Below are positions 1-64,000 of a DNA stretch of 64,000 nt, piece after piece. Below the pieces are notes generated by a model that was given only the letters and a program-made list of their open reading frames with translations, had not been told where the DNA came from and made no database searches. Made by a program: the position numbers and the translations under genes. Positions within the stretch are counted from its first letter, which is position 1; every line of letters starts with the position of its first letter. This DNA comes from Lytechinus pictus (lineage: Eukaryota): NCBI RefSeq assembly GCF_037042905.1, contig NC_087262.1, positions 5,332,001 through 5,396,000 on the forward strand, read 5' to 3'.

Positions 1-206
1 TACAAACCGTGTCAGTATAGGGAACTGACTAACCATTGTGAATGGAGGACCTTTTTTTCTGTAACCCTCTATACAAATGCAACTGAATTGGAGATTGCAA
101 TGGATCGCAAACCAAGAACATTTTCAGTTTGATGTGTGTCTGCGAACGGCATGTTATTGTGTAAGTCCTCGGTTGCCAGTGGGTATGTGCACCATAAAAT
201 AACGAC

Positions 207-370
207 CAACACACACCATTGCACGCTCACCTTCTCTCATACTTTATCCACACCTGCACACACATCCACGCTATGCACCCTACATAATCCCCGATACATG
301 CAAAGACACACACACCCTCACACGTGAACGCACAAACTCCCCACACACACTCGAATACACCTTTCCACAA
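207..370. repeat. CA-rich low-complexity tract
   Basis: Degenerate cacac/acaca runs. Confidence 0.6.
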
Positions 371-1157
371 ACCCGCCTCAAATACATTTTCTATTTGAGG
401 ACATCAATAATGTCCCGACTTCCTTTAATGGTAATGATAGCGCGAGGATATACGATTTGGTCTTATCTCTTCCCAGCAATTAGTAGGGATGAATGTGTCC
501 TCTTGAAGAAAGTATTCAAGGAGGCGTTCAGCCAGAGTCAGGCGCAATAAAGTCCACATCCCGTAATCTATATCTGTTTTCTCACCAAATACTAGATGCA
601 TTTTAGCGTGCTGTCCTCGTGCCACCGAAAATAAACCCCGCGTCAATTGATATTGGTCTCCACTCGCAAATAGACATCAGCGCCTTTAGTTCTTTGCTTA
701 TTTTATTTGTTTGAATATCACTTCAACGTTGACAGAATCAGTGGTAGGGAGGTCCTCGTCTGATATCGGTTTATGATGGTGACGTGTGAGGGAGGACACG
801 AATCCTTCCTTAATCTCAATTATAAGACGATCGGGCTCAAACATTAAAGAGAATGTTTGAAGTCACTAAAAAGGGAATATAATGATGATGGTGATGATGA
901 TATTAACTCCTTATATAGCGCGCTGGTCCGTCCATTGGTGCTCGTGGCGCCTGAAGAAACTAATACATACACCATGAAAGAATGGAATAGAAATATAAAT
1001 TTTCCTGAATACCGTATACTATTAAATTGTATGGGTCAGTATGAGACGGACTGTTTAATAAGTAAAAAAAAGAAAGAAAATCTGCAAAGAATGACTTTTC
1101 GGCTTCCCTTATGTTTGCGTAAGACGGGTAAAGTATGAATCCCATAATTAGGTCATG

Positions 1158-1380
1158 CACTCTAAAACGCTTAGTAAAATTTTATCCAATATTGGGTATA
1201 AAGGGAACATGTATTTTTGCTGGTCATTTTTTTTTACCCCATACTGGGCAAAATGCACGTTTTAAGGGTAAATTTCAACGCAACATTGCTTAAAATGTAC
1301 AAAATATTTGGTATCTTTTTACCCAGCCAACATGCATGTTCCCATTTTACCCAATATTGGGTAAACCTTTTTTTAGAGTG
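1158..1380. mobile_element. MITE with CACT...AGTG termini (animal EnSpm/CACTA-like)
   Basis: Termini CACTCTAAAA / TTTTAGAGTG, TG on both flanks (2-bp TSD), internal inverted CCAATATTGGGTA blocks. Confidence 0.75.
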
Positions 1381-1445
1381 TGTGCTCTGATATATACACT
1401 GTGAACACACGTGTGACCATTATTCTGGATCCGTAACAACGGGGG

Positions 1446-2487
1446 CAGACCTGCCAACCAGTACGTTTTAGCCGTATTTAGTACGTTTTAGCAACCAAAA
1501 TACGGCAGTACGTTTTTTCTTTAAAAATACGTTTTTTGTAAAAATCGTAATTTATTGAGAAAAATCATCTCTATATGTCTCTATTTCATAAAACGTACAC
1601 AAATATGGTTATTAGATCAATGTAATTTCAGGTAACTTTTTTTTTTTTTCAATCATTTTGTAAAAACCAGGGTGAGATATACGCAAGTTTCAATGGTTTT
1701 TTTTTCATCTGCAAGAGCAGTGCGCATTTTTAGCTTGCATGCAGCTTGAGCGCCGTGATGGGCGAGTGCGCCAAGCATTTTATTATGAAATACACTTTTT
1801 TGGGGAATAATATACAAATATACCAGGCTTTGAGTAAGTATAGCGGGAATTATTTTCAGAGGTTGGGCTGGCGTTACTATTTTTCCCGAGGGGCGAAGCC
1901 CCGAGTGAAAAATAGTAATTTGGCCAGTACAATCGAGGATAAATAATTCCCTCTATACTTTCGAAATAAAGGCCTGGTATATTTGTTTTATATCCTACAT
2001 TTAATAAGGTACGTAGAACGATAGTCTATCTACTCTTGTACACGTAGTTCATCTTTTCTTAATCTGAACTTAAATATAGATAACGCGCTGCGCAGACTGA
2101 TCTACTTTTCCCGAAACCACGCGCAACGCGGATTTGTGCCTGCGCCGTCCCTTCACGGGACTTGCCCGGAAGAGTCAACTCGCTGACCGGTGCGCCCGAG
2201 AGATTGCATAGCTGTGTCAATGATGGAATAGTCGACTATTCCATCGTTGACGTCACGGAATAGCACTTTTTCTTCGGCGGGCGTTTTATTTTCGACATCA
2301 TCGCAAAATAGTGAGAATATGTTTGGTCACATAATGCTATTTAAACCAATCAGCATACAGGATTTAATTAATGTAGGATAGAATACAAAATATTTATCTC
2401 ACACGGCAAAAATACTTTTTTTTGGGTCAAAATACTGATTTTGGGGATAAGAATACTGAAAATGCAAAATACAACTTGGCAGCTCTG
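1446..2487. mobile_element. hAT-like non-autonomous element carrying a nested insertion
   Basis: TIR CAGACCTGCCAA / TTGGCAGCTCTG, AATAC/TACG subterminal repeats, flanks CGGGGG vs CGTGGG (imperfect duplication). Confidence 0.55.
1808..2381. mobile_element. Nested element with two abutting inverted-repeat pairs (possibly Crypton-like)
   Basis: About 180-bp fold-back (ACAAATATACCAGGC ... GCCTGGTATATTTGT) around a GGGCGAAGCCC loop, and a second pair TATCCTACATT (1991) / AATGTAGGATA (2370). Family assignment is tentative. Confidence 0.5.
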
Positions 2488-2569
2488 CGTGGGCATTATT
2501 TTCAAGGATATTACTGTTTCTTGCCCGTTCCAAATCTGCAAAGTTTCCCCAGAGTTGACTTTTTAAAAC

Positions 2570-2685
2570 GGGACCCGTTTCATAAATCTTATAAAGTAAC
2601 AGTGAAAAGCTACTGAAATCCTTTAATCTGATTGGTAGAAATAGTGCATTTGTTCTTATAATTAGTCTTAACGAAACGGAACTTG
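2570..2685. mobile_element. Degraded Harbinger-like MITE
   Basis: CCGTTTC ... GAAACGG ends; internal GCTACTGAAATCCTT...TGATTGG shared with copies at 23670 and 48733. Confidence 0.5.
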
Positions 2686-2769
2686 GTCTCTACATTATTA
2701 TTTTTTTTAAATTAAAATCGCATATGTTCGTTTCTTGCTGTATACAATGCAACACTTTGAAGAATCATA

Positions 2770-2935
2770 CACTCTTAAAATGAAGTGCTAATTTAGCACC
2801 TAAGGAGCTTGTATAGTGACTACACCCCATAGTGCTGATTTACTAATTCAAATTTGAACTAGAAATTAACACTCCGAGGTGCAGTAACTATAGAAGCTCC
2901 TTAAGTGCTAAATTAGCCCTTCATTTTTTAGAGTG
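2770..2935. mobile_element. CACT-ended palindromic MITE
   Basis: CACTCTTAAAATGAAGTGCTAATTTAGCAC ... GTGCTAAATTAGCCCTTCATTTTTTAGAGTG, TA TSD; relatives at 36914 and 50404. Confidence 0.85.
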
Positions 2936-4409
2936 TAAGTTTTGTGACACCTCATGATTCATATTTCAAATTTTAGCGGTGGCCTCAAAAAAACAAATCT
3001 GTGCGGACCATTTTCTAGTTATTGTTTTCTTCACTATAAGATAAGATAACGGAATAGCTCGTCTCTGTGGCTGTGCATCCCACTGAATTATAATTCAGCA
3101 TTAGGGCCCCTTCAATCGTTGAAAGAACAATCTGATAGCCCTCTGGGGCGCCATACGCGCAACGGAAATGTGGATGACATAGTGCTTTTAAAATTAATCA
3201 ATCAGCCTATTTAAGAGTGTTTTTTTATCATCATTCACAGTATTTTTTTGTAGGGAATATAGGGGCTCTTTCATGACAATGATCGTAACGTTACACACAA
3301 CTTTGATACTTTATACTCATTTAATACTTATTCAGTTCAATTAGGTCGCTATAAATTCATTTTTGTTATATCTGTAGTTTTTTTTTAATTCAGACTAAGT
3401 ATTTACCTTGTTCTAGATTATTTGAATGTTATATATTGTATTTTTTGTATTATGAATAATTATTTGACTTTGTGAACAGTGTACTATTGTATGATTTTGA
3501 ACTGAATAATTTTAATAAATACTATTACAAATCAAACAAAAAACTTTGGGCAAGGAGTTGTACTAACATTTTGGTGTTTTATATTTCAGTTATGCCGGAA
3601 TCGTATTTAAATTTTTCGAACTTTCGTATCGGTGGTACTTATGCAAGTACAATATTTCAATATTTCATTTGATGAGCTTCAATAAGGTCAATAAAAACTA
3701 CAAGCATGAAGTATCTTCAATTTGGGAGGGAATGAATCTAATTTTATCAAAGCTTACTGAAATATAAGTAATTGAACCTTACATCGAAAATATTGGTTGT
3801 TTTGTAGATAAAAAAATGCTAAAAGAGAAATGCTCGGAGAAAGGTTAACTCCTTTGTTATCGCTTACATTCCTGTAACTTTATGTTTGAAGGAAATTATT
3901 GTAAAATTTCGAGAGCTACATGCATCTTAGAATGGCTTTTTAAACACGCCCCGGCCGAGAATGCGTGTTAGACTTGTGTGTGTTTGGCCTCGGTTTCATT
4001 GGTGCGACCATAAACCTTAACAACATCCGCTGTAGCCTTGTCGTGATAAAGAGAAGTGCGCATGCGCACAACTTTCGTCTCCTTGGTCAAGGATTTTCCT
4101 TGACCATGAATGTCTTGAGGGCAAAATTATTCTAAAACTAGATTCAGCTATGGAATTATTTATGTTACCCGAGAAAAAAAATAAAGAAGGGGATATCCAA
4201 TTAGAGAAACGTATCTTTCCTTCCGGGTCTGGGTTAGATAGATACACTTAACAGCATATCCCTTTCTTTTTTTATCACGTTTTCACATACTTATCATAGT
4301 TTGTTCTATTCAAGCACTCAACATGACCTTAAGGTGCTATGTCGGGATCCGGTATATTGGCATCTCGAGAACACAGCTAAAGATGGTCAGTCAGTGATGG
4401 TCTCAAAGA

Positions 4410-4706
4410 TAATAATAATGATAATAAAATGTCCATTTATATAGCGCAGTTACTATGTGCATATACTCAACTGCGCTTTGATACTTGGTATCATATTACC
4501 CCGGCTCTAGCTGAGCTGCCATATTAATAGACGCTAAAGCGTTCAAGGAATGAATCCTACCGGGTACCCATTCACCTCCTCTGCGTCGAGTGCAGCAACA
4601 ATATGGATAAATTTCTTGCCGAAGGAAATTACGCCATGGCTGAGATTCAAACCCACGACCCTCTGTTTCATAGTCCGGAGACTAATCCACTGTGCCACAA
4701 AGCTCC
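4410..4706 (-). mobile_element. tRNA-derived SINE
   Basis: Minus strand has an A box (TGGCACAGTGG), a B box-like GGTTTGAATC, a GGGTACCCGG core, a TATATAAAT 3' end and an (ATT)n tail. Confidence 0.8.
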
Positions 4707-5954
4707 ACGCGTTGATGAAATTAACATGAGGAATTATATTCTAATTGGTGCTACCTTATTTTAGAATTTGAGTATGTTAAGAGAGGCGACCGTTAACCAG
4801 AATTTATGGGACATCGTGTGTGTTCATACCACTTCGTTCTTGAAATTTGTTGTGTACCTTTGTTTACTGATTATGAATATGTATTTCTAACATTGTTAAA
4901 CATCAAATGCTTATTGAATATCATGGTAAATGAACCCAAGAAAAATGCCTCTGTATCACATTTAAGAAAATGTTTAATCAGTATTCAGTACAAGTTCGAA
5001 GTAATGGAATATGATTCATTAATGTAGCCTCTTTCAGATCTGCAATCTTCCCTCTTCAAATCGGTGAATCGAATAATACAAAGTTAATATCTGGCTGCCA
5101 AGCCCATCTGGGTCATGTAACTTATACAATATTAATTGATACCATTAAACTGCAAGTATACGATGAACCATGTGAAACAACATGTTTAAATAACTGTTAA
5201 ATATTTAGCTGGATTCTCCCCCTTATTTTACACCCCTGTAGACATTTTTAAAAAAATGACGTTCGATGAAACCAAATCAAGTAATTACTGCGTGTGAGGG
5301 AATGATGGATGCCGCGTATGGTAGATCTTACCATACTTATCTCCATACACGTCTATTTGATGGATGGCGTTATGTTTGTAAACATTTTCTCTAGCCTAGT
5401 TTCTTTTATCTTGAGTAATAATATTGTTGATTTGTCGAGGGGCCTCTATACGCGAACGGGGAGAGTTACTTCACATCGGGGGAAGATAAGAGAATCTGTT
5501 CGCGGACTCGACAAGAGAGGGAGACATTCCGAAATGACATTTGTCTGACTGTGAGTAACTGCGAATCGCACGTGATCAACAATTATGTATGCTGTTGGGA
5601 GCGTGAACCTCCAAAGCACCCCCGTATAACCAGCATGCTTCGATCATGAAGGGTCTCCATTCTGGGATTGAATAAAACTAGCGTCTTCACTTTATCTATC
5701 TGCGAACGTAATCTTGTTTGCTGCCCTCTGCCGGTTGTATTGATTTGTATATACGAGCAGAGGCAAAAGGAAATTTTGTAGTGACAGCCAACATTATCTG
5801 ACAAAGTTCACAAATAGACGATAAAACGAGATTGTGGTTTGGCAGATGAAATTACTAGAAGTTAATTGTGACGTGCAGCTTCAAAAGACCCTCCCCCGGT
5901 CACTGAAGAAGTGTGTCAGAATGTCAAGTTAGGACTGATTACTTTATGCGGTGA

Positions 5955-6137
5955 CATCATCATTATCATCATCATCATCATCATTATCATCATCATCATC
6001 ACACTCATCATCATCACCATCATCATTATCATCATTATCATCACTATCATTATCATCGTCATCATCATTATTATCAGCATCATTATTATCATCATCATCA
6101 TCATTATTATCATCATCATCATCATCATTATTATCAT
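5955..6137. repeat. (CAT/TAT)n microsatellite
   Basis: Direct inspection; it explains the poly-I/M/S ORFs. Confidence 0.95.
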
Positions 6138-6907
6138 TGTTAGCTTGTCAAATGAAAGGTAATTACGACACATTGTTGTCCCGAGACTTCTGATAACGTA
6201 ACTGCTAGATGTTGCATAAACAACCGTAATTATCATTGATGTCAGTAATAATTATTTAGAAGAGATTTTAGAGTCTTCTGGTGTAGTAAATGAAAGACCT
6301 AACATAATGAAAGTAATTGTATTGTTCAACAGGAATATCAGAGATATTTCATAACGTCACTGCTAGTCGTTACGTAACAAAGTGTAATTATCATCTATTG
6401 TCATAATTATTGTGTTATTCGATATAGACTATAGGGTTTTTCTTGTGATAACTTTATTGCTCTATACGTAACATAATTGTAATTATCATATTTTTTGTAG
6501 TATTCTTGAAGAAAATATATTTGAGATCTCTGATGACGCAACTTTCAGACGTTATATAGGCAAATAAAAATTTTCATTTTCTTTACAGCATTATTCAAAA
6601 CTAATAATATTATTTTCCCTTGGAGTTACGTCCTTTTTGCAGTGCATGTTTGTCCAGGTGTATTGGTCTTGGTTATTCGATATAAGTCCCTTTCCAATCC
6701 GACTTCTTGTCACGCGAGATTGTAGGTCATTCACTTCTGTGCTAACAGACTTCTTCGATTTCTCCTGATGAAATTTGCTCAGAAAATAAACAAAAACTGG
6801 TGAGGTTTCCGGCCAAATCAGCTGGCAAGATGCGATGCCATTGGCATTCTTAACTGAAAAATCGACGGGTCTTGGGGGACATGGTTCTCTTCACCTTCGG
6901 TGATAGC

Positions 6908-7010
6908 GCAGTCACATTTCTCCTACGGCGGCCGTACAGCTACATAATAGGTTGTGTGAATAAAAATGAATAAAACGGCTGTTTTCCACTCGCCGTATCA
7001 GGGCTATACA
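6908..7010. mobile_element. Partial copy of the MITE at 13027
   Basis: CAGTCACATTTC, CGGCCGTAC and AACGGCTGTTTTC blocks are shared with it. Confidence 0.65.
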
Positions 7011-7039
7011 TAAGAGCTAGTTTTGCATGTCTTCAAAAT

Positions 7040-7254
7040 GGTAACACGCCATTTGCTCCTGCGAATTTGCTCCGGTCATAATATCTCAGAGGGCATAGGG
7101 TCAGAGTTAGGAATGTAACAAAATTATTTATTCAGAAGAATGCCAAAATAATGATTAGTGCTTGTTTAGTTTTGGAGGTTATGATTTTATGTTTGCCTTA
7201 ACGTGCATATTTTCCGTCGGAGCAATTGTCGCCGGAGAAAATGTCATGGAACCC
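7040..7254. mobile_element. MITE/HINE-like element with TTTGCTCC / GGAGCAA subterminal repeats
   Basis: GGTAACACGCCATTTGCTCC ... GGAGAAAATGTCATGGAACCC; inverted relative at 28417. Confidence 0.6.
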
Positions 7255-7360
7255 TTAAAAATAATGATTTACATGATTATTATGTTTTATTTAGGGCTAG
7301 GCATTGTAGGATGTGATATCTATTTCGACCCATCGCATGAATGTGAAGCTCAATCGTGTT

Positions 7361-7460
7361 TATAATAATAATAATAATAATAGGTTTATTTACCCAGGGT
7401 AGCCACTTCAGTTTCGAAAACTGTTCTACCAGCGGGCCCTGCTTTTATTATTACCCCGGC
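7361..7460 (-). mobile_element. 3' tail fragment of a SINE or LINE (L2-like)
   Basis: (TAA)n tail next to TTTACCCAGGGTAGCC, and TATTACCCCGG shared with the SINE at 4410. Confidence 0.5.
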
Positions 7461-8973
7461 TTCATAGTGATTCAATTTGATTTATCTATCCAAGGCACAG
7501 GTGAAACCAAACTAATAATCATCTCAATAAGCCATCATCACACAGTTCAGGAGGTCAAGTAACTTCAAAACGTGAATACTTTGTTGCCATCCACAACACA
7601 TACGTACCTTCAAGAGCAATGCCCTTCATTGAACCTTATATCACACTCAAAATAAAACTACTTTTGAGTAGCTACATTCAATACAAAGGAAGCCAAACCG
7701 GAATACTAATAAAAATCTTCATGAATTTGGAGTACTATTTTGCATTTTAAAGACAAACTACGGGCAGGTAATACATTATGTCAGTAGATATATGCTATAC
7801 TATAAAATAAAATAATAAACACAGTTGAAAAGGAATATTCAAAATGAATGTAACTGGCTTGATGGTAGCTCTGATAAATGCAGAATTTTGAAGTACTCTA
7901 TACCTTACTTTAAAAATAAACAAATATCCCTGATACCCTACCATCAAAGTGATCATTAAGATAAAACCAAATAAGAATAATTTTCTTGATTTCTTTTTTT
8001 TTGCAAAAAAAAAGTTATTTAGGACCACAATTAAAAATCTTTTTTTTTTAACTGAAAATCACTCATGATTAAAAAAAGCAGTAATTGATTTAACAGAGAA
8101 TAAAGTAAAATATGAAAAACAAATCCAACTAAATATTATAGAGGAAGATGAGCAACATGTGCAGAGCATTACTACATAATATTGCTGTTTATTATTCATT
8201 ATGCATAACAACCCTTAAAGGAAACCAAACCCCAAGAAGAGAAGGGTAATTATTTTCAATGATTTAAAAAGAAAGACAGCATTATATTCTTAAAGGAAAA
8301 TTGTTAAATAAAACGGACACGTATGTTAATTGTCTTGACACGCGAGCCTTGTAATGAATGAATTGACTTTTGTTGAATGATGTTGATTTTTTTTTTTACA
8401 AAAGTACTTATTATGAAATTTGTATTAATTCGATCCTATTTCGATAAGTGTTCTTGTACATTTCGGTCAAAGGTCTTTTTTTTTTCCAACGCAGCCATTG
8501 TAAGATTAAGTTTAAGTATACTACATGTATAAGTATTTATTTATTGTCCACAAAATTTAATGGAAATTTGTCTTGTTTGCATGCTGTGCAAAACATAACG
8601 AAAACAACAAATTGCATAAATATATACCTGTAACTTTATAACAAGACAATTTACATTGGAAAATGACAATGATAAATGAATGAGTAATAGAAAAAATAAT
8701 TATGAAATTTCATAGCAACATTGTATTTTTCTTCTTCTTCTTTCCTTTCCGCTCCGCTTTTGATTTTAAATGGACCAATCACGGACGCTCATTTCTACAA
8801 ACCACACCCACTGTACACAGGTAAGATAAATAACCTTTGATGAAAATTCTTGCAAATGAAGATTATGAACGCAAGTGTAAGTACATTTTGAAATATTCGT
8901 TTTTCACCATTATTGATGATAATAATTCATGATGATGTTGTATTTGTTAAATTTATTTCATTACTGTTAATAA

Positions 8974-9568
8974 AGGGGAATCCAGCCTTGGCCATAAAAT
9001 GTTGTGTTGGGAAGGAGAAAAATGAATTAAACAGAATGGTGAAAGTTTGAAAGAAATCGGACAAGTAATAAGAAAGTTATAGCTGCTTTAAAATTGAGAT
9101 CACTAATACTATGTAGATTTCAAATTGGCAACTGCGTAAGAAAATTATGACAAGGGGCAAGGACAACTTTCCCATAGGCCGTGTTCTTTATTATCAGGGA
9201 TTTGTGGTTTTCTCCTAAGTACCCATTCCCCTGGGGCAGTAATCTAAATATAACCCAGGTAGTATATTGTTGTAAGTCCTCATGAAAGAAAAATATAATT
9301 TGAAATAAAACTTTTGGGAAAAATGACATTTTAGCCATAATATGTACTGGAGTACATGGAAGAGCAGTCCTTGCCTTACATCACTATGACATCCCATATG
9401 CGGCCAATTTGAAGTCTCCATAGGTATAGTGATTAACAATATTTACAACTTTTAAAAATTCATAACTTTCGTGTTGTTTGTCCAATATTGTTCAAACTTT
9501 CACCTATCAACTTGTCAGATTTTTCTTTTCCTTATAAAAACAAGTTTTTATTAGGGTTGGATTCCCCT
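8974..9568. mobile_element. Kolobok-like non-autonomous DNA transposon
   Basis: TIR AGGGGAATCCAGCC / GGTTGGATTCCCCT, flanked by ATAA / TTAA (TTAA-type TSD, purine termini). Confidence 0.75.
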
Positions 9569-11871
9569 TTAACTTCAAACTGCTTTCGGTTTGCTTTTTT
9601 CCATCGAGTTTTTTTTTTAATGGGAAGGGGGATGGGGGGGGGGAATGAACAATAAGGGAATAGTTGAAGCGAAGAGTGCGGAACACAATATGCCTAAAAT
9701 AATTCCTGAAAATGCATTGCCACTTATGAAAGAAAGGGTGAAAGAAGGAAAGTGAAGATATATAGATGGAGAGAGAGAGGAGGAGGAGGAGGAGAGGAGA
9801 GTAGGGGTTGGGATGGGAAAATAGTGGAGTCGCAACACTTGATGAATGGCACGCAATGATTAAAACACGTGATACATCAGATTAAGTGTCCCACCGGGGG
9901 CTAAATGGGGGCAATTAAAGCCCCATCTCTATGGATGAGCGTTAATGTTATATGATGATCGACGGTTGTTTGAAAGATTCCCCATTTGTCTGTGTGCTAT
10001 ATTCCTTCCTGACCAACGCTGGTTGTGATCTTCCATTGTCTGTATGTTATAAATAGTAAATCTTAGAATTTACAGTTTGAAATAACTTATAATTATAATA
10101 AAGAAGATAAATTACCCTATATAGAGAGACTGATATGTTTTCAGAGGAGAAGTATCTGTTTAGGCACTTGAAAATACAAATATTAATGTATGAATATATT
10201 GAGAAGTTAATTAGTGTGTCATAATTCAAGTGGGCTAATATATTACAAAGACTACAATGCTCAGAATGTTTCGTAGAATATTTTTTTTTAACGAAATGGA
10301 AATTTCGTATAATTTTCAAAAAAGGGCTGCAATAAATATTCACAAAACTACTGATCGAGAGTCCATAGTCGGATCACATCGCCCAACATTATTTCATGTA
10401 TTTCCTTAATGTTTAATAGCAATTAGATTTAATGACAAGAAAAACAATTATCTAAATACCCTTGGTACTAAGCACATGCGCCTGACACCCCCCCCCCCCT
10501 CTCAATTTCTCTTCAGGGTTGTCTTGTTCACTGCAAAGCCGCTCATTTTAAAACGTAGGTCATTTTTTCATTTTTTTTATTTCGTTTTTTAGGGGTGACG
10601 GGGGGGGGGGGGTATTGGACACCCGAATAAAATTATAGCGGTCTCGTAACGGGTCAACACAAAGCCAACGGGAAAACTCTGGGGGAGCACTTGTGTTGGG
10701 TTAGGTGTGTTTCACAAACAGAAGAGAAATAGGTTTTAGGGTTGTAGCCAATTATCCCCCATACGCGTGACGGCCAGCATGCTCTAAGTATGCCCGATGA
10801 ATTACTTCAAGAGTTTGGTTTAAACAGAACCGTTTTTGCGATAGTTTGTGTGAGCTTTAATGAATCCAGTATACAGTTTTGACATCCAACAGTAGTAATA
10901 TTGAATATTGCTTTCGATGTTTTATTCCATTATCATAAAAAAACAATAAAAATTTGCATTCCATCTGTATTCTATATACGTTTTCCCGAGGACCACGTTT
11001 CCCATCAAAGGATTGGCAGCTGGAGAGCTTTTAATTTACATGTATTTTTGAAGAAAAACATGTTATCCTAAAAGAAGATTTATACGATATGATAAAATAA
11101 AAAGTATTGATAATGGCAAGTACGTCTGTAGTAGGCATTTGGGCTTTATTGAAATACCACATTTTGCTTACAAATAATTTCTTATGTTTCAAGAATGAAA
11201 TGTAATTTGGACTAACTTGAATGGCAATTGTTTTCATTGAAATTAAGGAAAATCGTTCACTCGGGATACTTGAAATGGAACATTTGTTGTCAAGCGTTTT
11301 GAAACCTTTCCTATTATGCTTTTTTGTTATCTGTCAAGTCAATGCATTCCTGCCCGTCGTGGTTGCTTCGAATAATGGATGAATGAATTGCTTACACTTC
11401 AACATTCGGTGTTATGAATTGACAACCTGAAGTGCGACATTTGTCTGCTTGAACTTTAACGCAATAAAAATGAGTTATTTCTTGCCATAAATCCCTTGAA
11501 GTTTTCTTCCATCTTCCCTTGCCTGTACGCTCATGGAAGCCAAACCAAACACAATTTACCAAAGACGAATTGTTGTTGGCGCCAAAAATTTGATATACAG
11601 CATGTACAATGTCTGCTATTGGGTATATAGCTATACACACACAACTTTACAGCCCAACCATACATCGTATATAAATGTGAAGGTTGAATGTAAACTAATT
11701 CGTCGTTGAATTGCCTCTGACGGGGTATATTCCAATAAAAATCCACATCCGTGCAAGACGGATTCAATTAAATGTTTTAATTGTTTCCTTTCCTTTATTA
11801 CTAACCCGGATCTAACTTACAGCCCCATCTACATTTGTCTCTGTGTAAATCTTGCCTTGTGAAAGTATTAA

Positions 11872-12227
11872 AGGTAAAACTTGGCCTAGTTGCAGCAAAC
11901 AATTATTTCGTGAGAAAGTCTTTTAAATCAGGTTAATTGTTATCATTAATGGATTAAAGTAAACTTATCTTTTTGAAATCATAAAAATCTTAGCTGGAAA
12001 CCCATAATTCTAATGATCACTAACAAAGTAATTATCATTATGATTATTATGTGGGACAGCGTATTTATGTTGCTTGGAAAAGTACCCGACATTTAATGGA
12101 ATTCTGTACTTATTTTGCTTATTTCTCGGCAAGTACACAATTTCTTCCGGAGCCATTATATAGTGGTTATTTTATTGGATTCTGTTGGAACTCATTTTGA
12201 GATCGTTACCACAACTGGCATTTATCT
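11872..12227. mobile_element. Kolobok-like non-autonomous element (second family)
   Basis: TTAA|AGGTAAA ... TTTATCT|TTAA; homologous to 26632-27126 and, inverted, to 26280-26628. Confidence 0.65.
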
Positions 12228-13026
12228 TTAAAGAATACAGATCCGTATTATACAACCCGCAACTTCTCTTAAATTAAAAAGGTAGACTGCACTTGGAAGT
12301 TCTCCCAAAGACAATACCTTCTGTTTTAGGGATCATATTTCATAAATCCGTCATACCTTTTTTTTTCTCCAACTCATTTAAGAGCGTCTTTAACATGTTT
12401 CAGAAAACTGTTGTAATTATGTTATGGATACCCGTTGGAATTGTAAGTGTATTAGCTTTTTGGTAAATATTAAGATTGGTGATTATGATTGCATCAGCTA
12501 TCTAGCTGATTCGCAACCATAATCTATTTATTTCTGCTTCGGCAACACATTTTAAATGCTTTTTAGCCCCCGCACCCACCCTCTCCTCTGTTTATTTATC
12601 ATGTTTATAATGAATGATTGGAATTTCTTTTCTAAAAGGCAAGCAATCATGAATATGTATATTACACTGCAGATAATTTTTTTTTATTTATCATAAATAT
12701 ATTATGCCGGCGTCCAAGGAAAGTTATTTTTTAAGGAGCCGTTTTTCAAAGTTATTCTCAGAACTTAAGTTTGCACTTTTAAATACTCTTCTTCATCAAA
12801 AGAGGATACGAGATGGAAATTGTTCGGATATAATATCGATTTTTTTTTTTAAATCCAAAGTGGATTTGGCGCCTTTTGTAAATATCTACCTCATTTTGAC
12901 GAAGATTGGCATGTTTGCAACCTGCTGAGTGTAAACCAGGCGTGTTGTAAGCACCGCAGGACGCTGTATACACCTGACATGATAGTAATCGAGGTGATGA
13001 TTGCATTATTATACAACTGCTTCTTA

Positions 13027-13188
13027 TACCTCAGTCACATTTCCTCTACGCCGGCCGTACGGCGAGTCGAAAACAGCCGTTTTAACATTGTTTGTAATGT
13101 TACATGATAGGCGGTTTGAATAAAAATGAATATAACGGCTGTTTTCGACTCGCCGTACGGCCGCCGTCGAGCGAATGTGACTGAGGTA
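13027..13188. mobile_element. PIF/Harbinger-like palindromic MITE
   Basis: TIR TACCTCAGTCACATT / AATGTGACTGAGGTA, arms of about 55 bp, TTA TSD on both sides. Confidence 0.9.
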
Positions 13189-13842
13189 TTAAATACAGCG
13201 TGAGGCCTGCAGGACGCATTGTATTTAATATTTCTCGTGCTTACCGAAAACTGCTATACGAGGCCTACTGTACATATACAAGGGTTAATCTGTGTTGTGC
13301 CATGCAATAATTACTTGTAAATATTGCGATTTTTCATGATAGTTTTTTTATAAAAAATAACCCTCTAAAAATGACATTGAATAAAGACCACAGAACTATG
13401 CGCAAAATTGTACGAATTGCATTTATCGAGATGGAACGCAAGTACGAACAGAAGATACACTATACTTGTATATGAATTTCCGTTTGCCCATGATACTTAT
13501 AACTGGCCATTTTGACTCGCTACCTGTATATGTGTTAGCAACACGTGTGAAGGTAGTCAAAATTACCAGATCATTGAAAATATTCCACTAAATAATTCTA
13601 ATCAACGGGCGCTATGATTATTCAGAATTGAAATGTTTCATTTTTTTTGGATAGATTTCAAGTAAGGGGGTCACAACTTTACTGGGCTTTCTATAATTCA
13701 AAGCGAGATCTTGTAAATTTAGTGCCGACGTCATGTGTTATATTGATCTGTAGTAAAATGAAAATTTAACCCATGTCTTTTGATGAAGTTATTTTGGCTA
13801 TAGAGCAGTATACAAATAATTATGATTGCCAAGTGTGACTAG

Positions 13843-14041
13843 CCGCCCTTTCACACGGTAAAAAAAAGAAATCGTTATTTGAACGTCATGATTCCAGTGA
13901 AAAATGAGGCTAGTGACGAAAATTTAGTACGTGTGAAACCAAACTAGAACATGATTAGAATCACGAACGCTAATCACGGCTACGATTTTAATAGTAATCA
14001 TCATTACAATGATGATTCAAGATTCGCGTGTGAAAAGGCCC
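13843..14041 (+). mobile_element. PIF/Harbinger-like MITE (CCGCCCTTTCACAC family)
   Basis: GCCCTTTCACACG ... CGTGTGAAAAGGCCC; very similar to 33472-33664. Confidence 0.85.
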
Positions 14042-16447
14042 TATATTTGTCTGCCTATTACGAACCTCAAGTGTTTCCTTGTTTATTAAGGGAATGACGC
14101 AAACATGGTTTACACAAAACACACACTAATACTAACCTGGTTAATGATTCTTCTGTTCTATTGTAACCTTATATGGTAATTTTATCCCAGCTGAAAGTGT
14201 CGCGATTCTGAGCTTGTCGGATAGTTAAGCGAATAATGTATATTTCACAGTCGACATGATATACCGGTCGTGTGAAAAGAAAAATGATTGATGATCACGT
14301 GATTCGATTAGACCAATCAAAACTCCCAATGGTTTTGTGAAGTTTAATAACCTTGTCATCACTTTCACACATTTATGTTTAGTACTCGAGGGATGCAGCA
14401 GTGTGAAAAGCTGGTGACAACGTGTGAAGAAATGTATACATGCATATAAATATATATTTCTAGAAAACAACAAAAATAATATTCATTAAAAATAAAGACC
14501 AGTTTAATCCCCTTCCTTTGGATTTGTTTTCGTTTTTATTTCATTAGTACCCCCCTCCCTTTCTAAACATATATCCATGATGTCTGCCCTCGGTTTTCAC
14601 TGGTGTTATTTTTCTTTAGTTCTATGCTTAACCAGCAATACTCATATGTACCGTAGTAGGTCCGTGTTTGTACACTAATTATTGTATACCATTCAAATCA
14701 GTGGCATGACGAGTCGATCATTTTTATCATGTTGATGGATCTTACTGGTGAAGACGATGCACATTTTTGTAAAAATCTGCGAGCGAGCAAAGCGAGCCAG
14801 CGGACAACAAATTCAACGGAGGTTTAAATTATTATAGGTTCAAATAAATTAAAAAGAAATAAATGAAAAAAAAAAAAGTAAATAGATGGATGAATAAATA
14901 ATGAAATTAATAAACAAATAAATAGATATATAAATGAATGAATAAATAAATTGAAAAAAATGAATGAATAAATAAATAACTTTGAAACTATAACAAAATA
15001 GAACAAACGTACAGTTGAGCGGATATTGGAGAGTTAAACTCATACCAGCAGGCCAGCAGTTCAAACGAATTAGGTTAATAAAAACGTACCATTTTTAGTA
15101 ACGAAAACATTTTTCTGTCAAGAATTGGTGTTTCCGTCGTGAAGTTATGGGAGCGTGAAATATCGAGTAAAAAATAATAAAATGCATTCATCACCTTGCG
15201 TCATCCGGCCGATACCCTCACACGAGTGTTAACACGGAAGGTGTTTTGCGGTGTACAGCTGGTATGTCAGGATTTATTATTAGGCTCGGATCTGTGTCTT
15301 GTGTTTAGATGTTTGTTTGTGTTTTTCCATGTTAGAATATTTGTTACAACCTTTGATGGAAGATTGTGATAACGATTGCCAACAACATCATAGTTGTATC
15401 TTTATTATCTTGTGTCGAACAATTAAAATCGTGTTTAGAACATTGTCTCTTATATATTTCATATTATTTGAAAAGTAATTAGGGCAGTTTTGATGGCAGA
15501 TTTGTATTTCTATAATAAATTGTTTGAAAAAGTGAACTTGCATCGTCTCTATCTTAACCCCCCCCCCCCTAATACAAAATTGAGATGATTTATTTTTGCG
15601 CGCTGTATCACTCCCCTTTCCTGTCGCTTCAATCATCGTTTTGCTCCTCGCCCCTTCTCTCTTCTTAATAGTCACTTACGGTATTTCTTTATTCCAGAGT
15701 TTGTCCGTTGCTTCGTGACCATACTGCCCTAATTTTTTGTTTAATAATAATTCAATAAGTTAAGTGCTCCGTCCGCGGTACAAATGTCAGATATTTATTC
15801 TTCACCATACACCACCTTCAACTCTCTTTCATTCATGTCAATTATTGTATAAGGTCATACGGTACTGAGCAATAATGAAATTCATCGTATTCCGCTTTTA
15901 TTTGAAGGTTATCAGTCCTTTTATATAACGTATGATGTTGAGAAGGGTTGCAGCATTTTCTTTACGCCTGATGGACCAAAGCGATCCCAACCTGTGAAAA
16001 GACATGTGTCGTTTGAAATGTGTGAACAACTGATTTTAACATATGATATGAAAGTAAACGTTATATTCATAGTAATGTCTTGTATAGGCTATGAATGGCG
16101 TATTCTTTATCTTCGCGAAAATAAACAAAGATCAAGGTTCATAGGCCTACTCATTTCTATCAACTAGAGAGGACTACAAAGGCAGAATAACAATTGACAA
16201 TATTCCTGATAATTACCATGCTTACACAATACAAATTTATTTTCTTTTTGACCACAATATCAAATCAAATAAATCCAAACGAATTGAACACTAGGGGGAA
16301 TAAGACGGTGCTTTTTATTTGCAGACGTAAACATGACGAAGAATTTTTTTTTATTCTTTACGATTTCAAATTTCCAGTCGAAATAGAATAATAAAAGTAC
16401 TATGAGTACATCAAAGTGAGGGAAAACATCCGGAGACTAAGGAAATA

Positions 16448-16687
16448 CACTGCAAATATACCGGTGTTGATTTAACATCAGCTCGGTATCTTTGTAGGAA
16501 AACACCAGATAGGTGTTAACAGCATAACTTCGGCTTTTATTTGGGGGTAACACCAGATAGGCATTTAAACAATTAACACTAATCAGTGTTAAACCAATAT
16601 CGGTTTGATCCTTAACTGAATTACACTTCCCTGGTGTTTTCCGATGTACCGGGCTGGTGTTGAATTGACACCGGTGTTTTTGCAGGG
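16448..16687. mobile_element. CACTGCAAA-type MITE
   Basis: CACTGCAAATATACCGGTGT ... ACACCGGTGTTTTGCAGGG, TA flanks, internal AACACC/GGTGTT repeats. Confidence 0.8.
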
Positions 16688-18887
16688 TAAAAATGACCAA
16701 TACGTCATATTGAATTATTTCTATCAGTCTTGATGAAAATTAAAACCAGGATATTTTAGTTGTATGATATTTGGCGAGTCCTGTAGAATTAGCGATGGAA
16801 CTTGTCAGCAGGTCAGTATCCTAAAAAACTAATGTGATGATTTCTTAATGGTTCGACCTGCCAGGACAACATTCTTTTCTCGAAAACTATTACATAGTTA
16901 AATACTAATATTGTCGGATCAGCGAATTATATTGTCAACTGTTTTTTTTTTAAGAACAAATAATAAATTGTCGGCACTTCAAAATGGTAAAATAATGTTG
17001 AACTTTGGGGAGTATCAAAAGGGGTACTATATTTTTTTGTTTTAAATAATGGTAATTATCTGAGTACTATATTTGGTAATTATTTGAGTACTCGTAGTTT
17101 GCCTCGTACGCCCTCTCTCGTCCACTGTTGGTATAATCATGAAAGCAGTCGATGCAAGTTTTCCCCTGTGTCGGTTGATTCCTTCACACACCACTACGCT
17201 CAGGGAACGAAGCAGACGATATTTCTTTTATCCTGCCTACACTGTCGCAGCCGTCCGTCCAGTCGGTGCTCTCAAAACAACTTACTACTATCTTCGGTGA
17301 ATATTCGAAGTGTTAATCATTCTATATCGAGGCATCTTATTTATCTGTACCTTAAGTAATTTGTCACGGACTTAATTGGATTTAAGGGCGTCTAGAAAGG
17401 ACGCTTGAAGCAGTTTTTAGGTGGTTATGTCATCGATGTGAAGAGGTTTATTGCCCAATCTATACAAACTCAGACCGATTAATCTCCGAGTTGTATTGTT
17501 GATGTCTCTCTAGGAATCTTATTTTCCGCTCAGTGTTTTCTTAGGGGATGACTAGCTTGCCAAAGATGTAAAAGTTTGTTTTATGGATTAACGCCGGATC
17601 ATTCAGGATAAATATATGCCTCCCATAATATAGCGGTAAGGATCATGCCTGGATTTGTTGTGATAGTACCACACGTGCAGTAGTCCTATTCAGACCACGG
17701 ACATGACGGACCTGTTATAATATTCAGCCATATCAATGGGGCATGAAATTCAAAAGAGAAAACTATTCAAATTTACCGAATTTAATGTTCAATGGATAAG
17801 AAACTAGTATTACAGCTCTTTAAAACTTACTATATCAATTCGGTATTTATGAATGAGCCCAATTTGATATTTTGACCTCTCAAGCTACCGACGGTTTTAC
17901 TAATCAACTTTTTTAAATTTTCATATATTAACATTAACTCGCATTGTTTTCTTACCAAGGGTTGTGTCATAACTCCATTGGACTGACTATAGTGCCTGTC
18001 GGAAATTATCTGATGAAATCGAACTTCATACTTGGATGCATACTCTTAGTTTCTTGTTTTCCTAAGACCCTTTTCATAGGAATCGCATTTAAAACGATCA
18101 AGGACGGTCAGAAATCAGACAATCTATATACTATTTTGATCGTGATTACCGCTTTTCACACATTCATGTCAGATAATCGCACTCGATTTCGCGCCAGGAA
18201 TTGGAAAATAAGGAGCCGCGTCGATGTGATTGCAGTTCGTTCTCTTCAAGACGCGCCTCTCTCATCCTCCCATTCCCAACAGAGTGGTGGAGTCTATTAC
18301 AGATTGTTTTAAAATCGGCTTCTGCTGGTTCATTCCTCAAGACAGACTGGGAGAAGCGCTGATCATCAACAAGGTTCATCGCCCTTCCCTTTTCTACTCT
18401 TGAAGATTTCAGATAAACCTTTCGGTTTACACGAGATAATACGTTTCATTCATTTCTCGTATATTCGCAGGATGATGCCACGCTTGTCATGGCGGTGTAT
18501 TATTCGATTTATGCGATAAGGAGATAAGTAAGGAGTCGAGTTTTAAGGTAATCCTGTTTCTGTTTAGGTGATAAAACGAAGGAATCATCTATCCGAAAAT
18601 CATACTGTGTGATCTTGATTAATTTCAAGTTTTCGTCCTGTCTTACGAAGTTGTCTTATTCTTTCAAGGTTGTCCGCAAGCAGGCAATCGTGCGCTTGCA
18701 AAAATATTTTATTGAAACATCAAATAGAATCATATCTATGATTGAATTTCGTCGGAGTAAACTTTGACGAGTTCAATGGCCACTGGAACCATACCTTTGG
18801 AATATACATATGGAATATAATCATTAGTTTACCGACTAAAGCGACCTCCTCTGCGCATCCCTGGACCATCTTGACACCTTCAGCAAT

Positions 18888-18940
18888 TGCGTCACTTGCC
18901 GACCAACCACCAACCAACCAACCCCGCCCCTGTACCAATC
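18888..18940 (+). promoter_or_regulatory. Candidate proximal promoter motifs upstream of the PKG exon
   Basis: TGCGTCA (CRE-like, 18888), CCCCGCCCC GC box (18922) and CCAAT (18935). Short motifs only. Confidence 0.3.
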
Positions 18941-18990
18941 ACACTCCGGGCTTCCAGATGCACCTGGACACCATACCTCAAGCCACGGCC

Positions 18991-19268
18991 ATGGCGACAC
19001 TACGCGACCTCCAGTTCGCCCTGCAGGAGAAGATCGAAGAGCTTCGACAACGGGACGAGCTCATCGACGAGCTCGAACTCGAGCTCGACGAGAAGGATGT
19101 TATCATCCAGAGACTACAGAATGAACTTGATAAGTACCGATCAGTGATCCGTCCGGCAACCAAGCATGTCATGCAAAGATCGAAACAGAAAAGATTAGGA
19201 ATATCCGCCGAATCTGGTGGCGATCTTCCAGATACTGCAGAACTTAAAGTCATACCAAAGTCACAAAG
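18991..19268 (+). CDS. PRKG1: cGMP-dependent protein kinase I, first coding exon (Ibeta-type leucine zipper and autoinhibitory segment)
   Basis: [57 protein letters not shown] closely matches the vertebrate PKG Ibeta N-terminus. Also: pseudosubstrate KRLGISAE, Kozak GCCATGG, donor AG|GTAAGT after 19268 (phase 2), in-frame upstream ATG at 18958. Confidence 0.93.
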
Positions 19269-19905
19269 GTAAGTTAATCATATTTTTTTCCTCTCATCCA
19301 CCCATTCCAGCAAAACTGCACCTTCCGAAACCCCTTTATTTTACATTGCTATATTATCAAGCAACTTGGAATAGTCTCTTGATAGTTTGTCGTACAATCA
19401 AGATGATTCTTGTTACTTTTGCAGTATCTGTAATTCGTTGTTACAAAATTACGACATTTTCAGCGAATAATACAACTCTTATTATGCTGTACATCAAATT
19501 GCTTCTGCCTGAGAAAGGGAAACAATGTACATTTATTTCACTAGAAAGAAGGCATTACCAGATCCCGGAATAGTCTGATGTGCAAACTTTTCACTCCAGT
19601 TATCAAGTGGTCTGAATACGCAGCCTACAATGTATTGTGTACTGAAGGCCCTTCAATTGAAACAGCAAGTGTTATATGGGCTAGTCCTGCGTGAAGACCC
19701 ACTTGTTGATCAAAGTTTCAATCAAGGTCTGTGGCTGCAGACAACCCCCTGAATACTTCCCAGCTGTTTGCAAAGTTTTAGCCCTGCTAAACAATCGACT
19801 TAATTTTTTTTCAAAAATCATCAAAGTCCTTTCGATAAAGATGACAAGGTACTCTATTCTACAGTGCTCTATTTATCAAAGTCTTGACGTTTTAAGTAAA
19901 ACTCT

Positions 19906-20077
19906 GGGCCTTTTCACACGTGAATCTTGAATCATCAATGTAATTGTGATTGCAGGCGTTCGTAATTCTACTCATGCTCTAGGTTGGTTTCACATGTGCT
20001 AGAAATTCGTTATTAGCCTTATTTTTCACTGAATCGTCATTCAAATTACGATTTTTTTTAATCTTGTGAAAGGGCAG
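19906..20077 (-). mobile_element. Harbinger-like MITE, inverted copy of the 13843 family
   Basis: GGGCCTTTTCACACGTG ... GTGAAAGGGCAG. Confidence 0.8.
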
Positions 20078-20199
20078 TTAGAGGCGTGATTACAATCATA
20101 GATTATTTGCGTTCATCTGCAGATTCCAAGTGAAAACCATGGGGATTTGCTGAACATTTAGGTTTGATTCATTGGAGGATCTGTTCTACCACGTCTTTT

Positions 20200-20398
20200 G
20201 GCCTTTTCACACGTGAATCTTGAATCATCATTGTAATGATGATTGCTATTGTAATCGTGACTGTGATTAGTGTATGTGATTCTAATCATGTTCTAGTGTG
20301 GTTTAACACGTGCTAAATATTAGTCATTACTCATTAGCCTTATTTTTCACTGGAATCATCCTTCAAATTGCGATTTCTTTTGCCATGTGAAAGGGCGA
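20200..20398 (-). mobile_element. Harbinger-like MITE, second inverted copy of the 13843 family
   Basis: GGCCTTTTCACACGTG ... GTGAAAGGGCG. Confidence 0.8.
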
Positions 20399-20514
20399 TT
20401 TGAAAGGTTACACATAATTTATGGCTTAAAAGAGTGTTCATTCATTCATTCATTCGCAACTCGACATTTTCTATAATAAGGTAAATAAATGTCTTATGAT
20501 ACATAGTACCTAGT

Positions 20515-20680
20515 GGGTGCGTCGTGGTCTAGTAGTTCTGACTCTCGTCTTTAAAACAGAGGGTCTTGGGTTCGAATCACAGCACCAGAATCGGTAGACT
20601 AGCTTAACCGGGGTTAATATAGGAGCGACTTGAGCACCTAGCAAGGTGGATACATGCGCTATGCAAATCCTATATTATTC
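20515..20680 (+). mobile_element. tRNA-derived SINE, internally deleted
   Basis: TGGTCTAGTAG A box, GGTTCGAATC B box, GCGCTATGCAAAT...TATTATT tail. Confidence 0.7.
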
Positions 20681-21533
20681 ATTTATTTTGTTATTTCGTT
20701 ATCGTACATGGATATGATAATCTCGTGATTTCGAGAACCAAACAGTGTTCCAGTTTCATAAATCAATATTTCCTATGTTTAAAATTAGTCCCACAAAAAA
20801 TGAAATCCGTTATCAGAAATTGATTTCACAATTAGTAAATATGTTTTTACTATTAATAAATTTGATTTTTATGGCAAGAGTTGAATCTCATCTCTAATAT
20901 GAAACCAACAACTTAGCAAGTCTTTGACGCATGGCAGATTACAAAAAATAAATACTGAGGCATATTAGAAACGATTTGCGCAGAAATTCACGTGCGAATC
21001 TGAATCCTTTCTCATTTTCAGGATCAGTGACAGTATCTTAATAGAAATGCTAGTGAGCCAATCGGCGAATAAGCACGTTCGTCGTGTCACGAACCAATCT
21101 TGTCCAATTTTTCTGCACAACCTGGTTTTGGCATTAAAATTTCAAACTCGTTTTGCGCATTAATGCGTGAAGTGTTCGTCACATATTAGGTATCAAAATA
21201 AAGTGGAATAATTGAATTATATGATTATGTAAATTAGATATCATAATTCATTTGCCTTTGAAGAATAAAGACATTGGAATCTCGGTTTCCCTTTTTTGGA
21301 CGCACTGTATTCTTTTATTCATTGTGTTATTTTCAATTGCTCTTCGTGTTTTTTTTAGTTAGTTATTTTGGGGATGGGCCTATCGGAAAAAGTAGTTTTC
21401 TCCTTAGTTATGGAGGGAAACAACATCGTAAGTTGGTCCGAGGTATTTATAGTCATACTTCTTGAAGAAGTTGGGAGTGTCTCTCAAGAAAACGTTCTTA
21501 TAATTATGATTAGGGGGTGTCCACACCGCGGCG

Positions 21534-21805
21534 CACGACGAATTCAAGAACACGGTAAATGTTTCGAAAAGGCACGTCAAATTGGCTAAGAATAGCTGGG
21601 AGGTCTTTGTCGAAAATCGGTGAACAGGAACAGCTGTTTCGTCCTAAGTGTCGGAGCTGACGAAAAATTGCAAACATATCGTTGGTCCAGAGTCCAGGTC
21701 GAAACTGCCTTTTTGATTCACCAGTTCTTGACAAAGACTTCTTGGTTGTTTGTTGTCATGAGAGGCATTTGACAATACTTTTTCTACGTTCTTGAATCCG
21801 TCCTG
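21534..21805. mobile_element. MITE with CAGGACGGATTCAAGAAC-type TIR
   Basis: CACGACGAATTCAAGAAC / GTTCTTGAATCCGTCCTG; inverted homolog at 27449. Confidence 0.75.
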
Positions 21806-22542
21806 AATCATGAAGCAAAAATTGCAAGAGAGCGAAATAGACGTGTAAGAGTTGAATTTTATTTCATTTATAACCGGCATGACCAGTAGATATTTTAAAC
21901 CCACTATCTTCAATCATTGCATTTCTTTCTGTTCTAATTATATATGTGAAAAGGGAACAATTAACACAAGAGAATTAAGACAAGTTCGTTAAAGGAAATA
22001 AAATCAAAGACGCTCTTAGAAGGCTTACTGCTACGCTTTTATCTTCGCATTGATCATTATAATGACTAATCGCAGATTTCTATTGAGATATCCAGAATTT
22101 TCAGAAATATATTTCGCTCACTTTTTTTCTGATACTAATCTTCCTTTCTCAGTCACACGCCCCGACGCTCATGCCACTTGCAATGACAGGATTCCATGTC
22201 ATGTTATACTATTAATCTGCTTCTTGTTTGATGGACACAAATGAACACTCATTAGTGTAAGGTGGCTTGTTATTTTCGACAGCAAATGTCTTTGTTACTG
22301 ATTACCTTATGTTGTCTTGCGTGCAAGGGAATAGTTTATGACGTCACCTACCATACTCCTATTACATAATGCCACTAATTTTGTTACTGAATAGGAACAA
22401 ACCCTGCAATTACGAGTCTTTATTTGCTTTGCCAATATCCATGTGCGAAAATGCCCGATATCACTTCACTTTCTCAACGTAGTGAGCTTTAAATTTCACC
22501 ACATATTTAGCCAATGATGCGGAATCTTCTCTCGATCCCTTG

Positions 22543-22780
22543 CACTCTACATTCCAATGATTTAAAGTAAATCCAGATCGACTATGACTCGTGACCAGCC
22601 GTACATATTGGATTTAATTATAATATTAAGGATTAACATTTAAATATAAAAAGATTCAAATCAAATCTTTTAGCTTTATATTTAAATACACTATGCTTTC
22701 AATATTCGACTGGTCGCTATTCACAGCCGATCTGGATTTATTTTGAATCCTTTTTATTTATTTCAAATCCTTGGTATTTA
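22543..22780. mobile_element. Degraded palindromic MITE
   Basis: TAAATCCAGATCG...GACCAG / CTGGTC...CGATCTGGATTTA arms; CACTCT left end. Confidence 0.55.
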
Positions 22781-23829
22781 AAAAATATATATTTTAGCTC
22801 TCCTCATTCATGCGCAATAAGGCTGATTTTTCCAAATTTGAAAAACAATAATCAGATTTCGTGTTTATGGTAGAGAAACCTGAAGGTAAATTTTCTTGTC
22901 CGACGAATGTTGAGTGAGACAAATTATTTGTTTTATCTGCCAATATGGGTATGATGGACAGTGATAGATGAATAGATTTTCAGGAGAGTTACAAAACGAG
23001 CCATTATATGTGCAATGCCACGCCCTCCCCCCTCGGGGACAGGTCACATTACCGTGGACTTTGCGAAAATTTGTCGACAATGTGACGACTTTGCAATAGT
23101 TAAGACCACGGACTTTGCAGCGTTTGCTCGCCATCTTTTCCCCTTTTGGTCGACACATTGATTATACATGATCAAATAAAATTCGTCAGATCGCGAAAGC
23201 TTGCGATCAAACCACTGACTTTATAAGGTCGACAAATCAGTTTCCACCAATCAATTTGAGGGTCCTCATAGTCTAAATCAGAAAACCATTGAAGGTCATT
23301 TTCGTAAAGTAATGCAGCTCTTAAAAATGCACATTATATACGACTAAAGCATAAATTTACAATTTGTGGAAAAAGATGTGAATTATCGGTGTTAGTTTTT
23401 ACTATTGCCCGACTGCGAATAGGTCTTTCAGATACCCGTTAAGTTATCAACTCGATTCAAAGGGCAGGAGAAATGTCATGGACAATTTGATGATGGAGTG
23501 TATAGCGGAATATAATCTTTATAAAAAGGTATGTTAACGAGGAAATGACTGTAGCTGTAAGAAAGGCGACACAGGTGATTTTTCGTCGTATGTGTTGTAA
23601 GTTCCATGTAGGAAATGTGTGTTCACACACGCCTCCATGGATGTGTTCACATTGTTTTAATGGATGACCAGGGGCCTGTTTCAGAAAGCTTGTTATAATA
23701 ACAAATTTGCAATAACAGTTAAAAGCTACTGAAATCCTTCAATTTGATTGGCTGATAGTAAATCAGTGAAAGAAATCGTGCATCACAGTAACACATTCCT
23801 TCAGAGGATTGTTCAGACATTGGTATACA

Positions 23830-23968
23830 TAGATCGGACCAAACAGTCCTTGCTTTGGTAAGGCATTTATCTTCATTACCAGTTCCCTCGGAGAGGACCT
23901 TAAGCTGTCGGTCCTCCGGTTGCTTGCTTACATGCATTCATGCTTTCTTAGAAATCAGGTAAAAAAAA
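23830..23968 (+). mobile_element. SINE fragment (different family)
   Basis: GGAGAGGACCTTAAGCTGTCGGTCC central-domain-like motif and an A-rich end. Confidence 0.4.
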
Positions 23969-24027
23969 TCAACTTTATATTTAGAGGATTATGAGTGTTT
24001 TTTCCTTTAATTATGACTATTTTTTTA

Positions 24028-24403
24028 CACTGCAAAACACCAGTTTTTATTTAACACCAGCCCAACAGCTTTATAGGTAAACACCCAAGAAGAGTTGAAA
24101 CAACACCGGCTTTGGGTTAACACCGGATAGGTATTTAAGCATCACCAGTCAGTGTTAAAAAAATAGGGTTTTAAGGATTACACTTGACTCTCTAACCTCC
24201 ACTTTCTAGCCTTTCCATTTCACTTCTATATCTGTTCACTTTACTTAGACATGATAGACCTTGCCTTTCAACATGGTGTAGCGTAAACCACTCCCACGAA
24301 CAACGGTTCGATTCTTAACTGCATTGTTTCAACACTTTTCTTACTAGTGTTTCCCTGTATTTTACCGGCCTTGTGTCAGATTCACACTAGCGTTTCTGCA
24401 GTG
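24028..24403. mobile_element. CACTGCAAA-type MITE with extra internal sequence
   Basis: CACTGCAAAAC ... GTTTCTGCAGTG, TA flanks. Confidence 0.7.
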
Positions 24404-25425
24404 TATAAGTCTATATGTCATAAAGTAATGTTAGAATACAGTTTATCGATGTATTGGATAAAGGTGAACACGTCATCGTGTTCATTGCAGCATTAAACTC
24501 GTCTGTGACGCCAGTTGAGTACACTCAAACGTCATGATGAACCACATCTAGGGACTCGGAATAAGGCATTTTAAATTCCGTCGATAATTCGAGAAGTCGT
24601 CCCTAATGATTTATTTGTGTAAAAATGCATTTATATTTACGCCATGCTCAACCAAAAAAAAATCATTCATTATATGAGGCTTAATTGACATTTTCATTCG
24701 TAGTCTGCTGAAATTATTAACTTTGCTAGAAAAGTATTTCCGATTTGTTTGTTGAGGGTAAGAACTTTCATGTCAGCCTAACTATGAATAGTGCGTGGGA
24801 GAAATTAGTGGGAACTTTTTAGTATAGAGTGACGCATTAGCTATTTATTATAAGATTAATACTACGAGATATATTTAGTTGAGACAACCTTCAACAGGCC
24901 GTATATATATATGTATATATATATATATATGAATTGTGGGTTTGTTTAATGAAAACAAAAACAACGGTAATAACTTTTATAGAACATATTGTACTATAGT
25001 GTCATGTGAACTTGTAGTTATTTAACATGTGTTAAAAGTTTAAACAGCAATGTTAAAATCTCAAGTTATGTATATTTTGAACGTTGCTGTTTAAATCTCC
25101 AAACCTTTGTTTCAAATGTAAACAATATATTATTTCATTTTGTAAACGTGTGCGCTTTTACTTTGCATACAGTGCCTATTCATATTAATGACGCCACTTC
25201 ACAATTTTTAATGACTAGTATTATCGTTTAAATCAAAGTATTTATATACCCATTTCAGGCGTTGCATCCCGAAATTATATCTAACAAAATAAATAATGAC
25301 ATGATTTTGGCAAAGCTTATTACGGTAATACCGGGTATTATAAATCGGTATGTAGCAAGGATGTGAAACGGGGCCCCATTCACAACAATTATATGACCTA
25401 AACTGATTTGGCTTCGTTGAATGTG

Positions 25426-25459
25426 CATATATGCATATACATACATATATATATATACA

Positions 25460-25509
<50 letters not shown>

Positions 25510-25519
25510 CATGATATAT
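25426..25519. repeat. (TA)n microsatellite
   Basis: Direct inspection. Confidence 0.95.
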
Positions 25520-26279
25520 AAACAGATTTTATAGCATACACAATAGACAGTTTTCTGCTGCAACCCCGTGTTGATTTTATGCCTAGGACTTATTGTTATT
25601 TTCAAGGAAAGGGCCATGCAGTTATAACTAGAAACTGTTTGATGAGTGAATGAATCTCACAAATGGATAATACAAACAGGTGCGCTCGGGAGTGGGAATC
25701 TTCTTTATGAAATCCGTAAAACTGTCCAAGGATTTAGTAACATAGATCTATGCTGAAGGAAAATCGTAATAAAAACAGAGGCCATTAAAATAAGCTGGAA
25801 GAGAGATTATACACCCACTTTTGAAATGTTTTTTTTAGGTTCCTTGAGAAGAAATAATAGATTCCTGATATAGACCTATGTACGATTACGAAATAAATTA
25901 TATCATATACCCATTAAAAATTCCTAACCAAAGTAGGTTTTTTTTTAAAGATGACATTGAAGTGCAAAAATAATTTGGTAGAATATGGGTAATTTCTTAC
26001 AAACTGGTTAACATAAAAACATGGCATCCAATCTTAAGACATTTTTTTTCAAGCAGCAATTTATGCACGTGCCCACATGTACTTATCTGCGTTGGTGAAT
26101 TCCAGATTACTCTCTTCTTTATTGTAAAACGTCTGCTTTACCTAAACCAGGGAACTCCCACTTCCCTGCCTAAACCGTGTCAGAACTTGCAAGATTTTGT
26201 TTTAATTTTTAACATAAAAGAATTAATTTGTAATACTTTCTCTCAAAGGTTCTACAGAGACAACGTGAGTTTGGCTTTA

Positions 26280-27126
26280 AACATAAATACGGTTGCGGTA
26301 ACAATCTAAAAAAAAATTCAAACACAGTCCAATAATATGGCTACCAAAGAGTTTGTATTGTATGAATACATGAAAATAAATCTTTGTCAAATGAGTCTGG
26401 TAGAAAATCTGTAATCACTGAAAATTTGATCAAATAACTATGTCATTTCAGCCAGGTGTCGGATTTTTTTTTTCCAAGCAATAATGAAACTGTCCCATAT
26501 GCGTTTGTCTGTGTTGGTGATCTTCAGCGTGGTCTTTTTTTCACCAGTAGATTTATTGATTTCACAGAGTAAGGTTTCTGTGAATGAGCCAGATCTAGAT
26601 CCATTATGGTGACAATATAACCTTAATTTTAAAGGTAAAGGAAAGTAGTGACAGCAAACAATTGTTTCATTAGAAAGTCTATATATTTTATAAGGTTATG
26701 CCACCATATAACGGTAGATCTGGATCTGTTACATTGAAATAAACTTACCTTTGTGAAATTATGAAGTCTTCGATGAAAACCGATCACTCATGATCACTAA
26801 CACAAAAAGGCATGTTTGGGACAGTGTATTAATATTGTTTGGAACAATGCTCGACATTTTATGGCATTACGTGCTTATTTCCCTCATTTCTCAGCAATAA
26901 TTGGTGGTCATTTTATTGGATTCTGTTCGAACTCATTTTAAGATCGTTACCTGGGCACCGTAACACAAAGATTAGCGATCAATCGCTAAATGAATTGACC
27001 TATCATGATCATCGTTGCATGCGCATTTTGCTCAGTAGACTGTCTAGGAACCAATCAGAATGCTCTTTCATTTAAGCGATTAATCGCTAACCTTTGTGTA
27101 ACGGGACCGGAACTGGTATGTATCTT
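26280..27126. mobile_element. Two adjacent, oppositely oriented copies of the 11872 Kolobok-like family
   Basis: 26280-26628 matches the family in reverse; 26632-27126 matches in forward orientation and ends TATCT|TTAA. Confidence 0.6.
26953..27108. mobile_element. Harbinger-like MITE nested in the Kolobok-like copy
   Basis: ACACAAAGATTAGCGATCAATCGCT / AGCGATTAATCGCTAACCTTTGTGT arms; the empty site is seen in the 11872 copy (GATCGTTACCACAACTGG). Confidence 0.75.
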
Positions 27127-27448
27127 TAAATACATAGGATCATGGGTTGCTGCAACTACCGGTATAGGAAGCTTAGCTTTAATAGAAAAACCTCAGGTTA
27201 TGCATTTACTCTGCCACTTATCTTCCGTACATTGGCTGACAGCTGGGAGTAAACAGAGTTTCTCACAAATGTTGACATTGTAATATATCTTATCCACCTG
27301 TGCACAGTTTGTACGCCAATACTCCAATTCGCATCGCAGGGTGAAGTTCAAAATGGAAGATAAATGAGGCGATAGTGGAATGGGAAGTTGAAGAGGATAC
27401 GACCGTGTGTCCTTTTCAAGCCATTAGGGGGAGGGTCTATTTACGACG

Positions 27449-27885
27449 CAGGACGGATTCAAGAACAAATGAAATGTATTGTCAAATGCCCTTGATGACA
27501 AAGAGCAACTAAGAAGTCATCGTCGAAAATTGGTGAATCAAAACAGCAGTTTCGTCCTGGGAAGCGTTTCATGAAAGGACTTGTCGGACGCTTTATCCGA
27601 CAAGTCCTGTTTATCCGACAGTTATCATAGTAACAGTGCCTCTCAGCCAATTATAATCAATCAAAGATGTCAGATCTGACAACTTGTCGGATGAAAATGT
27701 TGATGAAACGCTCCCCTGCACTCTGGATAAACGATAAAATGTATTTGCATTTTTTCCGTCAGCTCCGAAACTTTAAACGAGACTGCTGTTCCGGTTGACC
27801 AATTTTCGACAAAGACCTGTCAGCTGTTCATTGTCATTTGGCGGGCATTTTCAATACATTTACAGTGTTCATGAATCCGTCGTTG
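27449..27885. mobile_element. Inverted copy of the 21534 MITE, interrupted by an insertion
   Basis: CAGGACGGATTCAAGAAC ... GTTCATGAATCCGTCGTTG. Confidence 0.75.
27560..27715. mobile_element. Harbinger-like MITE (nested)
   Basis: GGAAGCGTTTCAT / ATGAAACGCTCCC, CTG TSD on both sides. Confidence 0.8.
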
Positions 27886-28072
27886 ATGCGGAAACTCCCT
27901 ATTATCTCAATGTCTATATTTCGAAGGTTCAGTCACAACAACGAATCCAACTCCAGGCCGATCATAGCTGTCACGTTAATTTGAATAGCATATCATTAGT
28001 CGGTTTGTGGTTGGTTTCGTTAATATGACTGCGACATTATTTTTGCCGTCACACCTGCGAAAACGACTCCAG

Positions 28073-28339
28073 GGGCCCGTCTTACAAAGAGTTGCGATTG
28101 ATCCGATCAATCGCAACTATGGAAAGCCAGCAAAATCATTTAAATGTTTGTTCAAACAAAATTGTAGATATGAATGTATTTCCATAAATTCATTGATTTT
28201 TTTTTGACAATTTGGTGTGTTCTCCTTTGTTTACAAAGGACATTTTGCAAATTTCCTGTAGAAAATAATTATGACACTGATGGATTTCCATAGAGTTACG
28301 ATTGATTGGATCAATCGTAACTCTTTGTAAGACGGGGCC
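28073..28339. mobile_element. Harbinger-like MITE
   Basis: TIR of about 45 bp (CCCGTCTTACAAAGAGTTGCGATTGATCC); CAG / CTG flanks. Confidence 0.85.
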
Positions 28340-28416
28340 CTGACGGACGATATATATTATGATTTGTTTTATTTCCACATGAGATACCAACGGATCGGTT
28401 TGGAGTCCCGGATTTG

Positions 28417-28623
28417 GGTTCCAAGACATTTGCTCCGGCGACAGTTGCTCCGCTGTAAATCCCACCCACTAATGGAATGGCCAATTTCAAACCTTAATTT
28501 AACGTTATACCTTTTCCTAATCCTAAAATGAAACTCTATTGCAACCCAAACCCTAACTCTTTATCTTAGACGAAATAAAGCCCGGAGCAATAATTTGTTG
28601 CCGGAGCAATTGTCGTGTCACCC
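28417..28623. mobile_element. Inverted relative of the 7040 element, with CCTAA motifs
   Basis: GGGTTCCAAGACATTTGCTCC ... GGAGCAATTGTCGTGTCACCC. Confidence 0.65.
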
Positions 28624-28687
28624 GGAGTCTGTTACGGTGGGGGAGACTGTATACAGTTGAGGTGGTGTTCTAACATGGACCAATATA

Positions 28688-28999
28688 GGCCCGTATTCTG
28701 AAGTCTAGTTTAACTTAGACCATGGTTTAACTCTGTGCTAAAATTATGGGAAGCCAAAGGTGTCAACATTTTCATTACATTGTATATGTTTCTTACGATT
28801 ACATGTGCTCTTTCCTGACTCCTGAATGGTGAAGACACTTATCTTATTCATACTTCGTAAACAATTGGGAATGACTTGAGAGTCAAATGAGATGAAATAT
28901 TGTATCTCTATTGTTAGTGAATTATGCAATTGGCTATCCATACTTAAACCACAACTTTAAACCTGAGTTAAAATTAAACCCGACTTCATAATACAGGCC
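28688..28999. mobile_element. Harbinger-like MITE
   Basis: GGCCCGTATTCTGAAGTC / GACTTCATAATACAGGCC TIR. Confidence 0.8.
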
Positions 29000-29958
29000 A
29001 TAATCTTTATAAATGGACCATATTTTAATTTAAGGTTAAGCCCCCCCCCCCCCCCCCCGGAAAAGGGTAGACTTTAATAAACAGAGCAAGATAAACAAGT
29101 TTAATGGTGAAAACTTCATCAAAATCGGATGTAAATAAAGCTGTTTGAATCATAATACAGGGGTCCTTTTTTGGCATTGTCCGGTAGATTGAGAGAGAGG
29201 GGGGGGGGGATAGGGGCATGGACAATGCACATTTCACATGTTTCAGGACAGTTTTTGTATTTCTCACTTTTCTTCATTTCTAGTTAGATTTGATGTAGAT
29301 TGACCCCAATAGAATTTTTTTAAACTCTTGCAAGATGTGAATTTACAATTTGCATCTTACGAGGCCTGTAATCGAAAAGGGACATGGAGAAAATGTTGCC
29401 ACAATAGAAACAAAAATCATACTAAAGAAATATTGAATACAATGGCTGCTCGATTGCTTTTCGTATCAACACAAACAATGACATTTCATACAACGAATGG
29501 TCCTTATTGAATTCAATTGACCCAACATTTGTGTGCTTCAGACAACCTTTCCTCGATCCCGTGACCTCTGTAACACGTTCAGTATTATCACAAATTGTTT
29601 TCATACGAAGATAAATTAAGGGGTAACAAAAAATATCTCACTTTGTCAAATAACAACGATCGCCTTCGAACTTGAATGTCTGCGAGTGTTCTAGTCTCAC
29701 CGTTAGACCCCGTGGCATGTTAATGGTATTTGGTTTATCATAGGACTGCAGAAAAAAAATGTATCATGCAATTTCATGTAGTGTGTGTTTGTTTTATTGG
29801 ATGTTAAGGTATTGAGCTTTGATGGTTGAAGCAGAAAAATATGCCGAATTATTGTAAATGAAGAGTTCTATAAATTGTAGAATTTCTAATGAGATTTGAT
29901 CTTTGTAATTCAGGAATACCAGTCCGTAATATGTATTTTGTTTGTCCCGTCTACAACA

Positions 29959-30234
29959 AGTAGTAGTAGTAGTAGTATTTAGTAGAAGTAGTAGAAGTAG
30001 TAGTAATAATAATCCGTTTTTTTATATAGCGCTTAATACATCGGAACGACGTGTCTAAGCGCTTTACAGATATATTATTACCCCGGTCATCGGATTCAAT
30101 CAGTCATTCCCGCACACAATGTGTGCACATCCTCCACTCCCTGGGGAGTAGTAGTAGTAGAAGTAGTAGTAGTAGTAGTATCAGTAGTAGTAGTAGCAGT
30201 GGTAGTAGTAGTAGTAGTGGTAGAAGTATTCATG

Positions 30235-30277
<43 letters not shown>

Positions 30278-30307
30278 TAGTAGTAAAAGTAGTAGCAGAA
30301 GCAGCAG
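29959..30307. repeat. (GTA)n microsatellites flanking a minus-strand SINE 3' fragment (about 30005-30145)
   Basis: AGTAGT arrays; TATATAGCGC...TATTACCCCGG tail shared with the SINE at 4410. Confidence 0.8.
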
Positions 30308-30835
30308 TTGACTTTAATTTATAACAATGCTTATCTGCCAAACGATCCGTTTATAGGACTTTCTTCTCGTGAAAAAGTCTTGAAGTTGTTTGTAAGTCGA
30401 CATTGACTAACCATGCTTAATGTTGTGAAACGACCTGAGATTATTCAGAACAATACTCGCGCAAGTGTTCGCATTGAAATTGAAAGCTTCGGGAGAAAAT
30501 GAGCCTTAATTTCGAAGAGGTTCAGTTTACACGCTGAACGGCTGGAGTCTCGGCAGAAAGGTATAAAGTGACACGTCTCTATGATATTGAGGGCAAAATA
30601 AGATAAAAATACGAGTAGGTTTATCCAAGGAGCTTCATATCAATGTACAGGGAGCAAACTGCAAGAGAGTGATCCCCCCGGAGCTGATTGCTGGGGGTAC
30701 TGTCACAATTTCTTTATCGGGGAACATATACACTCCATGAGTGTTAATAATTTTTTTCGCTTGTATGATTGGGGATAACTTAATCATTTATTATAATACT
30801 TTTTTATTTTTTATTAGTTCGCTTCTTCTCTTCTG

Positions 30836-30980
30836 GGGCCCGTTGCAGAAAGAGTTGCGTTTAAACGCAAGTCAAAAAATCAATCGCAAGTCAAAAATGC
30901 GCGCTGTTGATTGGTTGAAAATCAAGTTGCGCATGATTTTTGGAGTTGCGATTGATTGCAACTCTTTCTGCAACGGGCCC
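30836..30980. mobile_element. Harbinger-like MITE
   Basis: GGGCCCGTTGCAGAAAGAGTTGC / GCAACTCTTTCTGCAACGGGCCC perfect TIR, CTG TSD. Confidence 0.9.
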
Positions 30981-31672
30981 CTGGTCACTTTATACACAAG
31001 TCCTGTCCAGTGGTGGGTACAAGATCTGGCATTGTGGTTAAAAGATTTCAAATCTTTGGCAGTGTACGGCTCTGATAGGAGATTGATATTTGTCTTTCGC
31101 GTTGAACATGTTGAAGGGGTATTCACCGAAAAGCATATACGTATTAGGATTAGTCTTTAAAACATTCAAGAGGAAAAATTGGGTCTTATTGTGTGTATTA
31201 AAGTCGTTTGTTGATCAAACGACAATTTACGAATAGCTTAACCAGGAGTTAACTTATTCGAATTTGGGAATTAATTAATAACGGTGACCATTTGCTCAAA
31301 GCTGGCATGACATTTCCATCTCCACTGAAATACTAAGTAGACCTCGATTCGAATGTCTTTACATTAAGCATGTTAAGTGGTCATGTATGTTGATTTGAAG
31401 GCTTATACCATTTTAAATGATTGTTACGTAATAACTTATGACTTTACTCGAATTTTAATCGTCGAATTAATTCCCTTAAAACATTTCAAACATTACTGTA
31501 CAGGAAGTCAAACATTGCTCTATTGATCATGTAAACGCAATCATGATTTAGAGAACGTTCCTACTGCAGTGTTGCTTGTTCGACATTCAGGGTGAAGCAT
31601 ATAACTTGCGTTAGATCAGAAATACGGTAGATATATATATATATATATATATCTGTACTGGCACTTCTATAT

Positions 31673-31916
31673 CACTTCAAAAAGTTTTAAACAATATTGG
31701 GTTAAAAGGAAACATGCATGTTTTTTGGGTGAAACAACGCCTGTTCATGTGGAAATTCTAACGAATTGTTGTGTAAATTTTACCCATGAACTGTCTTTTT
31801 TCACCTAACAAAAATGCTAATCAGCTTGCATGCATATTGAATTGGGATTGTTTTAACCGACAGTTTGTTGGTTTAAATTTAACCAACTTGGGATTGGTTA
31901 AACAATTTTGAGAGTG
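31673..31916. mobile_element. Degraded CACT MITE (1158 family)
   Basis: AATATTGGGTTAAAAGGAAACATG shared with 1158; TTTTGAGAGTG end. Confidence 0.55.
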
Positions 31917-32736
31917 CAAAGACGGTCTGATATCAGGGTTATATACTGCTTGTCCTTTAATAATCTTCCTCGTAATTATGAAAGGACAGCCAGTGCAAAC
32001 GGCTCTTTATTGTTGACCTTATAATGCATCCTTTCCAGTTGTTCGTGTCTAGACTTTTAGCCTCCCTTTTAAAATTTCGTCATGTAATATCATCCGCATT
32101 TTTTTTCTTTACAGATTGAGACCGATGAATTTGTTATATGTTTTAGGGGTTTTATGTTGAAATTTGATGCTGATGTTCGGATTTATTTGATCATTACTAT
32201 AATATTGATAGTATTTTGAAGAGCTGCCAAAATATAAAGCATTGATTGAAAGAAATATTACGTATAATAAAAAGAAGACCTTCTGGTCAAGAGTGTACAT
32301 GAGTTTGGTTTGTCACTTTTCATTATTTTAATCAAATTATATTGAATTATATTGAATTGAATTCATTTTTTCACTTTGAAATCAAACACAATTAAATGTT
32401 TACTTAAGGGATGATTAAACAGAGCGTTCCGAGGTTGAATAAATATTGGACTTGCCTTACGGTACGTTAAAAGTGTGGAGCTTAAAGAAAAGGCAAAATT
32501 CTAACATTCGTCCCCAGTTGGGAGAAACATAAATGATTAAATCAAAGAGATATCGCTGTAACCAAGGAGATATCTTCTTGGCGAAACTGACTAATATGCC
32601 CGTTATACACAAAAGGGTGACATCATATGACCAGAAATAAATAAGGGCCAAAAGAGAGAAAGAAACAAAAGGAGATAATATAATTTTAAAAATATCGAAA
32701 ATGGAAATTGAATCGAAATTTCCTGCCAAGTTGAAA

Positions 32737-33000
32737 CTGCTTTGTGGCCCAGTGGTTAGCCTCTGGACTTTGGAATCGTGGGTTGTGGGTTCAAATCCCA
32801 GCCATGGCGTGATTTCATTCAGCAAGAAATTGTTCCAAATTCATGAGGTAAAATGGTACCGACAGGATAAATTCTTTGAATGCGCCCAGCGCCTTTAGCA
32901 GCCGGAGCCAAAGCCAGGGAAATATGAATTGCGCAATTGAATAAGCAACTAGATAATCGGTGCATGCCTCATAAATGCAATAGGGCCTATACTATAATTA
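32737..33000 (+). mobile_element. tRNA-derived SINE
   Basis: TGGCCCAGTGG A box, GGTTCAAATCC B box, CAGCAAGAAATT core. Confidence 0.75.
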
Positions 33001-33471
33001 AGATAAAAATCAAGGTGTCAAAATAATATGAAAATAAGTGAAAACATTATAACCTCCACAAATCTAGAGCGATTTATTGACGCTATTTGATGTAAAGCAT
33101 GTACATGTATCTGTAAAAAAAGATGATGCTAGCTGCTATGCTTTGCGTTGGCATGCAAAGCATATCAACAGTAGTATTTGTTGTTCCATCTTAATAATTA
33201 TGACAAATTGTATTGTTCGATGTTCGAAGGGGGTCGTTTGAGCTTTTCGATGAATAGATGGGTAGCTAGGCATGACAGATATATTTCTATTATTATTTGA
33301 CGGAACAAGCATTCTTTGATCTTCTCAAACAAAGCTTGAATTTGATAAGTGCGGTCACACAAAAACCCAGTGTTGACGATAGTTCATGGTATCTTCATGG
33401 GGGCAACCTATAGATAACCAGGAGTTTATTTTTTTATATCACCCGTTCACTGCATGTATAGTATTGACTTA

Positions 33472-33664
33472 CCGCCCTTTCACACGGTAAAAAAAATCGT
33501 AATTTGAATGATGATTCCAGTGAAAAATAAGGCTAATGACGAATATTTAGCACGTGTGAAACCAAACTAGAACGTGATTAGAATCACGAACGCTAATCAC
33601 AGCCACGGTAACAATATCAGTCATCATTGCAATGATGAGTCAAGATTCACGTGTGAAAAGGCCC
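33472..33664 (+). mobile_element. Harbinger-like MITE (13843 family)
   Basis: TTA TSD on both sides; TIR GCCCTTTCACACG / CGTGTGAAAAGGC. Confidence 0.9.
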
Positions 33665-33770
33665 TTAATGTAGTGGCATCTCTTGATTAGTGCTAGAGTT
33701 GTAACAATAGTTATTCAAAAGAGGGTTATTTCAAAGGCTTGTTATTCGATTGATACTGCTTGTGCGCGTC

Positions 33771-34025
33771 ATCCTCTTGTCTTTCAAACAGAGGGACGAG
33801 GGTTCGAATCCCTACCGTGGTGTGTTTTCCTTCAGCAAGAAATTCGCATTGTATTGCACTCGACCCAGGTGAGGTAAATGGGTACCCGGTAGGATTGACT
33901 CTTTGAATGTACCGAGTACTGCCGACAAAGTGATAGCTCAGGATAAAGCTTGGTAAAATATATAATAGTTGCGTTCTGTATCCTCTGGCAAAAGCGCTAT
34001 ATAAATCAGCTATTATTATTATCAT
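33771..34025 (+). mobile_element. tRNA-derived SINE, 5'-truncated
   Basis: GGTTCGAATCC B box, GGGTACCCGGTAGG core, GCGCTATATAAAT...(ATT)n tail. Confidence 0.8.
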
Positions 34026-34489
34026 CTTATTAACGGTTATGTAGTGCATCGAGGTCTCCCGAGTGACTTCTTAATAACTTTGTACCTTTGTACGCATGAT
34101 CTAAGTAGTAGCATGTTCGCGAACTTCAGATTTACCTTATTTAACCCCCCCCCCTCGATCATCCCTATATACCTGAAAAATAATAATAAGAAGAAATCGT
34201 TTTTCTTCATGACTTATTTATTTTTCTGTAACAGCGTAAGGAGTGTTTGAATTATTAGCACAATACTTAAACAGCACTTAACAAAAGCACTCTCCAAAGC
34301 AAACATCTTTATCGGTAGATAGTATAATGCATGGCCCGGTGTGACGTAAATAGTTTATGCTATTCCCTGACCCATTTTGTACTTGGTTCGGTTCATGGAG
34401 GTTCTCCATACTTGTCTCGTAGCTCAAGACACAATATCGGACGTTGCTCCATTGGACGGCAATTGATGATGAGGCCCAGAAAGACACTG

Positions 34490-35040
34490 GTAGAGGAAAA
34501 ACATAGAATTGATCATCAGACAGAGAGAGCAGGAGAGAGAAAGAAAGATAACGAAGGAGAGTTGGGAGAAAGAACTATGGAAGAACAACAATCTAACAGT
34601 AGGAAGTAGATCCTTGAAGACCAAGAAGAAAAGAAATCAGTAAATTTTGATGAAGAAAATGATGCGGAAGAATAAAGTTCAGAAGAAGAGAAGAACAATG
34701 ATAAAAAAGAATAGAAGAAAAAGAACGAGTGGAAGGTGAAGAAGATGATTAAAAAGGATAAGAGGAAGAGGAAAATGATGATGAAGCAGAAAAGAAATAA
34801 GAAGAAAATGATGGGGGAAAAAAATAAGAAGAAGAGGGGAAGAAGGAGAAGCAAAAAAGAATAAAAAAGAAGAAAGGAAGGAAGAAGTAGTAGAGAAATA
34901 AGAAGGAAGAGAAGAACTTAGAATGTCGGAGTGAGAAGAAGGGAAATGAAAAAAAAAGAGGTATAAAGAGGGGGGACATACCGTCACGAAAAACAGGAGA
35001 AAATGACAAGAAAAGGGGCATTCTGGGATGGAGGACACAG
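34490..35040. repeat. GA-rich (polypurine) low-complexity tract
   Basis: Degenerate GAA/GGA repeats with frequent stop codons. Confidence 0.8.
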
Positions 35041-35557
35041 ACCGGCAGTGATGTATCTCGACAGATAGAGATTAAGAACTGAAATGAGGAATTGGTCGAA
35101 AATTATTACTGACAAGGAGTCCTCTGCATTGACCGTACCTTCGAAAGATGATTAATAAAGACAATGTTTTTCTCTCTTGTCCATCCACTCACCAGCGTCT
35201 CTCAAAGCATACCGACCGATGCATTGCGAAGAACTATTCTAGCCACATCAATCTCAACTTTATTAGCGATGCCCCAATTTTTCTTCCAACGTGCTCTGCT
35301 GTTTTGATGCACTTAAGAAACATCTCTAAAAGATAATGGAACTGCTCTAAGGAAAGAACTATGGTCAGATACAAACTGTATTATTGATATTGAAAATCAT
35401 AATGTGGAAAATAAGTTTACTATTTTTTCAATGTAGATTGTCATTACTTAATATTCAAATCTTCTTTCTGTGTAAGACGTGAAACTTGCGAAGGATTTAT
35501 CTTTTAAAAACGTCTTTCACTTTGCAAAATTAAGACTCAAAATCTGCTCTTTTGCAT

Positions 35558-35675
35558 ATGATACCAAGTATCAAAGCGCAGTTGAGTATATGCACATAGT
35601 AACCGCTATAGGTAAAATAAGACGTAATAAATAAATAAATAAAAAATAAAATATAAATGGACATGTTATTATTAT
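35558..35675 (+). mobile_element. SINE 3' tail fragment
   Basis: Near-exact reverse complement of about 4425-4493 (GATACCAAGTATCAAAGCGCAGTTGAGTATATGCACATAGTAAC). Confidence 0.75.
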
Positions 35676-36329
35676 TCGAATAATAAAAAAAAAATAATTC
35701 CCTTAGTCACTGTGATGTTAATCTCCTTGACTATTCAGAGTCAAACTAAGAATAATGTTGGAAATTCAACATTAACACGCTTAATATGAGAGAGATATTT
35801 ATAAAATTAGCGAAGTTACCTTATGAATAGTTTTTACAACGCTACGGGTTAATGCGTGTTCGTTTTTTTACATTAGAAGATCGTCTGTAATCTAGACAGT
35901 TGCTTTCCCGAAAGGGAAGACTGAACTTTTGATTTAAAGATGGGGAGCGTAGAGGGTGTGCATGTGACTCCAACTAATAGTCAGGATGTTGATGGGGCTT
36001 AATACGATACGGTTCGGTCGACAAGAAGCTCTCCAACTATTGATCTGTTATGGGGTTACAAGCCGGCTCGTCTTCTGGCTGAACAAGAGGCCATGTCGAA
36101 TGGGCACTTGGACACGCCTGTCGATTCGGGGATCGTAAAACGAGATGAGACGAACGAGAAATCGTTAAAGGTGCCCTACACTTTTTTTGCAGGACCATTG
36201 CAGGGTTGAAAGAGCCAGTGATGAACAAAATGGAGACAGTATGGGTGGAGCATTCGAGACGTAGATATCGAGAAGCATGTTTGAGAGATGGATGAGAGGG
36301 AGAGAGAGGTGTGGGCGATGGGTGTGGTG

Positions 36330-36646
36330 CACTGTTAGAAAAAAAAAACCCAGAAGATTTTACAGAAAGAAATAACCAAATCATTCTGTAAATTGTTATA
36401 ACAGGAAAGATTTTCTAAAAAATTTCTACAATTCTACAATTTTATACGGAACAGGTCTGTTATAAATATAGGCGAAAAAGTTTTATTACAATAAATTTAT
36501 AAGGTTACACACACCAAATAGCAATTTTCTTTAACTTTACATATATGCATGTAAGATTACACAGTGCAGTAAGATTACAGGTGTTCTCGAGACTCTGCTG
36601 CAGGAATTGTTTAGGGTTTTTTTTAAGTAGAACTTTTTTATCAGTG
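36330..36646. mobile_element. CACTG-ended MITE
   Basis: CACTGTTAGAAAA ... TTTTTATCAGTG, TG TSD, internal TTACAG repeats. Confidence 0.75.
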
Positions 36647-36866
36647 TGGCCAGACTCTGGGCAGATAGAGTGGGTGTGGGCGAGGGTGTGTATGTTTTGC
36701 GATTGTGAGATGATTTGACATGGTAGTGGCAGTGCCAAACAGAAAGAGTGAGATGAAGGAATAAGATACAAGATGTGAGAACTGAAAGACGATAACTACT
36801 GGGGGACGAAGTGATATGTCAAGAAAATGGGGGACGGGCAGGAGAGATGGGTCATCGAAAAGAGTG

Positions 36867-37266
36867 CACTGCAAACACTCCGGTGTTGATTTAACACCAG
36901 TCCGGAATCTATACACTATACACTAATTTAGCACTTACAGTGCTTGTATAGTGACTGCACTACGAGTGCTGATTTTCTAGTTTAAATTTGAACTAGAAAA
37001 TCAGCACTCGTAGTGCAGTCACTATACAAGCACTGCAAGTGCTAAATTAGCACTTCATTTCTTACAGTGAATATGTCCACACCAGAGAAGTATTGAAACA
37101 AAACCAGTTTGGAATCAAATCCATGCTGTTTTAATTATAATTGGTGTTGTATAAACACCTATCTGGTGTTAGACCGAGACCAAACTGGTGTAGTTTAAAA
37201 CTTCTCCGGTGTGGACATATATAGATTCCGGGCTGGTGTTAAATCAGCACCGGAGTTTTTGCAGTG
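36867..37266. mobile_element. CACTGCAAA-type MITE hosting a nested MITE
   Basis: CACTGCAAACACTCCGGTGTTGATTTAACACCAG / CTGGTGTTAAATCAGCACCGGAGTTTTTGCAGTG, TG TSD. Confidence 0.9.
36914..37069. mobile_element. Nested palindromic MITE of the 2770 family
   Basis: Near-perfect fold-back of about 60-bp arms, inserted in the TATA run of the host left arm; left TIR damaged. Confidence 0.85.
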
Positions 37267-38057
37267 TGGTAATGGTCAGATGAGACAGGGATTGGTAATG
37301 ATAAGAGGTAGCATAAAATTGAAACGTACCGCCAAGGTTTTTTTTTATTGGTGGATTGTTACAAGTCGGAAAGAACCTCATTTTGTTCGGATAGGTAGGT
37401 TTGGGTTGAAGTTTTATCTTCACACTTAACCTGTGAAATTATGTAGGCCTATATTTTGCGTTTGAATAATAACCATATGTAATTCGCTCTTCAAACGGAA
37501 CGAAACAAATTTAAAGGATATGATCTCTATATTTTTATTCTACCAAACACACAAAATGAACAATCGGGATATTTGACACTTCAGTGAGTAGTGAGTCGCA
37601 AACTGACAAAGAACATTTCTTCGTACTTGCAGAGGGTGATGTTGATAACTTTCGTATGATTGATGTACACCTGTAATGAACTATTGAAACGGTGCAGTGG
37701 ATTACACAGAATTGTCACAACATTATTAAATTGAATGCTGAGATAACATTTTTATTTATGTATTTTTATTTTCATTTTATTTTTTGCTTGCAGAGACTTT
37801 CCAAAGCTAAAAACGTTTATTTTATGTATGGCATTCCTTTCCTTCAATATGCATACAACTTAATAGCAAAATGAGAATAATGGCTGGTTTTCTGCCTAAA
37901 CGTTCCTCGCAAAGATTCGCCAGTCATTATTTTGATCCGTTTGGCGCTGGCTGTGCGTTGGCCAAATTTTATCGTAGAGAGTGGCACGAGCAAGAAATAT
38001 GCCATCCTATTGTATATTGCTTCTTATCTTCAAGGAATGACGGAGAATACTTCCATG

Positions 38058-38295
38058 CTGCAGTTACAACGATGAAGCCAACCCCAGACCAATCAAGATA
38101 TTACGTTATTACCAATGACATACCATCGGTCGGTTTGGAATCGGTTTCCTTGATGTGACTGAAGCACGACCGTTTCTATATATGTACACGGTCACATCGG
38201 CGAACCAACCTTAGACCGATCATAATCTATTACGTTATTACCAATGACATACCATCGGTCGGTTTGGAGTCGGTGTCGTTGGTGTGACCGAGGCC
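38058..38295. mobile_element. Tandem pair of short MITE-like repeats
   Basis: TATTACGTTATTACCAATGACATACCATCGGTCGGTTTGGA at about 38099 and 38228; relatives at about 47420-47525 and, inverted, 52220-52320. Confidence 0.65.
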
Positions 38296-39534
38296 TACAA
38301 TACAAAGAGGTTCTGATAGAAACATGAGTAGGAGAAGAAGATATCTACCTTGATAGGATATGAGAGTCATGATGCTGTACTTTTCATAGGCTATATGGAG
38401 AGTTGAGAAGGCGGATTTGCAGGCTGGAGGCAAATTGAAGGGTATGATGCGTATTAAGAGAATTGGCGAAATGAGTGGAGTCGTATATACCGGAGTGCTT
38501 TACACTTATATGTTCAATGTGAATGTGTAGAAGGGGTGCTTTTAAAGGCTTGGAATCATGTGGTGAGGTGCGACAGTGCTGGTAGAAATTCCCCAAAGCA
38601 CCTTTCATCATCCTAAGAACGAAACTTGTTTATTCTTGAATGCTGTGTGTGAATAATGCCATGAAAGCCGGGAAAGAGGAGTGTGGTAGCTCTCCCGCGA
38701 TAGAGCTGTATTCCAAGTCCGCATTGCGTCGTTCTCACGCGTTGTCAACGCGTTAAGATAGACAGCTTAGAGTGCGTCACTTTCACGGCGCCGCGATTTT
38801 GCTGCTTCACCCTTTTTTTTTTATAGTAAGACCGCAGGGGCGAACCCGGTTTAGCGACCTCTCCCATTTCAGCGAAAGGGCGTGTTCCCATTGCCCAGAG
38901 CCTGATAGAATCGACATGCTTTACTATTAAACTCGTTTTAACATCGGTGCAATCGATAATACAAAGGGTAAAAGCAGATTATATGACGTCTCAAGCATGT
39001 CAAGTAAGATGACCGATGAAAAAAGTACAATGGACTCTGAAACTCCTCTACGCAACTTATATTATGTAGCATGATTACATAGATGAGTTGCTTTTGCCGT
39101 CGATCATAATCATCGTCGATGGTGTATGACGGTGGCACAGTAAATTAAACATAACCTATCAACGGAAAACATACATGACATTAACTTCTAACCAATTCTG
39201 TCTTCTAATTTTGTCTCTTCAATTAGGCGTAGACGTGAACATTGATGGCAGTGATTTTTAATCCTTGCCTGTACCGGAAAATGAGGCATGTTGCTTTTCT
39301 GACAGCTTAGAAAATGTTACTAACGTGTTTGGAAAGATGATCAATAATTCTGCGCTGATTGCACATGTTGTATGCACTATGACATTCAACACTTTTACCT
39401 TATTAACGTCGATAAGTCATGCTCCTTTACATATTGTGCTTTATAATCATACGTTGTTGTGGTTATTTTTAGAACATGTTTTGACAGTTTACGTCACCAC
39501 ACGAGTATATATAGATGATAGTTGTAGCTTTATA

Positions 39535-39735
39535 TACTCTTAAAAAGAATTAGTCAAAGTAACCAATGAATTTGTCCGAAAATGGTCAATATCAACCAAG
39601 TTATTGGTTTAATACAATGATTTGTCTCTTTCCATGTTTCGACTGGATTCTATCCAGACTTTTGGTTGATGTTGGCGATTTTTACAAATTATGGCCAGCA
39701 GATTTGCTACTTTGACCAATCCGTTTTTAAGAGTG
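39535..39735. mobile_element. (C)ACT-ended MITE
   Basis: ACTCTTAAAAA...GTCAAAGTA / TACTTTGAC...TTTTTAAGAGTG. Confidence 0.75.
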
Positions 39736-40157
39736 CAAGATAAATCGGCCCCTTCTGCCGTTTTTTTGGTCAACCTGTTGACTCCTGAATTGTATAACTT
39801 CTTTATCATGTTTATAGAGGCAAACTGTTTCCTGAAGGCAATTGGTTGGAAAGAAAGTCAATCGCACCTGCTACGTCAACAGTGTAATGAACTCTGACAA
39901 CGCTAGCTGAAAGACTAGCGAAATAAATGTTCTTTAAAAATGAATAATCCACTTTCTCGAAGAAGCACGCAGGTGTACGCGAATGACACCCCACCCTCCA
40001 GCCCCTAAAACATGCTAAACGTGCAGAAGATGTGAATAACTTTTATAGGCGTGCATCGTCAAGCCTTGGGTATTACTACAACATGCCGCAAGTTTGAAGA
40101 GCTTTGTATCTCAAAACTGAAATGCTCTGCACCGTTTCACAATATTGGATACCGCCC

Positions 40158-40905
40158 AGTAATTCTCGCTACCCCAAATAGGAACAAAAATCTCATAATG
40201 GGCGAGACGAGATAATTTTCACTCTGTCGGGTCGTCATCACCACTTCCGGTTTAGAGTCATGCTCGCGCGATGTTCGCGATACTGAGTTTTCCACCACGC
40301 TGAAATCGATGCCAATCAGCGTAATATGTACAGAGTATAATACTTTTTATTTCGTTTGGTCAGTTTTTATTCCATTTGAATTATAAATTAAAAAAAAAAT
40401 ATATTTCACGTGAAAATAATTTTTATTCATGTTTTTATTTGGTTATAAAAAAATCAAACAAATAATGAATATCTTAAAATTTTGCATTTAGCGACCGGCC
40501 TGACATCACGATCGTATTCAACTAGACGCTAAATATATACAGCATTCATTTCGTTCAATTTTTCGTCGACCACAAAATGGATAAAAATCAGTTTCGGAAC
40601 TTAAAAAAATCTTAACTGACAGATGAATACCGTGCAATGGAAAGCGTCGGGCAGAATTAGTGACTTTAGCAAAAAAGGCCGTTAAACTGTATCATGAAAG
40701 AGAGGGTTGTGATCACGAACTTTCCGAGCGAAAGCGACGTTGTGTTGTTGTGCATGACGGCACTGTTGATCTGAATTGCAAAACAGTGCATTGGACTTCC
40801 GAACAGGAAGTTATAATACCGAAAAGCTATCCCATAATGCAATGCGCGTTACAGGGATTTTTCCGGATCTCGGCGAAATCGCTATTTGGGGTAGCGAGAA
40901 TTACT
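40158..40905. mobile_element. Non-autonomous DNA transposon with a perfect 24-bp TIR
   Basis: AGTAATTCTCGCTACCCCAAATAG / CTATTTGGGGTAGCGAGAATTACT; TSD not evident. Confidence 0.8.
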
Positions 40906-41574
40906 AATGGCGATGATGCGCATTCGGACTGTCATTTGGGACCTTTCGCAATCCTCACGGACGCTAATATTAGGGTCCCCTAACACAAAAGTTAACGCTT
41001 AATCATACACTTGATTTTTAAGATTGAATGTGCATTATAGTCAATAGAATCAAACGTAGAAAACTGCTCTACAATCAATGCTAAACTTTGTGTTACAGGG
41101 GGGTTACAGGCCCTACAGATCTGCTTTTCGTGTGCAAAATCCTTTTCTGCGACACTCGCACCATACATAGCATGTATATTACGACTGATGGTTTGAGATA
41201 TTCGAAATGAAGACCTAAAATAGATTATGACATGGATAAGAAAGTGGTTTTTCAAACAAATCGAGTACATATTGAGTGAGGAAAAACTTACTGAATGAAG
41301 GCTTAGATATAGATCATTACAGTCCATCGAATCGATATTACATTTAATGTGGATTATTGGTGTATCACTGGCAATTGATTTCATGGGTCAGATCAACCTC
41401 TCCAGCCGAACATTTCGCGTGAGTTGATATGTGCACACCATTATGTAATACATTTGAACTCGTTTCTTTTTGTTTCTTTTGTTTATTCCTTCTACACAAA
41501 CGATATGCCTCTCGCACACGATGTAATGGGCATTATGTTTTACTTCCCCCAGAAATGGGGATTAGATTCAAATT

Positions 41575-41874
41575 CCGGGGGGACCACTTCCATTAATGAG
41601 TGGATACCAGGCACGACCATGGGGTTTCGAAAAATACCCTAAACAAGCTGGGAAGTAATTCTTTTCCAGATTATGAAAATGCATCTCTTAACAAGAATTT
41701 GGCTTGTGAAACCCTACAAGTATTGGATATCCCTTTTTTGTCAGCATTTTAAACATCGTTTTGACACCCTTATAACGTTACATAGGCCTATACGTAACGT
41801 ACCTGCCCACTCTGTCCCCTTTTACGCGTGGTCGCTCCTGGGATCCACTAATCAATGGAAGTGGGCCCCCCGGG
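41575..41874. mobile_element. MITE with CCGGGGGG termini
   Basis: CCGGGGGGACCACTTCCATT...GTGGAT.CCAGG / CCTGG.ATCCAC...AATGGAAGTGGGCCCCCCGG. Confidence 0.8.
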
Positions 41875-44509
41875 CGGCCTCTCGAGCTCTAGGAGGAGTC
41901 AAATGTGGCTTTGGAAAGTCGTCCTCAATGAGATATATCGCTGTTACCATAGTAGCAACCAAAATTTTGCACACGAAACGCATATTGAATGTTTCCGTCG
42001 CAGATGCGAAACGAAAAAAAAATCTCATGTCACACAATTTGCATTGCTGGACGACCATGATGACGGGCCCAAAAAGTCTCTTCCAAAATCAACTAACGTC
42101 GTAAATAAGCGTGCGCGTCCTCAAACGAAAGGTCCGGATTGATCAAGTTTCAAACCTCATTCATCGGGTGAACGAACTCTGTATTGTGTTGGAGTGGAGT
42201 GGAGTCTTGAATGTCACCGATCACTCAGTCTTGCCGATTTTCGCATGGATAGAGTGGCTGTGAAAGACGATAAAACTCGACAGATATGTGCCTGTCTGTC
42301 AGTGAATGTATTGTAATGAGGAAAGTTTACCGGGAAGATTGGGGTTTGCGAAGTAGGTTATAAGCGTCAGGAATATTTCAGGTCTTCAACCCAATATCGC
42401 ATCATTCATTTTTGCTTGGAATGCATCTATTTCGTCATTCTCATCGTGTCCATCCGCATATTTTTCGCTCTTATTCTCTCTTTCAATTTCCACTGCACCC
42501 ATCACGTCTCACTCACTTCCCCCTCTCCTTTCTCTAATATGGTGTACAGGTGTTGGTACTCCATGGGTCTTTTCCTGTCCCCTTTGCCATCATCACATTT
42601 CCGCTATTACCCTCATTATGGGTCTGGAAGGCTTTTCATCTGACATGTTTTCAGATCCGACAACTTTCCCCAACTTGTGATTGGCTGAGAAACACGTTTC
42701 CTATGACAACCACTGTCGTATAATACATACTTTGTCGGATAAAGCACCCGACATTTCCTTTCACGAAATGCTCCTCAGGCCATTTTGCCATAGTTCTCCA
42801 TGCCCTTCAACCATTCTCCACGTCCACTTATAAGCTCATTACCTTCCCACATCTCCTTCTTCTGGTAATATTACATTGAAAATTTAGTTTTTTTATTTTA
42901 TTTTAAATTGTTTTGCCCTATCACCCTGATCACACCTTCAGCCACGAAAGAACTATCCAGGATTTGACATCTCATTTCAACGCAAAACTTTCATCACCTA
43001 GAGGCTACTCCCCAAAATCATGAATGAAAGGTCTCTATACCTATCAAAATAAGGCTTATCCTTATCCTCCTCAATATTATAACGAAAGCAAAAGTGGATG
43101 TAGTCACGTGACCTGTAACCTAAGTTAGGGTGTCCATCGTAATCCCATTAATGGTCGTCTTGTTGCGGGCTGCCTGTCTTGTCAAAGAGAGTGACTGCAT
43201 GTGTGGTCAGTTCACAACTTCTTTCCAAACCTCGACTCTTCTCCATCCTAGATCGTTGGTTGCTTCCTTGCCTGAAAATGCGACAGCTTTATGGACAAAT
43301 CAAAGGCTTAGCTCCGTCATTCACTGTCCATGTAATATTTGAGGAAAAAAAATCCTTTGTTGAACCAATTATAATTCTGGTAATGATGACAATTGTATCT
43401 TTGACATTTTATCTTGAATGGTGCGTCGATCGTTCAAACTTTGGCATTGAGGGTTGCAATTATTATTCTATATTTGGTAGATTGGCATGAAAACTTATTT
43501 CTCTAATTCTTTAGTAGGAAAGGAACGAGAAAATTGAATGTCAGTTGATGTTGCATTCTGATAATAAAAATCTCGACGGACCAAGTTAGAGTCTAGAATC
43601 GCAGAATACTGTAAAATTCAATATTTCTATTCGTTTTCCTTCACTCGGGCGAAACGACTGGAATGATGTAAACATGTCATATTATAGAACCTTATTCGGG
43701 GTGTTGTTGGCTTATGAAGCCAGCAAATTTCATTAATACATTTCCATCCAAAATCTGTTTTCTATTTCATTACGTATGAACTAGGTTAATGGTTGTGATC
43801 GACCCACCATACGGGGTATAAGTACAATACGATTGAGCGGGTTCTAAGATCCATTTGAAAGTTCATGGAAGTCATCGACCTCCGGAAGTGATCTCTCCAG
43901 ACGACCTTCCCCCTACCCACATACATACATACAAACATACACACACAAACATACAAACACTATTTGCAGATCAAGGATGTTTCAAATCTGAAGCAGTAAT
44001 ATTAAATCAGGTGTGTACTATTCGATTAAATTGGCGCATGTACATTTTGCTTTGTATCATATTTTAGACTATTTCACCGTATTCTTGAAAAATACTTCTT
44101 TATTTAAATAGGTACTAAATATGAAAGAAGACCCTTTCCTTATATAGTTGTCAGATGAGGTGAGGAAAAAGTGTAGTATTATACGATAATCGGTTTTTAG
44201 AGTTCTTATTATCTTGTAGTCAACAACTCAAAATGACACGCAATGTGACGGTAATACTACCCGTTTCACTCCTACACCTGTATATTTTTCCAGTATTTGA
44301 ACCGCAACCTCAGAAAATAGATAAAGGTACTGGTCACGAAAGGGGGTCAAGCCATGACGATATACCAACTCTTTAGGTCACACTTCCTATATTACCAGGT
44401 AGTGCGGTGTGGCATGCATTAGTAACGAATATTCCATATGGTGGGTGGTGATGATGAAGATATTATGGTCCGAATTAATCTAAGTTCGCTCTGTCACTCA
44501 TCGTTTACT

Positions 44510-45800
44510 CTCTGCATCTTGCCCTTCTCCCCTCTCCCTTCCCTTCCCTCCCATCTCCCTCTCTCTATCTGTCTATCTCGTCGCTCTCTTATAAGGGTTC
44601 TTTAATCCAGACAAGATGTGGACGTCCTGAAGATTGTCTTGGAGACTTAACCTGTCTTGAAGAATTTTGTGAATGTAATGGGTTGCCATATTTCACTTTC
44701 CCCCTCTCCTTTCTTCGCCTTCCTCCCCTCGCTACCCCCTTCTCGCAACCTCTCTCTTTGGTATGGTGTTTGGGCTGTAATCTTAGGAAGATGTGGACAT
44801 TGTCATCGTCAAGACATTAGAGTGATATCATGCAGATGATCGCAAATATAGATGTTGATATGAGACATTCACATTCTCTTTCTCTCTCACCAAACTTTTA
44901 TCGCCCTCCCCCTCCGTCTTTTTCTCTCATCTCTACGAATCTTCGCCCCCTTCCACCGTGTATGGGCTGTAACTAATTTTCAGAAGATTCGAACATCATG
45001 GAGACATTGGTTGTGATTGAAAAAACATGCGTAACTTGGACGCAAATAGCTGCTGATATTACATCAGTAACCTTCTTTACTCTTTCTTTTGAATGATTTC
45101 AACAATTTTTACATCCACCCCTCCCCTTCTCTCTCTCTTTCTTTCTCCCTATCCCTCCCCTCCATATCTTAAGCGATGTATGGTTTGTAATCGGTAAAAG
45201 ATGTGGAGATCATTAAGACTCTCCAGGGGTGATTGAAACAGCAGGCGCATTTAAAGTTTAATAACTGTTGGTATCAGTTCTCCTTAACGTCTTCTTTAAA
45301 ATGACCTAAAGGAATATTGTGCACAACTTTACCGCTCCATTCACATTATCCCATCTCCCTCTCTCTTCCCCAATGTCCCCCTGTCCTCCCCTCCGAATCT
45401 CACCCCTCTATTATTAATTTTCTCTATTACAGCAGTGTTTGGTGATTTGGCATGCATCTCTCTGGGTCTTTCTCCCTCTCCCATCTTCGCCTCGCTCGCT
45501 GCGCCTTCATTCTCAACCCTCGTCCCCCTCTCCCTCACTTCGTCCTTTTTTGAATGATCTGTAAAAATATTGTTCACACCTTTACCGTCCCTTCACATTT
45601 TCTCACTCTGCCCTCCTGTCCTCCCCTCCTAATCTCACCCTTCGTCCCCTCCCCTGTATTATCCCTTTTCTGTATTACAGCGGTGTCATGTTCTGTAATC
45701 TAAAGAAGATGTGGACATCGTGAAGACAGACGTCATGCAGTGATGATCGCAAATAGCTGTTGATATATGACTTCGTCTTAACGTCCTCTTTTTAATGATT
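44510..45800. repeat. Degenerate tandem array (units of about 175-250 bp) alternating CT-rich tracts with an AAGATGTGGA motif
   Basis: Motif copies at about 44613, 44789, 44984, 45199 and 45706, several followed by GATCGCAAATA / GACGCAAATAG. Confidence 0.65.
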
Positions 45801-47819
45801 TGTATGTTTTTTTTAACACCCTTCCCCTCTCCTCATCTCTGTTGTTAACATTCAGGCTCTTCCCTTTTGGATCTTTTTTTCTTTATTTTTTTTTACTCAC
45901 TGCATATCTTTTTTTTCCAGTCATATTTAGCTGTCTTTCTTTTCTCCCTTTCTTACCTCTTTCAACGTGGGTTTTCTTAAAAATTGCGAAGTATTATTAC
46001 GTATAATGGTGATCAATTAGAAAGGCATTACCACCTAGGAATCTGTGCAGATATTGTTAATTTTCAATTTAATCCTTTATTATTGCTTTAATTATTCGGT
46101 AATTTTTTATTTTCAACTTAGTTTCAAAGCATATATATACACTTTATTTCAAATGTAAATATATATGTGTTTTTTTAATGGAAGTTTAATTTACCAAGCA
46201 TTTTACTGCTTTGCAAAAAAATGAGGATAGGTTTAATCATTAAACTTGTAAGTTTATGAATTAAGAACCAATGATAGTAGTGGGCGAAGACTGGCGTAAT
46301 CATTAAACAATCATTCCATTAACTGAAATACACTTGAACATGTTCAAAATGCATTGAATCTGATGAGTGTGATAACGTTCTTATTTTAGTGTGACCAGTC
46401 CCATCCGTTCATTTTCTTGTAGTGTCTCATCAGATAAGATCTGCTGATCAATTAGTCCCATCTATACCCGTTGTTGTTATGCTGGTGGTTGATGGTGAAT
46501 GTTGATAAAACCATGGACCTATAACGATAGCACATCCCTTTAGATATACAGGTCTCCTTGTGGATCTACATGACGAAAGGTATTAACATATAATCACACA
46601 GAAAAATCTGACATTTTTATCAATGTCATGTGGGCTGATAATTAAAATACAATAACAAATCAGTAGAACAAAATCATTTCAAGAGGGCCCATCAAGTCAC
46701 CGTCAGTTCAGGGAATGAGGCCTCCATGATTATTGCACGTGATTTTGATTTGTAATTTTGTCAGTGCCATTCGCATAAAACATTTTACTATGACATTCTC
46801 AATCTACCACGATGCCATAGCACATGAAAACAAAAAAATAAATCTTTAGTTTAAAAAAGTTAAATTTCTCCTGTAAAAAGTTTTGTGCAACAGTAATCGG
46901 ATAATGCAATGTTTCAAATTTTGTGACACATTTTCAATCATATACGAAGACTATTGAGATTATGCTCATATTTCATTCATTTCATTTATGTACTTCATGT
47001 GTTGTTATGTCAAAAGTACTTCCTTTAAAATTTAACTTTAATAAGAGTATATCAAATTGCGAATGTTGGCTGATTTTTTTTTTTTCATTGTCATTGCGAT
47101 ACTTTATATTGTAAAATGGCATCCACATTCTATGTTATCTTGAAAAGTATCAAAATGTCTACATTTACGTTTTTGGTGTTTTGGCCAGTTATCAAAAGTA
47201 GTCGCTTTTGTAATTGTAATTGGAGACGATTGGATATCGATGTGACAAATGAAGTGAAAACAACCCAAAACGCCTTACATTTGTTAGAAGGATTAGCACT
47301 AGAAACTATGCCGTCATCTATTGTAATCGTTAATTAAGCTGATAGGAAATCAATATGAACAATTTGACTTAATCTCCGGGGTTAATCTACCAAACGCCGT
47401 GTACTGTAAAACCACACACAGTCATTCCGGTGGAACCGACCCGAGACTGACCAAAATTCATTACGCTATTTCCAATGGCATACCATTTGTCGATTTGGAG
47501 TCGGTATCATTGGTACGTCTGTAGCTGTAACACTGATATCGAATTAAGACTTGACAATGAACAAGTATCCGGTCAGCACCGAAGCCGTGACATCTGTTTT
47601 CCCCCTGGTACAACCTCGCTGAAAATAGAGTCGTAAAACCAGCGCTCTCAAATAAACCCAGTTTATGGTATCCTTAAATCAAACGAGGTTTATTGATGGA
47701 GGGAATTTGTGATAGGATGGGTAACACTGATTTGAAAATCAATTCATTTTCGAAATAATATTCCATCTGTGAAAAAGATTTGTGAAGATAACACGGTACT
47801 GCATCACTAAATCTGAACG

Positions 47820-48290
47820 CCGGTCAGTCAAAGAAAATCATAACCCGATGTTTACCTCCAAGCGGTCACTCTTGCGTTGGCTTTTATTAATTTTTATTCT
47901 CTGTCGTACATCCTTCCTCTTCCAACTTCAAGCTCAAACCAGGTGTGTAACACATTGCATGCATGAAATCTCATGAAGGGGAAACAGTCATATAGGAGAG
48001 TACACCAGTACGCCAGTCAACATGGTCAATCAAAATTTTTATAACCCGATGTTTACAACCTAGCGGTCATCTTCGTTTTGAGCTTTTATTGCTTTCTAAT
48101 CGCAATCTTACATTTTTTTTTCATCTTCAAGCTTAAAACCATATGTGTACCTCATTGCGTTCATGATATCTTATGAAGATGAAAAAGTTCTACTGGAGAG
48201 TATACCCTCAAAAAGCCAGTCAACTCAAATTATTATAACCTGTTTACAGCCAAGCGGTCACTCTTGCTTGATGTTTTATTGCCTTTTCTC
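47820..48290. repeat. Degenerate tandem repeat, about 190-200 bp, about 2.5 copies
   Basis: CAGTCAA...ATAACC(CGA)TGTTTAC...AGCGGTCA recurs at about 47825, 48014 and 48218. Confidence 0.7.
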
Positions 48291-48762
48291 CGTTCTGAAA
48301 TCTCGAAGAACAAAAATGTTATCGCTTTGCATTAGGCAGTAGATAAGATGACTGGAGGGGCGCCATGGGTTTTGTCCAATGGCACGTCATGGTCGTAAAC
48401 TACAGTGATGTGGGTCACAAATCGCCCAGCTGTAGTTCATCCTAGGTTTTAAGTAGTTTACAGTGAAGGATATCTTTCAGAGTTGACGTCTTTAAAGAAC
48501 GATCCCATCCTGTTGTCAAATTGATTGAAATAGAGTGAGTGTTGCGAAGAAAGGTAGTGAAAATTCAATTAAAAGAGAAATCTATAAAACATTATTTTTT
48601 AAACATATTTGTATACCTGAGCTTTTGACGACCACTTTATCTGTAATGAAAGATCATGTTGGATGTAGGTGTAGGTTTTATAATCTGCATATTGAGGCAA
48701 CATACCACTCTGACTCGGTCACTCGAGTGTCGAGAGCGTTTCACGAAATAATCACCAAATTA

Positions 48763-48966
48763 CACTGTAAAAACTGTGGTGTTAAAACTGACACCAGTCG
48801 GTGTTAATAGAGGACCACACCCTGAGGTGTTAAAATTACACCCTCGAGATTTACCATAACACCAAATAGTGTAAATGTAACAACCAATGGTGTTGCAATA
48901 ACACCGGTGTAAAATAACTGGTGTGGTCCTCTATGTACACCGGTTAACACCACAGTTTTTGCTGTG
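48763..48966. mobile_element. CACTG-ended MITE nested in a Harbinger-like MITE (about 48733-49046)
   Basis: CACTGTAAAAACTGTGGTGTTAA / TTAACACCACAGTTTTTGCTGTG, TA TSD; host ends AGCGTTTCA / TGAAACGCT. Confidence 0.8.
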
Positions 48967-50403
48967 TACTTTTTTGGTTATAAGCTATTGAAATCCTTGC
49001 ATCTGATTGGCTCAGATTACATTTGTCGGTCAAAATTTCTCAAAAGATGCTTAATGAAACGCTACCTGTCCCCACTCTGCACAAGAATTGTTTGAACTGT
49101 CGTATAGAGTGTTAATCAGTGAGACTGGTTTTCTAGACTAGTTAGGCACCGTGGCATCGGAATTAGAAATGATGTAATAAATCAAAATTACCCCTCTAAG
49201 TGATTAGTTCGTCACAGTTCATCGTCTATCTCTTTTAAAATAATTCATGGGTTTTCTTGATCTTTGAAGGCACTGTAGAAAAAATGGAGTTTCGAAGATA
49301 TCAAATAGAGCTCCTTCAAGGAGTTGCTACCTAGTGTGAAAAAAATATTTTAAAACTTATCTTAAAAGATCATTTATTACTTTCTTAGTAAGCAGGCTAT
49401 TATGAATGTCTCTTTCAACAACCCAACAAATTTGAATGAATTGTAATGTTTCTAAATTATATTTTTGCACATAATTGTCACATATATATTCCTGCCAACG
49501 AAACTTTGCAAAATAATTTACAGCTGTAAACTTGCATGCAGTGTTTACGTTGTTTTTAATTATTTCTATTTTATTTTTTTAGTTCAAGTTTTAACATACT
49601 CCACATATTCTTATGTGGAATAGATTGGATACGTATTCAAGCGTATATAACTATTGTTAGAAATCATTTCTTTGGGGGAGGGGGTAAATCAGAAAACTTA
49701 AAACAATAGTCACAGAATAAGCATGAACAAAATTTAACAGAATATGTTAAACCATATTGACGTCATATGAGTATTTTCGACATTCAAGTCGCTGGGATGA
49801 GTGAAGTCACTGGTGTCGATCCATGACGTCATATTATTCAAGTGGGGGATGAAACAAAAGATCATTCCACCCCCCCCCCCTGAACAATAGATTCACAACA
49901 CAAAGTGACACCCATGGGTGAAATAGTTTTTCTAGGCCACCAACGTGACCAAAGCACGCATAAGTCAATCAAAATTATAGATAAAATGACGTAGGCAGTG
50001 TTGGCTTTCCATAGTCAAACCACATATTGAACCCAAGTTCGAAATGAGCACTCTCTTAATACGTGCCATTCTATTTGAGCAGTTCTGATGATAGGATTTC
50101 CATACGCGTAATACTGGAACTAGTAAATAAAGCCGACTCAATGCACGTCGATCTATAAATTAATTCATCTGCTATGACAGTAAGGTTTAAACTACAATCA
50201 CAGCATTACTTCTTGGTTTTTTTTACCTGTCTACAAACTTTGATTAAGAATATTGGGCGGTGCGACACAGCAGGCTACACAGGGAGCGATGGGTTAGTAG
50301 TTTCAACTATTTGGCATTTCATGAAAAGCAATGGTTTCAACCTCTTTAGATGGCGATGATGAGGTCTGAAACGCCATGGAAACACAGAAGACGGATATAT
50401 GTA

Positions 50404-50526
50404 CACTGTAAAAAATGAAGTGCTAATTTAGCACTTACAGTGCTTGTATAGTGACCGCACTAATAGTGCTGATTTTCTAGTTCAAATCTAAACTAGAAAA
50501 TCATTACTTGTAGTGCAGTCACTATA
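50404..50526. mobile_element. Truncated MITE of the 2770/36914 family
   Basis: CACTGTAAAAAATGAAGTGCTAATTTAGCACTTACAG; right end missing. Confidence 0.8.
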
Positions 50527-51857
50527 GCGTTCCCGGGGAGGTTCTTGTTTTGTATCGTACAGTCCCTATAATCTTTAAAACCCCGAGGTACCCCCAAAGC
50601 GTGTCCGTCTTGACACGCCCCTATCATATCACGTCACACCACAGGGGTGTGTATTTGTACTCGATTCATCTCAATATCATATAAGTTGTTATTCCAGAAA
50701 TCTTAATTCCCTATACTAGCTGCTACGCACGATCGGTGGTATAGGGTTGCCGCAAAGATGGAAACAGAAAGAGAGCGACGAGACAAGATGGGCCACATAT
50801 ATCTGATAGATCCTAGGATAAAAATATTTCCTAAATCTTTTACCTGCCTGTCCCTATTCTTGACGTGATTTCTTTTGTGGAGCACCCCCTCTATGCCCCT
50901 CTTCCTTTCTCTCTTTCTATCTATCTCTCTTTCTCTTTTTCTCAACCTCTCTCTATAGATATATATCTGTCTATATCTTTCTCCATACCATCTATCTATC
51001 CACTTACATATCTTATTTTTTTCTTTATCTATTCATGTATGCATCTATCCATCCATCTATCTATACATCAATCTATCTACCCATAATCTATCAAGCTGTA
51101 TATTTCTCTCGCTCATAATACCCCCCCCCCCCATCGTTCTCATCTACTCTTTTTCTTTGATTTGATATATCGCTGCCTTCTACCCTTGTTTGTCTCTCAT
51201 AATCATATTGGGAACTTGTTAAGAATTATGAAAGCATAATCTTGCTTAGTGGCGGAAAATTTAGAACGAAAAAAGTATTCAAAATATTTAACTACTTTAA
51301 CAATTGTTTTCTTAATTTTAATTAATTCTGTCTTAAATTAGGGTGGTGTTATCTCCAAGGTGATTCCCTACCTCAATTCAACTTATCCCATTTTTTTCTC
51401 ATCCTGGAAATAAATACATCCCGCGAGCTTATTCTTTCTTTCTGAATCTCTTACTACCTTCGTTCTTCTAATATTCTTGCCCCTGAAAGAAAGAAAAAAT
51501 CTATCTAAAGATAATTGGTCGAATTAACGTTTGGAAAATTATCACACAGCGGAGATTATAAAGCATGGCACCGATCAGTCCCACGCATAGAAACTTTTTG
51601 TTCGATATGACAGTCAATGAAAATATAGTTGGGTTGTTAGAATTTTCCGTAGTGCTATTTTGATTGTGCTGAAGCTGTTGCGTGACCACCGTGGGATAAT
51701 TTTGTCTTATTACTGATGATAATTGTGACGTTCTCCGAGGCGCCTTTTCCCACTGGACATGACCATGGATGGATGGATATAGTCGTCTAGGAGCCACCAC
51801 CCCTGGTGGGGAACACATGGTTCCTCTCTCTCTCTCTGACCGTGACGTTTGTTACAT

Positions 51858-52206
51858 GGGTAAATTGTCAATTCGTCTACTGCCAACTCGTCCACTCACC
51901 ACATGGTCTACCTTCATTTACTCTAATGCCATTCCTTCACTTCGTCTATGACAATTTCGTCTCATGAGCAATTGGTCTAATATTCGTTGTATTTTCATTC
52001 ATTTTGCCCAATTAACACTTAGTCTAATTACACCAAATGGTATATGGACTAAATGGATATTAGACCAACTGGTTATTAGACGAAATGGTGAGTGGACAAA
52101 ATGGCAATAAGACCACGTGGATATTGAACGAACTGATGGTAGACCAACTGATAGTAGACGAGTTGGCATTTGGACGAATTGACATTAGACCAAATGGAAA
52201 TAAACC
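51858..52206. mobile_element. MITE/HINE-like element built from inverted ~15-bp subrepeats
   Basis: TCGTCTA / TGGTCTA repeats on the left and TAGACCAA / TAGACGA repeats on the right. Confidence 0.65.
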
Positions 52207-52477
52207 GTTTCATGTCCAGTTACACCCACGAACCCGACTCTAAACCGACCAATGGTATGACATTGGAAATCACGTACAACAGCTTCTGTCGTCCAGTGTC
52301 GGTTTCGAGTGTGTAATTGGGTCATTTGAAATGACATCCATTGAGCATTGTTGTGAAAGTATGGAATGTATCATGAATTAAAAACAGTTGTGTAGTGTAT
52401 TCTAGAAGGGTATGTTTTGGATGAAGAGGGGGAAGGGAAAAGGGGATATAGATAAGTATTTGCCAAGTGATTCAGGT

Positions 52478-52647
52478 GGGTGTTTCATGAAGCTGTTCGT
52501 AAGTTAAGAGCGACTTTAAGAACGACTGGTGATCCTTTCTTGTGGTATAATGGTATAATCATTAGCGATGGCTTTGCGAGTAAGAAAGGATCACCAGTCG
52601 TTCTTAAAGTCGCTCTTAACTTACGAAGCAGCTTTATGAAACGCCCC
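52478..52647. mobile_element. Harbinger-like palindromic MITE
   Basis: Arms of about 60 bp including a long perfect stem (TTCGTAAGTTAAGAGCGACTTTAAGAACGACTGGTGATCCTTTCTT). Confidence 0.9.
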
Positions 52648-53588
52648 TTGGAAGTATCTTGTAATTGATGAGAAATGAGCAAAACAAGCATGAAATCTGC
52701 CCGATGTCGGGACTTCTCCAAACTCTGATAACATACTCTCTGCGTTGTTGATCTACAGTGTGATGGTAACTGATTTCGTGAGTCACAAAGTTAAATTAAG
52801 TCAATTCAATAATTTAATTATATACTTGAAAATAAAAACCAAATGTCAGATAAGGATGGGTTGAAATTACTAAAATGATTTTGGAATTAATACAAGAGTT
52901 ATCTAAAGAAGATGTGAAGCTGTTAGATTTTGTTTTTGTCAAATGATAGGCTCCTCTATCTTAATGAGCAAAATAAAGAAATCGGACTGTAAATAATTTT
53001 GTACTGATCTTTTTTTTTACTGTTAAGTTATGATTTTTTTTCAATCCATAATTCATCGGGAGAGATGATATGTGAGTTTTTTCTGCTAATTCTACCAATA
53101 TTTATGACATTTGTCATTAACTCTGGGCAAGTAGAAAAAACAAATTGTTGTGAACAATTATTTTATAAAGTAACTTCCGCCCCCCCCCAAAAGAAACTCT
53201 TTATTAAACAAATAAATCAAGTTGTGTTTAATATGCCCATGGAGTGGACCCTCATGATATGGTTTAATATCTGTCTTTCTTTTTAAATCAAATCTAAAGT
53301 AGCAATTTATTTAGTCAAATAAGAAAAAAGTGAGGAGAAGGACCATACTTAGTAGCTGGTATTTTTCAGGATTTTGACACCAGTGACTGAGTCGGGGAGC
53401 ATGACCGATATTTTCTCGCTTGGTAAGCCTCCCGTGCTGTTTCGTACGTGCTTGTTTTTCCATAGCGTGAATTCATCGTAACCTAACTGCTTACGCTATG
53501 GGTCTTGGGAATTTTAAGTAGACATGTGGGGGTTTAAAGGCCCTGCTTACCGCCATGTTCTAATAACTACCTTGCTATAACATGCTCA

Positions 53589-54035
53589 TAAGTGTGATTT
53601 GGATAAAATGAATGAAAATTTATATAATTATTTGTTATCTTCCCCAAACGTATTCATTTGTATGAATTAGTTAAGCCGGTTGAAAAATTATATAATTGTT
53701 TGTGACCTTGTTAAGGCATATTCATTAGTGAAATTTGATAAACCGAATGAAAAATTATATTATCATCTGATACATTCTTCAAGCATAATCATTAGTGAAA
53801 TTAGATAAGCAGAATGAAAAATTATACAATTATTTGTTATCTTGTCCAAACATATTCATTAGTGTGAATTAATTATTAAAGCCGAATGAAAAATTCTATG
53901 AATGTTACCTTGTTAAATCATATTCATTGGTGAATTGGATAAACCAAATGAAAAATTATATTATTGTCTGATACCTTGTTAAAACATATTATTTGGTGTG
54001 AATTAGTCAAACCGAATGAAAAAAAATCTACAATT
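53589..54035. repeat. AT-rich minisatellite, about 66-68 bp, about 7 copies
   Basis: Recurrent ATATTCATTAGTG...GATAAACCGAATGAAAAATTATA. Confidence 0.8.
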
Positions 54036-54067
54036 GCTTAATTTTTCTTTTGCTTATATACTATCAG

Positions 54068-55682
54068 TGTGACTGCCTTCGTAAAACTTTCTACGAAGGA
54101 GTTTCGTCTACTTATGTCCAACTATTGTTATTCACAAGGCACAAGGAATCAATCAATGCTGGACTCGACTTGTTGAAATAAAACAAACTTTCGCTTTATT
54201 CAGTTAATCTCCAACACTGGTGACAAACTTCAGTCGTACTTTCAGTTATACTTATATGCACCTTCAGATAACAATCTGTAATGATAATGAATAAACAAAC
54301 AATAATAAACAAATGTTTCATCTTGAAATCATGTCAATTACTAAATCTAAGTTAGTACAACAATTACGATTACATATGATTAAATGAGAATTAATCTGAC
54401 ACTAATATAAGTGATCATCATACACTTGTACTATTATACCTTATAACATTAACCTAATTTAATAGAGTATAAAATATACAAGGAATAAAGTTAATCTATT
54501 GATTAAATCCTCGTATGAACACATCTACACTCACTTTGTGCTGTGCACTACTAAGTATTCTACCCAATAGATATTGGCCGGGTGAACATAACTACATGCC
54601 AACACAGTCATTCATTCAAGGTTTCTCCCTAAATCACTCCCAGAGGAAAGGTCTTTCTCTCCACGAAAGTTATGGTTTTGTTCTTAATAACAAATTGGCC
54701 ATGTACGAACAGTAATCTACATTATCACAAGTTAAACATGAAACTAAAGAAGTAACTCTTTAGAGATGATTAGAGTATAATAAGAAAACAAACTAGTAAT
54801 AGTTCCTACTATTACACTAACTCAGCTTATAACGAAACAGCATAACATTATTCTATCTTAAGATTAAAGTTAAACCAGATTAAAATACAAATGTGAACAA
54901 GCCCTGCATTTACAACGTGCAGTAACTTATCTACTCAAAAGAGAAAGTAAAAAGGGATGAATGTGAAAGGGGCCACATTCCAAAGTAGTCATTCATAGAC
55001 CCTGCTTCTACTGGATTAGCAAAAACAGACTCTCTTTGTTTCCCAATGAAACTAGACTTCTTGCTTTATGTATAATTACACCCAACTAATTCATTGTATT
55101 TAAAAGCCTTTTACATCTTAGCACTTCTAGATGGAAATGTATTATACAAGAACAATATTATGAGATCTATCAACATCAGTATATTCACCTATTCCTCAAA
55201 TATACTAAACTGTACAACAAAGAAATCAACTTTCCTACACTATGCAATATACGTATTACACTCTGTTAACACAAACACATAATCTTCTCTAACTAAAAAC
55301 ATTCAAAACTATCTTAAATAGTAATATGAATTCTACAATATATTTACCATGTTAAATATCAAAACAATATTATATGAAATATGTTCTTACCGAATTGGGC
55401 CTTTGTAGTTGTCCACAAATAACAATTTACTTGAACTTTCTGCAACTGATTGTGAGTAGTACTTTACTCCATCACTCTGACTATGAGAATGAAAGTTATC
55501 TTTACTTCCAAGAAGATATTCTTGGAGAGAAGTTGGAGAACAATGAAATTACTCTACTATTAGCGGTGAGTCACACCTTCTGGGGAAACATATACCTCTT
55601 TGGTGGTATAGTCTTGATAATCAGACTCTTGATGAAGATTGGATGAGAGAATATAACATCACTACACACTGCTGTAGTGACA
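54068..55682 (-). repeat. 3' LTR (relative to the ORF)
   Basis: Same sequence as 61752-63366 at offset 7684 wherever checked; AATAAA on the minus strand at 54195-54200. Confidence 0.97.
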
Positions 55683-55945
55683 TGGCTCCTTTAAATGTAC
55701 CTACATTTACTAAATTAGCTTCAATTATTACGAATATAAAGTACAACAAATTATACCACATCATAATACAAATTAATCTTAAACAATACTTTGACCAATA
55801 ATATACCCAATGGATACATACACACAATGCAACCTTTAAAACAGCATTCTAGCCTTTAGAATTATCACTGAACCATACATGAAAAGAAAAACAACAATTT
55901 AAACGCATCATTTATATCATCGTTAAATGAAAATGTAAAAGATAA

Positions 55946-56016
55946 TGGCTCTTTGAGGGGGAAAGCTCCGAGTCTTTCGCGAGACAAATGGGATACTTCC
56001 ACTTTACTACTGTGGA
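55946..56016 (-). pseudogene. Degenerate full-length tRNA-Asp(GTC)-derived sequence with encoded CCA in the element 3' UTR
   Basis: TCCACAGTAGTAAAGTGGAAGTATCCCATTTGTCTCGCGAAAGACTCGGAGCTTTCCCCCTCAAAGAGCCA aligns end to end (about 52 of 76 columns by hand) with canonical animal tRNA-Asp recalled from memory. The acceptor stem and B box are broken. Confidence 0.75.
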
Positions 56017-56032
56017 TTTTGAGTGGGAATAA

Positions 56033-59000
56033 TTACTGTTGATTGGGTAACAGAAGAACTAACTTGTTTACTGGTCTGTCGAATTTAGTTGGTGGGCTCT
56101 GGCGTTTGCCATTATTATCTAACTGTCCATCAGCCATTAGAAGTTTTACCTTCCTAATTCTACCATCGGCACTAGGATAGACATCTATCACCCTAGCTAA
56201 GGGCCACTTGTATCGTCCTCCCTCCTCTTCTTTGGAGATTACAATATCACCTATCGTTAAGTCTTTTTCTGTACTTGTCCATTTTCTACGCTCTTGCAGT
56301 CCCTGCAAATATTCTTTCCTCCATCGTAGCCAGAACTCATTGGCGAGGTGTTGGACGCGTCTCCACCACTTCCTAGAGTACACATCTTCGCGCTGGAAGA
56401 CTCCTGGTGGGGGTAATATGACTTTGGGCTTGGCAGTCAAGATATGATGAGGGGTCAGTGGTTCTGGTGCTTCACTGTCACTTAGATTGGTTGTCGTCAA
56501 TGGCCTGGAGTTGATTATGGCTTCTGCTTCGGTCATGAAGGTTCTGAAGGCCTCATCATCAAGTTGACTCCCAGATGATTTCAGCAATGGCTCTAGTGCA
56601 CGTCGCACTGACTGAATCTGCCTCTCCCAAACTCCACCCATATGAGAGGCATGGGGCACATTCATCTTGAATGGTATCCAGTCACATCCATTCTCAAGCA
56701 GGTACTCTTGTACCTTTCCCTGGTCCATTTCAGACAGCGCTTCCTTCAACTCGTTTCTGGCTCCAATGAATGCTGTACCCTGGTCAGAGCGTAGATGCCT
56801 TACAGCACCCCGTCGATTCATGAAACGCCGCAACGCGTTGATGAAGGCACTGCTACTAAGACTGTTAGCAGTTTCCAGGTGTACACTTCTTGAAGACAGA
56901 CATGTGAAGAGCGCACCATATCTCTTGACTTCACTCCGTCTTTCCTTGATAAGAAAGGGTCCAAAATAGTCCACTGCACAATACGAGAATGGTGGAGAAG
57001 GCTCAACTCTTTCTTCTGGAAGATCTGCCATCTTTTGTTGGAGGGGCTGTCCTCGCAATCGTCGACATGTCACACAGGACGAGATGCATTGTGAAACTGC
57101 AGACACTCCTCCTATCACCCAGTATCCTCTCTGACGTAGCTCATTATGAGTAATGCCTCTACCACTATGTTGGGTCCTGTGATGAGCATCTCGGATCAGC
57201 AGTGTTGTGACATGACTCTTACGAGGAATAATCACTGGATGTCTAATGTTACTGGACAAATTGGCGCGATGTATCCGGCCGCCGACTCGAATCACCCCGT
57301 CATCATCTAGAAACGGGTCCAATCTGAAGAGGGCACTGGTTTTCTTCAGTGCCGCATTTCGAGTAGGTACTTCATGTCTACTCATTTCTCCTGTCTTATC
57401 TAGTTCTTTAAGAATCTGCAGCTCCTGCGGGAAGTTTTCTTGTTGTAAACCTCTAATGATGACCTTCTCAGCTTCCTGCAGCTCACTCACTGTCACAACC
57501 TTAGGGATCGTTGCTTCCACTGATCTAGAACTCGTTCTGGTATGCTGGTTAGCCCTTTTCTTCAGACTCGTCTTCAGCTGTATACATCTGGCTACTGCCT
57601 TCTTGGCAGAGTGCCAACTGGAGAAGCAATTCAAACGGTTGGATTCAAATTGCCCTGTACTGACCTTGGTAGTTGCTTCTGTTCTCAGGACTGAGGCATG
57701 CTTCACCTCTGGGTCGTGGTCATCTACCGTACATGGATCATCTCCTGGGGGTGCAAACAAACCATCATTCCACAGGAAATCTGGGCCTCGAAACCAGCAG
57801 TGGCTAGAAGTGAGCTCCTTTGATGAGATTCCTCGAGAAGCTCCATCAGCAGGATTCTCCTTGGTATCAACATAGTACCATGCATCAGGGTCAGTCTGCT
57901 CTCGGATTGTCTGAACTCTGTTGGCAACGAAGATATGAAACCGCCTGGCTTCATTTTTTATGTATCCAAGAACAACCTTACTGTCTGTCCAGAAGAACTC
58001 CTTCACAGAATCGTATTCCAGTTCCGACTTCAGGAATGTGCTGCTCTTGGCTGACAATGTTGCTGCTGTTAGCTCCAGTCTTGGAATGGTAATTGGTCTC
58101 AATGGAGTAACTCGGGCCTTTCCGATTACGAATGAACAATGCACTTTGTCATCCTCATTGATGAGACGGAGATATGAACATTGCCCATACCCATCCTGAC
58201 TGGCATCAGAGAAATGGTGGACTTCTACCTGCTTGACCTTGCCGAACCTACTTGGTTTGTAGCATCTCTTGAGTTGGAGGTCACCTAGATGCTGGAGATC
58301 AAGCAGCCATTTCTCCCATTCTGAACGCTGTTCATCGGTCATAGATTCGTCCCAGTCCATGTTCTGCTTGCACATAGCTTGGAGAATCCTCTTGCCTTTA
58401 AGAACTACTGGACCAAGAAAGCCGCTTGGATCATAGATTGAACTGATCGTTGAGAGAACACCTCGTCTGGAGAATGAGTTTGCCTTCACCTGCCCTCTGA
58501 AGTTGAAGGTGTCATTCTCAATGTTCCAGGACACTCCTAGAACTCTTTCCAGCACAAGCTTGTCGACATCTAAATCCAGGTCTTGCAGGCTTTTTGCTCG
58601 TTCATCTGCTGGAAAGCTTTTCAGAACTTCTCTGCTGTTAGACACAATCTTGTGCAATTTCAGTCCTGATTTTGCACAGATTGCTTGACTGTTTTTCAGC
58701 AGCTGCACAGCCTCTTCCGCAGTAGGTCGTGAACTAAGACCGTCATCTACGTAGAAGTCTCTACGAATGAACTCTGCTGCACTTGAACCGAACTCTTCTT
58801 CACCATCTGTTGCAGCCCTTCTCAGTCCAAAGTTACTGCATCCTGGAGAACTAGCTGCTCCGAAGAGATGAACCTTCATCCGGTATTCAACAGCTTCCTT
58901 TGTTTCGTCACCGCCTTCATACCACAGGAACCGCAGCAAGTTCCGGTCTTCTTCATTTACGTAGAACTGAAGGAACATTCCTTTCACATCAGCCATGAAG

Positions 59001-61642
59001 GCAACTTCTTCCTTTCGGAATCGGCACAGAACACCAAGTAGTCCATTCATCAGGTCAGGACCTTGCAGAAGATGATCATTCAAGGATACACCTTCAAATT
59101 TTGCTGAACAGTCGAATACAACACGAATCTTGTCAGGCTTGTGTGGATGGTACACCCCTGTGTGCGGAATATAGTTTACTCTGCCATCTCGAACCTTCAA
59201 GCAGTCATCTGGTACTCGTTCTGCGTAGTTGGTGATTACATCATCCATGAAGGCCTTGTAGTCCTCCAGAAACTTCTGGTTCTTCCTAAATCTTGCAGAT
59301 AGCTGTCTCCATCTTTTAACAGCAAGAATCTTGTTGTCAGGAAAGGTCACATGATCAGACTTCAAAGGCAAGGGCATTTGGTAGTGTCCATCACTTCTCT
59401 TGCGGATTCCATTCTCAAAGATTGCCATGAATCTTGCTTCTTTCACTGAAAGTGGCGCTCCTTTCGGACTTGTCATTTGGAAGTCTTGTTCCAAGATCTT
59501 CAGTACAGACTCTGGTGTAAACACTTCCTTCGCTTGGCTTGAGTGCACCAGGTGGGGATATCCTTCACTTGTCTGAATCCTGTTACAGACGGCATCATCA
59601 CTTTGAGAACTTTGACATACTCTGCCGACGACGCCCCATCCGAGTGAGGTTTTCATCGCATACGGGTCGTCTTCTGCACCAGCGAGTACTTCTCGGGGTC
59701 GAATTGCTCTAGGACAGTTGTTTCCTATGAGCAAGGAAACCTTAATTGACGGGTTGTATGGCATCAACTCATCTGCGATTGGTGCTAGATGCCTCCATTT
59801 CCTCAGAACTTCTGCCTTGGGAATTTGTGACCGCTTGGCCGGAACCTCTTGTCTGGTGTAGCAGGACGGGAGTTGGACAACTGTAGACTTCTGGAAGTCC
59901 AAGACCTCGAGACCACTAATCTTTTGACAGCTAATGCGAGCACTCTCGTGCATTGTTGTCAGCAAAAGATCAGTCTCAGGTCCTTTAACACCCATTCTGT
60001 GGCAAAGACCACTGGAGACAAATCCAACGTTGGACTGGTCGTCGAGGATCGCATATTCCAGGAATTCCCTCGATGGATCATCAGCTTGCCTCACCCAAAC
60101 CGGCACAATCATACAATGGTCCTTTCCATCTTGGTCAGGAAGATCGCAGATGTTGGTACAGTTTGAGCTAGCCGATGATTTTTCTATCTTCTGTCGGTGT
60201 AGGCATGTCAAGTGGTTTCCCTTACACCTTTTACATTCCCGGCGTTGCTTGCAGTCCTTCCCAAGGTGGTTGCTACTTTGGCCACATCCCATACACAGAT
60301 ACTTCTTGAAGAAGAACGTCTTCTTATCCTTGTAGTAGATCTGCTTGAACTCTGGGCAGTCGTCGATGTGATGGTCCTTATCACAGTAAGGACATGATGA
60401 ATACTCCTTTCCATGTGCGGCTGTTGTAGACAGTGACCGACCTTGAAAGGTCTTCCCTTTCGGAGGTGCTGACTTTACTTTCGCCTCGTCTAACCTGGTG
60501 TATTCCAACTCTGGAATATTGGCCACTTCTGCTGCACTGGTGACGAAGTCTACAAATCTGGCAAAGGTAGGGTAACTGCCATATCCACATCGCTGCCACT
60601 TGGTCACCTCGTCTCTCCATTTGCGTTCAAGGTAGAATGGAACCTTCCTCAACAGCTTGACGTTCTCCTGCGGATAATCGAGAATGCCAAGGGAATCAAC
60701 AGTCACCTTGGCAACGCTGACCTGCTGGAGAAAGTCCGCAAATGACCGCAATCCACTTGGATCCCGATCTGAGATTCTCGGCCACGTGTTTAACTTCTTC
60801 ATGAATGCTGATGAAACTACACTGGTGTTGCCATACCTGCTGGCGAGAGACTCCCTTGCTTTCAGGTAAGCTTCATCGGTGCCAAGAAGAAGATAATGCT
60901 CCACGACCTTCTTTGGTTCACCAGTAACATATGTATGCAACATATGAAGCTTGGTTGCGGCATCTAGAGGCTTGGAGTCAACGAAACTTGAAAATGCATT
61001 TCTCCAGAGGGGATATCGTAATGGGTCACCATTAAATACCGGAACATCCACCTTTGGTAACTGACTGGCTGCCAATACTTGTTGACTAGTCGCATTTTGA
61101 TTCAGCATCATGTTGGCTACCTTGGCAAGTGACTCAACCACGTTTTCCATTCCTGGTGAAGCGTTGGTTGGTTCATGCTTCACTTCACTCAGAGTGGCTG
61201 GAACTGGTGGGGCTTGGGTCTGGATCTTGCCCTCATCCGTCGATTGAGATTCAAAGAATCTTTGAACAGACTCCTCCTTCGTCTCCTCTGGCAACTTGAT
61301 ACTGGTGTTTGAGAGCTCATCTTCTGATTCTGCAAGTTCGGCTAATTTCTGCTGATGTTCTTTCTGCAGCTTCAACCGTTTCAGCTCCATCTGGGCTCTC
61401 TCCAGTTGCATTGCATGTTCATGCTCCCTTTGCAGAATCTTTATGTTGTCCTCTTTGTCCATAACATCAAGTTCAGCCTGAAAGGCCTTGATAAGCATCT
61501 CGCTTTTGGCTGATTTTCTGCTTGCTAGACTCCTAGCTGGTTTTGGATACTTATCCATCATTTCTGGCAGCGAAGAGGACGTCCTCTGAAGATCTACACG
61601 TGTAGCCTCGCTGACTAGATTTTTTCCATCTATGTTGGCCAT
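56033..61642 (-). CDS. BEL/Pao Gag-Pol polyprotein (1869 aa from the first ATG; frame open to at least 61729)
   Basis: Gag LPKVDVPVFNGDP; three Zn knuckles (CPYC..H..C, CMGC..H..C, CKRC..H..H); protease ILDDQS; RT FYVDDG; RNase H HFSDAS / LELTAA / WTDS; integrase HHCC plus VDYFGPF / SDQG / WERQI; C-terminal FWLRWRKEYL; no env. Confidence 0.97.
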   Translation of the reverse strand: MANIDGKNLVSEATRVDLQRTSSSLPEMMDKYPKPARSLASRKSAKSEMLIKAFQAELDVMDKEDNIKILQREHEHAMQLERAQMELKRLKLQKEHQQKLAELAESEDELSNTSIKLPEETKEESVQRFFESQSTDEGKIQTQAPPVPATLSEVKHEPTNASPGMENVVESLAKVANMMLNQNATSQQVLAASQLPKVDVPVFNGDPLRYPLWRNAFSSFVDSKPLDAATKLHMLHTYVTGEPKKVVEHYLLLGTDEAYLKARESLASRYGNTSVVSSAFMKKLNTWPRISDRDPSGLRSFADFLQQVSVAKVTVDSLGILDYPQENVKLLRKVPFYLERKWRDEVTKWQRCGYGSYPTFARFVDFVTSAAEVANIPELEYTRLDEAKVKSAPPKGKTFQGRSLSTTAAHGKEYSSCPYCDKDHHIDDCPEFKQIYYKDKKTFFFKKYLCMGCGQSSNHLGKDCKQRRECKRCKGNHLTCLHRQKIEKSSASSNCTNICDLPDQDGKDHCMIVPVWVRQADDPSREFLEYAILDDQSNVGFVSSGLCHRMGVKGPETDLLLTTMHESARISCQKISGLEVLDFQKSTVVQLPSCYTRQEVPAKRSQIPKAEVLRKWRHLAPIADELMPYNPSIKVSLLIGNNCPRAIRPREVLAGAEDDPYAMKTSLGWGVVGRVCQSSQSDDAVCNRIQTSEGYPHLVHSSQAKEVFTPESVLKILEQDFQMTSPKGAPLSVKEARFMAIFENGIRKRSDGHYQMPLPLKSDHVTFPDNKILAVKRWRQLSARFRKNQKFLEDYKAFMDDVITNYAERVPDDCLKVRDGRVNYIPHTGVYHPHKPDKIRVVFDCSAKFEGVSLNDHLLQGPDLMNGLLGVLCRFRKEEVAFMADVKGMFLQFYVNEEDRNLLRFLWYEGGDETKEAVEYRMKVHLFGAASSPGCSNFGLRRAATDGEEEFGSSAAEFIRRDFYVDDGLSSRPTAEEAVQLLKNSQAICAKSGLKLHKIVSNSREVLKSFPADERAKSLQDLDLDVDKLVLERVLGVSWNIENDTFNFRGQVKANSFSRRGVLSTISSIYDPSGFLGPVVLKGKRILQAMCKQNMDWDESMTDEQRSEWEKWLLDLQHLGDLQLKRCYKPSRFGKVKQVEVHHFSDASQDGYGQCSYLRLINEDDKVHCSFVIGKARVTPLRPITIPRLELTAATLSAKSSTFLKSELEYDSVKEFFWTDSKVVLGYIKNEARRFHIFVANRVQTIREQTDPDAWYYVDTKENPADGASRGISSKELTSSHCWFRGPDFLWNDGLFAPPGDDPCTVDDHDPEVKHASVLRTEATTKVSTGQFESNRLNCFSSWHSAKKAVARCIQLKTSLKKRANQHTRTSSRSVEATIPKVVTVSELQEAEKVIIRGLQQENFPQELQILKELDKTGEMSRHEVPTRNAALKKTSALFRLDPFLDDDGVIRVGGRIHRANLSSNIRHPVIIPRKSHVTTLLIRDAHHRTQHSGRGITHNELRQRGYWVIGGVSAVSQCISSCVTCRRLRGQPLQQKMADLPEERVEPSPPFSYCAVDYFGPFLIKERRSEVKRYGALFTCLSSRSVHLETANSLSSSAFINALRRFMNRRGAVRHLRSDQGTAFIGARNELKEALSEMDQGKVQEYLLENGCDWIPFKMNVPHASHMGGVWERQIQSVRRALEPLLKSSGSQLDDEAFRTFMTEAEAIINSRPLTTTNLSDSEAPEPLTPHHILTAKPKVILPPPGVFQREDVYSRKWWRRVQHLANEFWLRWRKEYLQGLQERRKWTSTEKDLTIGDIVISKEEEGGRYKWPLARVIDVYPSADGRIRKVKLLMADGQLDNNGKRQSPPTKFDRPVNKLVLLLPNQQ

Positions 61643-61739
61643 GATGAAAAACTTTTGGGCAGTAAAGTTCCAAGTAGTATGTTTGGATGATTCCAGAACT
61701 TTCTGAACGTGATCCTGACTGGACGACACAAGTTGTCCG

Positions 61740-61751
61740 TTCGATTGTTAT
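61740..61751 (-). promoter_or_regulatory. Non-tRNA primer-binding-site position (ATAACAATCGAA)
   Basis: Abuts the 5' LTR, lacks TGG, and is complementary to the predicted LTR splice junction. Confidence 0.55.
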
Positions 61752-63366
61752 TGTGACTGCCTTCGTAAAACTTTCTACGAAGGAGTTTCGTCTACTTATG
61801 TCCAACTATTGTTATTCACAAGGCACAAGGAATCAATCAATGCTGGACTCGACTTGTTGAAATAAAACAAACTTTCGCTTTATTCAGTTAATCTCCAACA
61901 CTGGTGACAAACTTCAGTCGTACTTTCAGTTATACTTATATGCACCTTCAGATAACAATCTGTAATGATAATGAATAAACAAACAATAATAAACAAATGT
62001 TTCATCTTGAAATCATGTCAATTACTAAATCTAAGTTAGTACAACAATTACGATTACATATGATTAAATGAGAATTAATCTGACACTAATATAAGTGATC
62101 ATCATACACTTGTACTATTATACCTTATAACATTAACCTAATTTAATAGAGTATAAAATATACAAGGAATAAAGTTAATCTATTGATTAAATCCTCGTAT
62201 GAACACATCTACACTCACTTTGTGCTGTGCACTACTAAGTATTCTACCCAATAGATATTGGCCGGGTGAACATAACTACATGCCAACACAGTCATTCATT
62301 CAAGGTTTCTCCCTAAATCACTCCCAGAGGAAAGGTCTTTCTCTCCACGAAAGTTATGGTTTTGTTCTTAATAACAAATTGGCCATGTACGAACAGTAAT
62401 CTACATTATCACAAGTTAAACATGAAACTAAAGAAGTAACTCTTTAGAGATGATTAGAGTATAATAAGAAAACAAACTAGTAATAGTTCCTACTATTACA
62501 CTAACTCAGCTTATAACGAAACAGCATAACATTATTCTATCTTAAGATTAAAGTTAAACCAGATTAAAATACAAATGTGAACAAGCCCTGCATTTACAAC
62601 GTGCAGTAACTTATCTACTCAAAAGAGAAAGTAAAAAGGGATGAATGTGAAAGGGGCCACATTCCAAAGTAGTCATTCATAGACCCTGCTTCTACTGGAT
62701 TAGCAAAAACAGACTCTCTTTGTTTCCCAATGAAACTAGACTTCTTGCTTTATGTATAATTACACCCAACTAATTCATTGTATTTAAAAGCCTTTTACAT
62801 CTTAGCACTTCTAGATGGAAATGTATTATACAAGAACAATATTATGAGATCTATCAACATCAGTATATTCACCTATTCCTCAAATATACTAAACTGTACA
62901 ACAAAGAAATCAACTTTCCTACACTATGCAATATACGTATTACACTCTGTTAACACAAACACATAATCTTCTCTAACTAAAAACATTCAAAACTATCTTA
63001 AATAGTAATATGAATTCTACAATATATTTACCATGTTAAATATCAAAACAATATTATATGAAATATGTTCTTACCGAATTGGGCCTTTGTAGTTGTCCAC
63101 AAATAACAATTTACTTGAACTTTCTGCAACTGATTGTGAGTAGTACTTTACTCCATCACTCTGACTATGAGAATGAAAGTTATCTTTACTTCCAAGAAGA
63201 TATTCTTGGAGAGAAGTTGGAGAACAATGAAATTACTCTACTATTAGCGGTGAGTCACACCTTCTGGGGAAACATATACCTCTTTGGTGGTATAGTCTTG
63301 ATAATCAGACTCTTGATGAAGATTGGATGAGAGAATATAACATCACTACACACTGCTGTAGTGACA
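61752..63366 (-). repeat. 5' LTR (relative to the ORF)
   Basis: TGTCACTAC ... GCAGTCACA on the minus strand; 1615 bp. Confidence 0.97.
61960..63074 (-). other. Predicted spliceosomal intron inside the LTR (1115 nt; also 54276-55390)
   Basis: Donor CG|GTAAGA, acceptor TTTGTTTATTCATTATCATTACAG|, U-rich interior; the exonic remainder of the LTR is 500 bp. Confidence 0.6.
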
Positions 63367-64000
63367 ATCAGGTTGCGATTTTAAAAGGGTACATTTAAGG
63401 AAATGACAATTTTTTACTTGTAAAGTATGTAATCAAATTCTTTGGGGGATTTTATGCATGATTGAATGATTTGCTCATCTAATCGAAATAGATTAACTGA
63501 TACACGTTAAAATTAAAATGTTAGAGCACCATGAAAGGGCCAAGGTGTGACCACATATTGAAGTGTTCGATGATTGGTTGATCTTATCGTGCTATAGATT
63601 TTTCAACAAAAAAAGTGTTGATATGTCTATAACATTTTTTAATGTGGTAAATCCTCGTAGCGAGTTGTGCCTTCACACAACATGAAACTGATATCCGTGT
63701 CCAATTAATATTTGATAAGTTGTATTGTAATAAATATAAAATCTTTAGATTTTTTTTTACTTTTGGTATATTCTTGTTTTGTAAGGTTATTTCATACTTC
63801 TATTGGAAGGTGGTTATGGATTTAGAATTTCATTTTTGTTGACTCTTTAGTCGAAGAAAAGTGGGCCTATAGTGAAAGTGGAACATGAAGAACTGCGTGA
63901 ACTTTTTAGAAAATAGTGACACGATATCGAGGTCTTAGACCGTATGTGACACTTATCGTGCGGGGTAGGGCTAATTGGAATAGTGATACCGGTTCTCGGC

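Follow-up and report, generated by a model that had tools for sequence, protein, structure and literature searches.

LTR retrotransposons and retroviruses are assumed to replicate from a coding-sense RNA template, with a tRNA or self-derived primer for the first DNA strand and a polypurine tract (PPT) as primer for the second. An element in the 64,000-nt window analysed here (the whole stretch of NC_087262.1 from Lytechinus pictus, positions 5,332,001 to 5,396,000) raises the question of how an LTR can keep an intron through such a cycle, and of which RNA strand serves as the template. The first-pass annotation had answered with an ambisense model, in which a spliced sense mRNA is combined with an antisense, tRNA-primed genomic RNA.

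An intron-bearing BEL/Pao element

One BEL/Pao LTR retrotransposon, intact and young, occupies positions 54068-63366 on the minus strand. Its LTRs (in sense naming, the 3' LTR at 54068-55682 and the 5' LTR at 61752-63366, both minus strand) are 1615 nt each, 100% identical and bounded by TG...CA, and the 5-bp target-site duplication (TSD) ATCAG lies on both sides (54063-54067 and 63367-63371, plus strand). A single gag-pol ORF of BEL/Pao type occupies one stop-free minus-strand frame of 1904 aa, counted stop to stop (56033-61747), with its first ATG at 61642 (56033-61642 from that ATG). Pao peptidase A17 (PF05380), DUF1759 (PF03564) and DUF5641 (PF18701) score above the Pfam cut-offs, and a match to the integrase H2C2 domain (PF17921) falls below its own. 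The genome holds at least five full copies of this family and at least three further near-whole LTR loci, while the element's reverse transcriptase (RT) has 111 matching loci; viral contigs were searched for relatives and none was found. The insertion is antisense within an intron of the host cGMP-dependent kinase gene, whose coiled-coil exon lies at 18742-19269 on the plus strand (PF16808). A Pfam cNMP search located no host exons near the window; the next kinase exon found, placed by its motifs, lies ~30 kb past it.

By the ICTV description (PMC8742986), Belpaoviridae have LTRs of 0.2-1.2 kb, with an 18-nt primer-binding site (PBS) for tRNA-Arg or tRNA-Gly behind the 5' LTR and, ahead of the 3' LTR, a PPT of ~10 nt that primes the second strand. 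The element shares with them its single gag-pol ORF, its BEL/Pao-type domains and its TG...CA LTRs, but its LTR is 1.6 kb long and contains an intron, its PBS matches a splice junction and, where a PPT would be expected, its antisense strand matches tRNA-Asp.

The predicted intron is 1115 nt long, has GT-AG ends and is present in both LTRs (63074-61960 in the 5' LTR, with a second conserved donor at 62218, and 54276-55390 in the 3' LTR, minus strand). Exon 2 holds the only sense AATAAA of the LTR, the predicted polyA signal (61879-61884 in the 5' LTR, minus strand). The intron is real, because precisely intronless LTRs occur in the genome. A solo LTR (G000:C7), which has no matching TSD, lacks exactly the 1115-nt GT-AG intron; two more families of the same clade have lost theirs exactly, both in solo LTRs, one of which has a perfect 5-bp TSD; and exact loss is also found in full-length elements of three sister families. 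Intronless LTR variants of ~500 bp, which the first-pass annotation had suggested searching for, are thus present but rare (one of the eight near-whole LTR loci of this family). The same annotation had reasoned that retention of the intron requires an antisense template. That argument is not supported, since sister families keep LTR introns, and the junction pairing described below, in the absence of the tRNA site. Intron retention therefore has another solution than an antisense template, seen in sister clades with G-rich PPTs and no tRNA tract.

A primer site that matches the splice junction

The normal PBS position, which was compared directly with the host Lys, Glu and Asp tRNAs only, has no TGG. 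As the first-pass annotation had observed, the plus strand before the right LTR is identical to the splice-junction RNA: the 12 nt at 61740-61751 reproduce the exon 1/exon 2 junction. The minus-strand PBS at this position pairs with the last 4 nt of exon 1 (63075-63078, minus strand) and the first 8 nt of exon 2 (61952-61959, minus strand), and the pairing stops flush at the LTR edge. Unspliced RNA pairs over only 9 nt.

Scored against its own consensus-filtered donor-acceptor junction, the PBS shows 10-14 bp of pairing in 23/23 families, a set that excludes four redundant copies, three incomplete-LTR loci and two intronless loci. Pairing of at least 10 bp was reached in controls by 2/920 shuffled PBSs and by 22/506 PBSs of other families, mostly close relatives. 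One incomplete-LTR family, scored separately, has an 11-bp junction pairing. Metagenome elements that have both an LTR and a PBS pair over 11-12 bp in four of five cases, and two of them show matching changes in exon 1 and in the PBS.

The joint between primer and cDNA is also fossilised in DNA, at three loci of one sister family, where exon 1 and the junction are followed by the reverse complement of U5. Exon 1 extends back to LTR position 1 in these fossils, which also show the position of the primer cut. Because a PPT lies upstream of exon 1 in two of the three, the primer derives from a spliced 3' LTR. In one fossil, the copied PBS variant is unlike the element's own PBS, which suggests priming in trans. 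The family-wide pairing and the sister-family fossil joints together support the earlier proposal that the junction RNA acts as a primer, and they refute chance as the source of the junction pairing.

Priming by element-derived RNA has parallels. In the cited parts of PMC4600332 and PMC6317226, Tf1/Tf2/Tj1 and Tf1/sushi elements likewise have an RNA of their own that pairs with an LTR-adjacent PBS and needs a cut to provide a 3' OH; in Tf1/sushi, RNase H makes this cut within an RNA duplex. In Tf1/sushi, as described there, the primer is the contiguous mRNA 5' end, whereas here it exists only after splicing (the contiguous match is 9 nt, and 12 nt are reached only across the junction). Unlike the primer of Tf1/sushi, that of the sister-family fossils is traced to a spliced 3' LTR, once apparently from another RNA molecule, and the Ty3/gypsy-type proteins of those elements have BEL/Pao domains as their counterpart here. 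Outside subscription journals, Repbase Reports and supplements, a literature search found neither splice-junction priming nor an antisense tRNA site in BEL/Pao elements, and the main text of PMC3118150 makes no mention of a primer, PBS, tRNA, intron or PPT.

tRNA-Asp sequences on the strand opposite the ORF

The first-pass annotation had placed a TGG-type site and an extended tRNA-complementary tract on the strand opposite the ORF, and both hold up. Host tRNA-Asp(GTC), which was obtained by pattern search (an Rfam tRNA search gave essentially only tRNA-Lys), ends in AAGGAG before CCA. The plus strand at 55683-55691, flush with the LTR and at the sense-strand PPT position, is a perfect 9-nt complement of that 3' end with its CCA, with 11/18 matches over the full PBS length. 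The flush site reads AAGGAGCCA in nine host families and in 14/16 further copies; in a tenth family, its end is disrupted. Metagenome loci with a flush site, several of them redundant, have AAGGAGCCA in 0/17 cases and mostly GGGGAGCCA, which corresponds to the end of human tRNA-Asp in the cited part of PMC5605243. In a quick SH-aLRT tree of RTs, whose inner branches are weak, the host form AAGGAGCCA falls in two well-supported clades with GGGGAGCCA relatives between them, and this element clusters with GGGGAGCCA relatives at 99% SH-aLRT. Judged from these sequences, and with the tRNA-Asp of other hosts assumed, the flush site appears to track host tRNA-Asp.

On the sense strand, the flush sequence is purine-rich, follows a T-run and, in a visual alignment, corresponds to the G-rich PPTs of sister families, so that the earlier statement that no good PPT exists was too strong. 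This PPT-position sequence equals the 3' 9 nt of host tRNA-Asp and varies by host. An account of the antisense TGG as the mere reverse complement of an ordinary PPT was dropped given the tRNA-Asp match, the metagenome variants and the whole-tRNA tract. A search for a fossil joint of tRNA 3' end, CCA and LTR start gave 0 hits.

Near the stop codon, the tract ending at 55946 has 15/18 identity to the tRNA-Asp 3' end, a score reached by 0/2000 shuffles. The extended complementarity noted in the first-pass annotation proves to be a degenerate copy of the whole mature tRNA-Asp with its CCA, in sense orientation (55946-56016, minus strand), the complement of which may serve as a docking site. Throughout the clade (14/14 rows, 10 families), 15-17 of the 18 tRNA-end positions match, against at most 12 in 16 other families. 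The whole-tRNA match beats all 30 shuffles in 10/10 clade families, in 0/16 others and in 6/12 metagenome elements, and the tract is retained across families whose RTs are only ~47-66% identical to that of this element. Its 18-mer always has a mismatch of 1-3 nt at positions 5-8, and its last base is mismatched in 4/10 families. An internal docking motif common to the GGGGCCGG or GGGGAGGA clades was sought and none was found; a search for fossils in which the LTR is joined directly to the internal tract gave 0 hits.

Substitutions in the tract are biased across nine aligned families, with T>C at 14/138 versus A>G at 1/124 (P = 0.0009) and G>A at 52/194 versus C>T at 26/179 (P = 0.005), P values that are optimistic because rows are related and alignments gapped. 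This bias would fit G-U pairing of the tRNA with the antisense strand, whereas a sense cloverleaf predicts the opposite changes. Readings of the copy as a sense cloverleaf or as a Pol III promoter were rejected: the acceptor stem is broken, and no part is less conserved than the T-loop (B box). One might still appeal to chance for the tRNA resemblance and the junction pairing together, given that they span no more than 9 and 12 nt, but with the family-wide and control counts for the junction, the shuffles at the tract score and the existence of fossil joints, this is barely credible.

Bipartite tRNA-binding sites and captured tRNA-like sequences have been described in other elements. Ty1 and Ty3 have a bipartite PBS, a short LTR-adjacent site and a distant site for other tRNA arms, in the cited part of PMC5371799; there, the sites are on the coding-sense genome, whereas here the antisense strand carries both, with a whole tRNA copy as the distant one. 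Helenus and Cassandra TRIMs, which carry tRNA- or 5S-derived sequence, are likewise LTR elements with a captured tRNA-like sequence. In the cited part of PMC10886601, this sequence lies within the LTR and acts as a Pol III promoter, and no pairing with the PBS was found. Unlike that of Helenus, the tRNA copy of this element is in the 3' UTR, outside the LTR, with the T-loop least conserved and an antisense-pairing bias, and it accompanies an autonomous ORF rather than a non-autonomous TRIM.

Alternatively, the element could have a sense genome, a first strand primed by the junction RNA and an ordinary PPT, the tRNA-Asp copy being either the relic of a capture or a target for regulation (of tRNA fragments acting on antisense read-through RNA, for instance). 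The purine-rich flush sequence after its T-run, with its by-eye alignment to sister PPTs, agrees with this; the invariable tract mismatches at positions 5-8, the one at the last base in some families and the partly read-through origin of the antisense RNA (see below) also count for it. Left unexplained, though, are a CCA that ends exactly at the LTR, host-tRNA tracking in two lineages and the wobble-biased retention of the tract across such divergent RTs, and we regard this explanation as distinctly unlikely.

Strand of the template and order of priming

Stranded rRNA-depleted raw-read runs of the same species label (X19, X20 and X21; ~6% of each examined) contain RNA related to the element. 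Across X19 and X20 (309 reads), first-mate depth lay on the plus strand in 0/30 bins. The element RNA is antisense, because spliced control reads of a plus-strand ribosomal protein gene share this mate direction (first mate on the minus strand in 24/24). It is unspliced, with LTR depth at 0.79 and 0.67 of internal depth rather than 2; at a depth of only 2-4, no spliced reads cross the LTR intron. X21 gave 21 reads, with depth on the minus strand in three bins and on the plus strand in one; all are 90-95% alike and none exceeds 95%, and they therefore come from a related family, X21 being without this one. Four X20 reads run into the left LTR from a flank unlike any copy compared, and read alleles agree with the C56 copy, rather than with this copy, at 24/24 sites. 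The unspliced antisense RNA that the ambisense model calls for thus exists, but it is at least partly read-through from the flank. The RNA seen is sufficiently explained by host read-through of a polymorphic insertion, since reads enter from the flank and carry C56 alleles, X21 is without the family and this copy sits antisense within an intron of the host.

Both strand orders, with an antisense or a sense genome, yield the same DNA, and intronless copies bear on the choice between them. Among ORF-bearing copies chosen by RT match (six loci unscorable), intronless LTRs occur in 0/36 of the tRNA clade versus 3/31 elsewhere (one-sided Fisher P ~0.09), or versus 4/32 when one further candidate is counted (P ~0.04). 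Three intronless solo LTRs in the tRNA-Asp clade show that the cycle can also run to completion there from spliced sense RNA.

From the flush site and the tract, tRNA-Asp quite probably primes the sense-polarity DNA strand. Given such priming, three points slightly favour an antisense template. On a sense genome, this primer sequence would already be annealed as the remnant of the PPT, so that a tRNA would be needed by an antisense genome only; tRNA priming is established on RNA templates in the cited part of PMC5371799; and the clade lacks full-length intronless copies.

We tentatively propose, with confidence just short of even, that the clade packages a negative-sense RNA that is primed by tRNA-Asp through the whole-tRNA docking site, and that the end of the spliced mRNA primes the second strand. 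The complementary tract, 263 nt inside, would take up host tRNA-Asp and unfold it; the tRNA would then pass to the LTR-flush 9-nt site and prime the first DNA strand there on unspliced antisense RNA. Spliced sense RNA of the element, acting both as mRNA and as the source of the junction primer, would be cut ~8 nt into exon 2 and, at the 12-nt site, serve as primer for the second strand; primer cut and joint are present as DNA fossils in the sister family. The antisense template would never be spliced, so that progeny would retain the intron, and the ancestral sense-template route would remain as a leak giving rare intronless LTRs. An antisense promoter and packaging of antisense RNA would be required. 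Such a cycle may have originated from an ancestral GGGAG-type PPT that was similar to the end of tRNA-Asp, with antisense transcripts of the LTR becoming primable; a template that cannot be spliced would then end the conflict between spliced primer RNA and unspliced template RNA. The tRNA-Asp antisense pairing, the junction primer and the antisense RNA are what stands of the first-pass model; its argument from intron retention does not.

The two primers could also be swapped on a sense genome: junction RNA would prime the first strand, on RNA with an unspliced 3' LTR, and tRNA-Asp would replace the PPT on minus DNA, docking on the complementary tract once that DNA is single-stranded. This order accounts for both tRNA sites and for host tracking, as well as for the intronless solo LTRs in the tRNA clade; it keeps the route of the sister families, with their primer-cDNA fossils at three loci and their full-length intronless elements; and it does without an antisense promoter or antisense packaging and sidesteps dsRNA. 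It has, however, no precedent for tRNA priming on DNA in the literature examined, a long tRNA:DNA hybrid would be a substrate for RNase H, and the remnant of the PPT would already be in place. The clade's lack of intronless full-length copies and the absence of sense reads in X19 or X20 also weigh against it, and we consider it a serious but rather unlikely alternative.

Indirect signs of strand order lend weak support to the ambisense reading. Antisense AATAAA is missing from host clade ORFs (0 versus 14 expected; rank 4 among 3884 hexamers). The deficit was not replicated in metagenome relatives (8 versus 10.8), counts of similar T-rich hexamers are low as well, and AATAAA does occur in the UTRs. 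Synonymous singleton transitions on the sense strand number 107 purine to 153 pyrimidine in the clade versus 91:76 elsewhere (pooled P = 0.007), a pyrimidine bias present in only 5/8 families and significant in neither single comparison. Skews at four-fold sites gave no consistent separation of the clade, with GC skew at P = 0.006 in host families and no difference in metagenome ones.

The tRNA-Asp-site clade of BEL/Pao elements is widespread, and its tRNA-Asp flush site, whole-tRNA tract and antisense RNA are new here. Whether the template is antisense or the primers are swapped on a sense genome, both primers would be non-standard, one made by the spliceosome and the other a tRNA on the antisense strand; taken jointly, these two readings are probable. 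The element offers a specific and testable way for an intron to be retained in an LTR. If the ambisense reading is true, the genome RNA is negative-sense; transcripts antisense to retrotransposons, which are commonly put down to silencing or read-through, would need reinterpretation, and PBS and PPT annotation for BEL/Pao would change. An antisense genome, if confirmed, would define a new replication class, the ambisense LTR retrotransposon.

Antisense RNA and signals within the LTR

Antisense transcription is not confined to intact copies of the BEL/Pao element. The stranded, rRNA-depleted RNA-seq runs X19 and X20 both contain antisense reads at window positions 59641-59806 that come from a related copy and carry its 164-nt deletion; this defective copy is transcribed antisense too. 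Four AATAAA motifs on the + strand (54177, 54290, 54304 and 54484), all within the initial 420 nt of the LTR, are candidate antisense polyadenylation signals, although sister clades carry such motifs as well. Two of the four fall within the pyrimidine tract of the acceptor. A second donor within the LTR intron (GTGAGT, 62218), from which a shorter second sense transcript could arise, is kept in the next family, and internal donors resembling it are present in other families.

Flanking repeats and host tRNA loci

Left of the element, a degenerate tandem array with a 67-68-nt unit (window 53597-54028) stops just short of the left LTR. Farther out lie a perfect inverted repeat, its 46-nt arms separated by a spacer of 40 nt (52496-52627), and, at 51878-52150, further inverted repeats together with 16-nt repeats.

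Elsewhere in the host genome (G000), matches to the tRNA-Asp 3' motif, representing candidate genes, form a tandem array spaced at ~152 nt (C13:21151773-21170076), and tRNA-Lys genes form an array at C4:9.70-9.74 Mb. The host and human tRNA-Asp have different acceptor stems.

Intronless and rearranged relatives

One related insertion (L085/L086, G000:C17:31767206-31775350), bounded by a target site duplication, has intronless outer LTRs, an inner LTR with the intron, and a short stretch of internal sequence in inverted orientation; it is a product of multi-template reverse transcription. Another locus, L061, with a 434-nt LTR containing a contiguous 12-nt complement of its own PBS, probably represents an intron-bearing family in intronless form. 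Two LTRs with fold-back rearrangements that appear to have arisen independently, L174 (C10:22605874-22612134) and L175 (C10:31436904-31437341), have breakpoints at the same 8-nt microhomology, ~127 nt upstream of the acceptor. This shared breakpoint possibly marks a strong-stop end or a pause site.

Follow-up and report, generated by a model that had tools for sequence, protein, structure and literature searches.

How is the second DNA strand started in a BEL/Pao retrotransposon whose last internal nucleotides look like the 3′ end of a tRNA, at the place where a polypurine tract (PPT) is expected? This question was raised by an element on the minus strand of a 64,000-nt stretch of Lytechinus pictus DNA, which was analyzed as a whole and is called the window. 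Read in element sense, the internal region ends with TAAATGT-AGGT-ACATTTA-AAGGAGCCA, and the 3′ LTR starts with TGTCAC at 55682 without any gap; on the plus strand, 55683-55709 reads TGGCTCCTT-TAAATGT-ACCT-ACATTTA. The initial annotation had described this hairpin and tail as flush with the 3′ LTR, and the exact LTR edge determined here confirmed the junction.

The host element is an intact, young and multi-copy LTR retrotransposon, because it has identical LTRs, a target duplication and a gag-pol ORF, and because a second family copy (L001), located on a different L. pictus chromosome, has a duplication of its own (TAGGG), identical LTRs and a protein 99% identical. The gag-pol protein of the window is also 99% identical to a Lytechinus pictus protein. 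Its Pfam domains were Peptidase_A17 of the Pao type (E 2e-46), DUF5641 (4e-26), DUF1759 (1e-12) and Integrase_H2C2 (integrase zinc domain), and the direct TG...CA LTRs with a short target duplication are likewise those of BEL/Pao elements. LTR identity ends exactly at 55683/63367 and 54067/61751 and ATCAG adjoins both outer ends, so the CCA of the tail lies outside the LTR. Besides the element, no ORF of at least 180 aa was found elsewhere in the window. The second copy (L001:8286-17583) lies within a large LDL-receptor/CUB-domain gene on the opposite strand. The coordinates of all features are given in Table 1.

Table 1 Features of the BEL/Pao element and of its two LTR junctions in the window
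Feature	Position	Strand	Remarks
Target-site duplication ATCAG (5 bp)	54063..54067, other copy 63367-63371	.	Abuts both outer LTR ends
3′ LTR	54068..55682	-	1615 bp, TGTCAC...GTCACA, 100% identical to 5′ LTR
9-nt tail AAGGAGCCA, presumed plus-strand primer sequence	55683..55691	-	Flush with U3; last 7 nt = tRNA-Asp 3′ end
Hairpin TAAATGT-AGGT-ACATTTA (7-bp stem, 4-nt loop)	55692..55709	-	Folded; covariation across 28 distinct sequences
tRNA-Asp-derived sequence, sense orientation, ends AAAGAGCCA	55946..56016	-	52/76 aligned columns identical to human tRNA-Asp positions 1-75; degenerate, no cloverleaf
gag-pol ORF	56033..61642	-	1869 aa from first ATG (61642); stop codon 56035-56033
PBS for self-primer (putative), ATAACAATC	61743..61751	-	Directly after 5′ LTR
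5′ LTR	61752..63366	-	1615 bp, 100% identical to 3′ LTR
U5 hairpin CCTTCGTA-GAAAGTTT-TACGAAGG	61760..61783	-	8 nt before LTR end; stem changes yet stays paired in relatives (by eye)
Predicted transcript 5′ end / self-primer GATTGTTAT	61952..61960	-	In 5′ LTR, 209 nt before its end; exact complement of the putative PBS

The GGAGCCA of the tail, which the initial annotation had equated with the end of tRNA-Asp, is indeed the final 7 nt of tRNA-Asp-GTC (PMC12217144), the comparison being with the human tRNA only. Against this human reference, the 9-nt tail of the window has 7 Watson-Crick and 2 wobble pairs, and most relatives have 9 of 9. However, the site is not placed like a primer-binding site (PBS), which follows the 5′ LTR and acts in the sense RNA; it stands before the 3′ LTR and is complementary to the tRNA only on the antisense strand. 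It is not a canonical PPT either, that is, an uninterrupted run of ~10 purines abutting U3, because AAAGGAG (7 nt) is followed by CCA and then by TGT; some other BEL/Pao lineages do have such a ~10-nt run at U3. Taken by themselves, the tail and hairpin of this single copy appear to be within chance: 25 of 100 shuffled versions of the window contained GAGCCATGT, and the hairpin folded at -3.5 kcal/mol with z ~0. The evidence against chance comes solely from relatives.

Nine further genomic elements were therefore compared, namely five urchin families (Lytechinus, Strongylocentrotus, Diadema), one element each of Patiria, Actinostola and Penaeus, and the second L. pictus copy, together with 80 metagenome loci whose Pol identity ranged from 60% down to 39%. 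All elements at least ~48% identical over the C-terminal ~900 aa of Pol had the hairpin, an RRRGAGCCA tail and TGT at the LTR. In ~30 related elements from several phyla, with hosts including urchins, a starfish, an anemone and a shrimp besides the metagenomes, this tail directly adjoined TGT; its length was 9 nt, with one exception of 8 nt, and GAGCCA was invariant. The exact junction, with CCA outside the LTR and duplications adjoining TGT...ACA, was established for the window element, L001-L004 and L006-L009. The commonest tail was GGGGAGCCA, a 9/9 match to the last 9 nt of tRNA-Asp, and urchin tails were AAGGAGCCA. Positions -9 to -7 varied between purines only, even in the close relatives L010 (GAG) and L070 (GGG), so these positions do not track the host tRNA.

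The hairpin upstream of the tail was analyzed by a covariance model built from six GAGCCA-type elements, since plain MAFFT left the variable loops unaligned. The model gave a single match in each element, invariably at the 3′ LTR border, and, at E ≤ 1, no others on either strand of the 879 kb searched. For 28 distinct sequences, 99% of the cells were paired and 7 of 7 pairs had compensatory changes on both sides, in an alignment that was fitted to the structure by the model and is thus biased toward it; the covariation score was 0.795, compared with 0.159 in shuffles and at most 0.17 for slid partners. Raw sequences without any alignment had the same compensation (TAAATGT/ACATTTA, TGAAATA/TATTTCA, TAACTGC/GCAGTTA, ACAGTGG/CCACTGT, TGGATT/AATCCA). 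GAGCCA-type hairpins mostly had a Watson-Crick stem of 6-8 bp (up to 10) and a loop of 3-9 nt. These comparisons indicate that the module of hairpin and tail is real and under selection. That an ordinary junction resembles a tRNA end and a hairpin by chance has next to no probability: the 9-mer and hairpin of the window would allow it if seen in isolation, but the invariance and covariation in ~30 elements of several phyla, and the co-occurrence of the tail with a tRNA-Asp-derived element, led us to reject it.

No G:U pair was present in 195 stem cells of the 28 distinct elements, and all changes went from one Watson-Crick pair to another. This is unusual for a structure that forms in RNA only, and it may mean that the hairpin has to form in DNA or on both strands.

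More distant BEL/Pao lineages had the same AT-rich hairpin at the same place, sometimes even with the same stem words TAAATGTG/CACATTTA, i.e., TAAATGT(G)/(C)ACATTTA. Their tails were also G-rich but different: (A)GGGGCCGG followed by 0-3 nt, GGTGGGGAGG(G/A), GGGAGGGAG, AGGTGGGAG, GGGACCGGGAA and GGCGGGGG. Several among GGTGGGGAGG, GGGAGGGAG, AGGTGGGAG and GGCGGGGG are pure-purine tails flush with TGT, i.e., ordinary PPTs, in sister or outgroup lineages. At the base of the GAGCCA clade stand L028 and L034, whose tails AAGGGAGGCA and AAGGGAGGTG have no CCA. A Pol tree placed 28 of 30 GAGCCA-type elements in a single clade (SH-aLRT 92), with the elements of the GGCCGG type and the GGTGGGGAGG type as its sister group (99) and purine-only types outside. 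The hairpin thus appears to be a general feature of the plus-strand start in BEL/Pao, older than the tRNA-like tail, with CCA confined to one lineage. Since the same hairpin is combined with other G-rich tails in sister and outgroup lineages, parsimony assigns the function of a PPT to the GAGCCA-type module as well. The same distribution bears on two points of the initial annotation. The hairpin had been taken for a possible mimic of the tRNA T-arm, which no longer holds, because the same hairpin and stem words precede non-tRNA tails elsewhere in BEL/Pao. Loss of CCA in relatives had been named as evidence against a tRNA reading; CCA is conserved throughout the GAGCCA lineage as such, but not in L028, L034 and the other BEL/Pao lineages. 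Among the metagenome loci L037-L089, the pre-LTR hairpin was seen with differing invariant tails (GGGGCCGG + 0-3 nt, GGTGGGGAGG, GGGACCGGGAA).

A copy of tRNA-Asp had also been noticed upstream of the junction, and it turned out to be real: 55946-56016 aligned with human tRNA-Asp at z = 14.7 against shuffles. Its fold was not remarkable (z = -0.5). ARAGORN found no tRNA genes in the window or the 36 loci scanned, and Rfam gave no tRNA match in the window or the loci scanned at the gathering threshold and at E ≤ 10, so the relationship to tRNA-Asp rests on primary-sequence alignment with shuffle and reversed-query controls. Reversed queries scored 20.4 on average (maximum 28), compared with 34.8 (maximum 59.5) for the true tRNA-Asp query. 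Every GAGCCA-type element had such a sequence near or overlapping the pol stop codon, and in many families it supplies the last pol codons (...GAG GAG CCA stop). The best-preserved portion was a GC-rich T-arm-like hairpin followed by YCRAGGAGCC(A/T), and in several families the similarity spanned all of the tRNA, the anticodon loop TGTCACGC included (z = 6-14). No tRNA-Asp-like sequence was found in the other BEL/Pao lineages (alignment z below ~1), which means that the copy is lineage-wide and occurs only together with the GAGCCA tail. With cnidarian, crustacean and echinoderm hosts, the tRNA-Asp-derived copy is ancient.

Eukaryotic tRNA genes do not encode CCA, and CCA therefore marks a mature tRNA that was reverse-transcribed. 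That a tail equal to the last 9 nt of a tRNA should arise by coincidence in the very lineage that captured this tRNA is unlikely, at roughly 1 in 1000 by our estimate given G-rich tails. Capture of mature tRNA by retroelements has a precedent in Culex cqgypsy_1, which contains a tRNA dimer with CCA (PMC3286476). The element studied here is similar to this case, and to the tRNA-like CCA ends of plant viral RNAs and the Mauriceville retroplasmid, in that a mature CCA-bearing tRNA was reverse-transcribed into the element and a tRNA 3′ end stands at a start of replication. However, the present copy is ancient, lineage-wide, located at the pol end and without a tRNA fold, and the CCA at the LTR border is not a terminus of the RNA but lies within it.

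The initial annotation had combined the tail with this copy (55683 plus 55946-56016) into a bipartite primer-binding site of the Ty3 type. Ty3 likewise has a pair of tRNA-related sites that lie apart, with one close to the genomic 3′ end, but these are complementary to tRNA-iMet and capture it on the RNA. The two sites of the present element are tRNA-sense and overlap in the part of the tRNA that they represent, the acceptor 3′ strand. Since they have the same sense as the tRNA and are not complementary to it, they cannot bind tRNA-Asp on genomic RNA, and a Ty3-type bipartite PBS was rejected.

Another use of the copy would be that a fragment of this tRNA-Asp-like region (...GGAGCC(A)) relocates to the tail site on minus-strand DNA, similar to the translocation of the hepadnavirus primer from DR1 to DR2, or that the internal copy is a second plus-strand start, similar to a central PPT. 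Each GAGCCA-type element does contain two modules of a hairpin and RRGGAGCC(A), the last 9 nt of both modules are identical in L001 and L007, and AAGGAGCC is present in both modules of urchins. But the modules do not covary strictly or consistently across GAGCCA-type families: most families combine an internal GAGGAGCC with a GGGGAGCC next to the LTR, and L011 and L036 are discordant, their internal module reading AAGGAGCC and their LTR module GGGGAGCC or TGGGAGCC. CCT is a frequent end of the internal copy, which often falls within the last pol codons and is degenerate and unstructured in the window, where it ends with AAAGAGCCA, compared with AAGGAGCCA in L001. We consider either form of internal priming very improbable.

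The 5′ LTR was examined in the same way, because the first strand also needs a primer. The ICTV profile describes BEL/Pao elements with an 18-nt PBS for the 3′ end of tRNA-Arg or tRNA-Gly and a 10-nt PPT, and calls BEL/Pao replication poorly understood (PMC8742986). In none of the elements examined, GAGCCA-type included, did TGG directly follow the 5′ LTR; in GAGCCA-type elements, the sequence at this place is complementary to the LTR itself. A search for 12-nt PBS complements with up to 2 mismatches gave nothing useful, and an exact complement of 8-11 nt emerged in a second search. In the GAGCCA lineage, the 8-11 nt that directly follow the 5′ LTR have their perfect reverse complement within the LTR, at a site 125-294 nt before its end; over all loci with such a self-complement (the window, L002-L009, L012, L016, L070, L084 and L089), the distance was 90-294 nt. 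The two partners, self-primer and PBS, covaried in at least six families and were always at offset 0. The pairs were GATTGTTAT/ATAACAATC in urchins, Patiria and L070, TTGTATTCTAT/ATAGAATACAA in L007, AGTTTTAC/GTAAAACT in Actinostola, AGTTTAAC/GTTAAACT in Penaeus, CGATGTTTTAC/GTAAAACATCG in L016 and GTTTGAC/GTCAAAC in L012. In the window, GATTGTTAT is also present in the 3′ LTR at 54268-54276. AATAAA follows the site in each family, ~75 nt downstream of the self-primer in the window, which fits an R region, and a covarying hairpin precedes the LTR end in self-primer families. The minimum-energy fold of the predicted R-U5-PBS RNA of the window pairs the 5′ end with the PBS (z = -4.3). For a single element, chance controls were weak, since the 8-mer was present in 2-17% of shuffled LTRs, so the case for a self-primer rests on covariation and constant position.

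A sequence after the LTR that is complementary to the predicted transcript start and covaries with it between families is the signature of Tf1-type self-priming, and the first strand of these elements is thus predicted to be primed as in Tf1 and not by a tRNA. The covarying self-primer would also explain why a canonical PBS is missing at the 5′ LTR. Tf1-type self-priming is known for Ty3/gypsy elements (PMC10085805, PMC6934838). Tf1 and sushi elements (Lin and Levin 1997; Butler et al. 2001, both as cited in PMC10085805) are similar in having no tRNA PBS and in pairing the first 8-11 nt of the predicted transcript with the sequence after the 5′ LTR, a pairing that encloses R-U5 with a U5 hairpin. 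But Tf1 and sushi are Ty3/gypsy elements, whereas the present ones are BEL/Pao, with a predicted transcript start and RNase H cut. Literature on BEL/Pao PBS and PPT features, self-priming, PPT hairpins and tRNA-like elements, with subscription literature covered only in part, gave no description of such signatures, and an earlier description is possible. In L041, L043, L059/L060 and L063, the sequence after the 5′ LTR begins with TT... and has no self-complement at offset 0.

On this basis, the junction at the 3′ LTR can be interpreted. The reading that we prefer, with a probability of about 50%, is that 55683-55709 is a plus-strand priming module made of a hairpin and a PPT-like tail, which would use the element's own 9-nt RNA as the primer, and whose identity with tRNA-Asp would have come from recombination with the captured tRNA. 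Its first part would be the AT-rich hairpin, ancestral to a wide range of BEL/Pao elements, and its second part the single-stranded 9-nt tail RRRGAGCCA, ending where U3 begins. The minus strand would first be copied through the 55683-55709 region. RNase H would then digest the template RNA but spare the 9-nt tail, with the hairpin and its T-rich 3′ arm fixing the 5′ limit of the remnant, and a cut after CCA would define the 3′ end of the primer. Extension of this element-derived RNA by reverse transcriptase (RT) would let the LTR begin at TGT. The tail would accordingly be the lineage-specific form of the G-rich tract that other lineages hold at the same place. Its identity with tRNA-Asp, which is probably not due to chance, would be tied to the copy at the pol end, most likely by RT template switching or sequence conversion between the GGAGCC(A) sites, and the tRNA-Asp-like tail would since have been retained within the invariant core.

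If the element starts its first strand from its own 5′ end, in the manner of Tf1, neither end requires a tRNA. The RT plausibly works with short RNA primers flanked by a hairpin, because initiation of the minus strand would also use a 9-11-nt RNA beside a hairpin, and both putative primers exactly abut the LTR termini. The module resembles the PPT primers of HIV-1, Ty1, Ty3 and Tf1 with their upstream T/U-box: it is immediately 5′ of U3 and G/A-rich, has a T-rich sequence upstream (the 3′ arm of the hairpin), and its 3′ end sets the LTR start. According to work cited in PMC10085805, T-rich sequences that immediately precede the PPT are important when retroviruses and Ty1 prime the plus strand. 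Unlike in these primers, 6-7 purines are followed here by an invariant CCA, a covarying hairpin is fixed 9 nt from the LTR, and the tail is a tRNA 3′ end. Secondary structure at the plus-strand primer site has a parallel in the PPT-containing stem-loops reported for Sirevirus elements and HIV (PMC3601003); there, the PPT lies in the loop of a stem formed with U3, whereas here the hairpin is local and upstream, and the tail is unpaired. The purine run of the window copy, which is only 7 nt long (AAAGGAG) with CC between it and the LTR, argues against a PPT, and a plain PPT model leaves unexplained the invariant CCA, the exact match that most families have between their tail and the final 9 nt of tRNA-Asp, and the fact that the identity fills the whole single-stranded tail. 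The module is probably best described as a variant of the PPT, found alongside evidence for self-priming in BEL/Pao.

In a rival reading, which we consider unlikely, host tRNA-Asp would prime the plus strand on minus-strand DNA; priming by tRNA-Asp at this end had been one proposal of the initial annotation. After RNase H digestion, the minus-strand DNA would refold the hairpin and expose 3′-YYYCTCGGT-5′, the tRNA 3′ end would anneal over 9 nt and be extended into U3, and removal of the tRNA would leave an LTR starting with TGT. In its favor, ~30 elements from several phyla carry an unchanging GAGCCA whose CCA directly adjoins the LTR, and most tails match the end of tRNA-Asp at 9/9 positions. 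Every tail variant is a G-to-A change that still forms a G:T wobble on a DNA template, and the identity covers exactly the single-stranded tail. A retro-copy of mature tRNA-Asp with CCA is confined to the same lineage, which suggests that the tRNA was present where the RT works, and the absence of G:U pairs from the 195 hairpin cells agrees with a hairpin forming in DNA as well. Primer-binding sites of yeast Ty elements have a size range that includes 9 nt. The antisense junction, LTR...ACA followed by TGGCTCC, even has the canonical form of the tRNA PBS of LTR elements, with 7-9 nt complementary to tRNA-Asp, but it is found at the 3′ LTR with the complement only on minus-strand DNA, and the putative PBS for minus-strand synthesis, at the 5′ LTR, has no TGG.

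Several observations speak against such a role of the tRNA. The sister lineages carry the same hairpin with tails that match no tRNA end and have no CCA, so the module works without a tRNA, and L028 and L034 lack CCA as well. The complementarity never exceeds 9 nt and is 7 Watson-Crick pairs in all urchin families, the acceptor stem would have to be unwound for just 9 pairs, and variation restricted to purines is equally a prediction for a PPT. We also know of no LTR element with a tRNA-primed plus strand. Combined with the self-primer, this mechanism would mean that the priming roles were swapped in one BEL/Pao lineage, with the element's own 5′ end starting the first strand and host tRNA-Asp, on 9 nt of DNA beside a DNA hairpin, starting the second, and we regard this swap as rather unlikely. 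Taken together, the interpretation of the initial annotation was partly supported.

If tRNA-Asp were the primer, this would be a new way of starting plus-strand DNA and the first LTR element known with a tRNA-started plus strand. If the tail is only a variant of the PPT, it still shows how tRNA capture and a primer site become linked. To our knowledge, replication of a BEL/Pao element has never been studied biochemically, and three cis-elements of a large lineage in metazoans can now be tested: a hairpin that covaries and keeps a fixed distance from U3, an invariant tRNA-Asp-like tail with an ancient captured tRNA-Asp, and a covarying self-primer that replaces the tRNA PBS. The signatures can also help annotation, since they mark the 3′ boundary and the orientation of these elements, which would be missed by standard searches for a tRNA PBS and a PPT.

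The module could instead act mainly at the RNA level: it could be a packaging or dimerization signal, bring the 5′ and 3′ genome ends together, or mimic a tRNA 3′ end for a host tRNA-binding factor. A conserved hairpin could equally form in RNA, and the U5 motif GAAACTCCTY complements the purines of the tail and covaries with them (CTCCTT/AAGGAG in urchins, CTCCTC/GAGGAG in Patiria). However, the fixed position at U3 is the signature of a plus-strand start, the U5 complement is just 6 nt and is missing in L007, L008 and L070, no tRNA-like fold was recognized by tRNA finders, and CCA is internal to the RNA. We consider a mainly RNA-level role quite improbable.

The conserved U5 motif GAAACTCCTY (61760-61790 in the window; also in L003, L004, L006, L007 and L070) is the 5′ arm of the covarying U5 hairpin. 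Within this motif, CTCCTT or CTCCTC complements the tail purines and changes along with them between urchins (AAGGAG in the tail) and Patiria (GAGGAG in the tail), which may be due to chance or to an interaction of the 5′ and 3′ ends. In Penaeus, TGGCTC was found 15 nt before the LTR end.

A tandem array at 53568-54023 (units of ~67, 134 and 202 bp; 73-80% matches) lies in the host DNA that flanks the element, 45 bp beyond the 3′ LTR. The window also contains long trinucleotide arrays of ~61 (CAT) and ~50 (AGT) units at 5955-6137 and 30147-30295, and a 155-bp dispersed repeat with 89% identity at 13888-14042 and 33511-33665.

Follow-up and report, generated by a model that had tools for sequence, protein, structure and literature searches.

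What is a copy of a whole tRNA, in sense orientation and with its CCA, doing behind the pol region of a retrotransposon? The window that we analysed, a 64-kb stretch of Lytechinus pictus DNA, carries such a copy on its minus strand at 55946..56016. Read from 56016 to 55946, these 71 nt begin with TCCACAGTAGTAAAGTGG and end with CAAAGAGCCA, and their first base is the 17th past the TAA stop codon (56035-56033) of a gag-pol open reading frame (ORF) of 1898 codons. The original prediction of an end-to-end, sense-strand copy of tRNA-Asp(GTC), CCA included, in the 3' UTR of a BEL/Pao element was borne out. A global alignment with human tRNA-Asp, our reference for all alignments, which may differ from sea-urchin tRNA-Asp, runs colinearly from T1 to A76 (tRNA positions 1-76), with 52 of 70 aligned bases identical and six gap columns. 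Nine of the 18 substitutions are G>A, two are C>T, one is T>C and six are others, in agreement with an earlier count by hand (18 in all, 9 G>A, 1 T>C). The local alignment score of 28 compares with 12.6 ± 1.9 (maximum 23) in 2000 dinucleotide shuffles (z ~8) and with 10-19 for three other tRNAs on the same 71-mer, which is the top tRNA-Asp site on both strands of the whole window. Duplex energies separate the copy equally well: tRNA-Asp and the plus strand pair with -89.4 kcal/mol, shuffled controls with -40.8 ± 4.8 kcal/mol and other tRNAs with -37 to -50 kcal/mol. Like a processed tRNA, the segment starts at tRNA position 1 and ends in a non-templated CCA, features that mark it as a reverse-transcribed copy of mature tRNA-Asp inside the BEL/Pao 3' UTR.

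The copy no longer behaves as a tRNA. ARAGORN found no tRNA genes in the window or in 26 related loci, and Rfam model RF00005 gave no tRNA match in the window or in the same 26 loci, either at the gathering threshold or at E<=10. The fold energy of the 71-mer, -12.2 kcal/mol, is no better than that of shuffled sequences (z -0.43). The Pol III B box (GGTTCGANTCC) is destroyed, the window having GGAGCTTTCC there, and three to four T-loop nucleotides are missing. The cloverleaf is thus broken, as had been claimed, and two of the hairpins said to stand in its place, TCCAC/GTGGA and GTCT/AGAC, are both present in the minimum free energy structure. Failed cloverleaf models and the destroyed B box together rule out a functional tRNA gene or a tRNA-shaped RNA. 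The suggestion of a tRNA-like processing signal is not supported either, no tRNA-type fold having been found by ARAGORN, by Rfam or in the fold energy. A 3'-terminal tRNA-like structure is ruled out too, by the missing tRNA-like fold and by the 263 nt, U3 and R that follow downstream.

The element that carries the copy lies on the minus strand between two LTRs of 1615 bp, the 5' LTR at 61752..63366 and the 3' LTR (TGTCAC...GTCACA) at 54068..55682. The two are 100% identical, and both open with TGT and close with ACA. A 5-bp target-site duplication, CTGAT, is found at 63367..63371 and at 54063-54067. The gag-pol ORF (56033..61729, minus strand) contains Peptidase_A17, DUF1759, DUF5641 and an integrase zinc domain, with a Pfam match to Peptidase_A17, the Pao protease, at 2e-46. 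Its annotated homologue has 1869 aa, so the ATG is likely near 61642, and the nearest protein, at 99% identity, is from L. pictus. A Pao-type polyprotein between LTRs and a short target duplication place the element in BEL/Pao, and the identical LTRs and 5-bp duplication show that it is intact, young and recently inserted. From the tRNA-like copy to the 3' LTR extends an AT-rich spacer of 263 nt (55683..55945, minus strand), a region that is unalignable between families and varies in length from ~50 to 600 nt. In the host flank just past the 3' LTR (53599-54009) there is also an AT-rich tandem array of at least five units of 67-68 nt, 65-84% alike.

One origin proposed for the copy was read-through from a minus-strand primer, with tRNA-Asp as the primer at the primer-binding site (PBS), and nothing beyond the presence of a tRNA copy speaks for it. 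The PBS directly after the 5' LTR is ATAACAATC (61743..61751, minus strand). It is not complementary to a tRNA 3' end and is the exact complement of GATTGTTAT inside the LTR (61952..61960, minus strand), a site that is set in the conserved sequence CAGATTGTTATCT, 209 nt short of the LTR end. The arrangement recurs: 8-9 nt after the 5' LTR exactly complement an LTR-internal site 125-290 nt upstream, in a CAG/TCAG context, in the window and in related loci L002-L008, L010, L038, L061 and L063. Five PBS/site pairs covary: ATAACAATC / GATTGTTAT in the window (61751-61743 and 61960-61952), GTAAAAACT / AGTTTTTAC, GTAGAAACT / AGTTTCTAC, GTTAAACT / AGTTTAAC and GTAAAACT / AGTTTTAC. This complementarity has the look of Tf1-type self-priming, here in a BEL/Pao clade; that the LTR site would be the 5' end of the transcript, and so the self-primer, we infer only from its CAG/TCAG context. 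The ICTV profile gives BEL/Pao elements an 18-nt PBS complementary to the 3' end of tRNA-Arg or tRNA-Gly (PMC8742986). Neither such a site nor any other TGG-type PBS occurs in the window, L001-L008 or L010, and the sense strands of the related loci, 525 kb in all, contain no tRNA-Asp PBS (TGGCTCCCC). Read-through from a minus-strand primer would moreover leave an antisense copy beside the 5' LTR, so a sense copy after pol is wrong in both orientation and position. We consider a read-through fossil scarcely credible. A canonical tRNA PBS for the 71-mer itself is ruled out, the segment being in sense orientation and after pol, with the real PBS being ATAACAATC.

A second simple explanation is neutral, lineage-specific capture of a tRNA cDNA, a one-off fossil with no role. 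Within the window's family, the 71-mer is present in all five copies that we fetched (four from L. pictus, one from L. variegatus). Its middle is variable: the L001 copy differs at 7 of 71 positions, mainly at CpG, and the L. variegatus copy (L089:8126-8196), with its first 25 nt unchanged, ends in CCG, the other four ending in CCA. Pairwise differences within the family, 0-9.9% in the 71-mer vs 0.4-11% in the spacer, are inconsistent and carry no conclusion on constraint. This variability and the broken cloverleaf agree with neutral capture, probably the right account of the 5' two-thirds of the copy. It fails for the 3' third, which is coupled to a motif at the LTR junction (see below) and is kept across families that are 53-72% identical in amino acid sequence and come from several phyla, while the flanking UTR is unalignable. 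Divergence of this order in pol excludes the sampled loci being recent horizontal copies of one element. For the segment as a whole, neutral capture is therefore very improbable.

The evidence for conservation comes from relatives chosen by protein identity or similarity only, with the motif ignored. They comprise genomic loci from L. pictus (three more copies and one to two further families), L. variegatus, S. purpuratus, Diadema, Patiria, Penaeus and Actinostola, and 80 further metagenome loci found with an alignment of the pol C-terminus; in collapsed metagenome contigs, LTR ends were placed by analogy with two-LTR loci. The 3' end could be read in 71 families, and 66 of these have both a tRNA-Asp-like module at the end of pol (hereafter the upstream module) and a related tail at the LTR junction. 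The hosts are urchins, starfish, shrimp and an anemone, to which ~55 distinct metagenome forms are added. A typical upstream module reads AGACCGGGG-loop-CCCCG(A/T/C)CGAGGAGCC and corresponds to tRNA-Asp positions ~44-75: the T-stem is kept, the T-loop is shortened and variable, and the acceptor 3' strand and GCC[A] follow. In the window this conserved core, a remnant T-arm, acceptor 3' strand and GCCA (GACTCGGAGCTTTCCCCCTCAAAGAGCCA), occupies 55946..55975 on the minus strand. Its alignment with 39 other families shows the columns TCCC and AGCC to be invariant and (C)(G/A)AGGAGCC nearly so. Position 69 is A in the upstream module of 36 of the 40 families and G at the junction, and only 24 of the 40 retain the module's final A, 40% of modules ending in T. 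The position of the module relative to the ORF differs among 56 distinct forms: 25 have it within the ORF, 16 beyond the stop codon and 15 astride it, and it occurs in various frames, which places the constraint on nucleotides and not on a peptide. Absence from sister families, the outcome that the original prediction had set against any conserved role, is not what we found, since the 3' third is kept in sister and distant families alike. By these alignments the 3' third of the 71-mer is a cis-module kept across a large BEL/Pao clade, and the 71-mer of the window is the long form of a tRNA-Asp 3'-end mimic that belongs to a broad animal clade of these elements.

Long forms are not confined to the window's family. 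In L062, a distant family, the tRNA-Asp-like copy is almost full-length and scores 79 in the alignment (the window's family scores 50). Both long forms start close to tRNA position 1, the pattern that run-off on a mature tRNA would leave. Urchin families L002-L004 hold progressively shorter remnants of a tRNA-Asp copy. Short tandem duplications ending in GAGCCA occur in L008, L073, L033, L027 and L080; in Actinostola (L008:9572-9758) the module sits within a 45-nt unit present in four tandem copies inside the end of pol. Some long local alignments that reach into pol were counted as score inflation, caused by the codons for KLVLL (AAGTTAGTATTGTTG) at the pol C-terminus, ~30-60 nt before the stop codon (e.g. 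in L026, L020 and L037), which resemble the tRNA-Asp D arm GTTAGTATAGTGG. This likeness may be chance, or may provide microhomology for the return of the reverse transcriptase from tRNA to genome.

The end of the tRNA recurs at the LTR junction. GGAGCCA is found twice in the element of the window, at the end of the 71-mer and within TTTAAAGGAGCCA, which abuts the first base of the 3' LTR. The last 9 nt before that LTR, AAGGAGCCA (55683..55691, minus strand), stand in the position of the plus-strand primer, the polypurine tract (PPT), and equal tRNA-Asp G68-A76 except that bases 68 and 69 are A instead of G. Among 52 junction forms, 31 have the tail GGGGAGCCA, which equals G68-A76 itself, that is, five acceptor-strand nucleotides, the discriminator base and CCA. 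The usual layout is (A)GGGGAGCCA followed directly by TGT of the LTR, and apart from 2 of 54 forms the deviants are G>A only (AAGGAGCCA in urchins). The PPT position is thus occupied by AAAGGAG plus CCA here, and by AGGGGAG plus CCA in most families, directly before the LTR TGT. A hairpin, TAAATGT-AGGT-ACATTTA (55692..55709, minus strand), lies immediately 5' of the tail. Since MAFFT sets the covarying stems in different registers, RNAalifold reported no structure for the junction alignment, and stems were scored by a per-sequence search with shuffled controls. Of 54 distinct junctions, 52 have a stem of at least 6 bp that ends 8-10 nt before the LTR, and the stems comprise 32 different sequences. 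Every stem position varies yet stays paired, and the tail is left unpaired. With the cut-off raised to 7 bp, stems are seen in 83% of junctions vs 10% of shuffled controls. The 3' arm of the hairpin, before the tail, is T-rich, so that arm and tail resemble a U-box plus PPT. The junction is where a plus-strand primer must end, and the last 9 nt of tRNA-Asp, as the alignments have it, recur exactly there. A further hairpin at the LTR start, CACTACA-GCAGTG-TGTAGTG (55660..55679, minus strand), has compensatory changes in Diadema (CACTGCA/TGCAGTG). It has 7-9 bp and is limited to an echinoderm-containing subclade (L002-L006, L009-L014); as a clade-wide feature it was rejected, stems of at least 6 bp occurring in 37% of cases vs 18% of controls overall.

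Families that have lost the junction CCA tell how the two sites relate. There are five, with AGGGGAGGTA, AGGGAAGCAG (two families), GGAGGGGGAA and AGGGGGGAG before TGT, and the upstream module is missing in all five as well. In a quick, unrooted tree of 330 aa they fall at four places inside CCA-bearing groups. Judged by this joint loss, the upstream module and the junction CCA are coupled. L064 and L082 are sisters of the CCA-bearing L069 and L071 and share their LTR start, which implies that CCA was changed to CAG in place; L064 retains a decayed module. At the same site close CCA-less relatives have an ordinary purine tract (AGGGAAGCAG, AGGGGAGGTA or AGGGGGGAG, each followed by TGT), from which it appears that priming by a PPT in cis works at this site.

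The reading that we prefer, at a probability of about 0.45 as the sequence data stand, is a plus-strand primer module derived from tRNA-Asp and renewed by template switching onto packaged tRNA-Asp. The genomic RNA ending in ...GGAGCCA would be this clade's equivalent of the PPT, descended from, or fused with, the 3' end of tRNA-Asp. RNase H would spare the ...GGAGCCA RNA on the minus-strand DNA, and the reverse transcriptase would extend it into U3. Because this primer is identical to the tRNA-Asp 3' end, minus-strand DNA could switch onto the tRNA: the nascent strand would anneal to packaged tRNA-Asp, be extended to the 5' end of the tRNA and then return to the genome. Events of this kind would have made the upstream module, and full-length copies at least twice, once in the urchin families that include the window's and once in L062. 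The upstream module might then serve as a second primer-type copy (compare the cPPT, or PPT2 of Ty1) or as a partner of the junction tail, and the 5' two-thirds of the window copy probably have no function of their own. Template switching would account for a sense copy that starts at tRNA position 1, includes the CCA and lies upstream of U3. It would also explain why long forms recur in two lineages far apart, and why there are short duplications that end in GAGCCA. We rank a primer in cis first because homologous CCA-less junctions remain in use. Against it, a purine run of only 7 nt with CCA behind it makes an unusual RNase-H-resistant tract, and the two modules are not identical (A vs G at position 69). 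A plain PPT also leaves unexplained the invariant CCA in 66 families, the hairpin that exposes exactly the 9 shared nucleotides and the joint loss at four places in the tree.

Those three observations follow naturally from the main rival, in our judgement an unlikely one, in which host tRNA-Asp itself primes the plus strand; the docking of a tRNA on minus-strand cDNA that the original prediction had suggested survives in this form. The GCCA end and five acceptor nucleotides of the tRNA would anneal to TGGCTCCCC on minus-strand DNA, and the reverse transcriptase would extend A76 into U3. The annealing site would be held open beside the hairpin, and the upstream module would be a second, longer docking site for the same tRNA. 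The 9-nt identity G68-A76 includes the post-transcriptional CCA and sets A76 against the first LTR base. The junction CCA is invariant, with variation limited to G>A, which keeps rG-dT wobble pairing; the hairpin restricts the unpaired stretch to exactly the 9 shared nucleotides; and joint loss of CCA and module is expected if one trans factor serves both. The full-length copies show that tRNA-Asp reaches the reverse transcription complex, the shortened and variable part of the module is the T-loop, which in the mature tRNA includes bases that pair poorly, and the duplex with the window copy is strong, as given above. On the other side, sister lineages with CAG or a plain purine tract stayed intact, so that a genome-encoded primer suffices there. 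The G>A and wobble argument fits a constraint on a purine tract, or the G>A bias usual in retroelements, equally well. The 40% of upstream modules that end in T mismatch A76, and many families have non-wobble changes at positions 64-66. We also know of no precedent for tRNA-primed plus strands, and count this against the idea. Combined with a PBS that pairs with the LTR, priming by the tRNA would amount to swapped primers: the minus strand self-primed by the transcript 5' end, the plus strand primed by the last 9 nt of tRNA-Asp at the U3 border, and the upstream module docking the same tRNA. We hold this combined scheme to be similarly improbable.

More doubtful still is that both modules are protein-binding sites on the genomic RNA, serving as a signal for nucleocapsid or packaging, or drawing in by mimicry a host factor that binds tRNA-Asp, their position at U3 being secondary. 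A hairpin followed by unpaired (G/A)GGAGCC is common to both modules, conservation is at the nucleotide level regardless of reading frame, and both features are lost together. Nucleocapsid classically binds exposed GGAG, and a mimic of part of tRNA-Lys3 is present in the HIV-1 genome. Protein binding leaves unexplained the exact match between tail end and LTR boundary that every family shows, and the choice of tRNA-Asp in particular.

The primer arrangement that we favour resembles known systems in parts. As in HIV-1 (PPT and cPPT) and Ty1 (PPT1 and PPT2), T's and then a purine-rich stretch stand upstream of U3 and a second copy lies further upstream. Unlike those PPTs, the tract here ends in CCA, equals the 3' end of tRNA-Asp and forms a 9-nt tail after a covarying hairpin. 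The PPT pairs of HIV and Ty1 are identical, whereas the copies here differ at one position and the upstream one carries a T-arm-like hairpin. At the PBS, the likeness is to self-priming in Tf1 and sushi elements: the PBS complements an LTR site ~125-290 nt upstream at an initiator-like CAG/TCAG, with compensatory changes. The difference is that this occurs in BEL/Pao and concerns the minus strand, not the tRNA-like segment. The tRNA-like element near the HIV-1 PBS is likewise a sense mimic, in the genome, of part of a host tRNA; that element, at the 5' end, mimics the anticodon arm of the virus's own minus-strand primer, whereas here the T-arm and acceptor 3' end are mimicked, at the 3' end of the element and in a clade that shows no tRNA-type PBS. 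The tRNA-like structures of plant RNA viruses and of the Mauriceville plasmid transcript also tie a CCA-ending tRNA-like sequence to the start of replication, but they stand at the extreme RNA 3' end and fold like a tRNA, while the present copy is internal and has no tRNA fold. Hepadnaviral DR1 and DR2 offer no more than an analogy for the pair of short direct repeats, GGAGCC[A], on either side of the region upstream of the plus-strand start, and there is no sign here of primer translocation. Retrotransposons with tRNA-derived sequence include Helenus TRIMs and tRNA-derived SINEs, which use their tRNA part, in the LTR or at the 5' end, as a Pol III promoter (PMC10886601). Unlike in the non-autonomous Helenus and TRIMp3, where it is in the LTR, the copy here is internal to an autonomous element and its B box is destroyed.

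BEL/Pao replication is poorly understood and has been assumed to follow the retroviral scheme (PMC8742986). Our results suggest a clade, in at least Cnidaria, Arthropoda and Echinodermata, that departs from this scheme at both primer sites. In a literature search we found no description of a tRNA-Asp-like PPT or of self-priming in BEL/Pao; Repbase Reports and many subscription journals lay outside that search, and an earlier description may exist. The clade raises a testable question, whether a tRNA, or a mimic of its 3' end, can start second-strand synthesis, and urchins suit a priming test because their genomic tail AAGGAGCCA should differ from the tRNA's GGGGAGCCA. Annotation could use three markers: GGGGAGCCA directly before TGT, the upstream module and a PBS complementary to a site in the LTR. 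Tools that seek a tRNA-type PBS and plain PPTs would miss such elements or set their bounds wrongly.

Elsewhere in the window, a second tRNA-Asp match at ~34040-34070 on the minus strand, GTCACTCGGGAGACC, agrees with the anticodon stem at 14 of 15 positions. We rejected it, as ~0.3 such matches are expected by chance and nothing tRNA-like surrounds it. At 30000-38000 and 44000-46000, GC and AT are strongly skewed, reaching +0.19 and -0.25, which suggests further strand-biased features, such as other repeats or genes. Positions 47825 and 48217 each carry a 71-nt repeat.

What the first reader, a model, noticed from the sequence alone, without database searches (positions are those of the whole stretch)
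61740..63080. PBS position is the exact complement of a predicted splice junction in the element's own LTR (candidate splice-generated self-primer)
Seen in sequence: the 12 nt directly 3' of the 5' LTR (element sense AUAACAAUCGAA, 61751-61740) have no TGG tRNA signature. Joining the LTR donor (...AAUUCG|guaaga, exon end 63075) to the last acceptor (...uuacag|AUUGUUAUC, exon start 61959) gives UUCG|AUUGUUAU, a 12/12 complement. The 3' end of that complement pairs with the base adjacent to the LTR-terminal CA, which is the geometry needed to prime minus-strand strong-stop DNA. Unspliced RNA gives only 9 bp (GAUUGUUAU). Established: fission-yeast Tf1 self-primes using its transcript 5' end paired to the PBS, after cleavage. 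Inference: here the full self-primer may exist only after splicing, coupling reverse transcription to splicing. I know of no description of this in BEL/Pao elements but cannot search.
Basis: partly seen in the sequence, partly recalled or inferred. Interest (0 to 1): 0.92.

Follow-up and report, generated by a model that had tools for sequence, protein, structure and literature searches.

The report
Splice-built self-primer in BEL/Pao retrotransposon
A young sea-urchin BEL/Pao retrotransposon, and at least 18 related families, seem to start reverse transcription from their own RNA instead of a host tRNA, and in most of them the primer sequence exists in one piece only after an intron inside the LTR is spliced out.

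Summary

The element (window 54068-63366, minus strand) is an intact BEL/Pao retrotransposon of Lytechinus pictus. It has identical 1615-bp LTRs and a CTGAT target duplication, so the 12 nt after the 5' LTR are placed exactly. Joining the LTR donor (exon end 63075) to the acceptor (exon start 61959) gives a 12/12 complement of those 12 nt. The unspliced sequence gives 9.

In this window alone the match is weak evidence. The weight comes from 23 related families:
- 14 have a GT..AG intron (90-1184 nt) splitting an 11-16-nt complement of their own post-LTR sequence.
- 5 have the same complement uninterrupted, collinear with the predicted spliced product.
- The sequences co-vary: UUCG/CGAA, UUUG/CAAA, AACG/CGUU and many others.
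- PBS-swapped controls reach 11 nt in 2% of pairs, against 14 of the first 18 families.

The intron also evolves faster than the rest of the LTR and carries 26 ATGs, against none in the spliced leader.

Best reading: Tf1-like self-priming with a primer assembled by splicing. Splicing, cleavage, and cis versus trans priming remain unobserved. I found no published description, and the ICTV profile says this virus family is tRNA-primed.

The parts
54068..63366 (-). Complete BEL/Pao LTR retrotransposon (9299 bp) of Lytechinus pictus
   Evidence: LTR pair and TSD; Pfam Peptidase_A17, DUF1759, DUF5641, Integrase_H2C2; 99% identical to L. pictus XP_063959911
63367..63371 (-). Target-site duplication CTGAT, 5' side
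   Evidence: same pentamer at 54063-54067
54063..54067 (-). Target-site duplication CTGAT, 3' side
61752..63366 (-). 5' LTR, 1615 bp, TGT...ACA
   Evidence: 100% identical to 54068-55682
54068..55682 (-). 3' LTR. Carries the same donor (exon end 55391), intron (55390-54276) and acceptor (exon start 54275)
63128..63133 (-). Inr-like TCAGTT, candidate transcription start 57 nt upstream of the donor (inferred only)
   Evidence: Position. Similar CAGTT motifs lie upstream of the primer in L005, L027 (with a TATATAAA about 30 nt upstream), L061 and L081. The block from about 63175 to the donor is conserved in L003 and L004 while the rest of U3 is not
63075..63078 (-). Last 4 nt of LTR exon 1 (UUCG), the 5' part of the primer; pairs with post-LTR nt 9-12
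61960..63074 (-). LTR intron, 1115 nt, GTAAGA...TTACAG, T-rich 3' end, TACTAAC at 62041-62035, 30% GC, 26 ATGs, no ORF over 70 aa
   Evidence: Diverges 2-15 times faster than the flanking LTR parts between family copies
61952..61959 (-). First 8 nt of LTR exon 2 (AUUGUUAU), the 3' part of the primer; its last U pairs with 61751
61879..61951 (-). Start of the stretch between the primer and the poly(A) signal. Degenerate CTGAAGGT-like repeats begin at the nucleotide after the primer; AATAAA at 61884-61879
   Evidence: Same layout in L002-L005
61808..61817 (-). U5 motif GAAUAACAAU, a PBS-like copy that can pair with the primer (possible alternative fold)
   Evidence: Conserved as CCTTGTGAATAACAA in L002-L004
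63098..63110 (-). Exon-1 stretch AUUGUUAUUUGUG, a near-complement of the LTR end plus the first 8 nt after it (possible PBS-masking helix)
61760..61783 (-). U5 hairpin CCUUCGUA...UACGAAGG, 8 nt before the LTR end
   Evidence: Consensus fold with compensatory changes across six families
61740..61751 (-). Primer-binding site AUAACAAUCGAA, directly after the LTR
56033..61642 (-). Gag-Pol ORF, 1869 aa plus stop, uninterrupted
55683..55692 (-). Polypurine-type tract AAAGGAGCCA abutting the 3' LTR; the ..GGAGCCA|TGT motif is shared by most relatives

Best explanation
This lineage of BEL/Pao elements does not use a host tRNA. Minus-strand DNA synthesis is primed by the element's own LTR-derived RNA, as in fission-yeast Tf1.

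The primer is an 11-16-nt stretch of the R region. It pairs with the nucleotides immediately after the 5' LTR, and its 3' end sits opposite the first post-LTR base. In most families, including the one in the window, a spliceosomal GT..AG intron inside the LTR interrupts that stretch 5-9 nt from its 3' end. The full primer (here UUCG+AUUGUUAU) therefore exists only in spliced RNA.

Proposed steps for the window element:
1. Transcription starts in the LTR upstream of 63075, possibly near 63131.
2. The 1115-nt intron (63074-61960) is removed.
3. The exon junction pairs with 61751-61740.
4. An endonucleolytic cut after the U at 61952 (RNase H in Tf1) exposes a 3'-OH.
5. Reverse transcriptase copies U5 and the repeat stretch.
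6. The strong-stop DNA transfers to the 3' LTR copy.

Shown here: the anatomy, the junction complementarity, its covariation, and the intron-like properties.

Inferred: that splicing happens, that the cut happens, and that the duplex primes. Whether the spliced RNA primes itself or a co-packaged unspliced RNA is open. Trans priming would most simply explain why new copies keep the intron in both LTRs.
For: 1. Exact geometry. The LTR edge is fixed by the TSD and identical LTRs, and the complement ends at the first post-LTR base.

2. Conservation with covariation.
- Echinoid families at 55-73% protein identity keep the arrangement. Changes are matched: CGAA/UUCG in WIN, L003 and L004; CAAA/UUUG in Diadema L002, in both LTR copies; and a wholly different 11-mer in L005.
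- Metagenome families add AACG|AUUGUUAU, AAUCG|UUUGAC, AGAG|UUUUUAC, ACAUUGAG|UUGAC, CAGU|UUUUUCCAC, AAUUAUAAC|UUCUCAC, GAUCAGAC|UUUUCAC, AUCGUC|UUUUUAC and CUAG|UCUUUGAC.
- 18 tabulated families have 15 distinct primer sequences, all perfectly matched.

3. Controls.
- At least 11 nt in 14 of 18 families, against 2% of 256 PBS-swapped pairs (none at 13 or more).
- 3 of 355 shuffles give any hit in the strict blind scan.

4. Intron properties.
- Donors are GTAAGA, GTAAGT, GTGAGT, GTAAGC, GTACGT, GTAGTC and GTAGCG. Every acceptor is YAG after a T-rich tract.
- Within the window's family the intron diverges faster than the LTR parts on either side: 93.6% against 99.7/99.5%, 87.9% against 96.9/96.6%, and 96.4% against 98.3/98.6%.
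- The intron holds 26 ATGs, against 0 in exon 1 plus exon 2 plus leader. Across families, 23 are observed against 71 expected.

5. Five intron-less families (L005, L006, L027, L081, Styela L097) carry the joined sequence contiguously. Four are placed on the tree, and each is sister to or nested among intron-bearing families. This is as expected if spliced RNA is occasionally copied.

6. In each of the 10 intron families checked by eye, the far part of the post-LTR sequence matches exon 1, not the intron's 3' end. In primer-copying systems the PBS is rewritten from the primer, so this points to spliced primers (inference).

7. The consensus fold recovers the long-range helix and a co-varying U5 hairpin next to the PBS. 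Duplex energies are -11 to -18 kcal/mol.

8. No tRNA-type PBS, no Rfam family in the LTR or leader, and no anchored tRNA match.
Against: - No RNA evidence: the junction, the transcription start and the poly(A) site are all inferred.
- Five sampled copies of the window's family all keep the intron, so no spliced LTR was seen within the family.
- If the same RNA is both primer and template, the 5' copy of the intron must be spliced while the 3' copy stays unspliced for progeny to keep the intron. No mechanism for that asymmetry is shown.
- Thermodynamic folding of the spliced leader gives the primer:PBS helix a probability from 0.00 to 0.99 depending on family (0.23 in the window), with competing helices.
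- A long 5' RNA fragment as primer raises an unsolved question: where does plus-strand copying of the primer stop?
- One clade of four families (L039, L041, L047, L051) has no such complement.
- Most of the 80 metagenome loci could not be scored, because their LTR edges are not defined.
Confidence: 0.72

Rival explanations
1. Unspliced three-way junction. The post-LTR sequence pairs with both exon ends while the intron stays in place as a looped-out arm. The helix either primes from the 8-9-nt acceptor-side half without any splicing, or regulates splicing by masking or juxtaposing the splice sites. Splicing then serves only to make a translatable mRNA.
For: - Progeny keep the intron in both LTRs, which is simplest if the template and primer RNA are unspliced.
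- The unspliced sequence already gives 7-9 anchored nt in most families.
- The helix covers the last exon-1 bases and the first exon-2 bases, which are the splice-site flanks.
Against: - In L054 and L018 the acceptor-side half is only 5-6 nt.
- Intron-less families show that the contiguous form works.
- If primers were unspliced, plus-strand copying of the primer would overwrite the far PBS positions with the complement of the intron's 3' end. All 10 families checked match exon 1 instead (inference).
- Nothing in this model explains why the helix always ends at the first base after the LTR.
Confidence: 0.13
2. Plain Tf1-type self-priming. Transcription starts at the CA|G in front of GAUUGUUAU (an Inr-like site), so the first 8-9 nt of the transcript pair with the PBS. 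The apparent donor and exon-1 match are coincidence.
For: - ..TTACAG..TTTCAG and ..CCAA in front of the complement resemble initiator motifs.
- Tf1 uses exactly the transcript's first 11 nt (established knowledge).
- Within the window alone, the 4-nt exon-1 extension is not significant.
Against: - The exon-1 part co-varies with post-LTR positions 9 and beyond in 14 families. It is 8-9 nt long in L054, L057 and L073.
- Swapped and shuffled controls are far lower.
- In the intron-less L027, L081 and L097, a TATA box and CAGTT-like motifs lie tens of nt upstream of the primer.
- The donor block is the best-conserved part of the upstream LTR.
Confidence: 0.03
3. A host RNA is the primer: a tRNA fragment (as in copia or Ty5), an snRNA or another small RNA. 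The LTR complement is then incidental or a decoy.
For: - The ICTV profile describes Belpaoviridae as tRNA-primed (PMC8742986), and the BEL/Pao element Achilles has a tRNA-Tyr PBS (PMC4580426).
- Post-LTR nt 6-13 of the window element are complementary to the generic T-loop GTTCGATT.
Against: - The T-loop match is 8 nt, is not anchored at the LTR edge, and is lost in Diadema and the metagenome relatives.
- Primers differ between families living in the same genus (L. pictus against L. variegatus L005) and always match that family's own LTR.
- No TGG anywhere near the LTR edge.
- A full host tRNA set could not be searched.
Confidence: 0.02

Closest known systems
Tf1/Tf2 of Schizosaccharomyces pombe and the Tf1/sushi group of Ty3/gypsy elements (self-primed reverse transcription)
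   Same: - No tRNA.
- A sequence in the element's own R region pairs with the PBS directly after the 5' LTR over about 11-12 nt.
- The duplex ends exactly at the LTR edge, so a cut at its end would give the priming 3'-OH.
- A U5 stem-loop sits next to the PBS.
   Different: - Different superfamily: BEL/Pao, not Ty3/gypsy.
- The primer is probably internal to the transcript (tens of nt from the start), not its first 11 nt.
- In most families an intron splits it, so it must be assembled by splicing.
- Cleavage is untested.
tRNA-primed BEL/Pao elements (ICTV Belpaoviridae profile, PMC8742986; Achilles, PMC4580426)
   Same: Same polyprotein architecture, LTR ends, short TSD, and PPT next to the 3' LTR.
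   Different: The post-LTR sequence has no complementarity to a tRNA 3' end. It matches the element's own LTR instead.
copia and Ty5 priming by an internal fragment of initiator tRNA-Met (from my knowledge: Kikuchi et al. 1986; Ke et al. 1999)
   Same: The primer's 3'-OH has to be created by cutting a longer RNA, and the PBS does not start with TGG.
   Different: There the RNA is a host tRNA shared by all families. Here it is family-specific and element-encoded.
Retroviral and retrotransposon leader splicing (major splice donor in R or the leader; spliced subgenomic mRNAs)
   Same: Pol II transcripts of the element are alternatively spliced, giving RNA classes with different fates.
   Different: - Here both splice sites lie inside the LTR.
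- The exon junction itself is the functional sequence.
- In retroviruses the unspliced RNA is the one reverse-transcribed, and splicing plays no part in priming.

Membership tests
BEL/Pao (Belpaoviridae) LTR retrotransposon | Pao-type Gag-Pol polyprotein (DUF1759 gag part, Peptidase_A17, integrase, DUF5641) | tested here: met
   Pfam hits, E 2e-46, 1e-12, 1e-4 and 4e-26; 3140 BEL/Pao-type homologues
BEL/Pao (Belpaoviridae) LTR retrotransposon | LTRs with TG..CA ends and a short target duplication | tested here: met
   1615-bp identical LTRs, TGT..ACA, 5-bp TSD CTGAT
BEL/Pao (Belpaoviridae) LTR retrotransposon | [quoted passage not shown] | tested here: not met
   No TGG. The post-LTR 12-mer matches the element's own LTR junction. 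Only an unanchored 8-nt T-loop match to the two tRNAs at hand
Tf1-type self-priming | The PBS abutting the 5' LTR is complementary to the element's own upstream transcript | tested here: met
   11-16 nt in 18 families, 10 nt in Styela, with covariation and controls
Tf1-type self-priming | The complement is the first ~11 nt of the transcript | tested here: inconclusive
   The transcription start cannot be measured here. Conserved exon 1, Inr-like motifs and a TATA box upstream of the primer argue that it is internal
Tf1-type self-priming | RNase H cut at the end of the RNA:RNA duplex creates the primer | not testable with these tools
   Indirect only. The base after the primer is never a U that could extend the helix onto the LTR-terminal A, in all 19 families read
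Tf1-type self-priming | Structured U5 stem-loop next to the PBS | tested here: met
   Hairpin 61783-61760 with compensatory changes in six families
Tf1-type self-priming | Member of the Ty3/gypsy Tf1/sushi clade | tested here: not met
   The polyprotein is BEL/Pao
Spliceosomal GT-AG intron | GTRAGT-like donor, YAG acceptor and pyrimidine tract | tested here: met
   GTAAGA...TTACAG in the window, the same or better in 13 other families
Spliceosomal GT-AG intron | Precise presence/absence at the same point among relatives | tested here: met
   L005, L006, L027, L081 and L097 are collinear with the predicted spliced product. The four of them placed on the tree (L097 was not) need at least four separate losses
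Spliceosomal GT-AG intron | Less constrained than the flanking exons | tested here: met
   Three within-family comparisons; ATG depletion of the exons
Spliceosomal GT-AG intron | Exon-exon junction observed in RNA | not testable with these tools
   No transcript data could be reached. No transcript-derived contigs for these families among the hits
copia/Ty5-type priming by an internal tRNA fragment | PBS complementary to an internal tRNA stretch, anchored at the LTR edge and shared across families | tested here: inconclusive
   No full tRNA set was available. The two tRNAs found give only the T-loop 8-mer, offset by 5 nt. Family-specific primers argue against it

The most novel reading that the evidence does not exclude
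Splicing is an obligatory licence for reverse transcription. Spliced sibling transcripts act in trans as sacrificial, element-encoded primer RNAs for co-packaged unspliced genomic RNA. That would explain why the intron survives in both LTRs of new copies, why it always sits inside the primer, and why it is lost only occasionally. An ancient marine-invertebrate lineage of Belpaoviridae (echinoderms, at least one tunicate, and unknown hosts in ocean metagenomes) would then have replaced the host tRNA with a splice-matured primer of its own.
Probability: 0.3. Interest if true: 0.95.

Novelty: new variant of a known kind. Interest (0 to 1): 0.9.

Why it matters
- Self-priming has so far been tied to the Tf1/sushi group of Ty3/gypsy elements. 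The current ICTV description of Belpaoviridae says replication is primed by a host tRNA (PMC8742986). This finding indicates that a large and old BEL/Pao lineage primes from its own RNA.
- In most of its families the primer is written across an exon junction. That would be the first case I know of where pre-mRNA splicing creates a reverse-transcription primer, linking an RNA's nuclear history to its ability to be copied.
- It gives a testable answer to how an element can separate RNA for translation, RNA for priming and RNA for templating.
- It explains why tRNA-based PBS finders fail on these elements.
- It predicts a simple annotation rule: post-LTR 11-16 nt equals the reverse complement of an LTR exon junction.
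- The intron-less LTR lineages become natural records of retrotransposition from spliced RNA.

Tried and rejected
- tRNA anticodon-arm idea. From memory, the primer resembles a GUU anticodon stem-loop. I kept this only as a lead and dropped it, because the sequence is family-specific and co-varies with the LTR.
- tRNA T-loop. There is a real 8-nt complementarity to GTTCGATT, but it is offset from the LTR edge and not conserved.
- A 'TATA box' (CATATAAG, about 61941) downstream of the acceptor would have put the complement in U3. It is CATAGAAG in the sister copy L001 and absent in the relatives, so I rejected it.
- Transcription start at the acceptor (plain Tf1 model). Rejected because of the exon-1 covariation.
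- The exon-1-only null was badly designed: it drew k-mers from the same LTR. I use it only to say that the window alone is not significant.
- Thermodynamic folding of spliced leaders gave mixed support.
- The viral-contig scan found no relatives. Rfam found nothing. There are no tRNAs in the window.
- I looked for transcript-derived contigs and for spliced LTR copies within families and found none.
- One ENA contig (P0003) had no retrievable DNA.
- Xiong et al. 1993 on Pao could not be read.
- Six literature searches found no description of BEL/Pao self-priming or of a splice-made primer. The library lacks most subscription journals, so absence is not proof.
Full report
WHAT IS THERE. Window 54068-63366 (minus strand) is a complete BEL/Pao retrotransposon. 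Its two LTRs (63366->61752 and 55682->54068) are 1615 bp long and identical at every base. They begin TGT and end ACA, and are flanked by a 5-bp target duplication, CTGAT. A single 1869-codon ORF (61642-56033) carries the Pao-type domains. It is 99% identical to annotated Lytechinus pictus proteins. The exact protein is on record from an L. pictus chromosome of 26,260,804 bp. The element is therefore young, apparently intact, and its LTR edge is known to the base.

THE OBSERVATION. The 12 nt after the 5' LTR are ATAACAATCGAA (61751-61740), with no TGG. The LTR contains ..CCCAATTCG|GTAAGAAC (exon end 63075) and ..TTATCATTACAG|ATTGTTATC (exon start 61959). Joining them gives UUCG+AUUGUUAU, a perfect 12-nt complement whose 3' end faces the first post-LTR base. 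The unspliced sequence gives 9 nt. Taken alone it is only suggestive:
- an anchored 9-mer occurs in about 4% of resampled LTRs;
- with 65 GT[AG] sites upstream, a 4-nt exon-end match is not rare (a crude null);
- in PBS-swapped controls a 12-nt match, contiguous or across one junction, occurs in 0.8% of pairs.

THE COMPARATIVE TEST. I fetched full-length relatives through their polyproteins and delimited their LTRs by self-comparison.

Echinoid relatives:
- An S. purpuratus family (L003, 62% protein identity) and a second L. pictus family (L004, 61%) have LTRs of 1144 and 1243 bp that align with the window's LTR only in patches. Both have the same post-LTR 12-mer, the same donor ..CCCAATTCG|GTAAGAA, and the same acceptor ..ACAG|ATTGTTAT.
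- In Diadema antillarum (L002, 73%) the post-LTR sequence reads ..ATCAAA instead of ..ATCGAA, and the donor exon ends ..AATTTG in both LTR copies. This is a compensatory pair that restores 12/12.
- An L. variegatus family (L005, 55%) has a quite different post-LTR sequence, ATAGAATACAA. Its 849-bp LTR has no intron and carries the 11-nt complement in one piece. That complement is preceded by sequence resembling the end of exon 1 in the other families.

Metagenome and tunicate relatives:
- Ocean-metagenome families L010 and L014 have CGTT in the PBS and AACG|GTAAGAA at the donor, with introns of 117 and 101 nt. Their relative L006 is intron-less and collinear with L010's predicted spliced product.
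- More distant families (35-49% identity) have unrelated primers, each split by an intron with near-consensus signals: AAUCG|UUUGAC, AGAG|UUUUUAC, ACAUUGAG|UUGAC, CAGU|UUUUUCCAC, AAUUAUAAC|UUCUCAC (16 nt), GAUCAGAC|UUUUCAC (15 nt), AUCGUC|UUUUUAC and CUAG|UCUUUGAC.
- Others are contiguous: L027 with 11 nt and L081 with 15 nt.
- A Styela clava element has a contiguous 10-mer.

In total, 14 families are intron-split and 5 are contiguous. The 18 tabulated families have 15 distinct primer sequences.

Controls:
- At least 11 nt in 14 of the first 18 families, against 2% of 256 swapped pairs.
- 3 of 355 shuffles give any hit under the strict blind scan.

IS THE INTERRUPTION A REAL INTRON? Four lines of evidence say yes.
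- Signals. Donors have a purine at +3 in every case, and acceptors are always YAG behind a T-rich tract.
- Constraint. Between copies of the window's family, the intron is 93.6, 87.9 and 96.4% identical where the LTR parts on either side are 99.7/99.5, 96.9/96.6 and 98.3/98.6%.
- Upstream ATGs. The window's intron has 26 ATGs. Exon 1 (57 nt), exon 2 and the leader down to the gag ATG have none. Over ten families, 23 are seen where 71 would be expected at the intron rate. Only the spliced RNA therefore has a clean leader.
- Phylogeny. On a polyprotein tree the intron-bearing families span the whole tree. Each of the four placed intron-less families sits beside or within intron-bearing ones, so at least four separate precise losses are needed. 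That is the footprint of occasional reverse transcription of spliced RNA.

WHY PRIMING. In every family the helix stops at the first base after the LTR. In all 19 families read, the base after the primer is never a U that could extend pairing onto the LTR-terminal A. This is the geometry needed to begin minus-strand strong-stop DNA, and it is what Tf1 uses (established knowledge; Tf1 self-priming is also noted in PMC5443660).
- A consensus fold of six families recovers the long-range helix and a hairpin 8 nt before the LTR end with compensatory changes.
- Short tandem repeats (CTGAAGGT-like units in the window) begin exactly at the nucleotide after the primer in five families. I read this, as an inference, as slippage at the 3' end of a strong-stop DNA that stops where the primer was cut.
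- The far part of each PBS matches exon 1, not the intron's 3' end. Where the plus strand copies the primer, the PBS is rewritten from it, so this points to spliced primers (inference).

WHAT IS NOT SETTLED.
- The transcription start is unknown. A conserved block and Inr-like CAGTT motifs lie upstream of the donor, and intron-less L027 has a TATATAAA about 30 nt before such a motif and about 90 nt before its primer. The primer is therefore probably internal, unlike in Tf1.
- If one RNA is both primer and template, its 5' intron copy must be spliced and its 3' copy must not be, or the progeny would lose the intron. All five sampled copies of the window's family keep it. Priming in trans by a spliced sibling RNA on an unspliced template avoids this problem, but it is speculation.
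- Folding energies give the helix a probability of 0.00-0.99 depending on family. In the window, two competing helices involve an exon-1 near-complement (63110-63098) and a U5 copy of the PBS (61817-61808).
- One clade of four families lacks any LTR complement and instead has a palindrome at the LTR edge.

RIVALS.
- A host tRNA or other small RNA does not fit family-specific primers within one genus. The only tRNA similarity is an unanchored 8-nt T-loop match.
- A start site at the acceptor, with an 8-9-nt Tf1-style primer, does not explain the exon-1 covariation.
- An unspliced three-way junction remains possible as the priming form or as a splicing regulator. I give it about 0.13.

NOVELTY. 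Six literature searches found nothing on self-priming in BEL/Pao or on a primer created by splicing. The ICTV profile states tRNA priming for the whole virus family, and one BEL/Pao element is reported with a tRNA-Tyr PBS. The library misses most subscription journals, and I could not read the original Pao paper, so priority cannot be guaranteed. I class the finding as a new variant of a known kind: self-priming in a new superfamily, internal to the transcript, and assembled by splicing. I rate it highly interesting.

Noticed in passing
L039, L041, L047 (first 13-15 nt after their 5' LTRs); L051: One clade of four BEL/Pao families has no LTR complement. In three of them the post-LTR sequence is a palindrome, TTTCGT(T/A)(T/A)CGAAAA, starting at the LTR edge. 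It could form a hairpin or an RNA-RNA dimer whose 3' strand faces the LTR end, which may be a third priming style.
   Followed up: partly
window 63098-63110 and 61808-61817: Exon 1 holds a near-complement of the LTR end plus the first 8 PBS nt, and U5 holds a PBS-like copy that can pair with the primer. Both helices appear in the minimum-energy fold of the spliced leader, which suggests alternative conformations that mask the primer or the PBS.
   Followed up: partly
window 61879-61951; L002-L005 equivalent positions: Degenerate short tandem repeats start exactly at the base after the primer in five families (CTGAAGGT, CTCAAGGTTTGA, CTACCTA units). [quoted passage not shown]
   Followed up: no
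L097:9324-9794 (Styela clava): A tunicate BEL/Pao element with identical 471-bp LTRs and TSD AATAC. Its LTR ends ..TTATA rather than ..ACA. Its post-LTR GTAAAATACA has a contiguous complement about 215 nt upstream in the LTR, downstream of a TATAAA.
   Followed up: partly
L003:9836-9857: In the S. purpuratus family a perfect 10-bp hairpin (TGTTATTCGA / TCGAATAACA) lies just downstream of the PBS. It is built from PBS-like and primer-like sequence.
   Followed up: no
window 61739-61746: Post-LTR nt 6-13 are complementary to the generic tRNA T-loop GTTCGATT. This is seen against two sea-urchin tRNA genes found in flanking DNA of L094 and L095. It is not anchored at the LTR edge and not conserved in relatives.
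   Followed up: yes
window 53568-54023: A tandem array with a 67/134-nt period lies about 40 nt from the element's 3' target duplication, so the element inserted next to a satellite-like repeat.
   Followed up: no
window 5955-6137 and 30147-30295: Long CAT and AGT trinucleotide microsatellites.
   Followed up: no
window 30000-38000 and 42000-46000: Strong opposite GC and AT skews in 2-kb bins (up to +0.19 and -0.25) with no long ORF. Only one ORF of 150 aa or more lies outside the element (18742-19272).
   Followed up: no
L005:10001-16847: The L. variegatus copy used for the intron-less family has an interrupted coding region: the longest ORF is 1070 aa, and the annotated gene does not translate colinearly. 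Its LTRs and PBS are still readable.
   Followed up: no
L014:4013-4419 versus 10808-11174: The two LTRs of this metagenome element are only about 71-73% identical. This suggests a chimeric assembly or recombinant element. The junction/PBS match was read from the 3' LTR and the 5' PBS.
   Followed up: no
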